DNA from: a virus
Lineage: Duplodnaviria > Caudoviricetes
Virus record (IMG/VR): IMGVR_UViG_3300044904_000102
Coordinates: 1,729-65,728 of that record
Length of the DNA: 64,000 bases
Reading direction: 5' to 3' (one strand)
Both the position numbers and the translations under genes were made by a program. The notes under the pieces are model-generated. The model saw only the letters and a program-made list of their open reading frames with translations, had not been told where the DNA came from and ran no database searches. This document shows positions 1 to 64,000 of this stretch, piece by piece (position 1 is the stretch's first letter; the number at the start of each line of letters is the position of its first letter).

Positions 1-2
1 CG

Positions 3-1049
3 ATCCATTCGCGATCAGTGACGAAGGCCGAAGACCCGCGGCACGCTTCGAAGATGTTCAAGCGAGCTGAGGAGCAGATGGCGGCTGCGGCCGCTGCGGG
101 CCGGGAGAGCCGCTGGCTGGCCATCAGTTGGCCCTCGCATGACAATCCCACGATCTCAGAAACGGCCCTTGCGGAGATCACGCAGGACATGACGGCCCTT
201 TCCTACCGGCAGGAGATCATGGCCGAGGACACCACGGAAGTGCCGGGAGCGCTCTGGAGCCAAGCGCTGATCGACGGCACCCGGGTAGACAAGGCTCCCG
301 CGCTCGTCCGCATCGTCGTGGGGATCGACCCGAGCGGCAGCTCGACGACCGAGGCGGGGATCGTGGCCGGGGGGATTGACGTCAACGGGCACGGCTATGT
401 GCTGCGCGACGCTTCGCTGCTGGCTCCTTCGCCTGAGCGGTGGGCGGCGGCCGGGGTTGCGGTTTATGATGATCTAAAGGCGGACCGGATCGTGGGCGAG
501 CGCAATTACGGTGGCGACATGGTGCAATCGACCATCCGCACAGTTGACCCTAACGTCTCCTACCGAGATGTCACGGCGACGCGAGGCAAGCTCGTGCGCG
601 CCGAACCCATCTGTGCGCTTTATGAGAAGGGAATGATCCATCACGTCGGGGAGTTCCCCGAGCTAGAGGATGAGCAATGTTCGTACGTCCCTGGGGAGAA
701 GTCTCCAAACCGGATGGACGCTCTGGTCTGGTGCATGCACGACCTGATGCTCGAGAGCCAAGCGCTCGGCCTGATCGACTTCCTGAAGAGCGGGGCGGCG
801 CAGAAGGTGCTGGACACGATGGACAAAACGCAACGGCCGACAACCTTGTTAAAGCCGATGGTGCCGGACCAAGTTCCGACCTGCCCCGAGTGCCAGAGCG
901 TGCTGGTGATCCGGGCGGCGGGCGGCTGTTTACATTGTAACCAATGCGGTATAACTTGGTCCGACAAGAAGACGAAGCCCACGGACGGCCAGGGCATGAC
1001 GCGGGCGCAATTCCTGGCGGACACAGACTCGAGAAAGCGAGGATTATGA
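3..1049 (+). CDS. terL: Terminase large subunit, C-terminal RNase H-like nuclease domain (5'-partial), with C-terminal Zn-ribbon extension
   Basis: YRQEIMAE, IVVGIDPSGS, ERNYGGDMV, RGKLVRAEPI and SPNRMDALVW motifs; sits upstream of portal. Confidence 0.92.
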   Translation: MHSRSVTKAEDPRHASKMFKRAEEQMAAAAAAGRESRWLAISWPSHDNPTISETALAEITQDMTALSYRQEIMAEDTTEVPGALWSQALIDGTRVDKAPALVRIVVGIDPSGSSTTEAGIVAGGIDVNGHGYVLRDASLLAPSPERWAAAGVAVYDDLKADRIVGERNYGGDMVQSTIRTVDPNVSYRDVTATRGKLVRAEPICALYEKGMIHHVGEFPELEDEQCSYVPGEKSPNRMDALVWCMHDLMLESQALGLIDFLKSGAAQKVLDTMDKTQRPTTLLKPMVPDQVPTCPECQSVLVIRAAGGCLHCNQCGITWSDKKTKPTDGQGMTRAQFLADTDSRKRGL

Positions 1050-1372
1050 TGGAAGAAATCATGTTCAAGAATAGTATGAACGTGGCGAAGGCGGCTTATT
1101 CGCCCGAGGCCCGTACGCTGGACGTCTGGTTCAGGAACGGGATGCCATATCGGTATCTCGAAGTGCCGGCTGAAAGGTTCGAAGGATTGAAGACGGCGGA
1201 GTCCCCCGGTTCATATCTGGCGCGCAACGTGCGGCCGTTCCACATGTTTCCGGACCTGTGCGTGAAGCTCCAATGTCTGGAATGCAGCAAGATCGTCGAG
1301 CCGGAATCCTTGGTCCTGGCGAAAGACGGGTTTGGACATCCGCAAGCATATCACGCAGCCTGTCAGCCGTAA
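1046..1372 (+). CDS. KTSC-domain protein with C-terminal Cys/His cluster
   Basis: SMNVAKAAYSPEARTLDVWFRNGMPYRYLEVP...AESPGSYLARNVR fits KTSC pattern; ATGA overlap with terL. Confidence 0.8.
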   Translation: MMEEIMFKNSMNVAKAAYSPEARTLDVWFRNGMPYRYLEVPAERFEGLKTAESPGSYLARNVRPFHMFPDLCVKLQCLECSKIVEPESLVLAKDGFGHPQAYHAACQP

Positions 1373-1531
1373 GGGAGAAAGGCCATGGCGATGAATCGGA
1401 GAAACTTCCTCGTGATGGATCAGACTTCGAGCGCGTCCTGATGTTGTACGCGAGTGCTTGGCTGGCGGACATCTGCAAAGGCTGCGGGTTTATATGGGGA
1501 GGGCTTCCTAAAATCGAATTGCGGGGTGATT

Positions 1532-1873
1532 ATGATCTTCCACTGGCTGAAGCAATTCCTGCGCACGCTGGCGCGGCTCATCATACCGCCGACGCCCTTG
1601 GCGCTGGCGAGAATTGAAGTGAACGCGCGCTGCCCCGTCTGCGCGTATCGGCGCGGGCGGCTGCGTACGGTCGAGGTTGACGCCTCGAAGACCGACAAGC
1701 CGCTGAACGCCACCCTTTGCCAACACACCTGCCTAGTATGCGGCGCCCGGTGGTTCGAGCCGCCCATCGTGAAGGTTGACCCAGGCTTCGTTGCCCCTGC
1801 GATTGCCCGGAACGCGTTGGAAGAGAAAGAAGACCTGGCTCGGCGGTTAGCTTCAGCGCTGCCGTCATCCTGA
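1532..1873 (+). CDS. Hypothetical Zn-finger protein
   Basis: CPVC...CLVCG pairs; operon context. Confidence 0.6.
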   Translation: MIFHWLKQFLRTLARLIIPPTPLALARIEVNARCPVCAYRRGRLRTVEVDASKTDKPLNATLCQHTCLVCGARWFEPPIVKVDPGFVAPAIARNALEEKEDLARRLASALPSS

Positions 1874-1983
1874 TGAAGAGGTTGAGTAACATGACATTGC
1901 CCCAAGGGTTGATTATCGTAGCGCTCATCGCAGTGATTGTTTTTCTGATCTGCGCAGCTTGGCAGCTTATCAGGATGTGGTGA
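1873..1983 (+). CDS. Small single-TM protein
   Basis: Read manually: ...MTLPQGLIIVALIAVIVFLICAAWQLIRMW. Confidence 0.4.
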   Translation: MKRLSNMTLPQGLIIVALIAVIVFLICAAWQLIRMW

Positions 1984-1995
1984 GGATTCCGGATC

Positions 1996-2184
1996 ATGCT
2001 AAATGACTGGGCGCACAAGATGCTCGATGAGCTCGGCCCGACCTTCTATGGCGAGATCACCTTCACGGTGCGCGCCGGGGAGGTTCGGAAGGTGGCCAAA
2101 GTTGAAACGCATGTTGCGCCTGACATCAAGGGTCAGCGCATGGATAATCTGGTGAACGTGAAACCGAAGGGAGAAAAACAGTGA
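1996..2184 (+). CDS. Small DUF2292/YezD-like protein
   Basis: FYGEITFTVRAGEVRKVAKVET pattern. Confidence 0.55.
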   Translation: MLNDWAHKMLDELGPTFYGEITFTVRAGEVRKVAKVETHVAPDIKGQRMDNLVNVKPKGEKQ

Positions 2185-2459
2185 AAGAACAATTGAAGCT
2201 GCTCGGTCTTCAGGTACGCGACATGACGACGGGCTTCGTCGGCATCGTGACCTGCGTTGCTTTCGATTTGTATGGCTGCATTCAGGCAGTCGTGCAGCCT
2301 GCCGTCAGCAAGGAAGGGAAAATCGAGGACGGTAGATATTTCGATACCAAGAGGCTGGTGGTTCTCTGCGAAAAGCCCGTGATGCCGGTGCCAAACTTCG
2401 ACATCGTTCCGGGAGGCGAACAGCATCACTTGCCGCCATCACGGCCCGAATTGCGCTGA
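2181..2459 (+). CDS. Conserved phage hypothetical protein
   Basis: LGLQVRDMTTGFVGIVT...LYGCIQAVVQP...YFD; SD and GTGA overlap. Confidence 0.65.
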   Translation: MKEQLKLLGLQVRDMTTGFVGIVTCVAFDLYGCIQAVVQPAVSKEGKIEDGRYFDTKRLVVLCEKPVMPVPNFDIVPGGEQHHLPPSRPELR

Positions 2460-2474
2460 GTCTCAAATAAACCC

Positions 2475-2504
2475 TTGACAGTGAGACAGATACAAGCGCA
2501 TGTT
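2475..2504 (+). promoter_or_regulatory. Putative sigma70-type promoter upstream of portal
   Basis: TTGACA-18 nt-CATGTT (perfect -35, weak -10). Confidence 0.35.
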
Positions 2505-2576
2505 GAAGGCTGACTGATTCCGTTCTCGGCCCTTTCCCAGGGACAGAACGCTGGAGTGCTGAAGCGCAGGACCAAT

Positions 2577-2610
2577 AGGCCCGCTCGGCTGCAAGGCTGG
2601 GCGGGCCTTT
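2577..2610 (+). terminator. GCAA-tetraloop hairpin with short U tract just before the portal start
   Basis: aggcccgctcggct GCAA ggctgggcgggcct tt. Confidence 0.45.
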
Positions 2611-2617
2611 GGATTTG

Positions 2618-5600
2618 ATGGCCAATAGCACCTCGATCATAATTCGCCCGCTCGGCCAGCTTGTGGCGGCGCTATCCCGCTACGGCCAGCAACTCTACCA
2701 ACCTCCGAAAGACACGATCCGCGGCGTCGAGCCGGACACGTGGTATTCGCCCCTCCAACCAGTCAAGCCCATTGGGCCGCCCGGGATCGAGCCGCGCGGC
2801 TTCCAGTATTATGCCGGGCAAAACCTCCTGTGGACGCCACGCGCGGATGCTGAGTATTCTGCGGCAGACCTGAAGGAGTTGGCGCGCTATCCGCTGGCGC
2901 GAATTGCCATCGAGAACGTCAAAGATGAACTCTGCAAGGCGAGCTGGCAGATCCAGCCGCGCCCTCAGCTGGGAGAATCGCGCAAGGCGGCGACGAAGCG
3001 GGGCCTGGAGGATGTGAACCTTCTCAAGCTGAATAAGTTTTTTGAAATGCCGGACCGCGAGCATACGTGGCCTGAATGGCTGCGGCCGCTCTTGGAAGAC
3101 ATGCTGGTGATCGACGCCTGGTCTATTTTAATTAGAAAAACTTTCAGCGGAGAGGTGGTCGAGCTTATTGGTCTTCGAGGGGATTCGATTGTCAGATACA
3201 TCGACGAGAACGGCTTCACGCCGCTGCCCCCCGAGCCGGCCTATGCGCAATTATGGTGGGGGATCCCGCTCATTAACCTCTCGACCGACCAACTAGTTTA
3301 CAAGCCCCGCAACATCGTGCCCCGCAATACCATTGCCTCTCAGCTTTACGGAATGTCGCCATGCGAGCAACTGGCTCCTGAAATTGAAATTGGAATAAAG
3401 CGACTAGCGTTCATTTCTGCCTATTATTCCGATGGCTCAGTCCCGGGCGCCATGCAAGTTGTCCCCAAGGGCGTCCCAACCGAGAAGATCGCCGAAGCGA
3501 TGCAATGGATGAACTCCGAGCTGGCGGGGAATCTGGCGAAGCGGCGGCAGTGGCAACTGATCCAGGGATGGAAGGACGAGGGCAAGGACGAGCAGATTAT
3601 CTTTCCGAAGGAGCCACTTCTTGCTGACCTCTTTGATGAGCAGCACACCCGAAGGATCGCCTTCGGCTTCGGCATTTCTCCGCAACGATTGATGCGGCAG
3701 ATGAATCGGGCTGCTGCCCAGGCAAGCCAGGAGGCGGCTGACATTGAAGGACTGCTGCCGTATTTCTCATCCCTCAAAGCGCTGATGGATTTCATCATCC
3801 GGCGCAAGATGGGCTTCGATGCTTATGAGATGGTCTTCGATCCCCTGGCTGAGCCCGACCCATCAAAGCAGGCCGAGACGATCAAGATATACGTGAGCGG
3901 TGGCGTGTTGACGCCGAACGAGGGCCGCGAGCGGTTGGGCGAAGAGGCGCGGTCGGAGCCCGAGGCCGACATGCTGGGCATCGTGACCGGCACTGGGTTT
4001 GTGCCGCTGGGTGGGGCAGGCGGCCTATCTACACCAGCGCCGACACCGCCGAAGTCCGGGGAAGGAGTTACCGATGGAATTCCTGATAAGGGAAAGGGTG
4101 GAGCGGGAGCATCAGGCGGCGACGAAGAGCTTGACGCCGACGGCAAGCCCATTGTCGCCGACGGCCGTGGCCAGCCCCGCAAGCCTGCCAGCGCCAACAA
4201 GCCCAACGGTGGCGCGGCGGCGAAAGCGCAGACGGAAAACCGGCCCATCGGGTTCGCGACGGGCACAGTCTTAACCGAGTCTGCGCCGCCTGAGCATGGA
4301 GTACTTACTATTGCAGCAGCCAGCGGCGAGCATTTCATCAAAGCCAAGCCGCAGCCGCGAGAGGTGCCTGTAATTCATCCCGGGCGATTGCTCCCGCCGT
4401 CCATCCTGGCGCGCCACAAGATGGAGCGCGACCTCACGAAAATCTTCCGCACCATGCACCGGAAGACGACAAAGGTTATGGCTGCGGCGCTGGGCCTTCC
4501 GCACGGTCACTTGGCAAAGGCCGAGCCGGACGCCGATGCAACCCTCCGGGAGGTCATGGACAGTCTTGCCGCCGAGTGGGAAACGATTGCCCGGTTGGCG
4601 AAGAAACCTCTCACGGATGCGGCCCTGGCGGGAGCTTCTAAGGGGGCGCTTGAACTGGAGATTTCAGCTGAGGACATGCTGACCGGCATCAACGAGACGG
4701 CGCGCAAATGGGCCTCGAACCGGGCGGCCGAGCTGGTGGGGATGCGGCTGACGCCTGAAGGCAAGTTCATCGTCAACCCGAATCCCAAGTGGGCGATCAG
4801 CGACACGACGCGCGACAAACTGCGCTCCGTTATCACGGACGTGTTCGGACAAGAGGGCAAGATCACCCTGCGTGACGTGGAGAATCGCATCGAGCAGTCG
4901 GGCGTTTTCTCGGACGTGCGAGCCTCGACGATCGCGCGCAACGAGATCGCCCGGGCGCAGACGCAGGGCAACCTTAAGAGCTGGCGGGAATCCGGGTTGG
5001 TGCAGAAGGTGTCATGGGAACTATCGGAGGACCACGACAAAGACGATATTTGCAATGAACTGGAAGGCCAGTATGACATCAACGACGTCCCGGACCTGCC
5101 GGCTCATGTAAATTGCTGCCTACCTGGAACTGTAGTAACGGCCTGTGGCGGCATTGCGGCGCAGCTTTCGCGGCGTTACAAGGGGAAGGCCATTGTAATC
5201 GGGACCGAGACGGGCGAACACCTCGCCGTGACTCCAAACCATCCTGTACTCACGGGGCGAGGACTTGTCGGAGCCGGAGTTCTGCGCAAGGGCGATTATG
5301 TGTTTCGCAGCGGGACGCCACGACTTGCAGCCCTGATTATTGACCCAGACCACGACAACGTGCCAACCGTGATTGAGGAGATAGGCCGTGCGCTTCTGGA
5401 AGCGGGAGGCGTGAGTACCGGAGGAATGCCAATTTCCGCCGAAGATTTCCACGGCGACGGAATCGTTGACGGCGAGGTCAATATTGTATGGTCCGCAGAC
5501 TTTCTGGAATTGGATAGAGCATCCCGAAAGAAGCGCGGCCATTTTTCGCTCGTAGCTCGTGATATGGCGCACGGCATTGGCTTCCCGGCCTCTCGCCCTG

Positions 5601-5980
5601 CGGCACAGGTCGGAGAAGGTCCGCTTGCTGCCACGGACAGCAGCGTGGGCAGCCGCAGCCATCGCGCTGCGCCTCTCGGGACTGCGACGGCTGTTGAGGA
5701 TGAGCTGCATTTCAGTGAAAGTTCTGATTCTGAACCCGTGACGCTTAAACAACTCGCGAATCGTGAGACTGTGACAGCCAAAAGTTTTGGCGATATCGAC
5801 CGAAGACTCGCCGGCCTCATATCGGCGGTAGAGGTCGTTGACATCTCCGAAATTGATTTTGAGGGGCATGTCGGCAATCTCCAGACAGGAACAGGATTTT
5901 ATTTCACAGACGGAATTTTAACACACAACTGCCTGTGCAGCATCGTGCTGGCCGAACCGTCCGATGAGGGAGCGGAGTAG
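2618..5980 (+). CDS. Portal protein fused through a Gly/Pro-rich linker to a MuF-like minor head domain, containing an intein
   Basis: Portal motifs YGMSPCEQL, GSVPG, IAFGFGISPQRL, GVLTPNEGRERLG; MuF motifs RASTIARNEIARA, HDKDDICNEL, PAHVN/CLC. Confidence 0.88.
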   Translation: MANSTSIIIRPLGQLVAALSRYGQQLYQPPKDTIRGVEPDTWYSPLQPVKPIGPPGIEPRGFQYYAGQNLLWTPRADAEYSAADLKELARYPLARIAIENVKDELCKASWQIQPRPQLGESRKAATKRGLEDVNLLKLNKFFEMPDREHTWPEWLRPLLEDMLVIDAWSILIRKTFSGEVVELIGLRGDSIVRYIDENGFTPLPPEPAYAQLWWGIPLINLSTDQLVYKPRNIVPRNTIASQLYGMSPCEQLAPEIEIGIKRLAFISAYYSDGSVPGAMQVVPKGVPTEKIAEAMQWMNSELAGNLAKRRQWQLIQGWKDEGKDEQIIFPKEPLLADLFDEQHTRRIAFGFGISPQRLMRQMNRAAAQASQEAADIEGLLPYFSSLKALMDFIIRRKMGFDAYEMVFDPLAEPDPSKQAETIKIYVSGGVLTPNEGRERLGEEARSEPEADMLGIVTGTGFVPLGGAGGLSTPAPTPPKSGEGVTDGIPDKGKGGAGASGGDEELDADGKPIVADGRGQPRKPASANKPNGGAAAKAQTENRPIGFATGTVLTESAPPEHGVLTIAAASGEHFIKAKPQPREVPVIHPGRLLPPSILARHKMERDLTKIFRTMHRKTTKVMAAALGLPHGHLAKAEPDADATLREVMDSLAAEWETIARLAKKPLTDAALAGASKGALELEISAEDMLTGINETARKWASNRAAELVGMRLTPEGKFIVNPNPKWAISDTTRDKLRSVITDVFGQEGKITLRDVENRIEQSGVFSDVRASTIARNEIARAQTQGNLKSWRESGLVQKVSWELSEDHDKDDICNELEGQYDINDVPDLPAHVNCCLPGTVVTACGGIAAQLSRRYKGKAIVIGTETGEHLAVTPNHPVLTGRGLVGAGVLRKGDYVFRSGTPRLAALIIDPDHDNVPTVIEEIGRALLEAGGVSTGGMPISAEDFHGDGIVDGEVNIVWSADFLELDRASRKKRGHFSLVARDMAHGIGFPASRPAAQVGEGPLAATDSSVGSRSHRAAPLGTATAVEDELHFSESSDSEPVTLKQLANRETVTAKSFGDIDRRLAGLISAVEVVDISEIDFEGHVGNLQTGTGFYFTDGILTHNCLCSIVLAEPSDEGAE
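5114..5929 (+). mobile_element. Intein (272 aa) inserted in the MuF HxN-CxC motif
   Basis: Block A CCLPGTVV, block B LAVTPNHPVLT..GLV.AG.LRKGD, blocks F/G FEGHVGNLQT...FTDGILTHN|C; removal restores PAHVNCLCSIV. Confidence 0.93.
5120..5869 (-). CDS. Homing-type endonuclease (N-terminal HTH plus DUF559/Vsr-like nuclease), antisense and nested inside the intein
   Basis: LYRRYEAGESSVDIAKTFGCHSLTIRELFKRHG (HTH); SYERKM...FQKVCGPYNIDLA...VAVEIFGGNWH...RTAYLLNHGWHVVVVW; GGAG SD 9 nt before ATG. Confidence 0.85.
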   Translation of the reverse strand: MPLKINFGDVNDLYRRYEAGESSVDIAKTFGCHSLTIRELFKRHGFRIRTFTEMQLILNSRRSPERRSAMAAAAHAAVRGSKRTFSDLCRRARGREANAVRHITSYERKMAALLSGCSIQFQKVCGPYNIDLAVNDSVAVEIFGGNWHSSGTHASRFQKRTAYLLNHGWHVVVVWVNNQGCKSWRPAAKHIIALAQNSGSDKSSPREYRMVWSHGEVFARLGPDYNGLPLVTPRKLRRNAATGRYYSSR

Positions 5981-6106
5981 TAATGCGCCATGCAAACGAA
6001 GTGCGGAAAGAACCAAGCATGAGGCCAGCGGCTCCAAAGCGACCGGTCCCGCAGCCGGGAATCACGACGGCGCTGGGTTTCAACTTTTGCGATTCGAGGT
6101 GACACG

Positions 6107-6262
6107 ATGACGGCTCCATGGAGTTTGATTTGTCTGGTTCTCGCGCTGGTGCTGTTCGCACTTGGCGCCTTCGCGTGGCCGATCCCGTTCGACGGCTGGC
6201 GCGTGAAGATCGTCTCGGCGGGCCTGATGTTCCTGGTCCTGTCGCAGCTGATTCGGGCTTGA
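6107..6262 (+). CDS. Small two-TM membrane protein
   Basis: Read manually: MTAPWSLICLVLALVLFALGAFAWPIPFDGWRVKIVSAGLMFLVLSQLIRA; GAGGT SD. Confidence 0.6.
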   Translation: MTAPWSLICLVLALVLFALGAFAWPIPFDGWRVKIVSAGLMFLVLSQLIRA

Positions 6263-6271
6263 GAGGGGAAG

Positions 6272-6427
6272 ATGCTGCTTCTGATCATCATCTTGATCCT
6301 CCTGTTCGGCGTGCCCACCTTCGGCTACTACCGCGGCGGGCCCGCATGGGGAGGCGGCGCGCTGGGATTGATCCTCGTCATCGTGCTGATCCTCTGGCTT
6401 CTCGGGCAGATTCAATTCGTGCGCTGA
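6272..6427 (+). CDS. DUF3309-like small membrane protein
   Basis: Read manually: MLLLIIILILLFGVPTFGYYRGGPAWGGGALGLILVIVLILWLLGQIQFVR; GAGGGG SD. Confidence 0.7.
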   Translation: MLLLIIILILLFGVPTFGYYRGGPAWGGGALGLILVIVLILWLLGQIQFVR

Positions 6428-6445
6428 AGACGTTGAAAGAATGCG

Positions 6446-6997
6446 ATGGCATCCGCAACCGTAAAACTCGCGTGGGATTACCGGGGCGTTCGCGTTGCCC
6501 CTTCGGGTGGGGATGGCCAAACGTACGAAGCCGCCGCCGCGTGGCTCGCCGAGCTGGGTTGCAATGAAGTCCAAGACTGGGGATGCGGCACAGCCTGGGC
6601 GAGGAAAATCTTCGTGCAGCGCGGGATCAGATACGTCGGGCTCGACATTGCTCCCGGCTTCGCCGATGAGATCGTGAATCTGGTGAATTTCGTGGGGCAG
6701 ACGGACGGCATCGTCATGCGGCACGTGCTGGAGCACAACTACGCGTGGAAAGACATCCTGCGCAACGCGCTCGCATCTTGCCGCCACCTGGCGCTGGTGA
6801 TCTTCACGCCGTTCACCAGGGGCGAAGAGTGCCGCCTTGCCTGGAATGCGCGCGAGGGCGTCCCTGACCTGTCTTTGAACAAGACCGAGTTGACAGGCAT
6901 CCTCGAGCAGTGGAAAGAGAAGCGGCTCAAAACGCCGACCCAGTACGGAGAAGAAACCATCTTCTTCGTTGGCGGAGAACGCGATGCCGTACTCTAA
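6446..6997 (+). CDS. Class I SAM-dependent methyltransferase
   Basis: VQDWGCGTAW motif I, YVGLDIAP, DGIVMRHVLEH. Confidence 0.85.
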   Translation: MASATVKLAWDYRGVRVAPSGGDGQTYEAAAAWLAELGCNEVQDWGCGTAWARKIFVQRGIRYVGLDIAPGFADEIVNLVNFVGQTDGIVMRHVLEHNYAWKDILRNALASCRHLALVIFTPFTRGEECRLAWNAREGVPDLSLNKTELTGILEQWKEKRLKTPTQYGEETIFFVGGERDAVL

Positions 6998-8633
6998 CGT
7001 CAAGGAAGTCCCGGATTACGTGCCGAAGGAGAATCGTGCCCAATGGCGCGAAGTCTGGAACGGCGCCTACGCGGCGGCCATCAAGGACGGCAAGGGGAAA
7101 AAGGAAGCGGAGCAGTCGGCTTTTGCACAAGCCAACTCAGTTTCAGGGCCGAACGCAAAGAGCGACAAGGAGACGATCATGAAATCCTTCTCGAAGTTCA
7201 TCCCGTTCGCCAAGGTTGATGCGGCGCGCCGCGAGGTGTGGGGAATCGTCACCGCTGAGGTGCCGGACAAAGATGATGAGGTCTGCGATTACCTCCTCTC
7301 GAAACCGTACTACCAGGCCGTGATCGACGAGATGGGCAAGGCCACGGCCGGGGAGAACTACTTCCCGCTGCGCTACATGCACCAACTCGAGGCGGTGGGG
7401 AAGTGCATCGGCTTCGATTTCCGCGACGCCGACAAGGAAATCTTCATGGGCTTCAAGGTCGTGGACGACCAAGCCTGGCAGAAAGTCGAGGAGCGAGTGC
7501 TCACGGGATTCTCGCATGGCGGCAAGATCGTCGGGATGCATCCGGACCCGAAGTTCGAAGGCTGCAAGCGCTACGTCGCGGACCCCTCGGAAATCTCTCT
7601 GGTCGATAATCCCTGCCTGGCGAGCGCCCACTTCACGCACATCAAGGCGGACGGCACGGTCGAGCTCTGCAAGTTCCTGCGGGTCGAGCCCGTGGCGCCC
7701 GGCCGGTTGGAGGCCGTCGAGCGCTCCCTTGCGCTTCTCAAGATGCGGCTCTCCCTGGGCAAGTCGGATGAGTCTCTCGACCAGCGCCGGACAGCCGTTC
7801 AGGCGGCGATCCAGGATGATTACAGCGAACTGAGCAATGATCCCGCACAGGTCCAATGGGCATATCTGAGGGAGTTGTTCGACGATCATGCCATCTTCGG
7901 TAAAGAGGGCAAATTGTTTAGCGTGCCCTACACCATCGACGACAAGCAGAACGTCAAATTGGGCGCTCCCACGCAAGTCCAGGTCGAATATCTGCCGGCC
8001 GGAAAGGCAGCGGGCGCAGCGCTTGTAAAGGTAAAGACGAAGCGCGTGGCAGGAGAAGACCTGCCAGCTTCGGCCTTCCTGATCGTGCTCGATCCGGACA
8101 AGACCGAGACCTGGAACCTGCCAGTGCGATTCTCGTCAGAAAAGAAATCGAAGAGTCACGTCCGGAACGCGCTCGCACGCTTCAACCAACTGAAGGGCGT
8201 GCCGCAGGCGGCGAAGGATGCGGCCTGGAAGAAGTTGGTTGCCCTGGCCGGCAAGTACGACATCGACGTGGCCACAGAGAAGGCGAAGCTTGCGGCGATC
8301 CAGGCGTGGATGCGCAAAGCCGTTCGGACCCACATCAACCAACTCTCGCGCACCGTCAAGGGTGGGAATATCGGTTATGCGCTCGCGACGCTCGACAATG
8401 ATCTTGGCCGGCTCGCGAAGGGATTCAGTCAAGTTTCGCAACTCTCGCAGATCGTTGAGGCGCTCGCTTATCTGGTTTATAGCACGGCGGGAGAATCCGA
8501 GATGGAGGGCGACGACTCGCCTCTGCCCGGCCTGCTCGCCGACAATGTGGACGCGATCCTCGACACGCTCTTGCGGATGGTCGAGGAGGAGTCCGAAGAG
8601 GTGCGGGCCGATCTCAGCGCCCGCGTCTCCTAA
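6984..8633 (+). CDS. Multidomain prohead protease: N-terminal ChaB-like, XkdF-like serine protease, DUF6582-like domain
   Basis: MPYSNVKEVPD..AQWREVWNGAY..AEQSAFAQA (ChaB); AKVDAARREVWG..YMHQLEAVG..LTGFSHGG..EISLVDNPC; LPASAF..LPV..SHVRNALARFNQ. Confidence 0.8.
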   Translation: MPYSNVKEVPDYVPKENRAQWREVWNGAYAAAIKDGKGKKEAEQSAFAQANSVSGPNAKSDKETIMKSFSKFIPFAKVDAARREVWGIVTAEVPDKDDEVCDYLLSKPYYQAVIDEMGKATAGENYFPLRYMHQLEAVGKCIGFDFRDADKEIFMGFKVVDDQAWQKVEERVLTGFSHGGKIVGMHPDPKFEGCKRYVADPSEISLVDNPCLASAHFTHIKADGTVELCKFLRVEPVAPGRLEAVERSLALLKMRLSLGKSDESLDQRRTAVQAAIQDDYSELSNDPAQVQWAYLRELFDDHAIFGKEGKLFSVPYTIDDKQNVKLGAPTQVQVEYLPAGKAAGAALVKVKTKRVAGEDLPASAFLIVLDPDKTETWNLPVRFSSEKKSKSHVRNALARFNQLKGVPQAAKDAAWKKLVALAGKYDIDVATEKAKLAAIQAWMRKAVRTHINQLSRTVKGGNIGYALATLDNDLGRLAKGFSQVSQLSQIVEALAYLVYSTAGESEMEGDDSPLPGLLADNVDAILDTLLRMVEEESEEVRADLSARVS

Positions 8634-8694
8634 CCCTGAGCTTTCCCGGTCGCTCACTAACGCTTGCCGCCGCGGGCGGCACACGGAGGGAAAT

Positions 8695-9330
8695 ATGGAA
8701 ACTCTCGAAAAGCTGGCGAAGGCCGTCACTGGCCTCGCTTCTCATTTCAAGAAGGCGGCCGAGCTTCACAAAGCGAAGGCGACCGCGCATACGGCGCTCG
8801 CCACGGCCCACAAGGGCCATGCCGAATTCTGCAAGGCCAAGTTCGACGGCATGGATGACGGCGACGCGCACAAGGCGTACTTCGGCAAGGTGCACGAGAT
8901 TCACAAGGCGAAGGCGGCGCACCACGACGCGCTTTCGGCTTTGCACAAGGCGCATGCGGAGCACCTGGACACGCTGGGCGACGGGCTCGGCGAGGAGAAG
9001 ACGGCTGCCGCAAAGAGTGCTGTTGTGCCGGCTATCCCGGCAGATCTGAACGCTGCTCCTACCAGCGTCGAGGACATGGTGAAGTCGACGACCACGGGAC
9101 TCGTCCAGTCGGCGCTCGAAATGCTCAAGAAGGACCCGACCGTGCAGGACGAGATCCGCAAGATGGTCCTGGCGGGCGTGACCTCCGCGTTGGGCGACAA
9201 GATCAGGCCCGATTCGGTGCGCGGCGTCCTGCCGACGCGACCCGGCCTGGAACTTGTGCCTCGCCCGGGCGGGTCCGAAATCCCGTTGACGGGATTGGAC
9301 CCCAAGCTGGCGAAGTTCGTGCAGGCGTAA
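8695..9330 (+). CDS. Putative capsid scaffolding protein, His/Ala/Lys-rich helical
   Basis: GGAGG SD; between protease and capsid gene. Confidence 0.6.
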   Translation: METLEKLAKAVTGLASHFKKAAELHKAKATAHTALATAHKGHAEFCKAKFDGMDDGDAHKAYFGKVHEIHKAKAAHHDALSALHKAHAEHLDTLGDGLGEEKTAAAKSAVVPAIPADLNAAPTSVEDMVKSTTTGLVQSALEMLKKDPTVQDEIRKMVLAGVTSALGDKIRPDSVRGVLPTRPGLELVPRPGGSEIPLTGLDPKLAKFVQA

Positions 9331-9429
9331 GCTGCCTGAAACGAGATTGTGCGAGTCGTCTCCGGTCAGCGGCTCGGAACCCGAACACCCGGTCGCACGT
9401 CAAATTCAGATCGGAGAGAGGCACATACT

Positions 9430-11112
9430 ATGAGACTGCAACAGGACCTTTATGCTGCCGCGGCGTTCGCTAGCCGCGTGCACATGGCGAAGGCGCTGGG
9501 CTCGGACTCGGCGCTCGCCAAACTGTGCCTGGAAGCTCAAGCCCTCCCGCCCAAGGAATGGTCGCTTGAAAACGACCTCGTCAAGCGGGCGGGGCGCGAG
9601 TACATCAAGGCATTGATGAAGGCTGGCGTGACCACCAGCCTCGGATTCAACTTCTATGACCTGCGGGGCCCGGCGTACCTGATCTTCCCGTTGAACACGC
9701 CGTTCATCCAGATGATCCCGAAGACCGGGAAGGTCAACGCCGGAGTCGGCACGGTCGCTCACTGGAAGGCGACCCTGAACCCGAACGCCAGCTTCGTCTA
9801 TGGAGGCGTCAAGGAGGGCCAGCGCAACGCCACCGCGACTCCCGACGAAGCGGACTACTTCGCCACGTACAAGGAACTCGGCGAGGAAGGCGGGGAAACC
9901 TTCACCGCACAATGGGCGGGCGAAGGCTACACAGACAACCTGGCGGACGAGCATTTCCGCAACCTGGCTCGCCTGCGCCTGCAGGAAGAGATGATCACCC
10001 TGTGGGGCAACGCCGGGCCGTCCACCATCCTCGGACAGACCACCGGCAACCTGGGGTTCGCCCTGGGGCAGCCGGACACCCCGACCGTGGTCGCGGCTGC
10101 TGATGCCGGAACGGGGATCGGCACCTCGGCGAACGTTTCTGTCGCCGTGATCGCCATCACCGCCATGGGCGTGAACCCGGGCGGGCAGGCGGGCTACAAC
10201 ATCCCGCCGACCGTCGCCAAGGGCTTGACCGCCTACACCACGCGGCTCAACGCTGACGGAACGTCGATCAACGTCGCCGGCGGAATCTCGCAAATCTCAA
10301 ATGTCGGCGCCGGCACCACGAACTCCGACGGCAGCGTGTACGCTTCGCTGTCGGCGGTGAAGGGCGCGGTCGCCTATGCGTGGTATTGGGGCGTCAACGC
10401 GAACGCCACGGTGAATACGCTCACGCTGGGCGCCATCACCGCCTGGCCGCACTACACCATCATCGCCAAGCCCACCGGCAGCCAGACCGGCAACGCAACC
10501 GGCTTCACGTCCGACAACAGCTTCCAGACGACCGACCTGGACGGCCTGGGCACGTACACCTTCAACAACGGCCTCGTCACCGACATGGACGGGGGCACTT
10601 TCACGCCGGCCGGCAACGGCCAGGTGAAGGAAGTGGAAGACGACCTGCGCGCTCTGTGGGAACTCTACCAGGCGCAGCCGGACGCCATCTGGTGTTCCGC
10701 CGACGTGCGCGCCTCACTCGAGTCGGCGGTAATCTACAGCTCGACTGGGACGAACAGCTACATCTTCCAGTACACCAAGGACGCCCAAGGATCCTTGATG
10801 GGCGGCTTCCTGGTGACGAGCTACAAGTCGAAGTACAGCATCAACCCCGAGGGCGGAGCGGCCATCCCGATCCGGATTCACCCGATGTTCCCTCCCGGCA
10901 CCCTGCTGTACGACATCAACACGAACCCGTATCCGCATTCGCGGGTACCGGCCGTGCGGCAATTCCTGCTGCAGCGTGACTACTACGCCATCGAATGGCC
11001 CATCGTCACGCGCCAGTGGACCTTCGGCACCTACATCCATGAAGTGCTGGCGCACTACATGCCGTGGATCTCGGCTCTCCGCACCGGCATCGGCCCATTC
11101 GTGAAGCCGTAA
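9430..11112 (+). CDS. Major capsid protein with a Thr/Ala/Gly/Asn-rich insertion
   Basis: Position, strong codon bias, downstream hairpin; [30 protein letters not shown] motifs. Confidence 0.8.
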
Positions 11113-11145
11113 CATTCACACGGCTTCGTGGCGGCATTTGGTTCG

Positions 11146-11177
11146 GCGGCGGGGCGCACCGCATAGCGCCCCGCCGC
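11146..11177 (+). terminator. Strong hairpin after the capsid gene
   Basis: gcggcggggcgc-accgcata-gcgccccgccgc, 12-bp perfect stem. Confidence 0.6.
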
Positions 11178-11207
11178 ATTCTTGATAAGCCTGGCAGGAG
11201 GAGTGAG

Positions 11208-14141
<2,934 letters not shown>

Positions 14142-14209
14142 GACATTCAACCTAGCCTGATGATGAGGCAGGCAACTGGAGTTAGGCCAAGAAAGGGCAA
14201 GCCGGTCAA

Positions 14210-15199
14210 ATGAAGCTAGCGATATTTTTCATAAAAAACACTTTTGCGGGCTGGGCCTCACTCGGAGGCTACACCCAAACACTTCGCCGCATGGGGCATG
14301 AGGTAATCGAATGCTCCCTGCCCGGCAACCAACCCCATGACATCGTTCCGCTGCGCGCCAAGCTGCCGACCATTGCGCAGCTTGCCGCCTGCGACGCGGT
14401 GATCAGCTTTTATCACGAGTACACCCAGGCGTGGCTTGCGGCGCTCTACGGGCTGGAATCGTGGTCCGCCATAACGGACAGGGTGATCGCGCGCTTCGAC
14501 GAGTCGATGGACCGCACCGACCTTAACTTGCCCGGGCGCTTGCCGGAGCTGCTGCTCTGGGCAAAACACTGCTCGTTTCCGGCCGCGCAGGACGCGAAGA
14601 AGTACGGCGGGCAATGGCAGCCGTTGGCAGCGGACACGACGATGTTTCAGAACGATGATGCCCTTATCTTGGCAGGTGGGCGGCCCGAGAAGAAGTACGG
14701 CGCCGCCTTCGTCGGGCAGCTCTATGGCCCGCGGCTCGAGTACGCGCGCCGGATGGCGCAACATCCGGAGCAAATCACGCTCCAATGCGGCCAGGTCGGC
14801 GTGCAGGAGCTCGACGGGATGCGCGAGCCGGAATCCACGCATCTGCTCGCGAAGACCTACCGGCAGATCAAGGTGTTCTTCTGCCTGCCGCCGCTCTCGC
14901 GGCTGATCGTCGGGAAGGTCTGCGAGGTGATGGCCTGCGGAACGTTCGTCATGTATCCGCGCCTTCCAGGCGAGGCCGCGGCGAACCTTTCGGTGTTCGA
15001 GGACGGGAAGCACATCGTCTATTACGAGCACGGGTACATCCGGGAGAACGTCAAGCAGATCAAGCGCTGGCTCGAGCACGACGAGGAGCGCGAGTCCATC
15101 GCGCGGGCCGGCTGCAGGAAGGTGCGCGAAGAGCTGAGCCTGGAGCGGATGCTCGATCAGCTCTTGACGCCGGTCGCGCGGCAGATGGTGACGGTGTGA
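14210..15199 (+). CDS. GT-B glycosyltransferase, CgeB/YkvP-like
   Basis: AAFVGQLYGPR, KVCEVMACGTF, FEDGKHIVYY, LEHDEERESIARAG. Confidence 0.82.
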   Translation: MKLAIFFIKNTFAGWASLGGYTQTLRRMGHEVIECSLPGNQPHDIVPLRAKLPTIAQLAACDAVISFYHEYTQAWLAALYGLESWSAITDRVIARFDESMDRTDLNLPGRLPELLLWAKHCSFPAAQDAKKYGGQWQPLAADTTMFQNDDALILAGGRPEKKYGAAFVGQLYGPRLEYARRMAQHPEQITLQCGQVGVQELDGMREPESTHLLAKTYRQIKVFFCLPPLSRLIVGKVCEVMACGTFVMYPRLPGEAAANLSVFEDGKHIVYYEHGYIRENVKQIKRWLEHDEERESIARAGCRKVREELSLERMLDQLLTPVARQMVTV

Positions 15200-15912
15200 T
15201 CGTCGAGACAAAATACGGTTTCAGCCTGAGCGTGGGCGATGGCAGCTACATCGGCGCGCAGATCCAGCAGCACGGCGTTTGGGAGCAGCCGGAGACGGAG
15301 CGGGTGCGGTCGCTGATCCGGCCAGGGGACCTCACCGTGGACGCTGGCGCTCATGTTGGCTATTACTGCTGCTTGATGGCAGGGTGCGGAGCGCGCGTGT
15401 TGGCGTTCGAGCCCAGCCCGAAGCTCTTCGCGCTGTTGATCGAGAACGCAGCCCGCTTGCCGCACGTCGCTCCGCATCAGTTGGCGCTCTCAGACGTTGA
15501 TGGCGAAACTGATTTCTACCTGCCGTCCGGATATGATGACGGCTTCGGGAGTCTGGGAGCGGCCGACCGCGACGACCGCAGCCGTTCGATCCGGGCGCAG
15601 ACGCGCCGCCTTGAAGAATTCCTGCCTCCGGGGCGCGTGCGCCTCGTCAAGATCGACGTGGAGGGCGCCGAGGCGCTGGTGATCAGCGGCCTGGGAACGC
15701 GGTTCATGGACGTGGACTATTTCCTGGTCGAGTGCATCGACCGGGCCGAGCGAGTCAAACGCCTGGGAAGTTCGGTTGCGGCCATCAACGCGTACCTGGC
15801 CGGGTTCCAGGCGTACGAGCACGATGCGACCGCCGGCTGGAAGCGGGTTCCGGCCGCGCGCAGCACGCAGGGGCCGAGCGTGCTGTTCGAGAATCCCATG
15901 GCGCAGCGATGA
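15196..15912 (+). CDS. FkbM family methyltransferase
   Basis: VDAGAHVGYY, VLAFEPSP, VRLVKIDVEGAEALVISG; GTGA overlap. Confidence 0.9.
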   Translation: MIVETKYGFSLSVGDGSYIGAQIQQHGVWEQPETERVRSLIRPGDLTVDAGAHVGYYCCLMAGCGARVLAFEPSPKLFALLIENAARLPHVAPHQLALSDVDGETDFYLPSGYDDGFGSLGAADRDDRSRSIRAQTRRLEEFLPPGRVRLVKIDVEGAEALVISGLGTRFMDVDYFLVECIDRAERVKRLGSSVAAINAYLAGFQAYEHDATAGWKRVPAARSTQGPSVLFENPMAQR

Positions 15913-15926
15913 AGGGAGCGTAATTC

Positions 15927-17336
15927 GTGATCTCGATTCTGGCGCCAAGCCGCGACCGACCTTCCGGGCTCTACGGGATGATCGAGTCTGCCCGCGGGAA
16001 CGCGCGCAGTCCGGTCGAGGTCGTTTGCCGCATCGACGACGACGAGCCGCAGGCTGCGGCCTACCGCGCCATGCAATCGGCGGGGATGATCGACAAGCTC
16101 CTGGTGGGCCCGCGCATCGTGATGTCCGACATGTGGAACGTCTGCGTGCGGGCAGCCTCGGGCGACATCCTCATGCTGGCGAGCGACGACGTGGTCATGC
16201 GCACGCCCGGCTGGACCCAGACGGTGGAGGACGCCTTTGCGGCGTCTGCCGACAAGCTCCTGCTCGTCCATGGCGACGATCTGGGGCCGGATGGCAAGTG
16301 GTTCCCCACCTTCCCGATCATCCATCGGCGCTGGGTGGAAGTGACCGGGCGATTCACCGCTCCGTACTTCTCCTGTGATTATGCCGACACCTGGCTATGG
16401 GAGGTTGCGAAGCAGCTTGGCCGGATTCGTTTCTTCCCCTACGTCACGGAGCACCTGCACTGGATCTTCCGCAAGTCGGTGGCCGACCAGACGGCGAAGG
16501 AGATTCGTGCCCGGGGAAACCGCGATCAGCCGCGGGCGATCTTCGACAGGCTGGCGCCTGAGCGCCGAGCCGAGGCGGAAAAGCTGCGAGCTTTCATGGT
16601 GCGCCCGAAGTGGTCGATCCTGGTGCTGACGCAGCCTTCGCGGAGCGTCCTGCTAAGCCGCATGCTGGCCTGCCTGCTCCCGCAGATGCGCAAGGCTCCA
16701 GGGGCGGAGATCGTGATCGGCTTCTTCAAGAATTCGCTGAGCTTGGGAGATCAGCGCCAGCGGATGACGGAGGCCGCCGAGGGCGAGTACGTCTCGATCG
16801 TGGATGACGATGACCTGGTGGCGCCGGATTTCATCGAGCGCATCCTGCCCTTACTGGACGGCGTCGACCAGATCGGGTTCCGCCTGCAGCAATACACAGA
16901 TGGCGTGCCGGGCAAACCCACAGTCATCTCTCTGCGCAATGAAGGCTGGTTCGACGATGCGCACGCGGAATACCGCGACATCATGCAGCTCTGCCCCTTG
17001 AAGCGCGAGCTGTCGCTTGCGGTCAAGCGCGAGGGACCGCCCGGGGAGGATGCGCGCTGGGCCTGCGCGCTCAGCAATCTCGGCATCGTCAGGACGGAGC
17101 ACTTCATCGACGATGCGATGTACTTCTACTACCTGCGCACGGGGAAGACCGACTCTCCGGGAACGATAGGCGCCCCGCCTTGGCAACCGCTCAAGGAAGC
17201 GCATCACGCAGCCGCGCCGACGGGGCCAGTCCCGAGGATTTCCCAGGCTTGTCCGAAATGCGGCAGCACGTGCGTCGTGCCCTCGAACGGCCAGATGGTT
17301 TGCAACCAATGCCAATATCAGGGGGTGACTGCGTGA
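15927..17336 (+). CDS. Tandem GT2-like glycosyltransferase (two GT-A domains) with C-terminal Zn ribbon
   Basis: ISILAPSRDRP..GDILMLASDD; KWSILVLT..GEYVSIVDDDDLV..GEDARW; CPKC..CNQC. Confidence 0.85.
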   Translation: MISILAPSRDRPSGLYGMIESARGNARSPVEVVCRIDDDEPQAAAYRAMQSAGMIDKLLVGPRIVMSDMWNVCVRAASGDILMLASDDVVMRTPGWTQTVEDAFAASADKLLLVHGDDLGPDGKWFPTFPIIHRRWVEVTGRFTAPYFSCDYADTWLWEVAKQLGRIRFFPYVTEHLHWIFRKSVADQTAKEIRARGNRDQPRAIFDRLAPERRAEAEKLRAFMVRPKWSILVLTQPSRSVLLSRMLACLLPQMRKAPGAEIVIGFFKNSLSLGDQRQRMTEAAEGEYVSIVDDDDLVAPDFIERILPLLDGVDQIGFRLQQYTDGVPGKPTVISLRNEGWFDDAHAEYRDIMQLCPLKRELSLAVKREGPPGEDARWACALSNLGIVRTEHFIDDAMYFYYLRTGKTDSPGTIGAPPWQPLKEAHHAAAPTGPVPRISQACPKCGSTCVVPSNGQMVCNQCQYQGVTA

Positions 17337-18106
17337 TCCTCTCGGCATCCGCGCCACGCTGGAGCATCCTGATCGCCACGCAGCCGTCGCGCGCCACATA
17401 TCTGCGCCGCCTGCTTGCGGTGCTGGCCCCTCAGGTCCTGCTTGATCCTTCGGTCAAGGGTCTCGTCAAGATCGTCGTGCGCACGTCGGACCCGATCTTG
17501 GGCCTCGGCGACAACCGGCAAATCATGCGGGAAGAGGCGCAGGGGGTGTACAGCAACTTCGTCGATGATGATGACTTGGTTGCGCCTGATTACGTGGCCC
17601 AGATCGTGACGCTGCTCGATGGCGTGGACTACGTGAGCTATGACTTCCAAGAGTATGCGGACGGCGTGCCGCGCCCGCCCACCCACGTCTCGCTGCACCA
17701 TGGGCCGTGGCATCAGGACAAGACCGGACTCTGGCGTGACATCGTGCACTTCTGCCCGATCAAAACCGCGCTGGCGCTGGCCGCGCCGATGGAGGGCGGC
17801 TACGGGGAAGACCAGCGCTGGACGGACAAGATGCGCGCGCTCGGCATCGTCAAAACCGAGCACCACATCGACGCGCCGATCCACTTCCTGTACTTCCGAA
17901 GCCGGAAGGCGGACGGGGCGAAATGCATGGCCCCGGGCCGGAAGATCACAGCCGTGCAGGAGGCGCCGGTCCAGCGGGAAGCACCACGGCCTGCATCCCT
18001 GGAACATGGGACGGAAATGCTGCCCTGCCCCCAATGCGGGATTGCCGGGCTGCTGATTCCCGCAAACGGTGGGCTGCATTGCAACCAATGTGGTTCAAAT
18101 TTCTGA
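17333..18106 (+). CDS. GT2-like glycosyltransferase with C-terminal Zn ribbon
   Basis: WSILIAT..GVYSNFVDDDDLVAPDY..GEDQRW; paralogue of the second domain of the previous gene; CPQC..CNQC. Confidence 0.85.
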   Translation: MILSASAPRWSILIATQPSRATYLRRLLAVLAPQVLLDPSVKGLVKIVVRTSDPILGLGDNRQIMREEAQGVYSNFVDDDDLVAPDYVAQIVTLLDGVDYVSYDFQEYADGVPRPPTHVSLHHGPWHQDKTGLWRDIVHFCPIKTALALAAPMEGGYGEDQRWTDKMRALGIVKTEHHIDAPIHFLYFRSRKADGAKCMAPGRKITAVQEAPVQREAPRPASLEHGTEMLPCPQCGIAGLLIPANGGLHCNQCGSNF

Positions 18107-18117
18107 GGGAGGTCGTT

Positions 18118-18336
18118 ATGTCTGCAAAGGTTCGCATTAAAGGTGAGAAGGCGGTACCAGTGGCGGAGCGACCCGAGTTTGTTCTGGGGCGGTTCCTTAA
18201 CCAGCACAATGAAGTGCCGAAACCCCCGAATCCGGCTTGGTGCATTCTGGTCAACGGGGCGGTGGAGACCACCTATGCGCTCGGCCAGGAGCGGGCGCTG
18301 ATCGAGCATTACTTTCAGAAAGGATCTGGGGAATGA
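18118..18336 (+). CDS. Hypothetical protein
   Basis: GGAGG SD; ATGA overlap with next gene. Confidence 0.55.
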   Translation: MSAKVRIKGEKAVPVAERPEFVLGRFLNQHNEVPKPPNPAWCILVNGAVETTYALGQERALIEHYFQKGSGE

Positions 18337-19109
18337 GTCTGAAAGACAAGTCGCTTAACATCCTCGTGCCGATGTACGGCGGCATGGGCACGGTCAACTG
18401 GTTCGAGTCGTTCATGCGTCTCGTGATGATGATGATGCACCACGGGGTGAAGTTCAGCTACACGTTCACCTACAACGAGTCGCTGATCACGCGCGGGCGC
18501 AACCGGCTGGTGGACGAGTATCTGAAGAACCATGAAGAGACGCACGCGCTGTTCGTGGATGCGGACATCGGATTCCAGGCTGAAGACGTTCTGTCGATGC
18601 TGGAGATGGACCTCGACATCATCGCGGCTCCGTGCGCGAAGAAGTCGATTAACTGGCAGCGGATCGAGCGGGCGCTCCGCAAGAACGGCCGCCACTTCAC
18701 GCCGGACGAGATGGCCCGCATCTCCGCGGACTTCGTTTTCAATTACGCGCCGTTTACCGGCCGCCGTGAGATCAAGCTCGGCGAGCTGCAGGACATGCAG
18801 ACCATGGGCACGGGCCTCATGATGATCCGCCGCAACGTCTTCGAGAAGTTCCGGGAGGCTTATCCTGATCGCTGGTACGAGTCGCGGTCGGACGCGAACG
18901 CGCTGCCGGGGCCAATCCATGACTTCTTCAGGGTAGGCGTCAACCCGGACACGCATGAATACGACTCGGAAGATTATTTCTTTTGCACAGACGCGAAGGC
19001 CATCGGCTTCAAGGTGTGGATGATGCCCTGGATGCGGACATCGCACATGGGAACGTACAAGTTCATCGCCGACATGCCGGCCGTGGCCGCGCTGGCGGGA
19101 GATTTGTAA
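18333..19109 (+). CDS. Putative GT-A fold glycosyltransferase
   Basis: ESLITRGRN, THALFVDADIGF, GTGLMMIRR.VFEK, YDSEDYFFC, GFKVW. Confidence 0.78.
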   Translation: MSLKDKSLNILVPMYGGMGTVNWFESFMRLVMMMMHHGVKFSYTFTYNESLITRGRNRLVDEYLKNHEETHALFVDADIGFQAEDVLSMLEMDLDIIAAPCAKKSINWQRIERALRKNGRHFTPDEMARISADFVFNYAPFTGRREIKLGELQDMQTMGTGLMMIRRNVFEKFREAYPDRWYESRSDANALPGPIHDFFRVGVNPDTHEYDSEDYFFCTDAKAIGFKVWMMPWMRTSHMGTYKFIADMPAVAALAGDL

Positions 19110-19219
19110 AGGCTTCGGGACACGTCCCTTGACCGGGTGGACGATCCAGGAGGGCGGGCGGGACGGTCGGCGGCGAGACGACGGTCGTCCCGTAACCCCG
19201 AGAGAGAGGTAGAACCGAA

Positions 19220-20089
19220 ATGGGCCCTAACGCGATCGACCTTACGACCTTGAACGCGGTCAAGAGCCGGGCCGAGGTGCAGTCGAGCGCCGCCGACGCC
19301 GAGATCCAGGGGGCTATCACGGCCTTCTCGCAATGGCTGCTTGGTTTCACGGGGCAGGCGTCGCTAAACTCCGTCGCCACCCATGACGACGTTTACGATG
19401 GCAACGGCAACGCGCGCCTCATGCTGAACAACTACCCGATCCTGAACGTGGCCAGCGTGACGATGAACGCGGCGGGCATCCCCGCGTCATCGGCCGCGAA
19501 TGTTTGGGGCTACTACATCGAGCAGTCCAAGAAGTCCATCGGGCTGCGCGGCGGCGTAGGCAACTACTCGACCTTCCCTTACCCGACGCCCCTAACCTAT
19601 CGCGAGCGCGGGCCCGTGTTCCTGCGCGGCCAGGGCAACATCGAGGTCGTTTACAGCGCGGGCTACCTTCCAGTCTTGGTGCAGAACGATGTTGAGAACG
19701 TGACGGCGGGGACGATCAGCTTGGAAGCCGCGCCCTGGGTGGCCGACGCTGGCGTGACTTACTATCCGTCCTTGAACGTCTTCGCCAAGGTGTCGAGCGG
19801 GTCCGGGATCGGGGAATACGCCGTGTCGAACGGGCTCTACGTTTTCAGCGCGGCCGACGAGGGCCAACTTGTCGCGGCGAGCTACCAGATCAACCAGGCG
19901 CCCTTCAATCTGGAATACGCCGTGCGCTGCGTCGTGGCCTTGAACTACAAGCGCAAGGGCTGGCAAGACCAGAAATCCCGCGGCGTGACAACCCAAGGCG
20001 GTTCGGCAACCACGACGTACAGGGATTGGGATGCACCGCCCGAATATTTGAAGGTGTTCGAGTATTACCAGAGGAAGGCGATCCGGTGA
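19220..20089 (+). CDS. Head-tail adaptor with inserted beta domain
   Basis: DLTTLNAVK, YDGNG..LMLNNYPI, GQGNIEVVYSAGY, PFNLEYAV. Confidence 0.75.
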   Translation: MGPNAIDLTTLNAVKSRAEVQSSAADAEIQGAITAFSQWLLGFTGQASLNSVATHDDVYDGNGNARLMLNNYPILNVASVTMNAAGIPASSAANVWGYYIEQSKKSIGLRGGVGNYSTFPYPTPLTYRERGPVFLRGQGNIEVVYSAGYLPVLVQNDVENVTAGTISLEAAPWVADAGVTYYPSLNVFAKVSSGSGIGEYAVSNGLYVFSAADEGQLVAASYQINQAPFNLEYAVRCVVALNYKRKGWQDQKSRGVTTQGGSATTTYRDWDAPPEYLKVFEYYQRKAIR

Positions 20090-20694
20090 TCAGGATCACG
20101 TTTGACGGGACAGATCGGCGCGTGGCGATGGCGCTTCGGGCGCGAGGGCCGAAGCTTATCGCCGCTGAGAAGCGAACGCTGAACGAGTTGATGCGGGATC
20201 TTCAAATGGTGATTCATCGCAAGCTGTCGGGAGAGGTTCTGAAGTCTCATGGCGGTGGCGGCAGCTTGCTTGCCTCTGTACGCCAAACCCCCACCGTCGT
20301 GGCCGGGAGTTCCATCTCGGGCAGCGTGCAGGCGGGCGGCGGCCTTCTCTGGTGGGCGGTCGTGCATGAGGAGGGTGGGGAAAAAGAGTATGAAATCCCG
20401 AAAGATGGGATTTTCAGGAGCGGTAAGAAAGCCCTGGCGTTCTTCGGAAAAGGAGCGGCGGGCTTGAGTTTCGGACGGACGGCAATGACAAAACTCTATC
20501 ATCGGCACGGCATGCTGGGTGGCTCGCTACGGGCAAATAAGTTCGGAGCCTTCGCAGCGGCTGGCGGCATCGTAGTGCGGCATGTAATTCATCCGCCGCT
20601 TCCGAAACGCTCCTTCATGGAGAGCTCGCTTCTCGAGCTGCGAGGGCGAATCATCCAGCGGGTTTATGAGACGGCAGCAGGAGCCTTGCGATGA
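20086..20694 (+). CDS. Neck/tail completion protein (HK97 gp10-like)
   Basis: WAVVHEEGG, HPPLPKRSFMESSL; position. Confidence 0.6.
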   Translation: MIRITFDGTDRRVAMALRARGPKLIAAEKRTLNELMRDLQMVIHRKLSGEVLKSHGGGGSLLASVRQTPTVVAGSSISGSVQAGGGLLWWAVVHEEGGEKEYEIPKDGIFRSGKKALAFFGKGAAGLSFGRTAMTKLYHRHGMLGGSLRANKFGAFAAAGGIVVRHVIHPPLPKRSFMESSLLELRGRIIQRVYETAAGALR

Positions 20695-21176
20695 CGGCGA
20701 CGGCGTTCGACGATCTGACATATCTCGAGCAAGTTTACGCGGCGCTCTTCGCGCTCCTGCAAGGGGCGACGTTCGCGGCGGGCATCACGCTCAAGACGGC
20801 GATGCGGGCCTTCATGGTCCCGGACCAGGTGGCGCCAGCCGACATGCCAGCGCTCGTGCTGGTCGAGGGCCCGATGCGCGTCGAGCAGAAGGAAGTCTTC
20901 GGACCGGCGAAGTGGACGTTCACGGCGATCGCGGCGCTCTATGTGCGCGCCGAGGGAACGGCTGCGCCGAACCAAAGCCCGCTCTCGGTCACGACCGCGA
21001 ACTCGTTGATTTGGGGGATCAGGAAGGCTTTCGAGACCACGCCCCCTTACCAGAAACAGACGCTTGGAGGTCTCGTGGTTCACGCTTGGATCGACGGCGA
21101 GGTTTTGCCGGACGTCACGAGCGAGCAGATTTTGATCACGGTGCCAATCTACATGCTCGCAGGCCCCGTGAACTGA
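20691..21176 (+). CDS. Tail terminator protein
   Basis: QTLGGLVVHAWIDGEV motif; precedes tail tube. Confidence 0.65.
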   Translation: MTATAFDDLTYLEQVYAALFALLQGATFAAGITLKTAMRAFMVPDQVAPADMPALVLVEGPMRVEQKEVFGPAKWTFTAIAALYVRAEGTAAPNQSPLSVTTANSLIWGIRKAFETTPPYQKQTLGGLVVHAWIDGEVLPDVTSEQILITVPIYMLAGPVN

Positions 21177-21221
21177 GATCAAGGACCGGACCCGGCCCCG
21201 GTACAAGGAGAGAGGACAAAC

Positions 21222-21977
21222 ATGATTATCGAATTCGGAAGCGGAGTGTTATTTGCGAAGCCCGTGGCCGGCAACCAGCCCACGAACCCGAGCCCGTTCA
21301 AGTTCGGGGTGCTGCAAGAGGTCACGGTGGACTTCAAGGCCGATCTGAAGAAGCTCTACGGCCAATATCAGCTCGCCGTCGCCACGGCGCGCGGCAAGCT
21401 GGACTGCACGCTCAAAGGCAAGCTGGCCGTCTTCGATCCGGCCATGCTCAACCAACTCTATTTCGCGCAGAGCAGCGCGGCCGGGTATTCGCTGATCGTG
21501 GACGGCGACCCCCACACGGTCGCCAACACCAACACGGTGACGGTGACGAACGCTGGCCCCATCGCGGACTGGGGCGTCATCGACGCCACGACCGGCCAGC
21601 CATTCTCCTGCATGCCGAACACGGCGGCGGTGACGGTGGCCGGGCAGTACTATCCCAACGTCACGACCGGGATTTACAGCTTCTCGGGCGCCGACGGGAC
21701 GGCCGCGCGGGCCGTGAAGATCAGCTACACCTACGCGGTCAACTCAGGCGCGACGATCACCATCGCGAACCAACTGATGGGCTATGCGCCGGAAATCGAG
21801 ATGCTGCTCTACAACCGTTTCCGGAGCAAGTACATGGCTCTGCAGTTGAACGATGTCACGCTGGGCTCGATCAACATCCCGACGAAGCTCGAGGATTTCT
21901 GGATCGCGGATTTCGACGGCAGCGCCAACGCCGACGCGTCGAACAATCTGGGCCTGCTCATGATGGACTCGTATTAA
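21222..21977 (+). CDS. Major tail tube protein
   Basis: FGSGVLFA..FGVLQEVTVDF..KKLYGQYQLAVATARGK; strong codon bias. Confidence 0.78.
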   Translation: MIIEFGSGVLFAKPVAGNQPTNPSPFKFGVLQEVTVDFKADLKKLYGQYQLAVATARGKLDCTLKGKLAVFDPAMLNQLYFAQSSAAGYSLIVDGDPHTVANTNTVTVTNAGPIADWGVIDATTGQPFSCMPNTAAVTVAGQYYPNVTTGIYSFSGADGTAARAVKISYTYAVNSGATITIANQLMGYAPEIEMLLYNRFRSKYMALQLNDVTLGSINIPTKLEDFWIADFDGSANADASNNLGLLMMDSY

Positions 21978-21980
21978 CGG

Positions 21981-22490
21981 TTAGCTGGTTGGGAAATTGA
22001 GTCTCGCAAAGACAGGATCTCGGAGGAGGGCGGCTGCATCCCGGGCTCGGGCCGCCTCCTCCTCGGAATCATAGAGGCCAACATGTTTATAGGTTCCGTT
22101 CAACAAAATTCGAACTCTCCACTTCGGCTTCCTGTGATTCTTTGGCCTATGATAACTAACTCCGATAAATCTCGAACGGCTTGGATTTTTCTTCTTTCTG
22201 TTGCGTTGATTCTGGGAATGCGAGGCTTCACGAAGATTAAGCCTGCGGTTATTAAGACCGTTTCCATCGTGGTGATCAGTCTCCATCCCTCTGGAGACCG
22301 CGAGAAGCAAGCGATGCAGATAGACCGTGGTCCCATGTATGCGCGTTACTGCGTACCAATTGCCACAGATTTTCACACCGCACCAATGATAGGATTTCAC
22401 CAAGCTGTAATCTATCCTGTCACAGATGGTGAACAATCCTCTCTGCAACTGAATTTTGGCGATGCCATCTATAAATGTTACTCTATTCAT
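21981..22490 (-). CDS. HNH homing endonuclease with AP2 domain
   Basis: YLHRLLL..ETDHHDGNGLNNRRLNLREASHSQNQRN; SRFIGVSY..WRVRI..HVGLYDSEEEAARARD; lower GC. Confidence 0.9.
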   Translation of the reverse strand: MNRVTFIDGIAKIQLQRGLFTICDRIDYSLVKSYHWCGVKICGNWYAVTRIHGTTVYLHRLLLAVSRGMETDHHDGNGLNNRRLNLREASHSQNQRNRKKKNPSRSRFIGVSYHRPKNHRKPKWRVRILLNGTYKHVGLYDSEEEAARARDAAALLRDPVFARLNFPTS

Positions 22491-22525
22491 ATTCCATTAA
22501 TTATAAAGCAAGGAGGGCAAGAAGT

Positions 22526-22945
22526 GTGAATGAAATTGCAAACCTAAAGCCACGGTTTGACGGTGAGAAGGTTCGCCTGGGCGGCCGGGAGTACATGCTG
22601 CCGTCGCTCTCGGTGAAACAGACTCGCCAGCTATGGGAGAAAATCCGGGGATTGAACAAGGGCATCACGGAAGACAGCCTGCCGGACAAACAGCATGACG
22701 CCGTGGAAGTGATTCACGCGGCGCTCTCGCGGAACTATCCGTCCATGACGTTCGACGAGGTGGACGATCTGGTGGACATGAACAACATGCGCAAGCTCCT
22801 GCTGGTCGTGTCCGGGCAGTCGGGGCTCACGGGCCCGGGGTCCGGGCCGGTCGGGGAAGCGGCTCAGCCGTCGTCAACTGGGCCGACCTCTACGGAACCA
22901 TCATCACCCGCACCGGCTGGACCTACGAATACCTCGACGACCTGA
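22526..22945 (+). CDS. Tail assembly chaperone (G)
   Basis: Between tail tube and TMP; AGGAGG SD. Confidence 0.75.
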   Translation: MNEIANLKPRFDGEKVRLGGREYMLPSLSVKQTRQLWEKIRGLNKGITEDSLPDKQHDAVEVIHAALSRNYPSMTFDEVDDLVDMNNMRKLLLVVSGQSGLTGPGSGPVGEAAQPSSTGPTSTEPSSPAPAGPTNTSTT

Positions 22946-23178
22946 GCTTGTGCCGCGCGCTCGAGCTGATGGACTTCCTGGGGCGCACGCCGGCGCTGCG
23001 CATGGCGCTGGGCAAGGAGAGGGATGCGGCGGGGTGGGAGCCGCCGAACGAACAAGAGGCGCTGCGGAGATTCTCGGCCCTGCAAGCCGTGATGCCGGGC
23101 GTCTCAGGAATACCGCCGCAGCTTCGCGAGGCTATCGCCTGGGCGGAGGCGGAGAAGACCAAGCGGGGCATGAACTGA
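22852..23178 (+). CDS. Tail assembly chaperone GT extension, via putative -1 frameshift at GGGGAAG (22853-22859)
   Basis: -1 frame open from the slippery site: NWADLYGTIITRTGWTYEYLDDLSL..; ends 2 nt before the TMP start. Confidence 0.65.
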   Translation, partial: RGSGSAVVNWADLYGTIITRTGWTYEYLDDLSLCRALELMDFLGRTPALRMALGKERDAAGWEPPNEQEALRRFSALQAVMPGVSGIPPQLREAIAWAEAEKTKRGMN

Positions 23179-23179
23179 A

Positions 23180-25537
23180 ATGGCGACAGATATCCTTGAA
23201 GTCGGGGCAGTCATCAACCTGGGGCAAATCCTGCCGGGGTTGGATACCCTTGCCGCAAAGACGGAAGGCACCTGCCAGCAGATGACCATGTCGTTTGCCG
23301 GCCCCGCGCAGGCGTCATTGGCATTCGGCCAGGGCTTCGCTCTTGCCGTGCCCGAAATCGCCAAACTCCCGCCCGCAGTGGACACCATCCCTCCAGCCAT
23401 GGGCCGTGCGGCCGCCTCCAGCACGCAGGCGCGCATGGCAATGATGGGGATGGGACAGGAGATGGGCGTCGCGCTGCCGCGCTTCGTGCGCTCCTTCCTG
23501 ACAAGCATCGGGCCTGTGGCCGGCATCATGGCCGCGGCTTTCATACCCGTCGCCATCATCGGAGTGGTCGAGTGGCTTTCCAAAATTCCCGCCGCGATCG
23601 GCAAGGCATCCGACGCGATCATGGGTTATGGAGAGGCGCAGAAAGCCGCGTTCAAGGAAGCCGTTAAAGGTTCCGACGAGGCGTTCGAGCACGCGAAAAC
23701 CCTGGAGCAGTCCACGCTGAACCTCGCGCAGTCCGTGGCGACCCTGGGCATCCTGGCGCGGGAGACGTTTTCCGAGCGGCTCGTCAAGGGGTTCAAGGAC
23801 TCGGCGGAGGCGACGTCAGACTGGTGGGGCCCGCTCAAGGGCGTGCTCGAGACGGTCAGCGCGCTGAAAGCAGCCTTTGGCTTGTCGGCCGATGCGGCGA
23901 CGAAGGCGAGCACCGCGCAGATCGCCCAGCTCACCACGCAAGCGGAACTGCAACGGAAAGCCCATGAAGACGCCTACAAGCAGCAGGAAGCGGAAATTCA
24001 ACTCCAGATGATCGGCGCCAAGGGCGCAGAGCTGACCCGGCTGCAAACCGAGCTAATACGAGTCAAGCAAAACGCCGACGAGTACGCCCTGAGCAGCGAG
24101 GGCAAGCTGACGGAGCGCCAGATCGCGCTGCTCAACGAAAAGTATCGCGTCGAGCGGGAAGGCGTGGGAAAGAAGGCAGAGATAAAAGGGGAAGGGGAGG
24201 CGGGCGCGCTGGCCAAGGCCGAGGTTGATGCCCACAAGAACGTGGCCGACGCCATCATCGCGCAGCAGCTCGCCCTGGCCCGGGAAGAAGTCGAGATCGA
24301 CAAGGATAAGTGGCCGAAGCTGATCGCCGCGGAGCGCACGGCAGAAGACGAGATGTACGCGGTCGCCGTCATCGCGCTCAACCGCAAGAAGGAACTGGCA
24401 GTGCAGGAGGCGGCGCTGCACGGCAAGAGCGGCGCGGCGGAAGCTGCGACCATAAACGCCGAGATCGAGGCGCTGGCCATCAAGCACCAGACCAAGCTGG
24501 ACTCGATCAGCGCGGAAGGGGCCAAGCGCGAGATTGCGGACACCCAGAGCGTCGAGGCGGCGTTCCGGGCTCTTTGGGAGCAGAAGAACAAGGAAATCGC
24601 TCAGGGGTTCGATGATGAGCGGCGCGGCCAGGAAGAGAATCTGCGGATGGACGCGGAGCGCGTCTCGATGGCCGAGATGATTATGAATCGCACGCTAACC
24701 TTTGAGGAAGCCGGGAACGCCCGAAAGCTGGCAATGCACAGAGAGGGACTCAAGACGTGGGCTGATACTGAGCGCAGCAACATCGAAGCCTGGTACGGCG
24801 AGCAGAATCGCGTTATGGAGGCGCAACTCACCTATGCCAAGACGATTTATCGCGAGGATGAGCTGGCCTATCAGCAACTCCTCGACAAAAAGAAAGAGCT
24901 TGATCTGGAATATGCCGCGAAGCTCGGCAAGGTGGAAGATACGGTCGAGAAGAGCACGCGCCAAGCCTATCTCCGCATGCAGAGCGTCGTGAACGGCGCC
25001 CTCACCTCCTGGATTATCGGCTACCAATCATTCGGGCAGGCGGTCGTGAAAGTGGAGGAGGAGGTTGCCTCGGCTGTCATTGAGAATTTACTGAAAGCCA
25101 TGGAGCAAAGGTTGAAGGCGGCCATTGAACAGAAGGCGATGGCCAAGGAAGACGTTGTCACGGAAGCTGCGGGAGCCGCTGCGGCCACCTTCCACAATGT
25201 CGCGAAGATTCCGTACATCGGCTGGATTCTGGCGCCCGCTGCTGCGGCTGCGGCCTTTACGACGGTAATGGCATACGGCGGGTCAATGGATGAGGGCGGG
25301 CTAGCGCAGAAGACTGGTCTCGCCATGCTTCATCAAGGCGAGATCGCTATGCCCCCGGAAGTCTCGACGGCCTTCCGCTCGATGGCGGCCGGCGGTCCTA
25401 TCGGCGGCGGGCGCACCGTTCATCATCACACGACGTTCAACCTCCACCATAACGGGCCTGATGCGAAGGAAGTCCTTGAAACGCAACTGGTCCCGATGAT
25501 CCGGCAGGCGCAGCGGCGCGGGGAGCTGGGCGCATGA
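23180..25537 (+). CDS. Tape measure protein
   Basis: 785 aa Ala/Glu/Lys helical; C-terminal IPYIGWILAPAAA..GG..AMLHQGEIAMP. Confidence 0.85.
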   Translation: MATDILEVGAVINLGQILPGLDTLAAKTEGTCQQMTMSFAGPAQASLAFGQGFALAVPEIAKLPPAVDTIPPAMGRAAASSTQARMAMMGMGQEMGVALPRFVRSFLTSIGPVAGIMAAAFIPVAIIGVVEWLSKIPAAIGKASDAIMGYGEAQKAAFKEAVKGSDEAFEHAKTLEQSTLNLAQSVATLGILARETFSERLVKGFKDSAEATSDWWGPLKGVLETVSALKAAFGLSADAATKASTAQIAQLTTQAELQRKAHEDAYKQQEAEIQLQMIGAKGAELTRLQTELIRVKQNADEYALSSEGKLTERQIALLNEKYRVEREGVGKKAEIKGEGEAGALAKAEVDAHKNVADAIIAQQLALAREEVEIDKDKWPKLIAAERTAEDEMYAVAVIALNRKKELAVQEAALHGKSGAAEAATINAEIEALAIKHQTKLDSISAEGAKREIADTQSVEAAFRALWEQKNKEIAQGFDDERRGQEENLRMDAERVSMAEMIMNRTLTFEEAGNARKLAMHREGLKTWADTERSNIEAWYGEQNRVMEAQLTYAKTIYREDELAYQQLLDKKKELDLEYAAKLGKVEDTVEKSTRQAYLRMQSVVNGALTSWIIGYQSFGQAVVKVEEEVASAVIENLLKAMEQRLKAAIEQKAMAKEDVVTEAAGAAAATFHNVAKIPYIGWILAPAAAAAAFTTVMAYGGSMDEGGLAQKTGLAMLHQGEIAMPPEVSTAFRSMAAGGPIGGGRTVHHHTTFNLHHNGPDAKEVLETQLVPMIRQAQRRGELGA

Positions 25538-26475
25538 GTCTACAAGTCTATCCGGGAAGTTCGGCCTCAAGCGCGATCCGCGGCTTGGCTTTCACGGTGA
25601 TCAAGCGGCCGCTGTTCAACACCATCGTGCAGGACGCGCCGAACTTCTACTGCACCCGCATCGCGCAGACCCGCAACCCGTACTGGCGCTGGACGCTGAA
25701 CTACGAGGTGCTGTTAAACGACCCCGCCAACATCGCGAGCGGCAACGCGCCCTGGACCGACCTGCAAGCCCTTATGGGCTTTTTCATGGACAAGTACGGC
25801 CAGCAGGCCGCGTTCCTGTTCGACGATCCGGACGACGACTCGGTCGAGCCCGGCATCACGGCGGCGGGCTGGAAAGCGGGCACATATTATCCGGTTGATG
25901 CGGGCGTGCTCGTCGCGACGCATTGGCAGAAGGCGACCGTGGCCGGGATCTCCGGCAGCAGCGCGCCCGCATTCTCGACCTCCGGGGGGCATGTGTCGGA
26001 AGGCCCCAGCTCGCCGCAATTGCGCTGGGACGACCAGGGCTCCGGATACACGTCGCTGCCGAATCTCTTCGCGCAGCTTCCGCTCGTCGAGGACACCTCG
26101 ACCGGCCTGTGGTATTCGCCGCTGCAAAGGAACCTGGGCGGCTTCGCGGAGGACGTCACCGACCTGAACGGCGCGGTCACGCTCTACGGCAACGGCGTCC
26201 TGCTCACGGGGTACTATGCCGGCACGCTGTCGACGGTTCCGGGCCTCGCCATCCCAGGAGCCTCGTACATGGGGCAGTACATCGCGTGGACTGCGGGCTA
26301 TGTGCCGACCGCGCCCGTCACCGCCGCGTTCAAGTTCTATTTCCGCGTGCGCTTCGAGACGGACGCCATCGACTTCGAGAAGTTCGTGAGCGACATGTGG
26401 ACCGTGGGCGGGTCGGAAGGGAAAGGCGGCGCCGGAGCCATCACGCTCGTCTCCGATCGCCCGCCGACTGTCTGA
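25534..26475 (+). CDS. Distal tail protein (DUF2460-like) with carbohydrate-binding-like insertion
   Basis: IKRPLFNTIVQ, WTLNYEVL, LQALMGFF..GQQAAFLFDDPDD, FYFRVRFETD. Confidence 0.72.
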   Translation: MSLQVYPGSSASSAIRGLAFTVIKRPLFNTIVQDAPNFYCTRIAQTRNPYWRWTLNYEVLLNDPANIASGNAPWTDLQALMGFFMDKYGQQAAFLFDDPDDDSVEPGITAAGWKAGTYYPVDAGVLVATHWQKATVAGISGSSAPAFSTSGGHVSEGPSSPQLRWDDQGSGYTSLPNLFAQLPLVEDTSTGLWYSPLQRNLGGFAEDVTDLNGAVTLYGNGVLLTGYYAGTLSTVPGLAIPGASYMGQYIAWTAGYVPTAPVTAAFKFYFRVRFETDAIDFEKFVSDMWTVGGSEGKGGAGAITLVSDRPPTV

Positions 26476-27386
26476 TGCGCACATGCAGAAATGGAACGGG
26501 CGCAGACACCACGGCAACGGTTCTTGCCGCGCTCAAAGCCAACAATCAAATTTGGCAGGCGGATCTCTATCTCGTCGGCGAAGTGGACGATCCGCAGGCC
26601 CTTTGGCTCTCGAACTGGGAATCGCCGCTCCTCTGGTCCTTGTGGGGAACGTTCCTGCCGGCCGTCGTCAAGCGCGGCTCGATCACAAGCGACATCGGCC
26701 TGGATTCGAAGAAGCTTGATGTTTCCTGGGCGCCCGCAAATCAAACCTTCACGTCCTCGATCCCGACCACGAGCCCTTACGAGTTAGCCCGCCTGGGGTT
26801 CTACGACAACCGGCGCTTCCGCCTGTGGCGCTGCCTCATGCCGACGCCCGGGGATGCGAACACCTGGGGGGCATACGAGTTGTTCGGGGGAGTGATCGGC
26901 ACGACACAGCCCACGCGCGGCGAGATCAAGTTCAACGTGCAGAGCTACCTCTATGTGCTTGACGAGAAGGTGCCGCAGGGCGTGATCGAAGTGACGAATT
27001 CCCTGGCCAGCTACATCGGGGGGACGCCGCCCGCGGGCTTCTCCTCGATCCCGGAGTTCGTCGTGGCCGACACGAGCACGGCGACCGTCATCAATGCCGA
27101 CTGCACGAGCACGCCAAGCCACATCTTCACGAACGATGTTTTCGACGATGGCTATCTTGTCTTCGCCGGCGACGCCACGCTGGCGAAGCTCTTCAGCGTC
27201 GTCGCGAAAAACTCGAACTACACAAATGGTGGGCACCAGTTCAACCGGTTTCAAGTCTTCTCGCCGTTTCCCTGGGTTCCGACGATCGGCGACAAGTTCT
27301 ATGTGAGCGCGCAGAGCCCAATTGACGCGAGCGACGGAGACTACTACGGATTCATGTATGTACCTTCTCCAGAAACAGCGGCCTGA
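26475..27386 (+). CDS. Baseplate hub protein (DUF2163/BR0599-like)
   Basis: Position between Dit and NlpC; C-terminal YGFMYVPSPETA. Confidence 0.7.
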   Translation: MRTCRNGTGADTTATVLAALKANNQIWQADLYLVGEVDDPQALWLSNWESPLLWSLWGTFLPAVVKRGSITSDIGLDSKKLDVSWAPANQTFTSSIPTTSPYELARLGFYDNRRFRLWRCLMPTPGDANTWGAYELFGGVIGTTQPTRGEIKFNVQSYLYVLDEKVPQGVIEVTNSLASYIGGTPPAGFSSIPEFVVADTSTATVINADCTSTPSHIFTNDVFDDGYLVFAGDATLAKLFSVVAKNSNYTNGGHQFNRFQVFSPFPWVPTIGDKFYVSAQSPIDASDGDYYGFMYVPSPETAA

Positions 27387-27387
27387 A

Positions 27388-27837
27388 ATGATGACGCGAG
27401 AACAAGCCGTCGCGGTGGCCCGCAGTTTTTGCGGGACGCCGTATGTGCTCGGCGGCCACCTCAAGGGAGCGGGGGTGGACTGTGCGACCTTGCTCGCCGA
27501 GTACCTGATTGAAATCGGCGCTTCTGAGCGGGAGCCTTTGTCGGTTTATTCCCACGATTGGTTCCATCATGCCTCGGAAGAGCGATACAAGTACGCGCTT
27601 CTGAAGCACGCCCGCCAGGTGGTCGAGACGATCTGCCGCGGGACACCCGAAACGAGACCCGGCGACCTGGTTCTGTTCAAGGTGGCGCGCAGTCGGATCT
27701 ACAACCACGGCGCGATCGTGACGGGTTGGCCCTACGGCGTTCACGCCTTCGACCCGAAAGTAAGCGAGGTGAACCTGCTGCGGCACGCGTTGACGGTGCA
27801 CACGGAGATGGCGATCTTCACGCCCTGGAGCGATTGA
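27388..27837 (+). CDS. NlpC/P60 family tail peptidase
   Basis: ARSFCGTPY..KGAGVDCATLL, PGDLVLF, HGAIV. Confidence 0.85.
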   Translation: MMTREQAVAVARSFCGTPYVLGGHLKGAGVDCATLLAEYLIEIGASEREPLSVYSHDWFHHASEERYKYALLKHARQVVETICRGTPETRPGDLVLFKVARSRIYNHGAIVTGWPYGVHAFDPKVSEVNLLRHALTVHTEMAIFTPWSD

Positions 27838-30800
27838 TGTTTGGCGGAAAGAATCAGGCGAGCACGCGGCCCACGGCCCTCGGCACGATGCTTCAGGCAT
27901 CGACCTACGGCCTGACCATCCCGGTTATCTATGGGATGACGCGCTCGCCGTTCCTGGCGATCTGGGCGGCTAATCTGCGCCAGGGTCCGGGCGGCAAGAA
28001 GGGCAAAAAAGGGGGCAAGAAAGGCCAGGCCAATTACGTTGAGAACGTAGATTTCCTGATCGGACATAATCCGGTCATGGAGATACTTCAGGTGTGGGCG
28101 AACTCGACGAAGTACGGATTGGATTTCGTCGAGGTGGACTATGGCGGGACTCCTGCATCCTACACGATCGCGGATGCGAATTTCGTGGCCTTGATCGCCG
28201 TGACGGTCAGGGTCTATGGCTACATCGGGTTCAACGACTATGGGGGAAGCCCCAATGTTTCCCCCGATCCGTATCTGTGGGTGCCGCTCTGGAACGAGTT
28301 GCAGGCCGGCCCGGATCCCGTGGACGGCATGGGATACCGATCCTGGCCATTCGTCTATCGCTGGCAGCCCAGCTACGGCAACACGTTCTACATCGACCCG
28401 GCACTCTACACAAGCAGCGTCCCTGGGATCGGCTCGATGAAGGTTTATTATGCCCGTACCAATTCAACGACCAGTTATCAGTTGCCGGCGGCGAAGCTGC
28501 GCCTATCGTTTGAAAACGTCCTGGGCTCGGGAGATGAATACGCGGGTTATTCCAGCGAGCAGATTCAATATCCATGGTATGCAGGCGCAGGCTCTCCGAA
28601 CATCGACCTGGGCGGCGCCGGGGCGCTGCCGCTCATCAAGAGCGAGATACTTGGCAAGTGGGGCATCTACCCCTCCGGCGACGGGGACTTCGTCGATATG
28701 ATTGCGGATATCATAAAGTCCGGGCAGAGTCAGGCGGCCATCGGCGGAGCGACCGGAGTCTCGCCGGTGCAGCGCGGCGTCAACTGTTACGACTTCCCGG
28801 GGGCCATCCAAAAGAAGCTGATATTTGACAGCCGGAATCTGGCCTCGAAGACTTACGACTTCGATCAGCCCAACACTGCCGGGAATCTGCTCCTGCTCGT
28901 TGCCAACTGCTATGGGGGGGACGTGACAAGCGTTTCGGACTCGCTTGGCAATGCCGGGTGGACTCTGGCTGTAAACGTTGCTCCCTCCGGGTCGGACATG
29001 GGATCGATGTCCGTATGGTACTGCGAAAACTGCCTGGCTGGAGCGAACAGCGTGACGATAGACCCAATAATCGGGGGGGGAGGAAAAGGCGATTCATGGA
29101 CCGCACTGATGGAGATAGCCGGGGTGGACACATTTGATGCCGTGGCCTCAGCCTCGGGAGCGCAGCCTGCGGTGTCCCTGACCACAACAAACGATCCCGG
29201 GAAGGTCGGCTTGATCTTCTCAGTCTCTCTCCAGTCAGCGCCCGTGATCAGCTTGCCGAGCCTGTGGCCGGTGATCGCCAGCATCCTCGATCAGCAATAC
29301 ACTTGCGGCTATTCCTGTCCGATGGTGCAGCAGCGCACCGTGACGACGCCCGGAACCTATGCCTTCCAATGGCCGAACGCCATGGCGGATATCCACTCGA
29401 TGCTGATTTTAATCGCGTTCAAGGCCACGGTTCCGCCGACCTACGCGAAGGCCCTGCCGGATATCATCGACCGCACGATGCTCGACCTGACGCGCCAGCA
29501 ATGCCGGGTCGGAGGATTGTGGGGATCGCTCACCATGGACTCGCAGCAGGCAGCCCGCGACTGGATCGACACGCTTTGCCAGGCCGCAAACTGCGCACCC
29601 GTATGGTCCGGCTTCAAGCTTAAGCTCGTTCCGCGTAGCGAAGTGTCGGCGGCGGCAAACGGAGGGATTTATTACTCGCCAACCGCGTCGGGGCCCGTGG
29701 CGAACCTTTCGACGGAAAACGGGGACTTCATCGCCGCAAGCGGCGAAACTCCAATCTCCGTGGTGCGCGCGGCGCGAACCGACGTCAACACGGTCTTGCA
29801 GATGCAGCACATCATCCGCAGCTCGGACTATGGGCAGGGCACGACGGCGGAGCCGGACGCGGCGGGGATCGCGCTTTACGGCGTGCGCAAGGGCGATCCG
29901 ATAGTGAACAACGCCGTGCAGGATGTCGCCGTGGCGCGCGCGCTGCTGCGCATCGCCGTGCGGCGGCAGGGCTACGTTGAGAATCTGCTTTACAAGTTCA
30001 CCCTGAACGCACGCTGGCAGTTGCTCGAAGCCATGGATCTGATCACGATCACCGACCCGCTCATGAACATCAATCTGCTGCCAGTGCGGCTGACGAAGGC
30101 GGAGCAGAACGATCAAACGGAAATCGATTGCGAGGCGGAGCCCTTCGTCTATGGCATTCATGCGCCGCAGGCGATCACCATCATCGCTCCCAGCCCCTAT
30201 TCGCCTACCACGGACGCCAGCGCCGGCAACGTCAACACGCCGGTGATCTTCGAGCCTGTGGCCCGCCTGTCGAACAATCTCAACCAGATATGGTGCGTCG
30301 TCTCCTCGCCAAACGCCAGCTATGGCGGCTGCCAGGTCTATGTCTCGACGGACGGCGGGGCATCCTACAAGCTGCTCGGCGTCTGCCAAGGGAACGCAAC
30401 GACGGGCGTTTCGACGCTCGATTGGCCCGCAGCGGCGGATCCTGACACGACGAATGATCTTCCGCTCGATCTTACCGAATCGCTTGGCACGCTCGACAAC
30501 TATGCGGTGTCGGACGAGGACAACTTCACCTATCCGTGCTGGATGGCCGGGGGCACGGCGCTGATTCCTTACGAATTGATGGCGTACGCTCTGTGGACGC
30601 TGACCTCAACTTACAACTACACCCTGACGGCCACCGGCGGAGGCACGAACAAACTGCGGCGAGCCGTCTTCGGTGCACCCGGAGCGGCGGGCGTGGACCA
30701 CCCTCTGGGTTCACGCTTCGCCTTCCTGGGCGCCCCGGACGGGATCCTGAAAATCTCCATGGATCCCAACTGGATCGGGAAGGCCCTGAAGTTCAAGTTC

Positions 30801-31262
30801 CCCTCGTTCAATACCTTCGGCGGCGGCATCCAATCCCTCTCCGATGCCGTGGCTTATAACTACACGCCGACCGGCTCGGGCAATTCGGCAAATCTGAACG
30901 CCTTGACCTACACGCAGACGCCGGCGAGCGCGTTGACGAACCCAACCCCGACGACGATCCACATGGCGGCCGTGGCGGAGGCTTTCCCGACCAACACGGC
31001 GAGCTATCAGGCGCGCACCTTCACGATCTCGGCGCCGGGAGCGCCAACGACTTACTACATTACTGTGGCGGACGCCGGTTATATAGGAGATGCGGGCAGC
31101 GCGAGTCCTCTGACGGCTTACTGCGAAACATCGCAAGCGAAGATCGGCCTGGCCGGTTACGTCTTCATCGGAGCCATCCAGGCATTACCCGCGGGCGGGG
31201 GCAGCAATGTGATTCCTGGGGGTTTTCCACTTCCGACGGGGTTTCTGATTAACGGAGCTTAA
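27837..31262 (+). CDS. Tail tip / host-specificity protein
   Basis: [64 protein letters not shown]. Confidence 0.82.
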
Positions 31263-31272
31263 CGAGAGCGCG

Positions 31273-33768
31273 ATGCCAACGGTTAATCCACTAATCAATC
31301 TCAACGACGCGACCCCGGCCGCGACGACAGGGAGCCGAAACGTCAACTGGCAAGCCGACGCTTCGAATCCGCGGAATGTCTCGGCAGAGTCCCCGAACTG
31401 GGGCTCGGTCAACCCGCAGACCGGAGCGACATACACCATCGATGAGAGCGACCGCGGCAAGCTGGTCGTTTTCTCGCACGGGCCCACCGTGGCTGCGCTA
31501 CTGACGGCCGCCGCGACGCTGGGGGCGGAGTTCCTGTGCGGAGTCGAGAACATCGGCACAGGCTCCGTGACCATCACTCCGGCCGCGGGCACGATCGACG
31601 GAGCGGCAACGCTGGTGCTGGCGGCGGGTTCGAGCGCGCTGATCTTCTCGGACGGGGCGAACTTCTTCACGGTACGCGGTGGCGGCGGCGGCGGCTCGAC
31701 GGGCCCGACCGGCCCGACCGGGCCCACCGGACCGCAAGGTGCCGGCATTCAGGCGGTCTTGATTCAATCGGCCAGCGTGGATACCGGGGGTGGCAGCGGG
31801 AATCCAGAATCCGTGGCCTTTGGTTCTAATAACTCAGCTGGCAACATGATTTTAGCGATGGCGAACGTAAATATGTTCTTCCCCGGCGGGCCGACCTTCC
31901 CGTTGCCGACAGACACTCAGGGGAATACTTACGTGAACCTGGGCACGATGAACGCTGGCGCGGTGGGTTTTCAGGGGACTGTCTGGGCCGCCTTCAACAT
32001 CAAGGCTGGTGCGAACACTGTCACGCAGCCCAACGGAGTGCTGAACGGGGACTTCGCCTTCACGGTGGCCGAATACAACGGCGTGAACGCCTTTGACCTT
32101 TTCGTGGATTGCACGGCGACGCGACCGGCTGCTTCGATCGTGCCGACGAACGCGAAGGACCTGATCGTCGCCATCGGGGGCGGCACGGGCCTGGCCACGA
32201 TCACGGACACGAGCGGGTGGGACTGCAAGGTGCTCACCGGCGGGCTGCAAGCCGTCGCGGAGGTTTCCGTAACGGCCCTTGGCACCTACAGCGACACGGT
32301 GACCATAAACGGAGCTACGCCAAACGCCTTCGGAATATTGGCGCTCAAACTGTCGGCGGGCCAGCAAGGAGTTCCTGGACCAACGGGGCCCACCGGGGCA
32401 ACTGGCGCAACTGGTGCAGGCGGCTCGACCGGCTCGACCGGCTCGACCGGCTCGACCGGCGCCACCGGCCCCACGGGCCCCACGGGCCCGACTGGACCTG
32501 GCGGTGATACCGGACCCGCGGGCCTGACAGGCGGTATTGGCCCTACCGGCCCCACCGGACCAACAGGGCCCACGGGAGCCACGGGCGCAGCCTCGACCGT
32601 TCCTGGGCCTACGGGCAACACTGGTGCCGTTGGTCCCACAGGACCCATTGGTCCAACAGGCGCCACAGGGGATCAAGGCAACGCGGGTTCGACCGGAGGA
32701 GGAGCGGTCGAGATTTTCTCGAAAACATACTACACCTCGACGCAGCGTGCCTTTGGCTCAGACTACGAGAACACGAGCGGCTACGGGAAGATCATCGTTG
32801 GCGTGTATCCAGCAGGCGCTGGGGTTCCGGTAGTGTCTTGCTACGTTCAGAAGGCGGGTTCCTACGTCAACCATGCGGGCCTCGTGAATGCGGCCAACAT
32901 GGTCAGCTCGTACAGCTCTGGGGCGTCCTCTTATTACTATGACTTCATGTTTTGTGTTCCTAACAACTGTTACTATACGGTGCAGTACTCCGGGGCCACG
33001 GCTCCCACACTCGCTTCTTGGGTGGAACTCACGTGTTCTGGCGCCTCGGTGAACAACGGCGCGATTTCCGGCTTGACCGATGTGGGAGGGTCGCGGGGAT
33101 TCGGTGGCGGGAGCGGAAGCGCGACCAACGTCAGAACCAACTCGTCCGGATCTGCGCTTCTTATTTGCGCGATCTTCCAAACCAACGCGAACGCCAGCGG
33201 CATACCCTGCGTTTATACCTGCTATTGCGACAACGCCGCCGCCCCGACCACGCCGGTCTATGCCATCACCGCCGTCCCCACCGCCAGCTACTTCACGACG
33301 GTTTGGATGCTGGTGCCGAACGGGTACAAATATCAGATTACGGAAGTTGCCAACGTCTCGTATCCGCCCGCCATCATCCACTGGTACGAGTTCGTGATGC
33401 CGTTCAACGCTGTGCAGTCATCCGACCTGGCGACAGCACCGGCTCAAAGGGTCCTCTGCGTGACAAACGTAGGTAGTAACACCCTGATTCAGTATCCCAC
33501 CTATCTTAACAACCAGTTGAAGGATCTGTTCGTCAGCGTGACGATGGCTCAGACTGCTACGAGTAACGCTTGGGCTAATAGTAGTGCTATGGTGGGGTAC
33601 AACTCTAGTTTTGTGCCTGTTCAATCGATGGAGTGGATTATGGATTCGCATCCCAGCACCGCCACGGCGGCGTCTCTTATTTGGTCGATGCTTTACGAGT
33701 TTTACTGGATGGGGTACCAAAGTGGTTCCGTCACGCTGTCCCACTGGTTCGAGTACCAACTTTCTTGA
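31273..33768 (+). CDS. Tail fibre with collagen-like Gly-X-Thr repeats
   Basis: [21 protein letters not shown]-terminal fibre motif; GPT/GAT/GST triplets; beta-rich C-terminus. Confidence 0.8.
32422..32457 (+). repeat. 9-bp tandem repeat (ggctcgacc)x4 encoding (GST)4
   Basis: Read directly. Confidence 0.9.
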
Positions 33769-33776
33769 GGATTGTC

Positions 33777-34970
33777 ATGAGCGTATGCCTAAACATGATC
33801 GTGCGAAACGAGGCACCGCGTATCGCGCGCGCGCTTGCTTCGGTGCGCCCTCTGATCGACGGATGGGTGATCGTAGACACTGGCTCGACGGACGGCACGC
33901 AGAAGTTGGTGACAGATTTTCTGGCCGAGTTGCCCGGGGCGCTTTACGAAGAGCCGTGGCAAGATTTCGAGACAAATAGAAATTCGGCGCTTGCGAACGC
34001 GAAAGCCTTTGCCGGGCCGGATGATTTCATTTTGTTCATGGACGCGGACGATGTCCTTGTGAGCGTTGATCCCGAGCCCGTGTTCACGCGAGGGCCGGGA
34101 GCGGACTGCTACGAAATCGAGGAGCATGACGCTAACCTGCGATTTTGGAGACCGTGCATCGTGCGCGCCTCGCTGCCCTGGCGCTGGGTGGGCAAGACCC
34201 ATGAGTGCCTATGCTGCGATGCGGCGACGCGGACCGAACGGTTGCGTGGCATCTACCGGCAACGGGGATCCAAGACGCCGGAGCAAAGCCGCGCCAAGCT
34301 CGAGCGGGATCTTTCCATCCTGACGGAAGCCGTGCTCCTCGCGCCGCAGGACGCGCGCTCGCGATTCTATCTCGCGCAGACCTACAAGGACCTGGGGCAG
34401 CGCGAGGCAGCCTTGATAAACTACGAGGCGCGGGTGCGCATGCCAGGCTGGGAAGAAGAAAGCTGGTGGGCGCAATACGAGACGGCCATACTGCTCGAGC
34501 AGCTTCAAAGACCAGCGGCGGAAGTTCTGATGGGATATCTGGGCTGTTATGAGCGGCGACCGACGCGGGCGGAGCCGCTGGTACAGACGGCGCGTTATTG
34601 CCGGGTGGCGAAAATGCACCACGCGGCGCTGCTATTCTCGCAGCAGGCCATCCAGATCAAGCGTCCCGCCGACCGGCTCTTCGTGGATGAAAATGTTTAT
34701 CAGTGGCGGGCGCTGGACGAGTTCTCGATCAACGCTTACTGGTCCGGGCTTTACCAATCATCGGCGGCGACCTGTCGAATGCTTTTGGGCGGGATCGCTC
34801 CGGAGAGCGAGCACGGGCGAATCGCTCAAAACCTGAAGTTTGCCGAGGATCGGCTGCGCGAGCGAGCGCTCGTGACGGGGCATGACAGGGCGGCCACGTT
34901 GTCTAAATCGGGGCTCCCGGAGGCTCCAAAGGGTATCGCGGCGGGGGAGCCTCCCGCGAGCGGAATTTAG
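33777..34970 (+). CDS. GT2 glycosyltransferase with TPR repeats
   Basis: SVCLNMIVRNEA, IVDTGSTDGT, ILFMDADD, WVGKTHE, ARSRFYLAQTYKDLG, PTRAEPL. Confidence 0.9.
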   Translation: MSVCLNMIVRNEAPRIARALASVRPLIDGWVIVDTGSTDGTQKLVTDFLAELPGALYEEPWQDFETNRNSALANAKAFAGPDDFILFMDADDVLVSVDPEPVFTRGPGADCYEIEEHDANLRFWRPCIVRASLPWRWVGKTHECLCCDAATRTERLRGIYRQRGSKTPEQSRAKLERDLSILTEAVLLAPQDARSRFYLAQTYKDLGQREAALINYEARVRMPGWEEESWWAQYETAILLEQLQRPAAEVLMGYLGCYERRPTRAEPLVQTARYCRVAKMHHAALLFSQQAIQIKRPADRLFVDENVYQWRALDEFSINAYWSGLYQSSAATCRMLLGGIAPESEHGRIAQNLKFAEDRLRERALVTGHDRAATLSKSGLPEAPKGIAAGEPPASGI

Positions 34971-34996
34971 CGCGTGGCGCGGCGCGCCTATGGGCT

Positions 34997-35647
34997 TCAT
35001 GTTGGCAGTTCCGGGACGTAAATGATCTTATCTTTGGTTGCGATGGCAAAATGATCAGATTTGCTGTGATCTCCGGCTCTCGTGCGGAAGTGGACGCCAC
35101 CGCCCATCTTGACGTAGCCAGCGCGGACTTCAATTTTCAGGATACCTGCTTCCCGCAAGATCACCAGATCGCAAGGGGCATTTGGACTCATCGCGCGATA
35201 AACAGCAAAACCCCTGGTCATCAGATCCACTGCCACACGCAATTCGGAAACGGATCCCGAAGTCGATGTCGAGAGCCCTGGATACAGAGGCTTAAGATTG
35301 GAGTGAGAGCGCGTGTTGCCACGACAAGTGGCACTGCAATATTCCGCTCGGGGAGTGCCGATGAATTCATTTCCGCAACCTGCACATTTTCGTGTAATCA
35401 GGCGTTTTTGATAGATCCTCTGTTTCGATTGTTCCTCGGTGGGGATAGGGCAGCGTGGGACCCTTGGGTGAAGAACGCTATACAATTCCCTCTTGCGCTT
35501 ATTCCTTGCGATCTGCGCGTTCCTCCTACATCTAAGGCTACAGTATTTGACACTGCAACAGCCTCGACTGTACGAACCCCGCGAAGCTGGGATTGGACTC
35601 TTGCAACGTGCACAAAATCGGGAATGGCTTACAATAGGTGCGGTCAT
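34997..35647 (-). CDS. Free-standing PD-(D/E)XK homing endonuclease with N-terminal Zn fingers
   Basis: CARC..YCSLRC, CAGC..YCSATC; GSVSELRVAVDLMTRGFAVY..PCDLVI..KIEVR; AAGGAG SD. Confidence 0.82.
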   Translation of the reverse strand: MTAPIVSHSRFCARCKSPIPASRGSYSRGCCSVKYCSLRCRRNAQIARNKRKRELYSVLHPRVPRCPIPTEEQSKQRIYQKRLITRKCAGCGNEFIGTPRAEYCSATCRGNTRSHSNLKPLYPGLSTSTSGSVSELRVAVDLMTRGFAVYRAMSPNAPCDLVILREAGILKIEVRAGYVKMGGGVHFRTRAGDHSKSDHFAIATKDKIIYVPELPT

Positions 35648-35748
35648 GGGCTGCTCCTTCAGTCTGTGACTTGGGCCTGTGGGAGCGGCAGCTCTCATGG
35701 GCCCTATAAATATGATACTAGCCCTCTTTTCCGGGGTGAGACAGAGCC

Positions 35749-36231
35749 ATGACCTTCAAACACTTCTTGCGGCGCGTGGATTTCATCACCAATGATGCCT
35801 TCAGACTGATCGGTGATTTCATAAATGTAGTGACGGGCGACATGCTCTTCGAGATATTCGCCTGGTTTGCGGTCTTCGTGATCGTGATCGGAACAGTCCT
35901 TCGCTCTTCCGCACACAACATGCCCGTATCGCAGCAGGGCGGCATGGCCCAGGCAATGCAGATAGGCGCGATGACCGCGCGCGAGGAGGAATACGAGAAG
36001 CGACTCGACAGGGTTGACGCGGAGATCGACACGCTCAGAGCGGCCGACGATGCGATCCGGGTTGCGCATGCGAGCCTGGCCGCGGGGCAGAAAGAAATCG
36101 AGAAAACGCTTGATCGGCTGACCGGCGCGATTCTGCTGGGCGTCCTTGCCGTCTTCGGACGCCTGGGGCATTCCATCTGGACGCAGATCCTCGACAAGCG
36201 CAGACAACGCGGCAGGTCGCGCAACACATGA
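35749..36231 (+). CDS. Membrane/coiled-coil protein of the lysis region (start uncertain)
   Basis: TM-coiled coil-TM layout before holin. Confidence 0.55.
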   Translation: MTFKHFLRRVDFITNDAFRLIGDFINVVTGDMLFEIFAWFAVFVIVIGTVLRSSAHNMPVSQQGGMAQAMQIGAMTAREEEYEKRLDRVDAEIDTLRAADDAIRVAHASLAAGQKEIEKTLDRLTGAILLGVLAVFGRLGHSIWTQILDKRRQRGRSRNT

Positions 36232-36248
36232 ACGCCGGAGGATGACGC

Positions 36249-36509
36249 ATGGGATTCTCGCTCAAGACGATAACCGACAAATTGCAGGGAAGGACGACGA
36301 TGTTCCTCGTCGCCTTCTTCGGCATGGGTCATGCGCTCGCCTTCCTGCACCGGCTCGACACCACATATATCACGTTTCTAACGGTCTTCATGGGATATGT
36401 GGTCGGCAAGGGATATTCCGATGATAAGCACGAACAGAACATGGCCCTGATCAACCAGCAGGGCGGGCCTCCAATTGGCGGCCAGCCACCAGGCGGGGTG
36501 AATCCATGA
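36249..36509 (+). CDS. Putative holin
   Basis: Two TM segments; GGAGG SD; ATGA-coupled to endolysin. Confidence 0.6.
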   Translation: MGFSLKTITDKLQGRTTMFLVAFFGMGHALAFLHRLDTTYITFLTVFMGYVVGKGYSDDKHEQNMALINQQGGPPIGGQPPGGVNP

Positions 36510-37009
36510 ACCTGCAATTGAAGCGATGCGAACGAAGCGAGGACGACAAGGCGACCATCGGCAATCTCTTTGTGGACGGCACTCGAGAGTGCTGGACGCT
36601 GGAAGACAAGGTGCGGGAGATTCTCAACCAGCCAGTCGAGACCTGGAAGATCGCCGGCGTGACGGCTATTCCCTGCGGCATATTTCCGGTCGTGATCGAT
36701 TTCTCGCCGAAGTTCAACCGCATGATGCTGCACATCCTGAACGTGCCCGGCTTCTCCGGAGTCCGCATCCACAGCGGCAACAGGGACACAGACACGGAAG
36801 GCTGTGTGCTGGTCGGGCAAATGCATCCCGGGCACGTGGATTTCATCGGCGGTTCGCGCTTGGCGCTCGACGCCCTGACGCGAAAGATTGAGCCGGTCCT
36901 AGGCCTGGAGCGGCGCATTGTGAACGCGGACGGCTTTGTGCTAGAGTATGACCAAGTCAGACCGCCGCAGGACGTGGTGATCTCGATCACGAACGAATTC
37001 ACGATCTGA
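36506..37009 (+). CDS. Putative endolysin, DUF5675 family
   Basis: TIGNLFVDG..CWTLED..KIAGVTAIPCG..VPGFSGVRIHSGN..DTEGCVLVG. Confidence 0.85.
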   Translation: MNLQLKRCERSEDDKATIGNLFVDGTRECWTLEDKVREILNQPVETWKIAGVTAIPCGIFPVVIDFSPKFNRMMLHILNVPGFSGVRIHSGNRDTDTEGCVLVGQMHPGHVDFIGGSRLALDALTRKIEPVLGLERRIVNADGFVLEYDQVRPPQDVVISITNEFTI

Positions 37010-37017
37010 GGTAAGTC

Positions 37018-37788
37018 ATGAGCACCGGTACCGCCCTTCCGACTCCGCCCAAGGTGGTGGTGAACGAAGCGCAGGTCATAGAGAAAGACATCAAAGTGGC
37101 CTGGGCGTTTGGCGTTTCGCATCTCATGTTGATAGGCCTGCTGGCGCTGGCGCTGGTGGGCTGCTGCTTACTGTGGGCGAGCAAGTCGGCTGATCGGGCA
37201 GACGCACGGGCCGCCCTTGCGAATGCCCTGTCTGCGCAGAAGGACAAAGATAACGTCGCGATCCAGAAGACAAACGCTGACATTCAGGCGCAGTGGGCGC
37301 GCGACAGGGCCGAGCTTCAAGGCGAGGTTTCCTCGCTGGCTTCCGCCGTCGCGAAGCGGGACAACACTTTCCAGCAGCACGCGACAACCATCCCGAATCT
37401 TGCTCCTCCAGCCCTGGCGCTGGAATGGGGGAAGGCGGCCGGCGAGCCGGCGCCAAGCGTGGACGTGTCAGGAAACGCCATCGTGCCCTTGCCCTTGGCG
37501 CAGAAGAGCGTGATCGCCCTCGAGCTGGTGCCCGTGCTTCAGCAGGATAAGAAAGACCTGCAAGCGGCCGCCGGGAAAGATGCGCAAATCATATCGAACG
37601 ATTCCGCCGCGCTCGGCAAAGAACAGGCCGCCCATGTTTCCGACAACGGCGCCTGCACGGCGGACAAGAACACCCTGAAAGCCGACCTGGAGCAAGTGAA
37701 GGCGGATGCGCGCAAGAGCAAGATCCGTTGGTTCCTATACGGAGTGGGCGCCGGCATCGGGGCCACCATCGCGTTCGTCCTGAGATGA
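37018..37788 (+). CDS. Spanin-like coiled-coil protein with N- and C-terminal hydrophobic segments
   Basis: Follows endolysin; TM near the N-terminus, coiled coil, C-terminal WFLYGVGAGIGATIAFVL. Confidence 0.6.
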   Translation: MSTGTALPTPPKVVVNEAQVIEKDIKVAWAFGVSHLMLIGLLALALVGCCLLWASKSADRADARAALANALSAQKDKDNVAIQKTNADIQAQWARDRAELQGEVSSLASAVAKRDNTFQQHATTIPNLAPPALALEWGKAAGEPAPSVDVSGNAIVPLPLAQKSVIALELVPVLQQDKKDLQAAAGKDAQIISNDSAALGKEQAAHVSDNGACTADKNTLKADLEQVKADARKSKIRWFLYGVGAGIGATIAFVLR

Positions 37789-37834
37789 TTCGCCGCGCGC
37801 AGGCGCGGGAGAACGGAAGAAGGAGCCGGGAATC

Positions 37835-38410
37835 ATGGTGATCGCCGTGATAAGGAACGACCAGTGGCAGCGCCTTCTCGATCGGCTCGACAGGCTCGCC
37901 AAGCTCGCCCAAGAAACCCTTGAGGTCAACAAGGCCATCCTGAAGGCTCTGACCGAGCCGAACAGGATCGCCAGCATCCGGTTCGGTGGAGGAAAAACCA
38001 ACATGTCTCTTACTTTGCCAGTCGGGCAAACCGACAAATATTATCTGACCCTGCAGGACGCCGCGGGAGATTATCTGACCGCGCTCGATCCCGGGGAAAC
38101 CGTGGCGGTCGTGTCTGCAGACCCCGCAACGATTCTCATCACGCCGGATGCAACGCCGGCGCAGGACCCTGATCAGGGCGCTCCGGCCACCGTGGCCAGC
38201 GGAACGATCAGCATCCCGATTCCGCCTGGCGCGCCCAACAAGCCGATCACGATCACGGCCACCTTCACGCTTTCGGATGGCACGACCGTGGACGCGACGG
38301 TGAGCGACACCGTGACGGCCTCGAACGCAGGCGGCCGCAAGGCCGGGATCCTGTTCGGGACGCCGACGCCGTTGCAAAGCTCTTCGGCGAACGTCCCGCC
38401 CGCAGCCTGA
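37835..38410 (+). CDS. Hypothetical Ig-like beta protein (alternative start 38003)
   Basis: Thr/Val-rich beta strands; GGAGG SD before 38003. Confidence 0.55.
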   Translation: MVIAVIRNDQWQRLLDRLDRLAKLAQETLEVNKAILKALTEPNRIASIRFGGGKTNMSLTLPVGQTDKYYLTLQDAAGDYLTALDPGETVAVVSADPATILITPDATPAQDPDQGAPATVASGTISIPIPPGAPNKPITITATFTLSDGTTVDATVSDTVTASNAGGRKAGILFGTPTPLQSSSANVPPAA

Positions 38411-38500
38411 TCGGGAAGTTCAACCGCGAAACGGCACGCGAGATCGAGCCGCGACACTCCGGAGAGACGGAGGCAAATTCTCGCAATGAAGGAGCTCGAC

Positions 38501-38893
38501 ATGAAAAAGACTTTTCTCGCCATCGCGTTTCTGGTGCTTGCCTTGTTCGTAGTCCCTTCCTTCGCGCAGGCGCAGCAGCAGAAAGCGACGAAGCAACTAA
38601 GCTTGACCGTTGCGGCGCAGCTTGCGATCACAACCGCTTCGCCTTTGCCGGCCGCAGCCGTGGGAGTGGCCTATAGCCAGCAGCTTGTTTCCACCGGAGG
38701 CACCGGCGCCATAACGTGGGGGCTGACGGTGGGTGCGGCGTTGCCCGCGGGCATGACGCTTTCGACGGCAGGACTGCTTGCAGGAACGCCGACGACAGGC
38801 GGGACATTCGTGTTCTCCGTGACGGCAACGGATTCAGGAGGACAGACTAGCAGTCTCCAGATTGATCCAAGTAAGGTCGTAGCCTCGAAATGA
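38501..38893 (+). CDS. Secreted putative Ig (He_PIG-like) domain protein
   Basis: Signal peptide; LAITTASPLPAAAVGVAYSQQL..GG..LPAGMTLS..GLLAGTPT..GTFVFSVTATDS. Confidence 0.85.
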   Translation: MKKTFLAIAFLVLALFVVPSFAQAQQQKATKQLSLTVAAQLAITTASPLPAAAVGVAYSQQLVSTGGTGAITWGLTVGAALPAGMTLSTAGLLAGTPTTGGTFVFSVTATDSGGQTSSLQIDPSKVVASK

Positions 38894-39237
38894 AGCTGAA
38901 ATTCCTTGGCGCGGCGCTGCTGTGCTTGGCAGCCGTGGTGCAGGCGCAGCAGCAAACGGTAACGGCGCAGTTGACGCTCGCCGTCAATCATTGGGTGGAG
39001 CTAAGCTGGACGGCTTCACCCACTCCGGGAGTAGTCGGTTATAAGCTGTATCGAAGCAAGACTCCCGGCGGCCCGTACCTGCTGGCGAACGGCACGATCA
39101 TCAAGGGCGTTCGCTTCAACGACGTATCCGTGCTCGCAGGCGAGAAATGGTGCTACGTTGTTGCCGCCGTCGCCTCCGATGGAATCACTGAGAGCGATCA
39201 CTCGAACGAGGCTTGCGCAACGCTTCCAACGCCGTGA
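38890..39237 (+). CDS. Secreted fibronectin type III domain protein
   Basis: Signal peptide; HWVELSWTASPTPGVVGYKLYRS..GGPY..YVVAAV..ESDHSNEA. Confidence 0.85.
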   Translation: MKLKFLGAALLCLAAVVQAQQQTVTAQLTLAVNHWVELSWTASPTPGVVGYKLYRSKTPGGPYLLANGTIIKGVRFNDVSVLAGEKWCYVVAAVASDGITESDHSNEACATLPTP

Positions 39238-39363
39238 AAGACTAATTTGTAAAGCCGAGGAACGGCTGCAGGGCCGTTTCTTCCCGCGCATCAATCCATC
39301 AAAAGCCGCTAAAATCCTCAAATTCCCCCTAAGTGTTTGATTACACGCCGAATATAGTTGTGC

Positions 39364-39385
39364 GAATAGTACCTTGGTACTATTC
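39364..39385. promoter_or_regulatory. Perfect inverted repeat (operator-like) in AT-rich early promoter region
   Basis: gaatagtacc-tt-ggtactattc. Confidence 0.6.
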
Positions 39386-39456
39386 CAATTCTCTTTGGGT
39401 TATGTAATACTATTTCATAGTAAGAAGGGATTGAATTCCAAGGGGAGGAAACGACG

Positions 39457-39825
39457 ATGATCAGCAGATGGTTTTACCTCACAGGGCTCGCGGTATTCGT
39501 CTCATGTGCGGCGTTAACCAAGGCCCAAGAAGCTCCAGCCACAGTTCACATCGTCTCGGCAAGGCTGGAATCGCGGCAGGAGGTTGTCGCGCAGGGCCAG
39601 ATGAAGGGCTTCATGGACATGCGCTTTCAGTTCACGCTCTACACTGCCAAAACTGGCAACGTGGTCTATGGTCTGGAATCGGCGGACATCCGCAGGCCGC
39701 AAGTTGGGAAGGATTACGAGGTCCGGCAGGCTACGGCGACCAAAATGGTGCTGATGATCCCAGGCAAGAAGCACGCCGACTCGATCACCTTCTCCATCCG
39801 ATCGGTTTCTGAAGTCGAGAAATAA
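39457..39825 (+). CDS. Secreted/periplasmic hypothetical protein
   Basis: Signal peptide; strong SD. Confidence 0.65.
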   Translation: MISRWFYLTGLAVFVSCAALTKAQEAPATVHIVSARLESRQEVVAQGQMKGFMDMRFQFTLYTAKTGNVVYGLESADIRRPQVGKDYEVRQATATKMVLMIPGKKHADSITFSIRSVSEVEK

Positions 39826-39844
39826 AAATAGCAGGAGGCGAATC

Positions 39845-40063
39845 ATGGCAAGGAAAGCAATCTATGAAGGTGGCGCAATGCTGGTTTGGCCGCTGCGGAT
39901 ACCTGCGGCAATGAAGAAGCAGCTTGAGGATCTGGCGAGGGCCGACCAGCGCGAGGTCACCAACTACGTACGGGTGGTCCTGGCGAATCACATTCGTGCG
40001 GCAGAGAAAGGCCGCGTAGAGGCCGAGAAAGGCAAGACCAAAGTCATGCGGATGGACGGCTGA
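39845..40063 (+). CDS. Ribbon-helix-helix DNA-binding protein
   Basis: WPLRIPAAMKKQLEDLARADQREVTNYVRVVL. Confidence 0.75.
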   Translation: MARKAIYEGGAMLVWPLRIPAAMKKQLEDLARADQREVTNYVRVVLANHIRAAEKGRVEAEKGKTKVMRMDG

Positions 40064-40091
40064 ATGTTCAAACGGAAAGGGGGAAAAGACA

Positions 40092-40295
40092 ATGTTTAAT
40101 CCAGATAACGAACGAACGGTTGTGATGGCTGGAGGAAGATACCTTGGGACAACCCGGGAAGGCGGCGAGAGTTTGGTTTGGTTTAACGATCCCATCGGCT
40201 CGACGCTGGTGGTCCCGGAAGAAGGGCTGACCGAGGAGATCGTCAGGCAACGGCTTGCAGAATCCGACGCAAAATGGCAGCCCAAGGCGGCGTGA
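40092..40295 (+). CDS. Hypothetical protein
   Basis: Strong SD; operon context. Confidence 0.6.
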   Translation: MFNPDNERTVVMAGGRYLGTTREGGESLVWFNDPIGSTLVVPEEGLTEEIVRQRLAESDAKWQPKAA

Positions 40296-40312
40296 ATTAG
40301 GGGGGGGATCAC

Positions 40313-41563
40313 ATGGAAACAGACAACTCAGAACAGATTGAGGCCGCGTGCGTCGAGATGACCGCCCTGCTGATCAATAGCTGGATTCGGACGGATCAGG
40401 ACTCCGAGTTTCGGCCGCTGGCCATGCCGCCCAGAAAACCCATGCGTAAGACGTTCAAATATCGGCTATTCACGACACGCCTCCAAGAAGCGGCCTTGGA
40501 AGAACAGCTTGGTGAGGCTTGCCGCCTCTACAACGCTGCGCTCCAAGAGCGTCGGGATGCCTACAAGACCTGCCGCAAGTCGCTTAACTATTATGACCAA
40601 GCCAACCAGCTTCGGGAGATACGTGCGGCCAAGAATAGCGGTCTGACGAATTACTCCTGCTCTCAGGACGTGCTTCGCCGTGTGGATAAGGCGTTCAAAG
40701 CGTTCTTTCGCAGGGTAAAGCTTGGCCAGAATCCCGGCTATCCGAGATTCAAGTCCCGCCGCAGGTTCGACAGCATCACCTTTCCCTCCTACGGAGATGG
40801 TATTCGGCTGAAGGAGAAGATGCTCAGGGTGCAGGGAATCGGGAACATCAAGGTCAAGCTCCACCGACCTCTTATTGGAACTGTCAAGACTGCCACGCTC
40901 AAGCGGGAATGTGAGAAGTGGTTTGTGTGCTTCTCCGTGGAGTATCAAGCCCAACCGCTTCCTCCTCTTTCCAACGAGATTGGGATTGATGTGGGTCTGG
41001 CGGATTTCGCCACCCTGTCCAACGGCAAGTCGATTCCCAACCCCCGATTCTACAAACTCGCCGAGCCGAAACTTCGGCGTGCTCAGCGCAAGGTTGCTCG
41101 GCGTAAGAAGGGTTCCAACCGTCGCCGCAAGGCGGTAGCCCTGCTTCAGAAAGTACATGCTCGAATCAAAAATCAGCGCAACGAGTTTCAGCACAAGTTC
41201 TCGTTCTGGCTGGTCAGGAACTTTGGGACGATTGCGATAGAGCATCTGAACGTCAAGGGCTTGGCGGCTGGTACGCTTTCCAAGTCGGTTCACGATGTGG
41301 CTTGGGCTGCCTTTTTCTCCAAGCTTGCGTACAAAGCTGAAAATGCTGGTCGCAGGCTGATAGCGGTAAACCCAAGCGGAACGAGCCAGACATGCCTGTG
41401 CGGGGCGAAGGTGCGGAAGACGCTCTCGGATAGGGAGCACGTCTGCACGACCTGCGGACTGATTGCGCCTCGTGATGTGGTGTCTGCTCAAGTAATACTC
41501 CAACGGGCTCGGATAAGCCCTTCAAGTGTTAACGCAAGCGTAGTAGAGCTAAGCGTAGCTTGA
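40313..41563 (+). CDS. tnpB: IS200/IS605-family RNA-guided nuclease TnpB (canonical start 40442)
   Basis: MRKTFKYRL, GYPRFKSRRR, IGIDVGL (D), IAIEHLNVKG (E), TSQTCLCG..HVCTTCG..RDVVSA (D). Confidence 0.95.
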   Translation: METDNSEQIEAACVEMTALLINSWIRTDQDSEFRPLAMPPRKPMRKTFKYRLFTTRLQEAALEEQLGEACRLYNAALQERRDAYKTCRKSLNYYDQANQLREIRAAKNSGLTNYSCSQDVLRRVDKAFKAFFRRVKLGQNPGYPRFKSRRRFDSITFPSYGDGIRLKEKMLRVQGIGNIKVKLHRPLIGTVKTATLKRECEKWFVCFSVEYQAQPLPPLSNEIGIDVGLADFATLSNGKSIPNPRFYKLAEPKLRRAQRKVARRKKGSNRRRKAVALLQKVHARIKNQRNEFQHKFSFWLVRNFGTIAIEHLNVKGLAAGTLSKSVHDVAWAAFFSKLAYKAENAGRRLIAVNPSGTSQTCLCGAKVRKTLSDREHVCTTCGLIAPRDVVSAQVILQRARISPSSVNASVVELSVA

Positions 41564-41596
41564 GAAGCCGTCGCCTTTAGGCGACGGAGAAGTCAC
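41560..41596 (+). mobile_element. IS200/IS605 right end / omegaRNA 3' scaffold
   Basis: gaagccgtcgcctttaggcgacggagaagTCAC: subterminal hairpin followed by TCAC. Confidence 0.8.
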
Positions 41597-41694
41597 CAGC
41601 TCTCGGACCGTTGCCAGCGCAACCGACGGCCTGAGAGCCGTGCCGGAGCGGGATCTCCGGCAGACGATAAATCAAAACAAGGGAGGAAACACAC

Positions 41695-41910
41695 ATGGAC
41701 GTAATCAACTTTTTGGCAAGCGGGATCATTTTCTTCTTGTGCGTGGTGCTCTTCATCTTCTTCATCGTACGCGTCGTTAAGTTGGCCTCGCGGACGGTGG
41801 ACCGGCAGCAGGCGGTGAAGGCCGCACGGCCTGCGGCGCCTCCTGTGCATCGTTGCACAGGCGCGCGATTCTGCATCGTCTGCGGCTATCCGATGGGCAA
41901 ACAATACTAG
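41695..41910 (+). CDS. Small TM protein with C-terminal Cys cluster
   Basis: TM helix; HRC..FCIVCG; GGAGG SD. Confidence 0.6.
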   Translation: MDVINFLASGIIFFLCVVLFIFFIVRVVKLASRTVDRQQAVKAARPAAPPVHRCTGARFCIVCGYPMGKQY

Positions 41911-42080
41911 CACCCCGCGCCGTGGCGGAATCCACCTACTTTTTTGTCTTCAAATGAAGAGGCGGCCGAGCAGGGGATGGGCCCGCTCGACCGCCAAAGG
42001 GGGAAACACGCATTGTTGATACCACCGATTGCACACCGGCTGCAACCGAAAAATAATCCTATCCCCCAGAGATTAATCTC

Positions 42081-42110
42081 TTGACTTCGCTTAGTATCTT
42101 AAGGTACTTT
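42081..42110 (+). promoter_or_regulatory. Putative sigma70 promoter of the recombination/replication operon
   Basis: TTGACT-18 nt-TACTTT in an AT-rich gap. Confidence 0.5.
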
Positions 42111-42128
42111 ATGCGGCAAGGAGAAAAC

Positions 42129-42278
42129 ATGCCAAGCAAAACAGTATTTCTGAATTTCCCACTGGATCCCGAATTGCGGAAAGCATTGAAGATTGCAGCC
42201 GCAAAACGGGGCGCCAAAATGCACGTTCTCATCACGGAAATTCTGGAGCGATTTGTCAAAGAGGATTCCAAGAAGTAG
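42129..42278 (+). CDS. Ribbon-helix-helix (ParG/CopG-like) regulator
   Basis: VFLNFPLDPELRKALKIAAAKRGAKMHVLITEILERF; AAGGAG SD. Confidence 0.8.
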   Translation: MPSKTVFLNFPLDPELRKALKIAAAKRGAKMHVLITEILERFVKEDSKK

Positions 42279-42342
42279 CGAGCGGACGGCTGAACCCCGC
42301 CAGGGGTGAGAGCGCCCAACACGCCCAAAGGGGAGAACACAC

Positions 42343-43602
42343 ATGGACAATGAATTGGCAGTACGCGAATCGAATGTAGAGTTAGCAATCACTCCGGTTA
42401 TGGATCTTGCAACTGCGAAGGCAAGACTGGCGCAGTTCCAAGAATTTGTCGCTGAGTACATGGTGCCCGAAGAGGATTTTGGCACCATTCCAGGGACGGC
42501 GAAACCGACGCTTCTGAAACCGGGAGCAGATAAACTCTGTGAACTGTACGGCCTGAGCGATGAGTATGAGATTTTATCGGAATACTCGCGCGAAGACTGG
42601 ACAATGATCCCGCCGCTTTTTGATTACACCATCCGAGCTCTTCTGCGGAGCAAACGGTCGGGGGCCCTCGTGGCGACGGGCATGGGCTCCTGCAACAGTT
42701 ACGAGGGCAAGTACCGCTGGAGGGATCTAAAGCGGGGCTGCCCAGAATGCGGGCAAGCCACCGTCATCAAGGGAAAAGAAGAGTACGGCGGTGGCTGGCT
42801 TTGCTGGAAGAAAGACGGGAAGTCGAACGGCTGCGGGGCGAAGTTCGCTGATGATGATCAGAAGATTACGGAGCAGACGGTGGGCCGAATTGAAAACGAA
42901 GACATCGCCACGTTGAAAAACACAATCCTCAAAATGGCCAAGAAGCGGGCGAAAGTTGACGCCACGCTTTCAGCAACCCGTTCCTCTGGCATCTTCACCC
43001 AGGACATGGAAGACATCACGCCGGATGCCGGGGAGAAAGCGAAGCCCCGCGCAATCCAACAACCACAGCGGAAGAAGGCAGAGGTACAGCCGGAACCCGA
43101 GCGCACCGTCCAACTTGTGAGCGACGCGGAGCGCGAGGAAATCTTCAAAGTCGCCAAGGAGGCCGGATTCCCGGGCAAGGCGGAAGTCAGCGCGTTCTTG
43201 CTCGGCCAATTCGGATGCAAGACCACGGCGGAAGTCACGGCGGCGCAATATCCGAAGGTTCTTGATGCCGTCCGTGCATGGAAGCCCCCGGAGTCCGTTA
43301 AAGCAGATACGGCAGCCAAGGGGAAGGACAAGAAGAAAAAGCCAGAAGCCGCAGCACCCAAGGCGAACGCGCCGCCAGCACAAATCATCAACGACGACGA
43401 GAAGGGAAGGGTTTGGCAGTCTGCCCGGACATACCTTTGGACGCGGGGGACGGGCCATCCTGACGACCCATTGCATGTTTTCCTGATGCGGCCGCCGCTC
43501 GAGTGTGATTCCGTGGCGAAGATCCCGAAGCATGCTTATGCCGCCGTCATGAACCAACTGCGGCAGGGCCCGCAGTCGGTGGGCCTGGAGATCGTGAAAT
43601 GA
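42343..43602 (+). CDS. Putative ssDNA-annealing/recombination protein
   Basis: DFGTIPG..KPTLLKPGADKL, NTILKMAKKRA.VDA...SGIFTQD; near exonuclease. Confidence 0.6.
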   Translation: MDNELAVRESNVELAITPVMDLATAKARLAQFQEFVAEYMVPEEDFGTIPGTAKPTLLKPGADKLCELYGLSDEYEILSEYSREDWTMIPPLFDYTIRALLRSKRSGALVATGMGSCNSYEGKYRWRDLKRGCPECGQATVIKGKEEYGGGWLCWKKDGKSNGCGAKFADDDQKITEQTVGRIENEDIATLKNTILKMAKKRAKVDATLSATRSSGIFTQDMEDITPDAGEKAKPRAIQQPQRKKAEVQPEPERTVQLVSDAEREEIFKVAKEAGFPGKAEVSAFLLGQFGCKTTAEVTAAQYPKVLDAVRAWKPPESVKADTAAKGKDKKKKPEAAAPKANAPPAQIINDDEKGRVWQSARTYLWTRGTGHPDDPLHVFLMRPPLECDSVAKIPKHAYAAVMNQLRQGPQSVGLEIVK

Positions 43603-44759
43603 AAATCTCTCCGCTCTGCGGTGAGTGTATGGCGACGAAACTTCGTACAAAAGACGACGTGCACGGCCAGGTGATACACACAGTGACTTGCACAGTCAAA
43701 GTCAAGGTGCCCAAGGCGCTTGCGGCGGGGCTCGAGGCTCTGCACGAGAAGGCGGCTGGGGCGGTGAAGGAGATGCTCGCTCATCGGGATCGTAGCTCCA
43801 CGAAGCATTATCCCACAATCCCGAGCGTCATCGCCAAAAGCCTGGTCGCCAAATATCAGCGCAACGCCAAATGCCGGCACGTCGCGCACCTGGTCCTTCC
43901 ATTGGTGGGAGACAAGGGGAAGCAAATCAAGTTGGAGGCTGGGGGGATACGCATTCCCGCTCTTTTCAAGAAGGCGGTTCTTCCCGTTGTGTGGCTGCGG
44001 CCGGTAGTCGGGTTCGTGCGCAGCGCCGAATTCTTTCGTCGCGGATCGGATTGGTTCGCTTCGATCTGCTACAACACGGCCGCCGAACCGGCTTTCCGGC
44101 CCACGGGCATGGTAGGAGTAGACCGCAACTCGGTCGGTCACGTTGCCACTTTGGCAGATCTGGAGAACGGAAAGGTTTTGCATTTGGGCTATAGCCCGGC
44201 TGCCACAAAGACGGTCTGGCGCGGCCGCCGGGGCAATCTGCAAGCTTCCGGGAGACGGCGCCTTCTCTTTCGGATTAAGCGCAAGCAGTCGAGGCGCACC
44301 ACGCACGAGAACCACAAAGTGTCCAAGCAAATTGTGGACTATGCTGCACGCCATCGCCGCGCGGTGGTGGTCGAGCAGTTGGAAGGCATCCGGCGGGGGA
44401 AGTGCCGCCGATACGTCGAGCGCTCCCAATGGGCCTTCTTCCAACTCCTCACCTTCCTCCGCTACAAGGCGGCTTTGCGCAGCGTAATGGTCATCGAAGT
44501 CGACCCTGCGTACAGTTCGCAGGAGTGCTCTCGATGCCACCAGAGATCCAAGCCGGACGGGAAAAAATTCCTGTGCGGCTTCTGCGGACACAACGACCAC
44601 CGAGACGCTAACGCGGCTTTCGTCCTCGCTCAGAGGGCGGAGCCTATCGGTGGAGTGGCGCGGAAGTCAGAGCGTCCGCGTCGGGGCCTATTGGTGGTCC
44701 CCTCTCCGGGAAGCATGGAGCGTGCCGAAGGGTCGGCGAGGCTGATGGCGTGCCCATGA
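43599..44759 (+). CDS. tnpB: Second, divergent TnpB-like RuvC nuclease
   Basis: VGVDRNS (D), HKVSKQIVDYA, VVVEQLEG (E), WAFFQL..LRYKA, VDPAYSSQECSRC..FLCGFCG..HRDANAA (D). Confidence 0.9.
   Translation: MKISPLCGECMATKLRTKDDVHGQVIHTVTCTVKVKVPKALAAGLEALHEKAAGAVKEMLAHRDRSSTKHYPTIPSVIAKSLVAKYQRNAKCRHVAHLVLPLVGDKGKQIKLEAGGIRIPALFKKAVLPVVWLRPVVGFVRSAEFFRRGSDWFASICYNTAAEPAFRPTGMVGVDRNSVGHVATLADLENGKVLHLGYSPAATKTVWRGRRGNLQASGRRRLLFRIKRKQSRRTTHENHKVSKQIVDYAARHRRAVVVEQLEGIRRGKCRRYVERSQWAFFQLLTFLRYKAALRSVMVIEVDPAYSSQECSRCHQRSKPDGKKFLCGFCGHNDHRDANAAFVLAQRAEPIGGVARKSERPRRGLLVVPSPGSMERAEGSARLMACP
43605..43710 (-). pseudogene. tnpA: N-terminal remnant of IS200-type Y1 transposase TnpA
   Basis: SHCVYHLAVHVVFCTKFRR matches the TnpA N-terminal motif; the rest is absent. 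Confidence 0.7.
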
Positions 44760-45433
44760 GCAAACGGAATCCCAGGGCTTGCCCTGGGAGCATCAAGCGT
44801 GAGTTCGACCCTGCACCGCACATTTATCGACTGGGTGGCCGGTCGATCCCGAGCACGACCCAGGTGATCGGGGCGGTCGGCCTGTCTCCCGATTTCAGCA
44901 AGGTCAACCGGAGCATTCTTGAACATCGGCGGCAACTTGGGACTGCGCTCTCTGCCTGCCTTCATTTCCTGCAGCAGGGCGATTTAGACTCAAACACGAT
45001 AGATCCAGAAGTGACACCGCTGCTCGAAGCGCACAAGCTGTTCGTGGCCGATACGGGCTTCACGCCCGACCGGGATGGCATCGAGCTCCGGCGCTGGCCG
45101 ACCGTGCGCGGCATGGCGTGGGGCATGTGCCTTGATGTCAAGGGATTGATCGCGAAAGAGCCTTGGATCCTGGACTGGAAGATCAGCGAGGGGACCGCAA
45201 AATATGCCTGGGCGATCCAGACGGCGAGCTACGAGATGGGTATTCCCGCCCCGCTCATTCCGCCTTTCCGATATCGTCGCGCCAGCGTGCAGCTCTTCGA
45301 GAATGGGCGCTACAACTTCAAGGAGTGGGATTGCAAGGGCGACAGGGACGAATGGCTCTGGAGCCTGGGGCTTGTTTGGAAGCGCATCAACCGCGGCGAA
45401 GCGCCGTGGGATGAATCAAGACGGCCAGCATAG
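44756..45433 (+). CDS. PD-(D/E)XK exonuclease
   Basis: HIYRLGG..IPSTTQVI, GMCLDV..WILDWK, IQTASY. Confidence 0.75.
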   Translation: MSKRNPRACPGSIKREFDPAPHIYRLGGRSIPSTTQVIGAVGLSPDFSKVNRSILEHRRQLGTALSACLHFLQQGDLDSNTIDPEVTPLLEAHKLFVADTGFTPDRDGIELRRWPTVRGMAWGMCLDVKGLIAKEPWILDWKISEGTAKYAWAIQTASYEMGIPAPLIPPFRYRRASVQLFENGRYNFKEWDCKGDRDEWLWSLGLVWKRINRGEAPWDESRRPA

Positions 45434-45456
45434 ACTGGCAGAAAGGGTGAATCACA

Positions 45457-46467
45457 ATGGGACTGCTTATCCAGAACATACCGACCGGGACGGGGGAATT
45501 GATCAGGGTCGAAACCCTGCCGCTGGTCGTCGAACCGAACCAATCGTTCGAGGACGCCAAGCAATTGCTGGAGCAGATGGTGGCAAGCGCTGGCTCCCTC
45601 GCCAACTCGATCACCACGGAAGAGGACTACAACCGGGGCATGAAGATGCTCCAAGGGCTGAAACTTTTTCTCAAGAACATCGACGAGGGCGTGAAGCCCG
45701 CCAAGGACCGCATCAACGAGGGGAAGGACCGGCTCATGAATTTCATTCACGAACTGGATGTGCCGGCGAAGAAACTCCAGGCAGATCTCGCCAAGGAAAC
45801 CGGGCGCTTCAAGGTGTGGCAAGAGGAGCAAGTCCGCAAGGAGAACGAGCGGCTGGCGCGCGAGGCCGAAGCCGAACGCCAGCGCAAGCAGCACGAGGCG
45901 GACCTGGACGCGCTGCGGGCCGAGATCGAACTGGCGGTGCAGACGGCTGACGAAGCGAACGGACGGAATCAAACAGAGACCGCCGCCGAAATCAAGACGG
46001 GCTTGAGACCGATCGTCACGACTCTGAGGATTCCCCAGGCGATCGAGAATCCGATTCAGGTGGCAACGCAAGTGCGTCAGATCGTAGCCCTGGCGCTCCA
46101 ACACGAGTCGGCCCGGATCGCGGCGGCGCAGGCGAAGGCCGAGGGAGACAAGAAAGCCGCAGCGGCCATCCTAAAAGCGTCTGCGAAGCTCGAGGCCCCG
46201 GTGGTCGAGGAAGTCCGCGCGGAGCAAGTCATGGTGGCGCCGGTCATGGTGCGGCATCCGGACCTGTTTCAGGCGAAGGGCGCCTCGGTGTCCCAAAACT
46301 GGCGCGTCAAGGCTGTGTTCGATCCGGCGCGCGTCTGCCGCGAGCACCCCGAACTGTGCGAGCCGTCGCAGAGCAAGCTGAACGACCTGGCCAAGCGGCT
46401 CAAGGCCAAGCCGAACGTCGGCGGCGTTGAGTGGGAGCAAATTACAAAAACCATTGGAGTGAGGTGA
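45457..46467 (+). CDS. Coiled-coil recombination-associated protein
   Basis: Long E/A/R/K helical region; common neighbour of phage exonucleases. Confidence 0.6.
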   Translation: MGLLIQNIPTGTGELIRVETLPLVVEPNQSFEDAKQLLEQMVASAGSLANSITTEEDYNRGMKMLQGLKLFLKNIDEGVKPAKDRINEGKDRLMNFIHELDVPAKKLQADLAKETGRFKVWQEEQVRKENERLAREAEAERQRKQHEADLDALRAEIELAVQTADEANGRNQTETAAEIKTGLRPIVTTLRIPQAIENPIQVATQVRQIVALALQHESARIAAAQAKAEGDKKAAAAILKASAKLEAPVVEEVRAEQVMVAPVMVRHPDLFQAKGASVSQNWRVKAVFDPARVCREHPELCEPSQSKLNDLAKRLKAKPNVGGVEWEQITKTIGVR

Positions 46468-46744
46468 ATCATGAAGAGCTGGCAGATAGCAAGCAAGTGC
46501 AAGGTCTGTACGGGGCTGCGCTCTCAAAAAAAGTTGAGCGCTCTCGCCTCTGGAAGCGAGACGAGATTCACGCCTACCTTCTGGCGGATAAGGGAATCAA
46601 CTATAGGGCTTGCTCTTGCCGGCGAAGAGGGCTATAAGGTTTGGGCGCGTCCAAGGTCGCCAGACCAAAAGGCGTGCCCAGGGGGGGCCAAGCCGGGGGC
46701 CAATCACCCCGGCTCCCCCACTCCCTGATTGGAGGGACAGACGC

Positions 46745-47497
46745 ATGAGCGTTCAAGCATTAAGCTGGGTTATTGAAAAATCCCGACAACGAGGAAGTAA
46801 CTTCGTCGTGCTGCTGATGATCGCGAACCATGCCCACTCAGACGGAACGAATGCCTATCCTAGTTATGAGCGGCTTGCGAAAGAATCCCGGCTCTCGGCA
46901 CGATCGGTGATGCGCATCGTCGATGCTCTGATTGCATCTAAGGAACTCCAGACCGAAAGAGGGGTGGGACCCCACGGGACCAACGTTTACTCATTGCCTT
47001 TAATCCCTGTAGAATCAACAGATATAGATGGGGTGTCAAATCTGACATATGACAAACCCGGCCCAAAGCCGGTACCGCATTTGGGCCCGAAATGTCACCC
47101 GAACCGTAAGGAACCAAATAAACCACCAGTAAGTTCTCCTAGCAAGCCCTCGCCGACTAAGTTTCTACCTCCGACCGAGGGAGAAGTACATGCCTATATG
47201 GTAGAGCAGCAGCTTGAAAATCCAGCGGACGAGGCAAAGGCTTTCATTGCTCATCATGAGACCCGCGGCTGGATTCCAAGCGGCCAGCGGACGCAAATGA
47301 AAAGCTGGCAGGCGGCGGTGCGAACTTGGAAGCATTTTCAGCGAAAGGGAGGGCCAAGAAATGGATTCAAAAACAGAACAGCTGACGGAGTTGAGTACAC
47401 GAAGAAAAATCTCAAGGCTTTTGTCGAGCGCCATTCCGAAGTGGCTGGCGATCTTTTCCGAGAACCACCTCCGGCCGGTGGGTCCGATGCTACCTGA
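46745..47497 (+). CDS. Replication initiator with N-terminal winged HTH
   Basis: MSVQALSWV..VLLMIANHA..AYPSYERLAKESRLSARSV; PPTEGEV..GW..MKSWQAAVRTW. Confidence 0.82.
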   Translation: MSVQALSWVIEKSRQRGSNFVVLLMIANHAHSDGTNAYPSYERLAKESRLSARSVMRIVDALIASKELQTERGVGPHGTNVYSLPLIPVESTDIDGVSNLTYDKPGPKPVPHLGPKCHPNRKEPNKPPVSSPSKPSPTKFLPPTEGEVHAYMVEQQLENPADEAKAFIAHHETRGWIPSGQRTQMKSWQAAVRTWKHFQRKGGPRNGFKNRTADGVEYTKKNLKAFVERHSEVAGDLFREPPPAGGSDAT

Positions 47498-47762
47498 GAT
47501 TTGGCTGCGCGCGCTTGGCGACCTGACGGTCGAGAAGTTCGAGCGCGCCTGCGAGGCGCACCTTCAGCAGAGCAAGTTTTTCCCGACCGTGGCCGACATC
47601 CGGCAGATCGCCGAAGAGCAAGTAACCGAGCCGCGACTCGATCAGACGCCGACCGGGCGCAAACTGTTCGCGCGCTACAAGAAGCAAAACGAGGAAGAAG
47701 AAAAACGACGGCTCGCCGGGACGGACGGCCCGGCCCTTGATGGCAAGCCAAAACTCCACTAA
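47361..47762 (+). CDS. Helicase loader/inhibitor (G39P-like)
   Basis: IWLRALGDL..FERAC..HLQQSKFFPTVADIR; between initiator and DnaB. Confidence 0.7.
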   Translation: MDSKTEQLTELSTRRKISRLLSSAIPKWLAIFSENHLRPVGPMLPEIWLRALGDLTVEKFERACEAHLQQSKFFPTVADIRQIAEEQVTEPRLDQTPTGRKLFARYKKQNEEEEKRRLAGTDGPALDGKPKLH

Positions 47763-49161
47763 ACAAGCTCCGGCTCCGGCCGACGACCGGACGATGCCGA
47801 ACAACGCTGAGGCGGAAAAAGCGCTTCTGGGCTCCGTTATATTGGACCCGGGAGCGCTCGACATCGCCCTCGAGCTCGGCGTGGCCCCGGAAGACTTCTA
47901 TCTGCAAAGGCACCGGCTTCTCTTCCAACGCATGATCGACCTGGGCGAGCTGCGCCAGGCGATCGACTTCGTCACGCTCGGAGAAGAGTTGTCGCGTGAC
48001 GGCATGATCGAGGTGGCCGGGGGGGCCGGATACATCGCCAGCCTGACGGACGGGGTGCCGGTCGGAACGACTGCGGCGGTCGGCGAGTACTGCCGCATCG
48101 TCAAGGAAAAGGCCACGATCCGGAAGGTCATCAACGCTTCGAAGCATTTGATCGCGCGATCGCTTGAGGGTGCGGATGACGCAGCAGCGCTGGTCGAGCT
48201 GGCGCAAAGCCAATTCTTCGAGCTGGCCGACCAGCGGATCTCTGCGGGCTTCGTCTTGGTGCGGGAAATCGTGCGGCGAAGTTTCGGAACGATCGACGCG
48301 CTGTTCGAACGGCGTGGCGCGGCGGACGGCGTCGAGACGGGCTTCGTCGATCTCGACGGCTTGATCGGCTGCCTGGGCAACGATCAGTTCATTGTGATCG
48401 CAGCAAGGCCGTCGCAGGGCAAGACGGCCCTGGCCTTGAACATTGCGGCACACGTGGCCTTGCAGCAAAAGAAGGGCGTCGGTTTCTTCTCGCTGGAAAT
48501 GTCGGAGTCGCAACTCATCTTGCGCCTGCTCTGCGCCGAGGCCCGGGTGGACACCCACAAACTGCGGACCGGCTTCGCCTCGCGGGAAGATTGGGGCCGG
48601 ATGACGGCGGCGCTCGGGCGGCTGGCGGAGGCGCCTCTCTACATCGACGATTCGTCGGCCCTGGGTCTGGGGGAGATGCGGGCGAAGGCGCGCCGGCTGG
48701 TCGCCGAGAAAAAAGTGTGCCTGATCATCGTGGACTTCCTGCAGCTCGTGAAGGGCGAGGGGGAGAATCGGACCCAGGAGGTCAGTTCCGTGTCCCGGGC
48801 GCTTCTCGCGATGGCGAAGGAGTTGCATGTGCCGGTCATCGGCCTGTCCCAGATGAGCCGGTTGATCGAGCAGCGCAGCAGCGGGAAGCCGCAACTGTCC
48901 GACCTGCGGGAGTCGGGCTCGATCGAGCAGGACGCGCACGTGGTGATTTTCATCTTCCGGCTTCCGCGGCGGGCAACGGAGGATGAGGGAGAAGGGCTTG
49001 GGCAGGTGGGCACGGTGACCGGACTCGACGTGGCGAAGCAACGCAACGGGCCCACCGGGGAGCTGTCGCTGGTCTTTCTCAAGCCCTATGTGAAGTTCGA
49101 GAACGTGGCACCGGAAAGCATGTTCGACGGGAAGGCTGCGGCTGCCGGGCAAGATCGCTAG
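47740..49161 (+). CDS. dnaB: Replicative DNA helicase
   Basis: EAEKALLGS, IAARPSQGKTALA, FFSLEMS, IIVDFLQL, LSQMSR, PQLSDLRESGSIEQDA, KQRNGPTG. Confidence 0.96.
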   Translation: MASQNSTKQAPAPADDRTMPNNAEAEKALLGSVILDPGALDIALELGVAPEDFYLQRHRLLFQRMIDLGELRQAIDFVTLGEELSRDGMIEVAGGAGYIASLTDGVPVGTTAAVGEYCRIVKEKATIRKVINASKHLIARSLEGADDAAALVELAQSQFFELADQRISAGFVLVREIVRRSFGTIDALFERRGAADGVETGFVDLDGLIGCLGNDQFIVIAARPSQGKTALALNIAAHVALQQKKGVGFFSLEMSESQLILRLLCAEARVDTHKLRTGFASREDWGRMTAALGRLAEAPLYIDDSSALGLGEMRAKARRLVAEKKVCLIIVDFLQLVKGEGENRTQEVSSVSRALLAMAKELHVPVIGLSQMSRLIEQRSSGKPQLSDLRESGSIEQDAHVVIFIFRLPRRATEDEGEGLGQVGTVTGLDVAKQRNGPTGELSLVFLKPYVKFENVAPESMFDGKAAAAGQDR

Positions 49162-49189
49162 AAGGCGGCCGCGCGCCAGGAGAGATAAT

Positions 49190-49783
49190 ATGCTCGCGAT
49201 GAATCAGCAGTTGAAGGTGCGGCTTGGCAAGGTCCGGCTCAAGACGGACTCGGAAGGCGGGAAGTGGGCGACGCTTGTTCTGACCATGAAGGTCGATGGG
49301 AAGTCGATCCTGGACGGCCCGCTTAGCAATGCCTCTCGGCTGATGGCCGAGGACACGGAGCTTGACTCGATCACGACGGAGCAGAAGCTGGTCAACGTCC
49401 GCGTGACGTTTCAGGCAGGCACGGGGAGGGGGCCGGGGCGGGCGTTCGACCCGAAGGAGCTTTCGGGCTTCACGCTGAACCGGGAGACGGCGACACAGGC
49501 CGGGACGATCAAGCGAGACCGGGGGACGGGGGTCGAGCTCGAGTTCGGCTTCACCGTGCCGCTCAACGATGCGGGCGCCTGGGCCATCGCGAACTTCGGC
49601 GACGACCTGGTGATGACCCTCGACCAACTCCAAGGCGAGCTACCGCTGGCAGAGGCGGGCCCGGATTCACAGGAAGCCAGGAACGAGCGGATCGTCGAAG
49701 CCGAAGCAGGGGACGCGACGGCTGCCACTGAGCCGCCTGCAAAGCAAGCGAAGAAGAAGCGGGGGCGGAAGGCGAAGAAGTAA
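49190..49783 (+). CDS. Hypothetical protein
   Basis: AGGAG SD; phage-like codon usage. Confidence 0.65.
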   Translation: MLAMNQQLKVRLGKVRLKTDSEGGKWATLVLTMKVDGKSILDGPLSNASRLMAEDTELDSITTEQKLVNVRVTFQAGTGRGPGRAFDPKELSGFTLNRETATQAGTIKRDRGTGVELEFGFTVPLNDAGAWAIANFGDDLVMTLDQLQGELPLAEAGPDSQEARNERIVEAEAGDATAATEPPAKQAKKKRGRKAKK

Positions 49784-49800
49784 ACAGGAAGGGGGAAGCG

Positions 49801-50637
49801 ATGGCGAATTTTTCAGCGGAAAAGGCAGCATTCATGGCGGTTCCGGAAACCTGCCGAATAGTCGACGATAAGCACGCGGAGGTCGAGGACGCGCTCTCCA
49901 TCTATCAACAGGCTGAGCGGGACGCAAGAGATAAATTGCGCGCGGGCCTGATCGGAGCTTATGAGGAAGTAGGGAAGTTAGAAGACGATCTCGCGACCGC
50001 GAACACTCGGATTGAAGAATTGGACGTGGAATTGGATCACGCGCGAGATAGGATCAAGGAACTTGAAGCTGATCTTCAGCATAACCAGCAGATAGAGGTT
50101 CAGGCAGCAACGACGTCAGACACGATCCAAACAGGGGGAACCAATGACTTTATCGAAGGGTGGTTTGACGCCGCTTGCGAACCTGTCAATCCGGGCGGGC
50201 ATATCGGGTGGGGCTGCCTGTTGAAGCTGGACGGGCAGCCGGTATGGAGTATGAGCGGCTACGTTCCGGCGTCACCGGAGACTTCAAACAACGTCGGTGA
50301 GTACACGGCGGCGCTCAAACTGCTGCGCGAGATCGGCCGGCGCCAGCGGGCGGACCTGCGCGGGCCGGTCATCATGCGTGGGGATTCTAAGCTGGTCATC
50401 ATGCAGCTCAAACGGAAGTGGAAAGTCCACGGAGGGCTGTACGTGCCGATCTATCAGCAGGCCGTAGCAGCCCTTGCCGTCGTGTCGGGACTGGCAGGAG
50501 GCTGCGTGCAGCTCGAGTGGATAGGGCGCGATTTCAATGGGGAATGCGGCGTGCTTTCAAAGAGTGAACTTCACCGGCGCGGCGTCGTGTTCCGGCTGCA
50601 ACCGGAAGCGCCGCCGAGAGAGGAGGCGCGAGCATGA
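49801..50637 (+). CDS. Coiled-coil plus ribonuclease HI-like domain
   Basis: WFDAACEPVNPGG, SNNVGEYTA, RGDSKLVIMQL, EWIGRDFN. Confidence 0.82.
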   Translation: MANFSAEKAAFMAVPETCRIVDDKHAEVEDALSIYQQAERDARDKLRAGLIGAYEEVGKLEDDLATANTRIEELDVELDHARDRIKELEADLQHNQQIEVQAATTSDTIQTGGTNDFIEGWFDAACEPVNPGGHIGWGCLLKLDGQPVWSMSGYVPASPETSNNVGEYTAALKLLREIGRRQRADLRGPVIMRGDSKLVIMQLKRKWKVHGGLYVPIYQQAVAALAVVSGLAGGCVQLEWIGRDFNGECGVLSKSELHRRGVVFRLQPEAPPREEARA

Positions 50638-51020
50638 GAACCATTACGGAATTCATGGATTGGTGTGAGGGCGCGGAGGAACAGTTCGGCGACGTGACCC
50701 TCCCAATTGGTCAAATGTTCCTCCGCTATGTGCTGACGCTGGTCGGCTATGAAGGGGAAGACCTCGCCGCCAGCACGGAGGGTGAGGGATCGCTCATCAT
50801 TCGCTTTACTCCGGACACGGTGCTCCGGGTACGGGTTTCTGAAAAAGGGCCGGAGGGCAGCGCCGAAGAGTTGGACGTATTCGGATTGAGGCGGATAACA
50901 TCGGGGCTTTGGCAGTTGTTCCCGTCCATGAATCTTCCCGGCCTGGTGCATGCCTGGGCGTCGATCTACAACGTGCCGGAGCCGGCGCCCTGGGGCAAAC
51001 GAATCGTGCTGATGGGATAA
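50634..51020 (+). CDS. Hypothetical protein
   Basis: GGAGG SD; ATGA overlap. Confidence 0.6.
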   Translation: MRTITEFMDWCEGAEEQFGDVTLPIGQMFLRYVLTLVGYEGEDLAASTEGEGSLIIRFTPDTVLRVRVSEKGPEGSAEELDVFGLRRITSGLWQLFPSMNLPGLVHAWASIYNVPEPAPWGKRIVLMG

Positions 51021-51056
51021 GGTCTCCGGCCTTGCCGGAAGGGGGAAGGGTAAGCG

Positions 51057-51425
51057 ATGAATTCGATCAACATCATGCCTTTGAGCAACGCGACCATCGT
51101 GGAGCGGCCCGCACCGCCACCGGGCAAGAAGTGTTGCGCCTGCGGCTGCGGGGGTTTTCTGCCGACCACGGCGAAATGGAACGTCTTCAAGGGGCACGGC
51201 GCATTCGCGCGAAAGAAAGCGCAAGAGGCCAGGCCCGCAAGCCATCATCTGGCGGCCTCGATCACGGAATTGCTGCGAGAAATCGGCTGGCGCGAGCGCC
51301 GCCAGACCGAGCTTGAGCAGGAGGTCGGCGTGAACCGACAGAAGCTGGTCATGCTCCGGCAATCACTTCAGGCGTTGCAAGCCATCCAGGGCGGCGGACC
51401 GCCGCAGGAAGTGAGGGGGGAATGA
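51057..51425 (+). CDS. Hypothetical protein with CxCGCG motif and coiled coil
   Basis: CCACGCGG..FKGH. Confidence 0.55.
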   Translation: MNSINIMPLSNATIVERPAPPPGKKCCACGCGGFLPTTAKWNVFKGHGAFARKKAQEARPASHHLAASITELLREIGWRERRQTELEQEVGVNRQKLVMLRQSLQALQAIQGGGPPQEVRGE

Positions 51426-51459
51426 AACTACGGATGACGGGAGCCGAAAGGGAGAACCT

Positions 51460-52245
51460 ATGACTGGTAATGAAATTCGTCGGCTTGTCGGTGATTGGAC
51501 TGCCCATACTTTCCGGCAGGCTGCGAATGAGGCTGGCTGGCTCGTCAAAAAGGTCGGCGTTGAAAATTTATTCAGTGATCGTATAGGCGCTCGCGACATG
51601 ATTTGTCGTCACGATTCCGCCTGCGGCTGGCTACTACGGGCTTGGCCAGACATGGCGATGCACGCGCGGTTGCATGACGGAATCTTCGAGGCCAATGTTG
51701 AGTCAAAGTCGATGGAAACTCCCCATGACAACGCTTCGGTGGAATTCGTGCAGGTGTGTATCTTGCTTCCTGCAGCGCAACTTGGTGTCCCGATCTACTA
51801 CCTATTTGGAAGACCACGCCCTAGCCAGGGACATCTTGAGGCTTGGATCATTTCTTTGGAAAAGCTGCGGCCGTGGAGAATCGATCTGACGCAACGCAGC
51901 CAGGGGTTTGGGCTCAAGCTAGAGGATAAGGCCAAACTGTATTATCCAGGCGTGAATGTCCTACTTCCCAAGGAAGTGGAAAAGCATACGCTCGCGGGCC
52001 GGACGGGCGCGCCGCCGGGTAGCCGCACGCCATACATGCTCATTCCCAAAACACAGATTATGGACAAGGGTCAGCCTTATGATGACTGGCTGAAAGCTAA
52101 TTCAGACGGAACTTTCACGCCCAAGCAGCGGATTGCGTGGTATGGCAGGGGCAAGGGGGAAGAAGCGGAAGCCCGTCAGAACTGGGGGCATCGCATGACC
52201 TTCAAGGAGTGGCAAGAGAAGAATCACATCAAGGGAGGATGGTGA
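51460..52245 (+). CDS. Putative PD-(D/E)XK nuclease
   Basis: WPDM....EANVESKS catalytic-like pattern; lower GC; coupled to methylase. Confidence 0.45.
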   Translation: MTGNEIRRLVGDWTAHTFRQAANEAGWLVKKVGVENLFSDRIGARDMICRHDSACGWLLRAWPDMAMHARLHDGIFEANVESKSMETPHDNASVEFVQVCILLPAAQLGVPIYYLFGRPRPSQGHLEAWIISLEKLRPWRIDLTQRSQGFGLKLEDKAKLYYPGVNVLLPKEVEKHTLAGRTGAPPGSRTPYMLIPKTQIMDKGQPYDDWLKANSDGTFTPKQRIAWYGRGKGEEAEARQNWGHRMTFKEWQEKNHIKGGW

Positions 52246-53330
52246 TGGAAAAGAGCGACAAGCTCGTACTGCTGCCGCCGCGTGAACTGGGGCCTAACCT
52301 TATTCAGGGCTTGGCGCGTTTGCGTGAAGAAGCGCCTAAGATCATTGACGTGGAAGTCTTCAAGCGACGCATGTTGGTGGTAGAAGAGGCAAGAACTTAT
52401 GCCAAGCAGTTTGGACGTGAAGAGGGAAAATATATACCGCCATACTTCGCGACTCGCCTGACGCTGGAGCGGCGCCTGGGGGAGCTGCTGGCCAGAACGG
52501 TCCATCCTGGGCAGCCACAAAAAAGAATTCTCATCCCGGATGAGAATACTTTACCTGAAGGCATTACCTGGAACCTCTCCAGCGCCGCCCAGGCTCTCGC
52601 GAAGACGCCGAAGCGCTGGTTTAACAAGCTGATCATCGACATCCTAAGCGGTGAGCGGCGATTGAATGTGAAGGAGATTTATCTTGAAGCGAGGCGCATC
52701 GGGGCGGGCGTAACGGCTATCGAAACGGAGAGTGATGGCGTGATCCTGGGGGACTTCCGCGAAGTTGGAAAGGATATTCCCGATAACTCGGTCGCCTTGA
52801 TCTTCACCGATCCGCCGTATGACCGCGCCAGCCTGCCACTTTACGGTGAGGTTGCGAGCCTAGCTAAGCGGGTACTGCTGCCCGGTGGAAGCCTGATCGT
52901 GTATGGGCCCAACTACGCCTTACCTGAAGTCATGAACCTGTGCGGCGAGCATTTGAGCTACTGGTGGACGTTGGCCTTTCTGCTTCCGGGCGATAACGCC
53001 TTGATGCGGGAGTTTGGCGTGCGGGTGGGATGGAAGCCGCTCGTCTGGTTTACCAAGGGGGGCCGCTTTAATAAACAGCAGCTCTTGTTTGATGTCATCC
53101 AAGGCGGAGCTAAGGAAAAAACTGAGCATGAATGGCAGCAGCAAATCGGGGCGGCGGAATCACTAATTAGGTTATTGACGGCCGAAAACGACTTGGTGCT
53201 TGACCCGATGTGCGGATCAGCGACCACGCTTCTCGCAGCGCGGCGCTGTGGTCGGCGTTATTTGGGAATCGAAGTTAAGGCAGAGACGGTAAGTTTGGCG
53301 CGCGAGAGGATGGCAAATCATAAAATCTGA
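52245..53330 (+). CDS. DNA N6-adenine/N4-cytosine methyltransferase (beta class) with N-terminal extension
   Basis: LIFTDPPY, RVLLPGG, VLDPMCGSATT, RRYLGIE. Confidence 0.9.
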   Translation: MEKSDKLVLLPPRELGPNLIQGLARLREEAPKIIDVEVFKRRMLVVEEARTYAKQFGREEGKYIPPYFATRLTLERRLGELLARTVHPGQPQKRILIPDENTLPEGITWNLSSAAQALAKTPKRWFNKLIIDILSGERRLNVKEIYLEARRIGAGVTAIETESDGVILGDFREVGKDIPDNSVALIFTDPPYDRASLPLYGEVASLAKRVLLPGGSLIVYGPNYALPEVMNLCGEHLSYWWTLAFLLPGDNALMREFGVRVGWKPLVWFTKGGRFNKQQLLFDVIQGGAKEKTEHEWQQQIGAAESLIRLLTAENDLVLDPMCGSATTLLAARRCGRRYLGIEVKAETVSLARERMANHKI

Positions 53331-53378
53331 ACTGATGGCGCCGGTCCCGGTCCCGGCCTCACCAGAAGGGAGCAGTCG

Positions 53379-53966
53379 ATGACACGAGAACAGCAAGCAA
53401 AAAAGTTGACCGAGCAGGCGAAGGAATCCTACAAGCGGATTGGCCGGGAGTGGACGATGCTCGCGGGGATCTTCGCCAAGGTGATCGACGGCAAATTGTG
53501 GGACATTGAATACGATTCGTTTGAAGACTGGCTTGACGCGGTCGGGGATAAGAAGGAATCACAAGCCCGCGCGATGGCGAACACCTACCGGGAACTATCC
53601 CAAACCGTGGCGGAAGAGGTACTGAGCCAGATGACGTTCACGAACGCCTGCGACTTTGCGAAAGTCCCCGCCGCACGCCGGACGGTCGAGATGGAGCTGG
53701 GGGCCGCGGAACTGCCGAACAACCAATACCGGAAGCAACTCAACATGGCCGTGCCGGGGCTGGCGCTGGAAGAGCGAAGCTACAAAGGCTTCTTCTTGGA
53801 GAAATCGCAGATGGATGTGGTGAATCAGGCTCTCACCCTGTGCCGGGAGCGGGAGAGCCTGGCAACGGACACGGCGGCGCTCGAATACATCTGCTCACAG
53901 TATCTCATCGGAGAGGGAGCGCTCGTGCCGGCGCTCGTCCTGGCGGAAAGCGTGAAAGTGCAATGA
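53379..53966 (+). CDS. Hypothetical protein
   Basis: GGGAG SD; LWDIEYDSFEDWL. Confidence 0.6.
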   Translation: MTREQQAKKLTEQAKESYKRIGREWTMLAGIFAKVIDGKLWDIEYDSFEDWLDAVGDKKESQARAMANTYRELSQTVAEEVLSQMTFTNACDFAKVPAARRTVEMELGAAELPNNQYRKQLNMAVPGLALEERSYKGFFLEKSQMDVVNQALTLCRERESLATDTAALEYICSQYLIGEGALVPALVLAESVKVQ

Positions 53967-54193
53967 GCAAAACGAACGCGGCGATCCGGGCGCTGGACGA
54001 TGAAATCTTCGCGGTCATGATGCGGCATCGCTTTGCCGGAGTCAAAGACCAGGGCATGGACCGAGTGTCCTGGTATGCGGAATGTTCCTGCGGGGCTTAC
54101 ATTCTCTGGCGGTGCATGACGGACACAGGGATTCAAACGCATTTCCGTCACCTTGCGGAGCAGATCGCGATAAGGCTGCGGGAGTTGGGCTGA
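53963..54193 (+). CDS. Hypothetical protein
   Basis: ATGA overlap; H..ECSCG..H motif. Confidence 0.5.
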   Translation: MSKTNAAIRALDDEIFAVMMRHRFAGVKDQGMDRVSWYAECSCGAYILWRCMTDTGIQTHFRHLAEQIAIRLRELG

Positions 54194-54213
54194 TAGGGTA
54201 AGAAAAAGTCACG

Positions 54214-54507
54214 ATGACCAGTCATACCGACCAAATTCGAGCGTTGCTGGACGAAGCGCCTTCGACGGCGTATGAGCTGGCGCGCTTGGTCAAGGTGGGC
54301 GACCGGGCAATGCTGACGGCGCTCTGGCGCTTGATGCGGCGCGGCGAGGTGCAACTGACCGGGCGAGTCATGCGCAAGGTGGGGCATGCCAAAGGGCACC
54401 AAATCTATGAACTCACATCGGGGGGGCACACGGTCCTGCAAGGCCGACAAAAGGGGGAATCTGAAAATGAGCACGCCAATGACGGAAGCCGAGAAGAAGT
54501 GGATTGA
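54214..54507 (+). CDS. Winged-helix DNA-binding protein
   Basis: IRALLDEAPSTAYELARLV..ALWRLMRRGEV..IYELT. Confidence 0.65.
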   Translation: MTSHTDQIRALLDEAPSTAYELARLVKVGDRAMLTALWRLMRRGEVQLTGRVMRKVGHAKGHQIYELTSGGHTVLQGRQKGESENEHANDGSREEVD

Positions 54508-54679
54508 CAACGCATCGTATCGTGACTTGCTTTACAAGATCCGGTTTGCTCCCGTGGGCGAGCCGATGTTCACGGGGGACACCGGAGAGTATTTCGTCAA
54601 GGTGCAGCGCGAACGGCGCGCAGCTCCGGGCGGAGACGTGGAGCACGTCCGCGCCTCGAAAGAGATGGGTGGGCGATGA
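54467..54679 (+). CDS. Conserved phage hypothetical protein
   Basis: KKWIDNASY.DLL...RFAP.G.PMF.G.TGEYF. Confidence 0.6.
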   Translation: MSTPMTEAEKKWIDNASYRDLLYKIRFAPVGEPMFTGDTGEYFVKVQRERRAAPGGDVEHVRASKEMGGR

Positions 54680-55212
54680 AGCCTCGCTGTGTGACTCACA
54701 ACCGGACGCTGCGGAAGATTCCGGGCATCGGCTTCGTCTGCAAGGTAAGGGGCTGCCCGACGCGCATCAAGGTGGACTGGCCGCGCCCGGAGCGCCAGCC
54801 GATGGCGCGGCAGGGGAAGGCAAGGCCCTCACGCGTGACGAAAGGCGGCCGAGTGATCCTGTCACGGCATCATTATGTCGGGCTCTGCTATGAGATTTGG
54901 ATTGATACGGGGAAGCAATGCTCGAAGTGCGGGTGGTCACTCCCGGTATTTTCAACCGAGCTGTTCGATCACATCATCAAGCGCTCTCAGGGCGGCGGGG
55001 ACACGCGGGAGAATCTGCGGCCGCTCTGCGGGCGCTGCCATGACGTGGAAGACAATCAAGGCGGGAAATTATCGAGAAAGCAGCAAATCCAAAAAGAGAG
55101 GGAAACACAACATGGACACACCAGCAACAAAAGAGCCGGGGGCGGAGAAGATTCCGCCAGACATGATCGTCCAAAACCTGTTACTGACGAGCCTTCTGTC
55201 GTCACCGTTTAA
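54676..55212 (+). CDS. HNH endonuclease
   Basis: CSKCG..FDHIIKRSQGGGDTRENLRPLCGRCHD. Confidence 0.82.
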   Translation: MKPRCVTHNRTLRKIPGIGFVCKVRGCPTRIKVDWPRPERQPMARQGKARPSRVTKGGRVILSRHHYVGLCYEIWIDTGKQCSKCGWSLPVFSTELFDHIIKRSQGGGDTRENLRPLCGRCHDVEDNQGGKLSRKQQIQKERETQHGHTSNKRAGGGEDSARHDRPKPVTDEPSVVTV

Positions 55213-55855
55213 CCCTCGGGGGAAGTACAGCCGGGACCCCGAAAAACTGAAAGAGCTGGCCGCCGACATCAAGATGCACGGTGTTCAGCAGGCAATCCTA
55301 CACCTGGCGCTGGTGATCTTCACGCCGTTCACCAGGGGCGAAGAGTGCCGCCTTGCCTGGAATGCGCGCGAGGGCGTCCCTGACCTGTCTTTGAACAAGA
55401 CCGAGTTGACAGGCATCCTCCAGCGCGGGATCAGATACGTCGGGCTCGACATTGCTCCCGGCTTCGCCGATGAGATCGTGAATCTGGTGAATTTCGTGGG
55501 GCAGACGGACGGCATCGTCATGCGGCACGTGCTGGAGCACAACTACGCGTGGAAAGACATCCTGCGCAACGCGCTCGCATCTTGCCGCGTCCGGCCGGAC
55601 GGGGCCGGGAAGTACGAGATCGTCTTTGGAACGCGCCGCGTGGAAGCGAGCAAGATTGCCGGGAAAGAGACGGTCCCGGCCGTCGTACGCGAGCTTTCAG
55701 CCGAAGAAGCGATGACGCTCGCGATGGTTGAAAACTTGCAACGGACAGACATTCATTTCAAGGACATGATGAAGAAAGGGCGACACAAGCCACTTCCTAA
55801 AAGATGGGGTGTGGGTTCACGGCCAGGGCCAGCAAAGGAAGCGAAAGTGCGATGA
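55112..55855 (+). CDS. ParB N-terminal (CTPase-like) domain protein without HTH, interrupted in frame by a 96-codon insertion
   Basis: SPFNPR..LKELAADIKMHGVQQAIL|insert|VRP..YEIVFGTRRVEASKIAG..VPAVVRELS..ALAMVENLQR-like core. Confidence 0.85.
   Translation: MDTPATKEPGAEKIPPDMIVQNLLLTSLLSSPFNPRGKYSRDPEKLKELAADIKMHGVQQAILHLALVIFTPFTRGEECRLAWNAREGVPDLSLNKTELTGILQRGIRYVGLDIAPGFADEIVNLVNFVGQTDGIVMRHVLEHNYAWKDILRNALASCRVRPDGAGKYEIVFGTRRVEASKIAGKETVPAVVRELSAEEAMTLAMVENLQRTDIHFKDMMKKGRHKPLPKRWGVGSRPGPAKEAKVR
55301..55588 (+). repeat. Exact, circularly permuted copy of 6617..6904 (6785..6904 followed by 6617..6784)
   Basis: Base-by-base identity read directly at both loci. Confidence 0.95.
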
Positions 55856-56100
55856 GTTTAGATGTTCCACGTGAAACCTCGGACGGGAATGGGCACATCT
55901 GCCCGGAGTGCAATCATGCCGGGGGCCATCATCTGATGGGCATCGGCTGCACCGTTGTGATCGCGTGGGAGCGTGAAGAGCAAACGAACGGCTTTGGCCA
56001 GGCCGTGCTGCCGCTCGACCTGGTCAAGGCGGAAGAGGACGGGGAGCCGGTCATCCCCGTCCTCTGCCCATGCGAGCGATACGATGAGGGGGCTCGATGA
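55852..56100 (+). CDS. Hypothetical Cys-rich protein
   Basis: ATGA overlap; CPECNH..H..C..CPC. Confidence 0.5.
   Translation: MSLDVPRETSDGNGHICPECNHAGGHHLMGIGCTVVIAWEREEQTNGFGQAVLPLDLVKAEEDGEPVIPVLCPCERYDEGAR
55863..55878. promoter_or_regulatory. Chromosomal-type parS site
   Basis: TGTTCCACGTGAAACC, 15/16 match to consensus TGTTNCACGTGAAACA; 7 nt after the ParB-like stop. Confidence 0.75.
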
Positions 56101-56627
56101 CGAAGAGAAAGCCACTGCCGATGATGAAACATCTGACCTGGCTTGTTAAGACGCTCCTGCGGGCCTACCCTGACAAGGTGTTCGTCCTGGGAATCATCGG
56201 GGAGTTTGCTCGACTGATCCGCAAGCGGCGCAGCGAGAAGCGTGGGGCATCGAGCACAACCTGCATATCCTGCGGAGGATGGATTTCAAAAGAGCGGGAA
56301 GTCTTGCGGCAGCATACATGCTCAGTGCAGTGCCAGGATTGGTATAGGAGATTGACCCGGGCAATCGATGCTGCGAAGTACTGCCGATATTGCGGACATG
56401 GATATCCAAAGGAACGTCAGAAATCGGTCAGTACGCGCCGGCCAGCCCGGGTACGGGTAAGGAGACAGGCAACTGACAGGGACGCAATTAACAGGCGTGG
56501 CGCGGCGCGCCAAGGATACCGTATTCACCGACCGACCATCACACCAGGGACTTTGTTGCGCCTGATTCCCAACAAGCGCGAGGGCGTGGACCGCGAGGCC
56601 GTTGCCGAGGCGCTTGAAAAGAGTTAG
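56097..56627 (+). CDS. Hypothetical Zn-finger protein
   Basis: CISCG..TCSVQC..CRYCG. Confidence 0.5.
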   Translation: MTKRKPLPMMKHLTWLVKTLLRAYPDKVFVLGIIGEFARLIRKRRSEKRGASSTTCISCGGWISKEREVLRQHTCSVQCQDWYRRLTRAIDAAKYCRYCGHGYPKERQKSVSTRRPARVRVRRQATDRDAINRRGAARQGYRIHRPTITPGTLLRLIPNKREGVDREAVAEALEKS

Positions 56628-57002
56628 CATGCTATCCACTTTTGAAACAGTTTGGGCGGTGCACATTATGAGGCTGGTTAACTCGTGGAAGGGGTACGTA
56701 TGGACGAGATTGCAGCCCCCGCAAGGCCGCCCAAAGAGAATGGCAGCACGCGGCGTGGCAGACTCCAACACGCCAGAGGCAAAGATTGCTTGCTCCGTGA
56801 AACTCGGGGCCGTGCTGCCAGAAGTAGGGCGTGCGTCGTCGATGAAGGCTGCAAGGATGGGCTGATAATCGCAAACGGCCACGCCCCAGAAGCAGGGGTG
56901 AGGCGCTCCACCGGCGCCAAGCGAAGCCGGGGGCCAAGTGAGTTTCCCCGGCCACCCCTGCCCTGCTGATGATAAGCCCGGAGCCGGGAAGGAGCCCAAT
57001 CC

Positions 57003-57284
57003 ATGAACTTCCCTGAGTGTACAGGATGCGGAGTGGAGCACCGGAAAAGTTGCCCCGCGTCGACCACCAGCTTGGCACAGCAGGGCTTGCGCATACTCAT
57101 TGCTGCGGGGTGTATGAAAAGCGGCGTTGCTAAACCCGATGATGACGATAGCCTTAAGCAGCCCAGCGAATTGACCGTAGTTCCGACGACGACCGCAACC
57201 TGGTGGTGTTGCTCCGCGGAATTCGGTGAGCATGAACCGACCTGCAAAAACTTCGTGAACCGCCTAAGCGAGGAGAGGAAATGA
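57003..57284 (+). CDS. Hypothetical protein
   Basis: AAGGAG SD; Cys/His motifs. Confidence 0.45.
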   Translation: MNFPECTGCGVEHRKSCPASTTSLAQQGLRILIAAGCMKSGVAKPDDDDSLKQPSELTVVPTTTATWWCCSAEFGEHEPTCKNFVNRLSEERK

Positions 57285-57309
57285 CAGTGACGCGGAAAAG
57301 GAGCAAAGA

Positions 57310-57732
57310 ATGACGCCGGAAAACGCTTTGAAATGGGCAACGTTATTTCATGAAACTTACGAGGCAAACGCTCCGCGTTTTGGCTATGAAACCAGGCTAG
57401 AGACGCGCCGCTTTGACCCGGATTCTGATAACGGCAAACTCATGCTGCTTGTTTGTTCAAAAGTCGTAGAGGTGGCCCAGGCCGAGAACCCCGCCCTCCG
57501 CGAGCGAGCTGAGAAGGCGGAGGCAGCATGCTTGGAGTGGAGACGAATAGTTGCGGATGTGGTTAATTCTGCGGCTTCGTCGGGGATGTACACAGGCGTT
57601 CTTGTTAAAGACGACGCATACTTAAGACTTTGCACTTTCTACGCCCAGTCTATAACCCACGACCAGCCCTCGTCCACGGGCGTGCGGGAGTCCCTGAACG
57701 AGGGGGGGGAAGGAGCCCCCCATGCAAAGTGA
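57310..57732 (+). CDS. Conserved phage hypothetical protein
   Basis: LFHETYEANAPRFGYETR..NGKLM..VC. Confidence 0.6.
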   Translation: MTPENALKWATLFHETYEANAPRFGYETRLETRRFDPDSDNGKLMLLVCSKVVEVAQAENPALRERAEKAEAACLEWRRIVADVVNSAASSGMYTGVLVKDDAYLRLCTFYAQSITHDQPSSTGVRESLNEGGEGAPHAK

Positions 57733-58009
57733 GTTTGATTCATTCATGGAAACTGAGTTTGGGGATTATGCAGACTACTCTTCCGTAGAAAAAGCAGAGG
57801 TATTGTTCATAGGTCGCAAGGCTTGGGACGCCGCTCTTGTTGCCGTAGCGAAGGTACGATGCGGGTGGTGTAATAGTGGGTACAAGTTGACGTGCGATGG
57901 GCAGGGGAGATTTTGGCACCCTAACCCCGAGCCGAATTACAAGCCTGCAGCGTACTGCACGGCGCAAGTTGAGAATCGCCTGCGCGAGGAGAAGGGTTCT
58001 TGTGGCTGA
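57722..58009 (+). CDS. Hypothetical protein
   Basis: AAGGAG SD. Confidence 0.45.
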   Translation: MQSEFDSFMETEFGDYADYSSVEKAEVLFIGRKAWDAALVAVAKVRCGWCNSGYKLTCDGQGRFWHPNPEPNYKPAAYCTAQVENRLREEKGSCG

Positions 58010-58170
58010 AGGATTTCACTTCGTCCGTCCGCCCACCAACGCGACAGGATAGCGTCAGGGGGACGGAGTAGTGCTGCGAGTTACATGGGTCCGCTCGCCA
58101 GGAGTTGAGACTTGGCGGGCGGGCGGACGGAGCGAAACAAGGCGTGAAGGAATTTGCAGGCGAGGCATAC

Positions 58171-58827
58171 ATGATGATGCGCAGAGCGATAGTCTGTGTT
58201 GCCACGGGGGAGCGTTACGGGCGGGGGCTGGACCGGCTCATCGGGAGTCTGGATAAAATGGATCGCCTGAGCGCCCGGCATTTCTGGCGCACCCTTCCTG
58301 CCGAGTGGCCAAGGCATGAGGACAACCCGTATGCCTTCAAGGCGTTCGCCTTAATGGCGTCGGCTGCGACCGCGGATCTGCTTCTCTGGTGTGATGCGTC
58401 CATGCGCGCCGTGCGTCCGCTTGGGCCGCTGTGGGATCGCATCGAACGCGAAGGTTTCTGGATGGGTGGGAATCCCGCATGGTCGAATTATCAATGGACG
58501 GCCGATAGCGCGTACGCTGATCTGTTCCCGGAACTCACGCTTGAGGAAGCGCGCAAGGTCAATCGTACAATCCCGCACGGGCAATCCTCGGCTTTCGGGA
58601 TAAACCTGGACAGCGAGGCCGGAGCGTTCTTTCTGCGGGAATTCTATCGGTTGGCCGACAGCACGCGAGCCTTCTGCGGCCCAAAGAAAAACCTAAACTG
58701 CAACTGCGGGCCGGCTGACGTGATAGGGCACCGGCAGGATCAGACGGTCGCAACTGTTCTTGCCTGGCGGGTTGGCATACACCTGTCTGACTGCGAGCAG
58801 CTGTTGATCGACAGATCGTTCCGGTGA
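58171..58827 (+). CDS. Putative nucleotide-sugar glycosyltransferase
   Basis: PYAFKAFAL, LLWCDAS (DxS), GHRQDQT motifs. Confidence 0.7.
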   Translation: MMMRRAIVCVATGERYGRGLDRLIGSLDKMDRLSARHFWRTLPAEWPRHEDNPYAFKAFALMASAATADLLLWCDASMRAVRPLGPLWDRIEREGFWMGGNPAWSNYQWTADSAYADLFPELTLEEARKVNRTIPHGQSSAFGINLDSEAGAFFLREFYRLADSTRAFCGPKKNLNCNCGPADVIGHRQDQTVATVLAWRVGIHLSDCEQLLIDRSFR

Positions 58828-58873
58828 GACGGCGTGAAACGGAGTCCAATATAACGGAGTCGAGGAGGCGTTT

Positions 58874-59056
58874 ATGACGGTGAACATCGGGATATATGTG
58901 GTGAGCGTCATCGTGGCGGCGCTGATCGGGTTTGCGGTCGGCCGGATCAAGAACGCGAAGAAGCTGGCCGAAATCGAGGGATTGCTGACCGGGGCAGAGA
59001 GCCACATGGTGAAGGAAGTCAGGGAGATGGCCAGCTATATCAAGAGTAAACTCTAA
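58874..59056 (+). CDS. Small single-TM protein
   Basis: GAGGAGG SD; TM helix. Confidence 0.6.
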   Translation: MTVNIGIYVVSVIVAALIGFAVGRIKNAKKLAEIEGLLTGAESHMVKEVREMASYIKSKL

Positions 59057-59209
59057 CAAGAATCGGCGGCAGGTGAACGCGGCAGGTTGAGTGGTGATAT
59101 CTGCTTTCGCTATCGGTTGGATATCGGAAATCTGCTGAGTCCGGCCCGGGGCATGTGTTACGGAGGACGGGCGCGCCGCCGAGAAGTTTTGAAAGGGAGA
59201 CTGAAAAGG

Positions 59210-59605
59210 GTGAATAAAACATCGAGCAAGTTCAAGGAATGGATCTTGCCGACGATCGGCATCCTATCGCTGGGTTACACGTTCGGGATCGATGCCTGCC
59301 GGGAGCACAACATCAGGGTGACGACCACTGCGGCCGACCAGGCGACGATCCTACAGCTTCAAAAAGACCTTGAGGCGGTGAAGGCGAAGCAGGAGAGCAG
59401 CTTCGTGCCGCGCGCTGAATTCGACCGGGCGATCAACGATCTGCACGACGACATGCGGCGGTCAGCGGTCGTGAACGCGCTCAGCATGAACAGGCCGACG
59501 AAATCGCGGGGGCTCACCGAACCGTACCTGGGGATGCCTGCGTCTTCGCCTGCCGAGGTGGGCATGAAGCCGAAGTCCGAAGGCCATTCGGCGCTGACGA
59601 AGTAG
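59210..59605 (+). CDS. TM plus coiled-coil hypothetical protein
   Basis: Hydrophobic N-terminus; FVPRAEF motif. Confidence 0.5.
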   Translation: MNKTSSKFKEWILPTIGILSLGYTFGIDACREHNIRVTTTAADQATILQLQKDLEAVKAKQESSFVPRAEFDRAINDLHDDMRRSAVVNALSMNRPTKSRGLTEPYLGMPASSPAEVGMKPKSEGHSALTK

Positions 59606-59620
59606 AAGGGGAAATCAACG

Positions 59621-60343
59621 ATGAGCGATCCGATTCAAAGCCTGTGGTGGGGCCGGCTCTCGGCGATGGAGCGCCTTTGCGCGGCATCCTATATTGCGAA
59701 CGGGCACCCGTTTCATCTGTATACGTATGGCCCCGACCCTACCGATCTTCCCGACGGGGTGGAATTGGAGGACGCGAACGAAGTCGCCCCACAATCCAGG
59801 ATGGCAGATTTCCCTTCGGTGGCTCAGTTTTCCGATTTCTTCCGATACAAGCTCTTGCTTGAGAGGGGCGGCTGGTGGGTTGACATGGACAGCGTTTGTC
59901 TGCGGCCGTTTGATTTCGCTGCAGAATACGTCCTGGTGCGGCACATCCGGCAACCTCCGGGCGATTTCGAGCTGGTGATCTCCAACGGCTACATGAAATT
60001 CCCGCCAGGCTCGCCGGTGATGAAGTGGGCTTTGGAGCAATGCCGGATGGCGGATCGCAGCAAGCTGGCCTGGGAAACATTGGGCCCGAAACTCATAACG
60101 CAGGCGATGTGGAAATTCTCGCTCAAGTGGGAGCCAAGCGGCCTGTTCCTGCCGATACCGTGGTGGGAGTGGGGGAAGATTCTCGAGGCCGCGGCGCCGC
60201 CGCTGCCCGAGGATGCGTATGCGGTCCATCTATGGAACACGGAGTGGTCGCGGGCGCGCATGAACAAGGATGCGACTTATGCGCCCGAAAGTCTTTATGA
60301 GCAACTGAAGCGGCGGTACGCTGCCGCGATGGGAAGGTGCTGA
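59621..60343 (+). CDS. GT32-like DXD glycosyltransferase (alpha-1,4-glycosyltransferase-like)
   Basis: FSDFFRYKLL.ERGGWWVDMDSVCLRPFD, W..LGPKLIT, YAVHLWN. Confidence 0.9.
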   Translation: MSDPIQSLWWGRLSAMERLCAASYIANGHPFHLYTYGPDPTDLPDGVELEDANEVAPQSRMADFPSVAQFSDFFRYKLLLERGGWWVDMDSVCLRPFDFAAEYVLVRHIRQPPGDFELVISNGYMKFPPGSPVMKWALEQCRMADRSKLAWETLGPKLITQAMWKFSLKWEPSGLFLPIPWWEWGKILEAAAPPLPEDAYAVHLWNTEWSRARMNKDATYAPESLYEQLKRRYAAAMGRC

Positions 60344-60825
60344 TGGCGGCGCCGCTTCAATTCGATCTGCCGGGCTTCACAACCGAGGGCCAGAAGCTCT
60401 TTCGCAAACGCTCGCAGCAATTGATCGGAGCGTTGAATCAGCGCATGAAGAAGAAAGGTTTCAAGGGACGCCTGGCTCTTGCAAGTGGCCGCGCAGCGCT
60501 CGCGAAGGGAGTCGGGAAGCCGTGCCGCTATTGCGGGGAACGCATCAAGATCAAGACGATGAGCCCGGATCATCCGACGCCGCTTGCCCGCGGGGGCAAT
60601 GCGTGGGAGATCGAATGCATCTGCCGGTCCTGTAACGAAATCAAGAGTGAGTTGATGGCCGAGGAATTCCAGGCGCTTCTCAATTTCATCAAGACACTCT
60701 GCCCAGAGGCTCAGGCGGATCTCAAGCGGCGGCTTCACGCGGGGGCCTTTGGAATTCGGATGATGGCGCAGAGGGCGGGCAGAAAGTATGTCAAGAAGGA
60801 GAAGGCTGCCGAGCCTGCCGGATAA
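60343..60825 (+). CDS. HNH endonuclease
   Basis: CRYCG..SPDHPTPLARGG..ICRSCNEIKS. Confidence 0.8.
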   Translation: MAAPLQFDLPGFTTEGQKLFRKRSQQLIGALNQRMKKKGFKGRLALASGRAALAKGVGKPCRYCGERIKIKTMSPDHPTPLARGGNAWEIECICRSCNEIKSELMAEEFQALLNFIKTLCPEAQADLKRRLHAGAFGIRMMAQRAGRKYVKKEKAAEPAG

Positions 60826-61070
60826 TGGCAATTCTTATTACGAATGAGGGCGGCCTACTCGAGTTCGAGGACCGGGAAACGGTCAACCGCGTCTGTGAGC
60901 AGTACGAGTTCGAGGGAAGCGTTTTGGAGGGAATCATCGAGAAGGAACTGTGTCGCCTGGGCGAGGAGATGATGACCTGCAAGCGAGGGCAGGGGCCGAC
61001 GGTCTTCAAGTTCTGGCGATTCGTGCTGTGCGGGCCGGGCCAATATACACCGTGCTACTTGGAGGACTGA
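60825..61070 (+). CDS. Hypothetical protein
   Basis: TAATG coupling. Confidence 0.5.
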   Translation: MAILITNEGGLLEFEDRETVNRVCEQYEFEGSVLEGIIEKELCRLGEEMMTCKRGQGPTVFKFWRFVLCGPGQYTPCYLED

Positions 61071-61071
61071 G

Positions 61072-61359
61072 ATGCCATGCCGACATGTTGATCTTGGTGA
61101 TGGAACACACGCAATCGTCTGGTCGAGGGGCGAACGGACGAAGCCGTGCCACTACTGCGGACGCCCAAGTGAGAAGCTATGCGATTATCCGCTGCGGGGG
61201 CCGAAGGCAGGGAAGACGTGCGATATCCCGATGTGCGCGGCCTGCGCGACGCATTATGATTTTGACCGGGATTATTGTAAGCCCCATGCCGCGCTCATCA
61301 GGTCCGGTGAAATTCCCACCGTCAAGAAGGAGTTGAAAGATGAAGATATCCCGTTCTGA
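61072..61359 (+). CDS. Conserved phage Zn-finger protein
   Basis: CHYC..LCDYP..KTCD.PMC..C..DYC..H; GGAGG SD. Confidence 0.65.
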   Translation: MPCRHVDLGDGTHAIVWSRGERTKPCHYCGRPSEKLCDYPLRGPKAGKTCDIPMCAACATHYDFDRDYCKPHAALIRSGEIPTVKKELKDEDIPF

Positions 61360-61372
61360 GGAAGATCGAATC

Positions 61373-61741
61373 ATGCCATCACGCGACATGATGATGCCGG
61401 AAAGTTTTTATCAGGCTCTTGATCCTGGTATCCGTTTCGCGGTCCGAGTCCTACACGCGGCCGGACATGTGGAAACGTGTCAGTCGTGTCAGGGCGGGGA
61501 AGGACATGCTTACGACCGGCCTACGGTTGACCTGATTGCTGGCAGTGCCGACGCAAAAGGTTTCATGGCTCTCAGTGCGCTGGTCGATTACGGACTGCCG
61601 GTTGCAGATGTTGCGATCCTGTGGCACATCAAAAACGGTTTGCCGTATGAAAAATTGTGGCGGATAACTTTTACAAAGACTATGGAGTCACGGGCAGATG
61701 AAAAGCCGATATTCACATACGGCTATCGCGCACAGCAGTGA
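61373..61741 (+). CDS. Hypothetical protein
   Basis: LDPGIRFAVRVL..VETCQSCQGG.GH. Confidence 0.6.
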   Translation: MPSRDMMMPESFYQALDPGIRFAVRVLHAAGHVETCQSCQGGEGHAYDRPTVDLIAGSADAKGFMALSALVDYGLPVADVAILWHIKNGLPYEKLWRITFTKTMESRADEKPIFTYGYRAQQ

Positions 61742-61944
61742 GGTTGGTGATGGATATGAGTCCTAAAGACTTCCCTTACCTCTACGTCTGGAAGGCGAAC
61801 GCCATGCGGACGCTCGATCGGAAGGGTCAGCGCTGCCGGATTATGTCGCGTGGAAGGATGAATTCGGTACAAGTTGAATTCCAAGATGGTTTCCGGGCCA
61901 TCGTGAGCGGCAGGGCGCTGCGGAGGGTGAAATCGAATGGGTAA
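61738..61944 (+). CDS. Conserved phage hypothetical protein
   Basis: RKGQRCRI..RGRMNSVQVEFQDG..IVS..ALRR. Confidence 0.55.
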   Translation: MRLVMDMSPKDFPYLYVWKANAMRTLDRKGQRCRIMSRGRMNSVQVEFQDGFRAIVSGRALRRVKSNG

Positions 61945-62875
61945 CAAATCCAAAATCGAGTGGACGGACGCGACGTGGAATCCTGTGACGGGATGCACTA
62001 AGGTTTCAGCCGGGTGCAAAAACTGCTACGCGGAGCGCGACTTCCACCGGCCATATCCTGGGCGGGACTTCTCGGATGTGCGCTGTCATGACGACCGGCT
62101 CGACTGGCCGTTCCGATGGCGCGGCTCGAAACAGGCGAAAGCCGAAGGACGGGAATCTCGCATCTTCGTCAATTCGATGAGCGACCTGTTTCATGACTCG
62201 GTACCGTTTGCATTTATCCGTCACGTCTTTCGCATCATATGGCGGTCGCCACAACACACCTTCCAGATTCTTACAAAGCGCCCTGAGAGGATGCTGTGGT
62301 TTTGCCAACATACGGCAATGGATTGGGCTAACCGGTTCATTTATCACTCACCAGTCGAGGCATTTACAAGCTCAATTGTTCTGCCGAACGTCTGGTTGGG
62401 TGTCTCGGTAGAGAACCAACTGACTGCCGACGAGCGCATCCCGCTGCTACTCCAGACGCCCGCGGCGGTGCGCTGGGTTTCAGCAGAGCCTTTACTGGGG
62501 CCAGTGGACTTCTTTCGGTGGCTTGAAAATAGAGCGAACCCATTGCCTCACATCGATTGGGTGGTTGCGGGCGGTGAGTCCGGCCCGCACGCGAGGGCAT
62601 CGCATCCTGACTGGTTCCGTCGAGCGAGAGACGATTGCCAGGCGGCCAGCGTGCCTTTCTTTTTCAAGCAATGGGGGGAGTGGACGGAAATCCCAGCGGC
62701 TGGCAGCACTGGAAAGTTGCTCCCGACAGGATCGCATTTTTGGATGAACGGTGACGGCACTGAAATGAACTCCAAAAACTATGAGAAAAGCTCTGCGCGA
62801 ATGGGCCGTATAGGCAAGAAACGCGTCGGGCGAGAGCTCGACGGCAGGGAGTGGAACGAGTTTCCGGAGGGGTGA
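61937..62875 (+). CDS. Phage Gp37/Gp68 (DUF5131) family protein
   Basis: SKIEWTDATWNPVTGCTKVSAGCKNCYA, IFVNSMSDLFH, HTFQILTKRPER, WVVAGGESG, PFFFKQWG. Confidence 0.93.
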   Translation: MGNKSKIEWTDATWNPVTGCTKVSAGCKNCYAERDFHRPYPGRDFSDVRCHDDRLDWPFRWRGSKQAKAEGRESRIFVNSMSDLFHDSVPFAFIRHVFRIIWRSPQHTFQILTKRPERMLWFCQHTAMDWANRFIYHSPVEAFTSSIVLPNVWLGVSVENQLTADERIPLLLQTPAAVRWVSAEPLLGPVDFFRWLENRANPLPHIDWVVAGGESGPHARASHPDWFRRARDDCQAASVPFFFKQWGEWTEIPAAGSTGKLLPTGSHFWMNGDGTEMNSKNYEKSSARMGRIGKKRVGRELDGREWNEFPEG

Positions 62876-63069
62876 TGAAAAACCGAGAGACGTACGGTGT
62901 GGGTGCTGGGATCATCTTCATCATGGTCGGCGCCTTGATTCTGGTGGCAACCGGCCACCATATCAGCGGGCCGGGTGATGTTCCCATGGGAATCACGCTC
63001 GGAGGCATGGTCATAAGCCTGGGCGGCGGCATCGTGATTGGAGCCCGCGGCTCCAGAAGGGAAGGGTGA
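62875..63069 (+). CDS. Small two-TM protein
   Basis: Two hydrophobic segments; GGAGG SD. Confidence 0.5.
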   Translation: MKNRETYGVGAGIIFIMVGALILVATGHHISGPGDVPMGITLGGMVISLGGGIVIGARGSRREG

Positions 63070-63072
63070 ATC

Positions 63073-63420
63073 GTGGTCAACGACTTTCGAACTTTCACGG
63101 CCTGGGCGCTGGGGGCGATCTCGGCTCTCCTGATCGTTACGTTGCTCGACGCGAACACTCTGCGCGGCTGGGCGCTCGGCGCATATCTTAGTCTTCTGTT
63201 CCTCGGTCTGTTCGCCTCATTTTGGCGAATCTGCGGAAAAGCCTGTGTCGAGATCGTGCAGTTCATCGAAGGCGGCATCGACGCGCAGCGGATCCGCAAC
63301 ACAATCAACAACGCCATGCCGCTGAACAGGCTTATAATCCAGCCGGGCGAGCTGGAGGTCATGGGGGCCTTGAATGGGCGCAGGGAATCGGGCGGGGAGC
63401 GCGATGGAGGAGTCCGTTAA
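63073..63420 (+). CDS. Membrane protein
   Basis: Two TM segments. Confidence 0.5.
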   Translation: MVNDFRTFTAWALGAISALLIVTLLDANTLRGWALGAYLSLLFLGLFASFWRICGKACVEIVQFIEGGIDAQRIRNTINNAMPLNRLIIQPGELEVMGALNGRRESGGERDGGVR

Positions 63421-64000
63421 AGCGGACAAACCGGGGGGACTGACGGCGAAGAGAAAAGCGCCGAAGAAAATCGCGCACCTCAAAGACCTTCATGCGGATC
63501 CGATGAATGCCCGCAAGCACGGGGAGCGGAACATCGGGATGCTGTCAAAGTCCTTGGAAGAGTACGGCGCCGCGCGCTCCATTGTGATCGACGAGGATGG
63601 CCAAATCATCGCGGGCCACGGGGTGGTTGAGGCGGCGGGCGACATTGGGATAACCAAAGTCATCCCGGTCGAGGCGAGCGGAAACGAGATTATTGCGGTC
63701 GTCCGACGCGGGCTGACGGCAAAGCAGAAACAGGAACTGGCGCTGGCCGACAACCGGGTTGCCGAGCTTGCGGAGTGGGACCCGGCGATATTGGCTTCAC
63801 TTTCGGAGAAGGCGGACCTGGGGAAGTTCTGGTCGGAGAAGGAGCTGGCGGAATTGCTGGCCAGCGAGACGCCATTAGTCCACATGAAACATTGTGAACC
63901 CATTCAGGCCACACTGGAAGGATTCCGTGTGCTCTCTGAATATGAGTGTGGGCGAGCGCAAATGGCAATTGAATGGGTCGCCCGTGCCCAAAAGCCGATA
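63404..64000 (+). CDS. ParB/Srx-like domain protein of the packaging module (3'-partial)
   Basis: Read manually: DPMNARKH..SLEEYGAARSIVIDEDGQIIAGHG..LALADNRVAELAEWD; open to the window end. Confidence 0.8.
   Translation, partial: MEESVKADKPGGLTAKRKAPKKIAHLKDLHADPMNARKHGERNIGMLSKSLEEYGAARSIVIDEDGQIIAGHGVVEAAGDIGITKVIPVEASGNEIIAVVRRGLTAKQKQELALADNRVAELAEWDPAILASLSEKADLGKFWSEKELAELLASETPLVHMKHCEPIQATLEGFRVLSEYECGRAQMAIEWVARAQKPI

Follow-up and report, generated by a model that had tools for sequence, protein, structure and literature searches.

The window analysed here is a 64,000 nt stretch of viral DNA (IMGVR_UViG_3300044904_000102), and all positions refer to it. On the + strand, ORF calling together with Pfam places a portal-MuF fusion gene at 2609..5980, which encodes 1123 aa before splicing. 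Pfam detects Phage_portal at residues 140-444 (E 9.6e-12), Phage_Mu_F at residues 753-822 (E 3.1e-5, which lies under the curated cutoff) and Intein_splicing (E 0.0021). Around the junctions the ORF reads ...PAHVN-CCLPGTVV...GILTHN-CLCSIVLAEP..., and an intein of 272 codons (5114..5929, +) interrupts the MuF H-x-N-C-x-C motif after HVN and before CLC and is followed by a C-extein of 16 residues, CLCSIVLAEPSDEGAE. The intein belongs to class 1: both its first residue (Cys1, 5114-5116) and the first residue of the C-extein (Cys+1, 5930-5932, directly after the C-terminal lobe) are Cys, and block B T40-P-N-H43 and the terminal H271-N272 are present. In an alignment of 78 distinct inteins C1, N42, H43 and N272 are invariant, T40 is conserved in at least 90%, and the C-terminal consensus is GHVYNLQT...YIANGIIxHN.

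The AF2 model of the intein is confident at residues 1-130 and 230-272. These stretches contain the N-terminal splicing lobe (codons 1-66, 5114..5311, +; pLDDT 91-98) and the C-terminal splicing lobe with block F GHVGNLQT and block G GILTHN (codons 230-272, 5801..5929, +; pLDDT 91-98). Codons 138-222 (5525..5779, +) are predicted to form a disordered linker (pLDDT <50), which is the mirror image of the helix-turn-helix and helical part of a gene on the other strand. Using VIA-align the model superimposes on the Mtu RecA mini-intein 2in0 with Z 13.4 and rmsd 1.6 over 107 residues, as expected for a HINT fold. Chains at Z of at least 8 number 61, and the matches listed are inteins, BIL domains and Hedgehog autoprocessing domains. 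The Pfam and NCBIfam intein matches are confined to the ends of the insert, and the window protein does not reach the curated scores (PF14890, 22.2 bits vs a cutoff of 35.8; TIGR01445, 21.2 vs 24.5); the long non-homologous centre interrupts the profiles. Neither profile search nor the AF2 model finds an endonuclease fold in the + frame of this centre. A preliminary description had proposed a 272-aa intein splitting the MuF motif, with a + frame centre devoid of nuclease motifs, and the ORF reading, splicing residues and models bear this out. We conclude that the insert is a class 1 HINT-fold intein, which is predicted to splice.

The − strand of the intein carries a gene of 249 aa at 5120..5869, with an ATG start at 5867..5869 and a TAG stop at 5122-5120. 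It is codon-aligned with the intein, its triplets being the same triplets as the + codons, and its stop is the reverse complement of intein Leu codon 3 (5120-5122). Its overlap with the intein takes in blocks A, B and F and amounts to about 750 bp that can be read on either strand. Residues 6-48, approximately, form an N-terminal helix-turn-helix (5726..5854, −; HTH_38, E 0.01) with AF2-predicted helices at 10-18, 23-30 and 34-43; the region matches 2lvs (E 4.5e-5) as well as resolvase and transposase HTH chains by profile. Residues 102-222 (5204..5566, −) form a Vsr-like PD-(D/E)XK catalytic domain, in which N129, D131, E141, G144, G145, H148 and R160 are invariant in all 78 distinct inteins. 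Of these, D131, E141, G144, G145 and H148 align with the D, E-x-D-G-G and H positions of 3hrl, giving the D...E..GG..H pattern.

Profile matches were obtained to DUF559 (3hrl, E 4.8e-7), Vsr (E 4.4e-5) and I-Bth0305I (E 5.8e-4). The AF2 model of the nuclease (mean pLDDT 84.6) aligns with Vsr 1cw0 at Z 11.0 (rmsd 2.3, 112 aa), with 1vsr at Z 10.0, with I-Bth0305I 3r3p at Z 9.4 (rmsd 2.5, 93 residues) and with DUF559 3hrl at Z 9.3; to within about 1.5 Z, I-Bth0305I ranks level with Vsr and DUF559. I-Bth0305I (PDB 3r3p) was reportedly described by Taylor and colleagues in 2011 as an EDxHD family homing endonuclease of a group I intron. It shares with the present protein the Vsr-like catalytic fold and a place in a mobile intervening sequence of a phage, but it is intron-encoded on the sense strand and only about 16% identical in sequence. 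A literal E-D-F-H-G-D string occurs in the intein frame, as the mirror of the nuclease AVEIF strand. A database search returned 25 homologues of the nuclease ORF (E 6e-75 to 4e-17), reaching down to about 30% identity, and most of them carry a precomputed PF18741 match. The window nuclease itself misses the curated Pfam cutoffs, with 29.5 vs 38.2 bits for MTES_1575 (PF18741) and 16.8 vs 20.6 bits for DUF559 (PF04480); for this reason we file it at superfamily level only. The profile and structure searches on both frames that had been proposed earlier thus return HINT on the + strand and a Vsr-like PD-(D/E)XK nuclease on the − strand. They agree with the initial reading of a complete, codon-aligned antisense ORF with HTH and DUF559/Vsr-like nuclease that stops on intein codon 3. 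We conclude that the antisense ORF is a real gene encoding an HTH and a Vsr-like nuclease, with predicted catalytic activity.

Candidate expression signals of the nuclease gene lie within the coding sequence of the C-terminal splicing blocks. The start codon lies opposite the block F His codon (CAT), as its reverse complement. The residue opposite the nuclease start is His in 74 of 78 inteins and Gln in the other 4, and the His codon is CAT in 41/51 cases (21.9 expected). Nine nt before the ATG lies a candidate Shine-Dalgarno sequence, GGAG (5879..5882, −), where the + strand has the block F Leu-Gln codons CTC CAG. An SD-like 4-mer is found within -16..-5 in 60/78 inteins and is missing in 18/78, and in block F the Leu is written CTC in 45 of 53 (11.6 expected). 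A candidate extended -10 element, TGTTAAAAT (5915..5923, −), runs antisense to the I-L-T codons of block G, and the family has a -10-like consensus TGnTATAAT at -54..-46. The block G codons are biased accordingly, with Ile as ATA in 20/27 (3.4 expected), Ile as ATT in 28/40 (10.1 expected) and Thr as ACA in 16/25 (3.8 expected). The preliminary description had given the nuclease its own GGAG and a candidate extended -10 promoter. Both sequences are present with a family-wide codon bias, yet just 19 of the 55 family members have the strict TGnTAnnnT pattern, and a sigma-70 two-hexamer scan of 4900-6200 on both strands yielded 0 promoters, although sigma-70 rules may not be those of the host. 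The codon usage supports SD, start and -10-like candidate signals that are embedded in blocks F and G throughout the family.

The family comparison used 104 loci fetched by nuclease homology. In all 104 the nuclease lies wholly within a longer open frame of the opposite strand and in the same codon register relative to the intein frame, and the + frame is unbroken through the intein, as it is in the window. The intein junctions fall at the MuF H-x-x|C...N|C site with Cys at +1 in 98/104 loci, and Pfam places 8 of 10 odd junctions at the MuF / minor-capsid site. A separate scan of 115 loci for the block B pattern located the nuclease on the opposite strand 96 times and never on the same strand; the remaining 19 loci gave no match. 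The layout is found in 345 IMG/VR stretches, 80 of which were examined, in 24 species genomes and in 70 records of cultured phages. Salmonella phages account for 62 of these 70, and the family is also represented in phages of Escherichia, Vibrio, Pantoea and Gordonia. If the window is taken by itself, the probability that the + frame stays open over the central part by chance is only about 0.027, and it is the family-level comparison that carries the weight of the argument for a non-chance overlap.

Per-position diversity indicates that constraint switches between the strands along the intein. It follows the intein frame at codons 1-61 and 244-272 and the nuclease frame at codons 62-243. Over codons 1-61 the third positions of the intein are the most variable, and codons 244-258 are likewise constrained in the intein frame. 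Over codons 62-243 it is the third positions of the antisense frame that vary most; at codons 138-243 the most variable positions are the first positions of the intein, and amino acid identity is 0.15-0.24 in the + frame vs 0.26-0.46 in the nuclease frame. The nuclease frame is under purifying selection across 30-50% protein identity. It contains 1 stop in the 78 inteins; the two alternative frames of that strand contain 352 and 842. The homologue comparison suggested at the outset therefore finds the antisense frame open. Within intein codons 26-65 there are 0 nuclease-frame stops vs 72.6 expected, and within the central nuclease codons TTA, CTA and TCA are seen 0 times vs 313.3 expected, both expectations being drawn from extein codon usage and the sequences being related to each other. 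The other host-strand frames contain 576 and 981 stops.

One motif stands out within the overlap. Intein H113-G114-D115-G116 (5450..5461, +) is dual-coded with nuclease residues 137-140, beside the catalytic Glu141. In the nuclease-strand reading its codons are GTG in 77/78, GCC in 74/75, GTC or ATC in 78/78 and of NCC type (host Gly) in 69/78, and codons for invariant Gly and Arg nearby vary freely. The intein H-G-D-G seems to be conserved more tightly than the nuclease residues that face it. Taken together, these comparisons indicate that the layout is kept by selection and that both frames are kept open, in line with the dual coding first suspected.

Alleles with and without the element were compared in Jerseyviruses, which are family members from outside the window's own lineage. 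With the PK1 MuF gene as query, 450 phage records match, only 58 of them over at least 80% of the gene. Phage ER2 reads ...PPAHPN-CRSTTAP..., where PK1 reads HPN|CLLGDT...IAHN|CRSTTAP, a precise presence/absence difference. Such intein-less alleles with a precise junction occur in closely related Salmonella phages at 87-88% nucleotide identity. The polymorphism could also arise by precise loss.

We consider it probable that the locus is a two-strand mobile element, an intein plus an antisense homing nuclease, seated in that portion of a portal-MuF gene which encodes MuF (minor capsid / head morphogenesis). Translation of the late structural gene on the + strand would run straight through the class 1 intein, whose N and C lobes would fold as a HINT domain and join HVN to CLC by splicing. 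The roughly 85 central residues would be a disordered loop and a mere mirror reading of the − strand. The − strand carries, in that codon register, a separate gene for the HTH and Vsr-like (PD-(D/E)XK) nuclease. Read on this strand, the block F His codon gives its start, the block F Asn-Leu-Gln/Glu codons its candidate SD and the block G Ile-Ile/Leu-Thr codons its -10-like box. Expressed independently in this way, the nuclease may be uncoupled from late-gene expression. Most likely it would cut intein-less MuF at or near H-P-N|C-R-C in co-infecting phages, and repair with the occupied allele as template would transfer intein and nuclease together.

It is also conceivable, if rather unlikely in our view, that the nuclease is real and expressed but no longer drives homing or never did, being inherited vertically, serving another role such as cutting competing phage genomes, or decaying. 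Several inteins with VSR-like HENs are reported to show patterns suggestive of vertical inheritance (bioRxiv 10.1101/2025.01.02.630785), and two copies in our set look decayed: one locus (L101) has a short intein of 194 codons with a nuclease match limited to residues 116-249, and in another (L047) the nuclease frame is broken and reduced to a 71-aa open stretch, the host frame still being open. Against this, the catalytic residues are invariant and the nuclease frame is under purifying selection, the element occupies the homologous MuF / minor-capsid site wherever the junction can be read, and intein-less alleles with precise junctions exist at high nucleotide identity.

The 16-residue C-extein is short enough to ask whether splicing takes place at all. 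Were it dispensable, MuF might work with a C-terminal appendage and the insert would be a tolerated endonuclease insertion, comparable to the in-frame-open insert with a hidden out-of-frame HNH gene described for a phage methylase of the ShiLan type (Arsenault et al. 2025, PMC11855218). In the account given there, the host frame is likewise stop-free across the insert and the real product is a nuclease in another frame; unlike here, that insert is without a splicing domain and encodes its HNH nuclease on the same strand. We regard a non-splicing insert as very unlikely here, given that all class 1 splicing residues (C1, T40, H43, the terminal His-Asn and Cys+1) are conserved, the HINT fold is predicted with confidence, selection at the splicing ends acts in the intein frame and the + frame is open to its end in 104/104 loci. 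Least probable, and hardly credible, is that the antisense ORF is a non-functional shadow, of a kind easily left open in GC-rich DNA, over a linker or a degenerate in-frame endonuclease: the chance value for the window alone is not negligible, the Pfam scores of the antisense protein are under the curated cutoffs and the window holds another overlapping ORF pair at 34997-35752 (a minus-strand endonuclease gene under an open + frame), but the shadow reading is contradicted by the third-position diversity over codons 62-243, the matches to Vsr, DUF559 and I-Bth0305I obtained independently by profile and by fold, the seven invariant residues opposite a + frame centre predicted to be disordered, and the frame-specific stop counts.

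The two-strand architecture had been thought undescribed, which does not hold. Gosselin, Arsenault and Gogarten have described anti-sense VSR-like endonucleases in full inteins of actinobacteriophages (bioRxiv 10.1101/2025.01.02.630785), with the minor capsid as one of four host protein types for non-canonical HENs, and proposed that they originate from a free-standing HEN invading an intein; for anti-sense LAGLIDADG HENs the preprint cites the earlier Gorbalenya 1998 and Gogarten 2002. In the passages drawn on here, their inteins and ours alike combine a contiguous intein, an HEN region unstructured in frame and a separate antisense ORF. The window thus has the contiguous intein and separate antisense Vsr-like ORF that define a non-canonical intein with an anti-sense VSR-like HEN. 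Their model matches Vsr 1CW0 at Z 10.6, compared with 11.0 here, and both also match I-Bth0305I 3R3P. Their survey, as given in these passages, covers PhagesDB actinophages only and calls the layout rare, whereas it is present here in the IMG/VR stretches, species genomes and cultured-phage records counted above. What our analysis adds to those passages is this breadth, the start, SD and -10-like box embedded in blocks F and G, and the intein H-G-D-G motif dual-coded with the active-site strand.

Related arrangements are known. In a cyanobacterial dnaX intein a LAGLIDADG HEN is encoded anti-sense or out of frame (Phillips, DeSimone and Gogarten, bioRxiv 10.64898/2026.09.14.751524). According to the passages cited, the endonuclease there also occupies a frame other than that of the intein, and in the overlap the endonuclease frame is constrained and the intein frame relaxed. 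The nuclease family, the dnaX host gene and the cellular host differ from the present case, the ORF is called '+2', and these passages contain no analysis of an embedded promoter or RBS. Fractured genes (Dassa et al. [quoted passage not shown] As far as the cited parts of that article go, they resemble the present locus in having a Vsr-like HEG as its own gene, with its own expression signals, within a phage intein-coding region. Their coding overlaps with the intein part are short (6-69 bp), compared with about 750 bp on both strands here; the host gene and intein are split into two genes, as opposed to the contiguous intein here, and the word 'antisense' does not occur in the text. A fractured gene or split intein was ruled out by the continuous + frame in the window and in the 104 loci.

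Returning to the two-strand mobile element, we tentatively suggest, as a possibility that falls a little short of an even call, that the antisense layout is a stable, co-adapted two-strand design and not a passing stage left by an endonuclease that happened to insert into an intein. The C-terminal splicing blocks would have been recoded at silent positions into the -10 box, the ribosome binding site and the start codon of the nuclease, and the C-terminal third of the nuclease would be read off the N-terminal lobe of the intein. If this is true, neither gene could be changed or lost without harm to the other, and this mutual dependence could explain why one element has kept to its MuF / minor-capsid site in phages from several bacterial phyla.

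The insert lies near the end of a portal-MuF fusion ORF of 1123 residues (2609..5980, + strand), and the element is present as a single copy in the source IMG/VR record, which comprises 65,728 bases and is estimated to be 72% complete. In Pfam the host ORF matched the portal domain PF04860 with an E-value of 9.6e-12 and, more weakly, the MuF domain PF04233 (E 3.1e-5, under the curated cutoff). Its junctions read ...PAHVN-CCLPGTVV...GILTHN-CLCSIVLAEPSDEGAE. As the N junction of related loci reads HPN|C[LFVIC]LPGT..., we define the insert as CCLPGT...THN, which gives 272 codons at 5114-5929 and agrees with the span proposed in the preliminary description. The splicing residues Cys1, T40-x-x-H43, His-Asn and Cys+1 are all in place. 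The host frame is continuous, which rules out a split or fractured gene. Portal and MuF are also fused in one ORF in the further locus L173 (Phage_portal E 5.3e-39 plus Phage_Mu_F in Pfam), as they are in the window (2609-5113, + strand); they are separate adjacent genes in the phages Snoke, PK1 and Malisha.

The centre of the + frame had been described as showing no nuclease motifs. An endonuclease in frame at this position is ruled out, since matches to intein models in Pfam and NCBIfam are confined to the two ends of the intein, with no family matches in the centre, and since residues 138-222 are disordered (pLDDT <50) in an AlphaFold2 model built from the alignment of 78 intein-frame sequences. 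Residues 1-130 and 230-272 of this model are confident, and it matches mini-inteins with Z up to 13.4 (2in0, rmsd 1.6, 107 residues). As modelled, the + frame is thus an intein without an endonuclease. A host-frame string E-D-F-H-G-D is reminiscent of the family name 'EDxHD'; it is the mirror of AVEIF on the nuclease strand and no nuclease motif.

The sequence bears out a codon-aligned ORF of 249 aa on the opposite strand (5869..5120, - strand) that shares its triplets with the + frame and stops on intein codon 3, its TAG lying antisense to the Leu codon CTA. The proposed HTH and DUF559/Vsr-like nuclease are likewise found in this ORF. Its family-library matches (MTES_1575 REase, E 7.7e-7; DUF559, 0.006; HTH_38, 0.01; also the NCBIfam DUF559 and Vsr models) are all weak and under curated cutoffs, and they are concordant. 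A search of 5.8 billion proteins yielded 25 homologues (E 6e-75 to 4e-17, 31-51% identity), in whose alignment N129, D131 and E141 are invariant and G144, G145 and H148 near-invariant. Among solved structures, the profile built from this alignment matched the DUF559 protein 3hrl (E 4.8e-7), Vsr (1cw0, 4.4e-5) and I-Bth0305I, a homing endonuclease (3r3p, 5.8e-4). The AlphaFold2 model of the nuclease has a mean pLDDT of 84.6. With this model a Foldseek 'pdb' search found nothing at E <=0.001; in a structural second look (VIA), residues 102-222 matched Vsr with Z 11.0 (rmsd 2.3, 112 residues), I-Bth0305I with Z 9.4 and 3hrl with Z 9.3, while the next unrelated folds reached about Z 6, clearly below these three. 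Some database homologues are longer, at about 300 aa, and carry a second N-terminal HTH repeat.

To follow the layout across relatives we used pattern searches based on the nuclease alignment, which found 345 relatives in IMG/VR, 80 of which were kept, and 24 in species-representative genomes. At all 104 loci the nuclease match is entirely enclosed by a longer opposite-strand open frame (286-1514 aa), and the two frames are codon-aligned (104/104). The nested antisense layout is therefore a trait of the family, and the antisense frame is conserved in homologues. Both intein junctions were found at 98 loci; the six others (L007, L035, L047, L048, L074 and L103), cut by contig ends or carrying variant motifs, were left out. 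The N junction is H-x-x|C (HPN at 57 loci, HPR at 10, HVN at 6, and others) and the C junction is N|C (CRC at 55, CVC at 9, and others), so that the junction motif, as read from these residues, is the MuF H-P-N-C-R-C motif. Inteins with both junctions fall into two length classes, of about 268-282 and 313-334 codons.

A scan independent of the nuclease, using a degenerate DNA pattern for block B, returned at least 115 loci. Among the 115 matches listed, 96 had the nuclease on the opposite strand and 0 on the same strand; the remaining 19 had no nuclease match at E <=1e-5, and several of these are contig-end cuts or other inteins. When ten host ORFs with odd junctions were compared with Pfam, six matched Phage_Mu_F and two Phage_min_cap2; one other has the intein and a Zeta_toxin domain only, and one has intein matches only. 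A few loci depart from the common form. At L187 the host ORF (4780-7509, + strand), which carries the intein and the antisense nuclease, has a Zeta_toxin / AAA_33 domain (E 9.2e-23) at its end and no Phage_Mu_F match in Pfam. L119 has a 1335-aa open frame (2-4006, + strand) whose only Pfam family is Intein_splicing, matched in two stretches, and it may hold two inteins. The intein of L101 (4821-5402) has 194 codons, with a nuclease match covering residues 116-249 only, and at L047 the nuclease frame is interrupted, leaving an open stretch of 71 aa, and the host frame is still open; both look like decaying copies.

Selection on the two strands was compared in 78 distinct inteins (77 among the 98 loci that showed both junctions, and that of the window), aligned by codon in both frames. 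Across intein codons 1-61 and 244-258 variability is highest at the intein third positions, and identity is 0.32-0.52 for the intein protein versus 0.18-0.39 for the mirror protein. In codons 62-243 the most variable positions are the intein first positions, which are the nuclease third positions (0.54-0.70), and here identity is 0.25-0.64 for the nuclease versus 0.15-0.52 for the intein protein. The codons TTA, CTA and TCA are absent from the central nuclease codons (0 seen, 313.3 expected from extein codon usage), and the other two host-strand frames contain 576 and 981 stops; codon choice in the nuclease gene thus keeps the + frame open. Conversely, the same three codons are absent from intein codons 26-65 (0 versus 72.6 expected), which keeps the N lobe of the intein open in the nuclease frame. 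They are enriched at intein codons 1-5 (50 versus 12.2 expected), and there they end the nuclease. Because the inteins are related to one another and the expected numbers derive from extein codon usage, the exact probabilities of these counts are rough; the direction of the effect is beyond doubt. Both frames remain open in lineages whose identity has fallen to 30-50%, and this points to selection that is still acting. Seven core residues of the nuclease are invariant in 78/78 inteins. A chance antisense ORF is ruled out by the strand-specific variability, the profile and fold matches, the invariant core residues and the stop counts, and we conclude that this ORF represents a genuine gene.

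One short stretch stands out in the intein frame. At 5450-5461 (+ strand), opposite nuclease codons 137-140, the third bases of the nuclease codons are nearly fixed (GTG in 77/78, GCC in 74/75, GTC or ATC in 78/78, and CCC/TCC/CGC/GCC), so that the intein frame reads H-G-D-G, with His in 77/78, Gly in 74/78, Asp in 78/78 and Gly in 69/78. Nearby, the codons of invariant Gly and Arg residues vary freely among three or four synonyms. The motif is conserved more strongly than the nuclease residues coded opposite, which vary (P/S/R/A at 137, V/I at 138), and the intein model is ordered here. The near-fixed third bases indicate that this intein motif is dual-coded with the strand bearing the catalytic Glu141.

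The candidate signals for nuclease expression fall within the splicing blocks. The nuclease start codon (ATG in 63, GTG in 11 and TTG in 4 of 78) lies antisense to a His codon in 74/78 inteins, and the His codon of block F (GHVYNLQT) is CAT rather than CAC in 41/51, with 21.9 expected. Leu in block F is encoded by CTC in 45/53 (11.6 expected), which with the Asn codon gives GAGG or GGAG on the nuclease strand; an SD-like 4-mer is found at -16..-5 of the start in 60/78. In block G, Ile is encoded by ATA in 20/27 (3.4 expected) and by ATT in 28/40 (10.1 expected), and Thr by ACA in 16/25 (3.8 expected). On the opposite strand these codons give the consensus TGnTATAAT at -54..-46, for which the window has TGTTAAAAT. 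Its position at 5923-5915, like that of the GGAG at 5882-5879, had been reported correctly. We regard this -10-like box as a candidate antisense promoter, as the strict pattern TGnTAnnnT occurs at this position in only 19/55 and a sigma-70 two-hexamer scan of 4900-6200 gave 0 promoter-like sites. The same interval contains one weak terminator-like site. Elsewhere in the window (34997-35752), a 233-aa ORF on the - strand (34997..35698) is overlaid by a 233-aa ORF on the + strand (35051..35752).

With tblastn the nuclease was found in 70 cultured phage records, 62 of them Salmonella phages, mostly Jerseyvirus, and the others phages of Escherichia, Vibrio, Shigella, Pantoea and Gordonia. The MuF gene of PK1 matched 450 records, only 58 of them with at least 80% coverage. 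Phage ER2 is about 88% identical to PK1 at the nucleotide level, and precisely the intein is absent from it: it reads ...MPPAHPN-CRSTTAP... where PK1 reads HPN|CLLGDT...VIAHN|CRSTTAP. This presence-absence pattern, seen in family members rather than in the window's own lineage, would fit either homing or precise loss. The records annotate the locus in various ways. The annotation of Snoke has a 273-residue intein and omits the antisense gene; PK1 has two overlapping 'hypothetical proteins', one of them the antisense ORF; and the host gene in Gordonia phage Malisha, gene 5, is labelled 'hypothetical protein'. In one Salmonella phage record the host gene is called 'NAD+--asparagine ADP-ribosyltransferase', and most others give only head morphogenesis or hypothetical protein.

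The preliminary description read the element as an intein paired with an independently expressed antisense homing nuclease in a layout not known to have been described before. The biological part of this reading is supported, and we consider it quite likely that the element splices, is expressed, cleaves and homes. The claim of novelty fails, as passages of a 2025 preprint already describe the antisense-HEN intein layout (Gosselin, Arsenault and Gogarten, bioRxiv 10.1101/2025.01.02.630785), with a nuclease that matches Vsr (Z 10.6) and, in HHpred, 3R3P. They also cite earlier anti-sense LAGLIDADG cases (Gorbalenya, 1998; Gogarten, 2002). Dassa et al. (2009) reported Vsr-like HEGs located between split-intein halves, and a 2026 preprint frame-dependent selection on the dnaX intein. 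As the concept is thus in place, the window brings breadth and detail and no new kind of system. Relative to the 2025 preprint's passages, the present data extend the layout beyond actinophages, point to MuF / minor capsid as its single target site, show that the nuclease ORF overlaps the splicing blocks, and add the codon bias at the embedded signals and the H-G-D-G motif.

Genome annotation has overlooked the nuclease. Since cultured phages of E. coli and Salmonella carry members of the family, the expression, timing and homing drive of an antisense HEN are directly testable. The element is a case of extreme dual-strand coding, in which two folded proteins are read from about 750 bp, the strand under selection changes along the element, and candidate expression signals sit within catalytic protein motifs.

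Follow-up and report, generated by a model that had tools for sequence, protein, structure and literature searches.

A rotated, in-frame copy of a methyltransferase gene segment, in whole units of varying number, within a short ParB-like gene of a phage

A 288-bp internal piece of a methyltransferase-like gene is present a second time in the same phage genome, inside a ParB-like gene, in frame and with its two parts in swapped order. The rearrangement is real and recent, and wild populations of this peat phage still vary for it. As to how it arose, we think it more probable than not, at roughly 60%, that a circular or concatemeric copy of the piece was end-joined into a break in the ParB gene. 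The stretch of DNA that we analyzed, hereafter the window, is 64,000 nt long and corresponds letter for letter to positions 1729-65728 of a 65,728-nt virus record. All positions given below are those of the window unless stated otherwise, and all features lie on its plus strand.

The insert consists of part B (55301..55420, 120 nt), which is an exact copy of 6785-6904 and encodes methyltransferase residues 114-153, followed by part A (55421..55588, 168 nt), which is an exact copy of 6617-6784 and encodes residues 58-113. In the donor, the two parts lie in the order A then B, forming a unit of 288 nt, or 96 codons (6617..6904), within the methyltransferase-like gene. At all four ends of the matches the identity could be extended by 0 bases, so that a target-site duplication is absent, as had been claimed. 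Microhomology was absent as well, the number of bases shared being 0 at every one of the insert's three joints. The target site and the three donor breakpoints all fall in codon phase 0, and the donor frame is read through the insert in the ParB-like gene; in both A and B, stops are present in each of the two alternative frames. The original prediction had also claimed exact identity, joints on codon boundaries and in-frame insertion, and it was correct on each of these points. A repeat search of the window returned only the B and A repeat families, with no other long repeat of this kind. As to the shared phase of the four breakpoints, selection for an open frame explains part of it, and the remainder corresponds, by our own count, to about 1 chance in 9.

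The donor gene (6446..6997) encodes a 183-aa protein that we describe as a small class-I-like SAM methyltransferase on the basis of its open reading frame and a Pfam match just below threshold. The protein scored 26.0 bits against Methyltransf_23, for which the cut-off is 27, and a near-identical protein, P0001, carries a precomputed PF13489 annotation. The P0001 allele differs from the donor protein by one residue, which lies outside the copied part. Homologues of the donor, at 36-72% identity, are either standalone proteins or fused to a glycosyltransferase or to a second methyltransferase domain. The copied part comprises donor residues 58-153, and it leaves out a conserved Gly-rich motif that lies upstream of it (residues 44-50). 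This DWGCG-type motif was conserved by eye in most of 13 homologue rows, and we take it to be the SAM-binding loop of class I methyltransferases. Since A and B were collinear in that order in 13 of 13 methyltransferase rows (alignment A1), we consider the donor order, A then B, to be the original one. The donor unit is single-copy in the record, a count that short-read collapse could have lowered. The methyltransferase was sought in IMG/VR and in the records of three relatives (fragments, 22-56% estimated completeness) and was not found in either, and blastn of 6000-7400 and of 54000-57000 against phage GenBank records gave no match.

The target is a short ParB-like gene (55112..55855) whose chimeric product of 247 aa, identical to P0004, runs from the first half of a ParB_N domain through B and A to the second half of ParB_N and a unique tail of 31 aa. 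Its likely start at 55112 is preceded by a purine-rich stretch that resembles a Shine-Dalgarno sequence by eye. In relatives, ParB is 722 aa long; it matches HTH_ParB, and its long C-terminal part is rich in Cys. In the short-ParB lineage, 107 nt that are unique to it (55765..55871) replace 1,582 nt, or about 530 codons, of the relatives' gene, and the segment so replaced holds the HTH and the Cys-rich C-terminal part. Only the N domain and the 31-aa tail are left in this lineage, an HTH not being found in the short form, and the tail is also present in the insert-free allele P0016.

We compared the insert-free and insert-bearing proteins with the ParB_N profile (PF02195). P0016 matched positions 4-95 of 95 with 80.4 bits, above the curated cut-off, while the chimera matched positions 45-95 in one stretch at 63.8 bits and positions 4-44 as a separate match of 17.1 bits. 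The insertion therefore splits the profile at position 44/45, and the insertion site lies within a conserved stretch that is aligned to LQPLLVRP of Spo0J 1vz0. Both halves of the host gene align with the N-terminal CTP-binding domain of chromosomal ParB, Spo0J and Noc (PF02195; PDB 1vz0, 6sdk, 7nfu), and the phage protein has in common with that domain a GxRR box (here GTRR) and an ENLQR box. Unlike the chromosomal proteins, the phage protein consists of the N domain and the 31-aa tail, and in the window it is split by 96 residues.

Two neighboring genes overlap the ParB-like gene. Directly upstream, an HNH endonuclease gene (54676..55212; PF01844, E 1e-9) that is also present in the related locus L002 overlaps the ParB start, and its product is a candidate source of a break at ParB. 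Downstream, the ATG of a small Cys-rich gene (55852..56100) overlaps the ParB stop (ATGA, 55852-55855); no Pfam family was found for 55870-56100. Translational coupling of ParB to this downstream gene is possible, and it would favor in-frame insertions.

Related loci gave us a view of the empty site. We used nine loci, six of them from IMG/VR via the segment after the insert and three from a later metagenome search. In blastn alignments of both L001 and L002, window position 55300 lay opposite locus position 3000 and 55589 opposite 3001, with flanks that were 93-98% identical; in L003, 55299 lay opposite 2999 and 55589 opposite 3001. A tblastn search across the insertion site gave a match in eight of the nine loci, ungapped there in all eight, and L006 gave no tblastn match at E 1e-5 or better. 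The expectation that a ParB core would be restored by removing the insert was thereby borne out, as the two flanks are adjacent in the relatives, reading QQAIL followed by VRPDGAGKYEIVFGTRR. When P0016 was used as the query in metagenome contigs, the matches were to long-ParB relatives only (L007-L009).

We next considered whether the insert is present in reads and in separately assembled contigs. From 53500-57500, 413 words were sampled; half or more of these occur in nine of 24 runs listed, and in run X1 the fraction is 1.00, joint-spanning words among them. We placed the Logan contigs of four runs (X1, X2, X7 and X8) on 54300-56800, that is, on the ParB side only. Because runs X1-X6 are marked as possible source samples, the support they give is independent of the assembler and not of the sample. 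In X1 and X2 the left joint is crossed by 30 bases (X1 record 1, 54300-55330; X2 record 12, 54685-55330), the B-to-A joint by 60-nt contigs covering 55391-55450, and the right joint by X1 record 7 and X2 record 16, both of which cover 55559-56800. Parts B and A each form a separate Logan contig, of 120 nt and 168 nt, respectively. The new joints in X1 and X2 have a depth like that of the flanking phage DNA, and the overlaps of k-1 = 30 are those expected where a de Bruijn graph meets a repeat. In the contigs of X1 and X2, an empty-site joint was not reported.

In run X8, which is not among the possible source samples, a 369-nt contig (record 27) spans 55184-55424, reaching 117 and 124 nt to the two sides of the left joint, and continues beyond 55424 into the donor's right flank. 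In X7, the empty-site joint of 55300 to 55589 was found at a depth of 4.3 (side 30), and pieces spanning the insert joints were not among the matches listed. Given that the joined 60-mer from X7 differs from L002 by 1 base and from L001 by 2, it may come from a co-occurring long-ParB relative, and we did not count it as an allele of the phage. The chimeric protein is also recorded from at least four JGI contigs besides the window's record (24,594, 19,382, 66,099 and 68,501 nt). The 40-nt B-to-A joint had 0 exact matches in IMG/VR and 0 in JGI metagenome contigs, in searches that may omit the record itself and near records.

The short-ParB backbone with its unique tail occurs with different numbers of units. 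P0016 (175 aa; two contigs, the longest 65,041 nt) contains 0 units, whereas P0003, P0004 and P0146 contain one B-A unit each, and P0145 (326 aa; contig of 68,501 nt) contains two, arranged B-A-B-A in frame. The insert is a head-to-tail array of whole units, with natural alleles of 0, 1 (the window) or 2. The single B-A copy that had been described is thus accurate for the window, although not as the sole state, since the B-A-B-A allele exists.

Contig depths bear on the same question. In X2, where the flanks had depths of 185-194, we found 600 for B (3.2x), 681 for A (3.6x) and 401 for the B-to-A joint (2.1x), the A-to-B joint not being among the matches listed. In X1, with flanks at about 17, the ratios were 2.9x for B, 2.5x for A, 1.3x for the B-to-A joint and 1.8x for the A-to-B joint. 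Two ParB units plus one donor should give 2 for the B-to-A joint and 3 for each of B and A, which X2 fits, and the X1 depths fit a mixture of unit numbers. These unit numbers were taken from contig depths and from one assembled contig, that of P0145, in which a short-read assembler possibly walked the loop twice. The one unit seen in the window could itself reflect a collapse or a minority form. There is a caution here for viral metagenomics: short-read assembly collapses such arrays, and where the window has one unit, the depth suggests up to two.

The route that we favor would have begun with the copying of a 288-bp internal piece (codons 58-153) of the phage's own methyltransferase gene, and it would have ended in a ParB-like gene that had already been shortened. 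The copy would for a time have been a circle or a head-to-tail concatemer, in which the 3' end of the donor piece adjoins its 5' end. This form would then have been opened at a new point, 6784/6785, and the opened copy joined without homology into a double-strand break in ParB. Because the joints are blunt, we favor end joining over annealing. That the frame is preserved would be due in part to the unit's length of 288 nt (96 codons) and to the donor frame being the sole open one, and selection against frame-breaking insertions may act too, as the ParB stop overlaps the start of the next gene. Unit number could later have been altered by homologous recombination, or by template switching, with the array and the donor gene as partners. 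A change from two units to one would be a simple homologous deletion, and a change from one to two could come from a second circle or from a polymerase that switched templates between donor (A-B) and insert (B-A).

Excision and reinsertion of a mini-circle had been suggested in the original prediction, and the geometry fits that suggestion. The first and last units are partial and sum to one monomer, and the circle joint lies inside the array (B then A in the window; B-A-B-A in P0145), so the two-unit allele strengthens the fit. The circle itself was not observed, however, and repair synthesis could give the same product. The array joint at 55420/55421 has the same sequence as a circle joint would have, and an array and a free circle are therefore indistinguishable by depth. 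A double-stranded circle of 288 bp is physically hard to close, and a single-stranded or dimeric form would have to be assumed.

The alternative that survives best is repair synthesis without a free circle, either through serial template switches (SDSA or break-induced, MMBIR-like) or through the capture of two adjacent donor fragments in swapped order. We regard this as unlikely, while granting that it deserves to be taken seriously. The phage contains many nuclease genes, including the HNH gene adjoining the site and two TnpB-like genes, and two adjacent fragments would come to lie in the same orientation and swapped order in 1 of 8 cases, by our own count. Once a first B-A unit was in place, the donor (A-B) and the insert (B-A) would together act as a "virtual circle," and the overlap between them would let switching add units, taking the array from one to two in a way that simple slippage would not. 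However, template switching usually leaves microhomology, and here 0 bases are shared at the three joints. Flank similarity at the relevant pairs is also ordinary (5-7 of 12), and the exact return to 6784/6785, which is automatic for a circle, would be a coincidence for serial switches.

A partial similarity between the donor end and the target had been noticed beforehand, and our comparison confirmed it. The 12 nt to the left of the insertion site (55289..55300) have 10 matches, with one 1-nt gap, to the 12 nt at the donor's 3' end (6893-6904). The empirical p for this 10/12 similarity was 3.75e-4 per random-site pair, or about 0.0045 over 12 comparisons, and anchored flank similarity for all other breakpoint pairs was 4-7 of 12. 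Homology-driven integration of a circle at this similarity predicts the order A-B, and B-A was seen, so we reject it as the mechanism. The similarity is unlikely to be due to chance, but the circle model makes no use of it. It is possible that it marks a shared nuclease site, for example one of the adjacent HNH endonuclease. A bolder proposal would be that the phage lifts short gene pieces as small circles or concatemers and reinserts them in frame at nuclease breaks, with the 10/12 match as the nuclease site and with working chimeras as the outcome. We consider this improbable. If it were true, such a lift-and-reinsert route would be a natural engine for domain insertion and circular permutation and for tandem modules of variable length.

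The effect that we think most likely is that an accessory ParB_N protein, truncated beforehand, was inactivated or weakened by the insertion, and not that a new enzyme was gained. The insertion is at least tolerated, as the insert-bearing phage is abundant (about 190x in X2). The domain-shuffled chimera of the original prediction holds only in the formal sense that the fusion is in frame, as the copy comes without the Gly-rich motif and the ParB_N profile is cut. In the AlphaFold model of the one-unit protein, pLDDT was 82-94 in the ParB halves and 43-64 in the insert, and Foldseek on this model still found ParB and Noc N domains. In the model of the two-unit protein, the central A-B, which is in native order, had a pLDDT of about 77-95, and the ParB halves were modeled confidently while the rest was not. 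Given that the confident parts follow the supplied alignments, we conclude that AlphaFold and Foldseek do not discriminate a working protein from a broken one.

These observations also bear on the possibility that the chimera is a selected, working protein, with the methyltransferase fragment, or in the two-unit form the A-B core in native order, serving as a new module for binding or regulation on a CTPase-like ParB_N scaffold, tuned by the number of units. We think this doubtful. The insert-bearing phage is the sole form seen in X1 and X2, at up to about 190x, and it is found on several contigs, all of which implies that the insertion does no severe harm. Both the one-unit and the two-unit allele keep the frame, although a 96-codon unit does so automatically. 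Both ParB halves and the central A-B of the two-unit protein are confidently modeled, although the models follow the supplied alignments and the insert is poorly scored in the one-unit model, as given above. In addition, the copy lacks a motif that is found in most homologues, a conserved stretch of the ParB_N core is cut, and zero substitutions leave no time for a signature of selection.

A tandem duplication within the methyltransferase gene itself (A-B-A-B), with the insert spanning its joint and the excess depth coming from the duplicated donor, seems to us highly improbable. A duplicated donor and a second unit in ParB make the same depth prediction (2, 3 and 3), so the contig depths are as compatible with the one as with the other, and "permutation by duplication" is the classical route, documented for DNA methyltransferases (PMC3320104). 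Yet no duplicated form of 279 aa was found among 15 matches of 100-321 aa, whereas a two-unit ParB is on record, and the copying of exactly one period would be a coincidence. Circular permutation of the protein by duplication was rejected on similar grounds, as a tandem duplication at the donor locus was not seen and the donor is single-copy in the record.

An assembly artefact or artificial edit of the record, which had been put forward as an equal possibility, can be regarded as excluded for practical purposes: perfect identity and codon-exact joints do look designed, and X1-X6 are possibly the samples behind the record, but a different assembler working from reads bridged all three joints in X1 and X2 and the left joint in X8, X1 contains every sampled word, the genome sequence equals the window, and at least four separate JGI contigs encode the chimera, one of them listed beside the methyltransferase allele that differs by one residue.

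Several classes of mobile or programmed element were also rejected. A transposable element (IS, MITE or IS200/IS605-type) does not fit the lack of a target-site duplication, the lack of any inverted repeat of at least 30 nt in the window or the rotation of the copy relative to the donor. For TnpB-guided cutting, the sequences that follow the two tnpB genes had no 11-mer in common with any breakpoint or with the reconstructed empty site. Inteins are marked by Cys, Ser or Thr at the first insert residue and at the first residue after the insert, and by a terminal His-Asn; here the insert begins with His, ends with Arg and is followed by Val. A common cutting motif at a fixed offset in the four breakpoints was set aside as well, since two invariant positions in 40, counted by eye, are about what chance would give by our own estimate. 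A diversity-generating retroelement was rejected by reasoning only, as the copies are identical.

Templated or captured insertions at double-strand breaks, which arise by end joining or MMBIR, are usually short, collinear with their donor and flanked by microhomology. The phage insert resembles them in that an ectopic sequence of the same genome appears to have been copied into a break with no transposase signature. It is unlike them in being 288 or 576 bp long, rotated, composed of whole units and blunt, and our search of the literature on such insertions found no phage case. Circular permutation in DNA methyltransferases was reportedly treated by Jeltsch in 1999 and by Bujnicki in 2002. In permutation by duplication, as PMC3320104 presents it, a whole gene is duplicated in place and its ends are trimmed to a working permuted enzyme. 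The likeness to our case is that an in-frame tandem repeat of a methyltransferase segment gives rotated blocks, and that the two-unit allele resembles the duplicated intermediate. The phage case differs in that the repeat takes up 96 of 183 codons and lies in another gene, that the donor gene is small, methyltransferase-like and of non-DNA type, and that there is no permuted enzyme.

Reintegration of circles has been argued for Drosophila satellites from truncated first and last repeats that together make up one monomer (PMC7403614). The Rsp-like satellites on the Drosophila X described there share with the phage insert a distant array, partial ends that equal one monomer, insertion at a break and a variable number of units. 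In the Drosophila case the source is a satellite, circles were detected and the joints often have 4-7 bp of microhomology, in contrast to the unique coding source, blunt joints, in-frame position within a gene and 100% identical copies of the phage case, for which no circle was seen. The ingredients are known, namely, insertion of ectopic sequence at breaks, reintegration of circles (PMC7403614) and permutation through duplication (PMC3320104). Among the papers that our literature search found, none described a phage gene with an in-frame self-copy that is rotated and variable in copy number.

What textbooks say about how domains are shuffled and proteins circularly permuted was deduced from old, diverged proteins. 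In the present case, donor, empty site and one- and two-unit products coexist at 100% identity in one wild phage population, so the joints are still readable and the steps are directly testable. Finding a circular intermediate would extend the idea of circle reinsertion from eukaryotic satellites to unique phage coding DNA. More probably, a repair accident happened once in an accessory gene that is decaying, and the case would then be a neat but minor example.

Finally, the distance between donor and insert depends on the map. The 48.5 kb that had been stated is right for the linear record. A 24,594-nt contig is the longest contig listed for both P0001 and P0004; from these listings we infer that it carries both the methyltransferase gene and the chimera gene. 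In that case, about 17 kb would separate the two loci across the record ends, and the map would be circular or permuted. The record has a CheckV completeness of 72% and is classed as linear in IMG/VR. ParB alleles of this lineage are recorded from contigs of 65.0-68.5 kb, suggesting a genome about as large.

The ParB-like gene that carries the rotated methyltransferase fragment is short, and about 1.58 kb of the 722-aa ParB of its relatives is absent from the window lineage (window 55765-55871 versus 3177-4758 of L002, a related locus with an uninterrupted ParB). The missing stretch comprises the HTH and the Cys-rich C-terminal part, both of which are present in the relatives, and its place is taken by 107 unique nucleotides (window 55765-55871), which end where the ParB-like gene and the following gene overlap by ATGA. 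Since the insert-free allele P0016 has the same tail as the insert-bearing short ParB, the truncation is older than the insertion.

A contig from sequencing run X8 (Logan contig record 27, placed on window 55184-55424 and then on the donor right flank) runs from the left part of ParB through the 120-nt B segment into the right flank of the methyltransferase gene, at a low depth of 3.3x. Two readings are open to it: the assembly graph was traversed by way of the 120-nt repeat, or the two copies truly recombined.

The methyltransferase and the ParB chimera lie 48.5 kb apart on the whole record, and yet a single contig size of 24.6 kb (24,594 nt) is listed for both; further contigs listed for ParB alleles measure 65.0-68.5 kb. 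Given this one size for two such distant genes, the genome map is probably circular or permuted, despite the record's linear class in IMG/VR and its CheckV value of 72%.

Just upstream of the HNH gene start, a minor variant skips 9 nt (window 54666-54676; depth 6.5 in run X2 and 8.75 in run X7), which is a strain polymorphism. Some 2 kb ahead of the HNH and ParB genes, an N6_N4 DNA methylase gene (52137-53330) encodes a second methyltransferase, which has no relationship to the donor. Two TnpB-like genes, recognized by OrfB_IS605 and Cas12f1-like TNB domains (40313-41563 and 43599-44759), sit among the replication and recombination genes, and a search near their 3' ends for the breakpoint words of the insert and donor found none there.

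Collagen-like Gly-X-Y coding repeats with a 9-nt period (repeat family D1; 13191-13300 and 32395-32603) fall in two structural genes. A 249-aa ORF on the minus strand (5120-5869) lies antisense within a plus-strand gene (2609-5980), a large structural gene bearing an intein.
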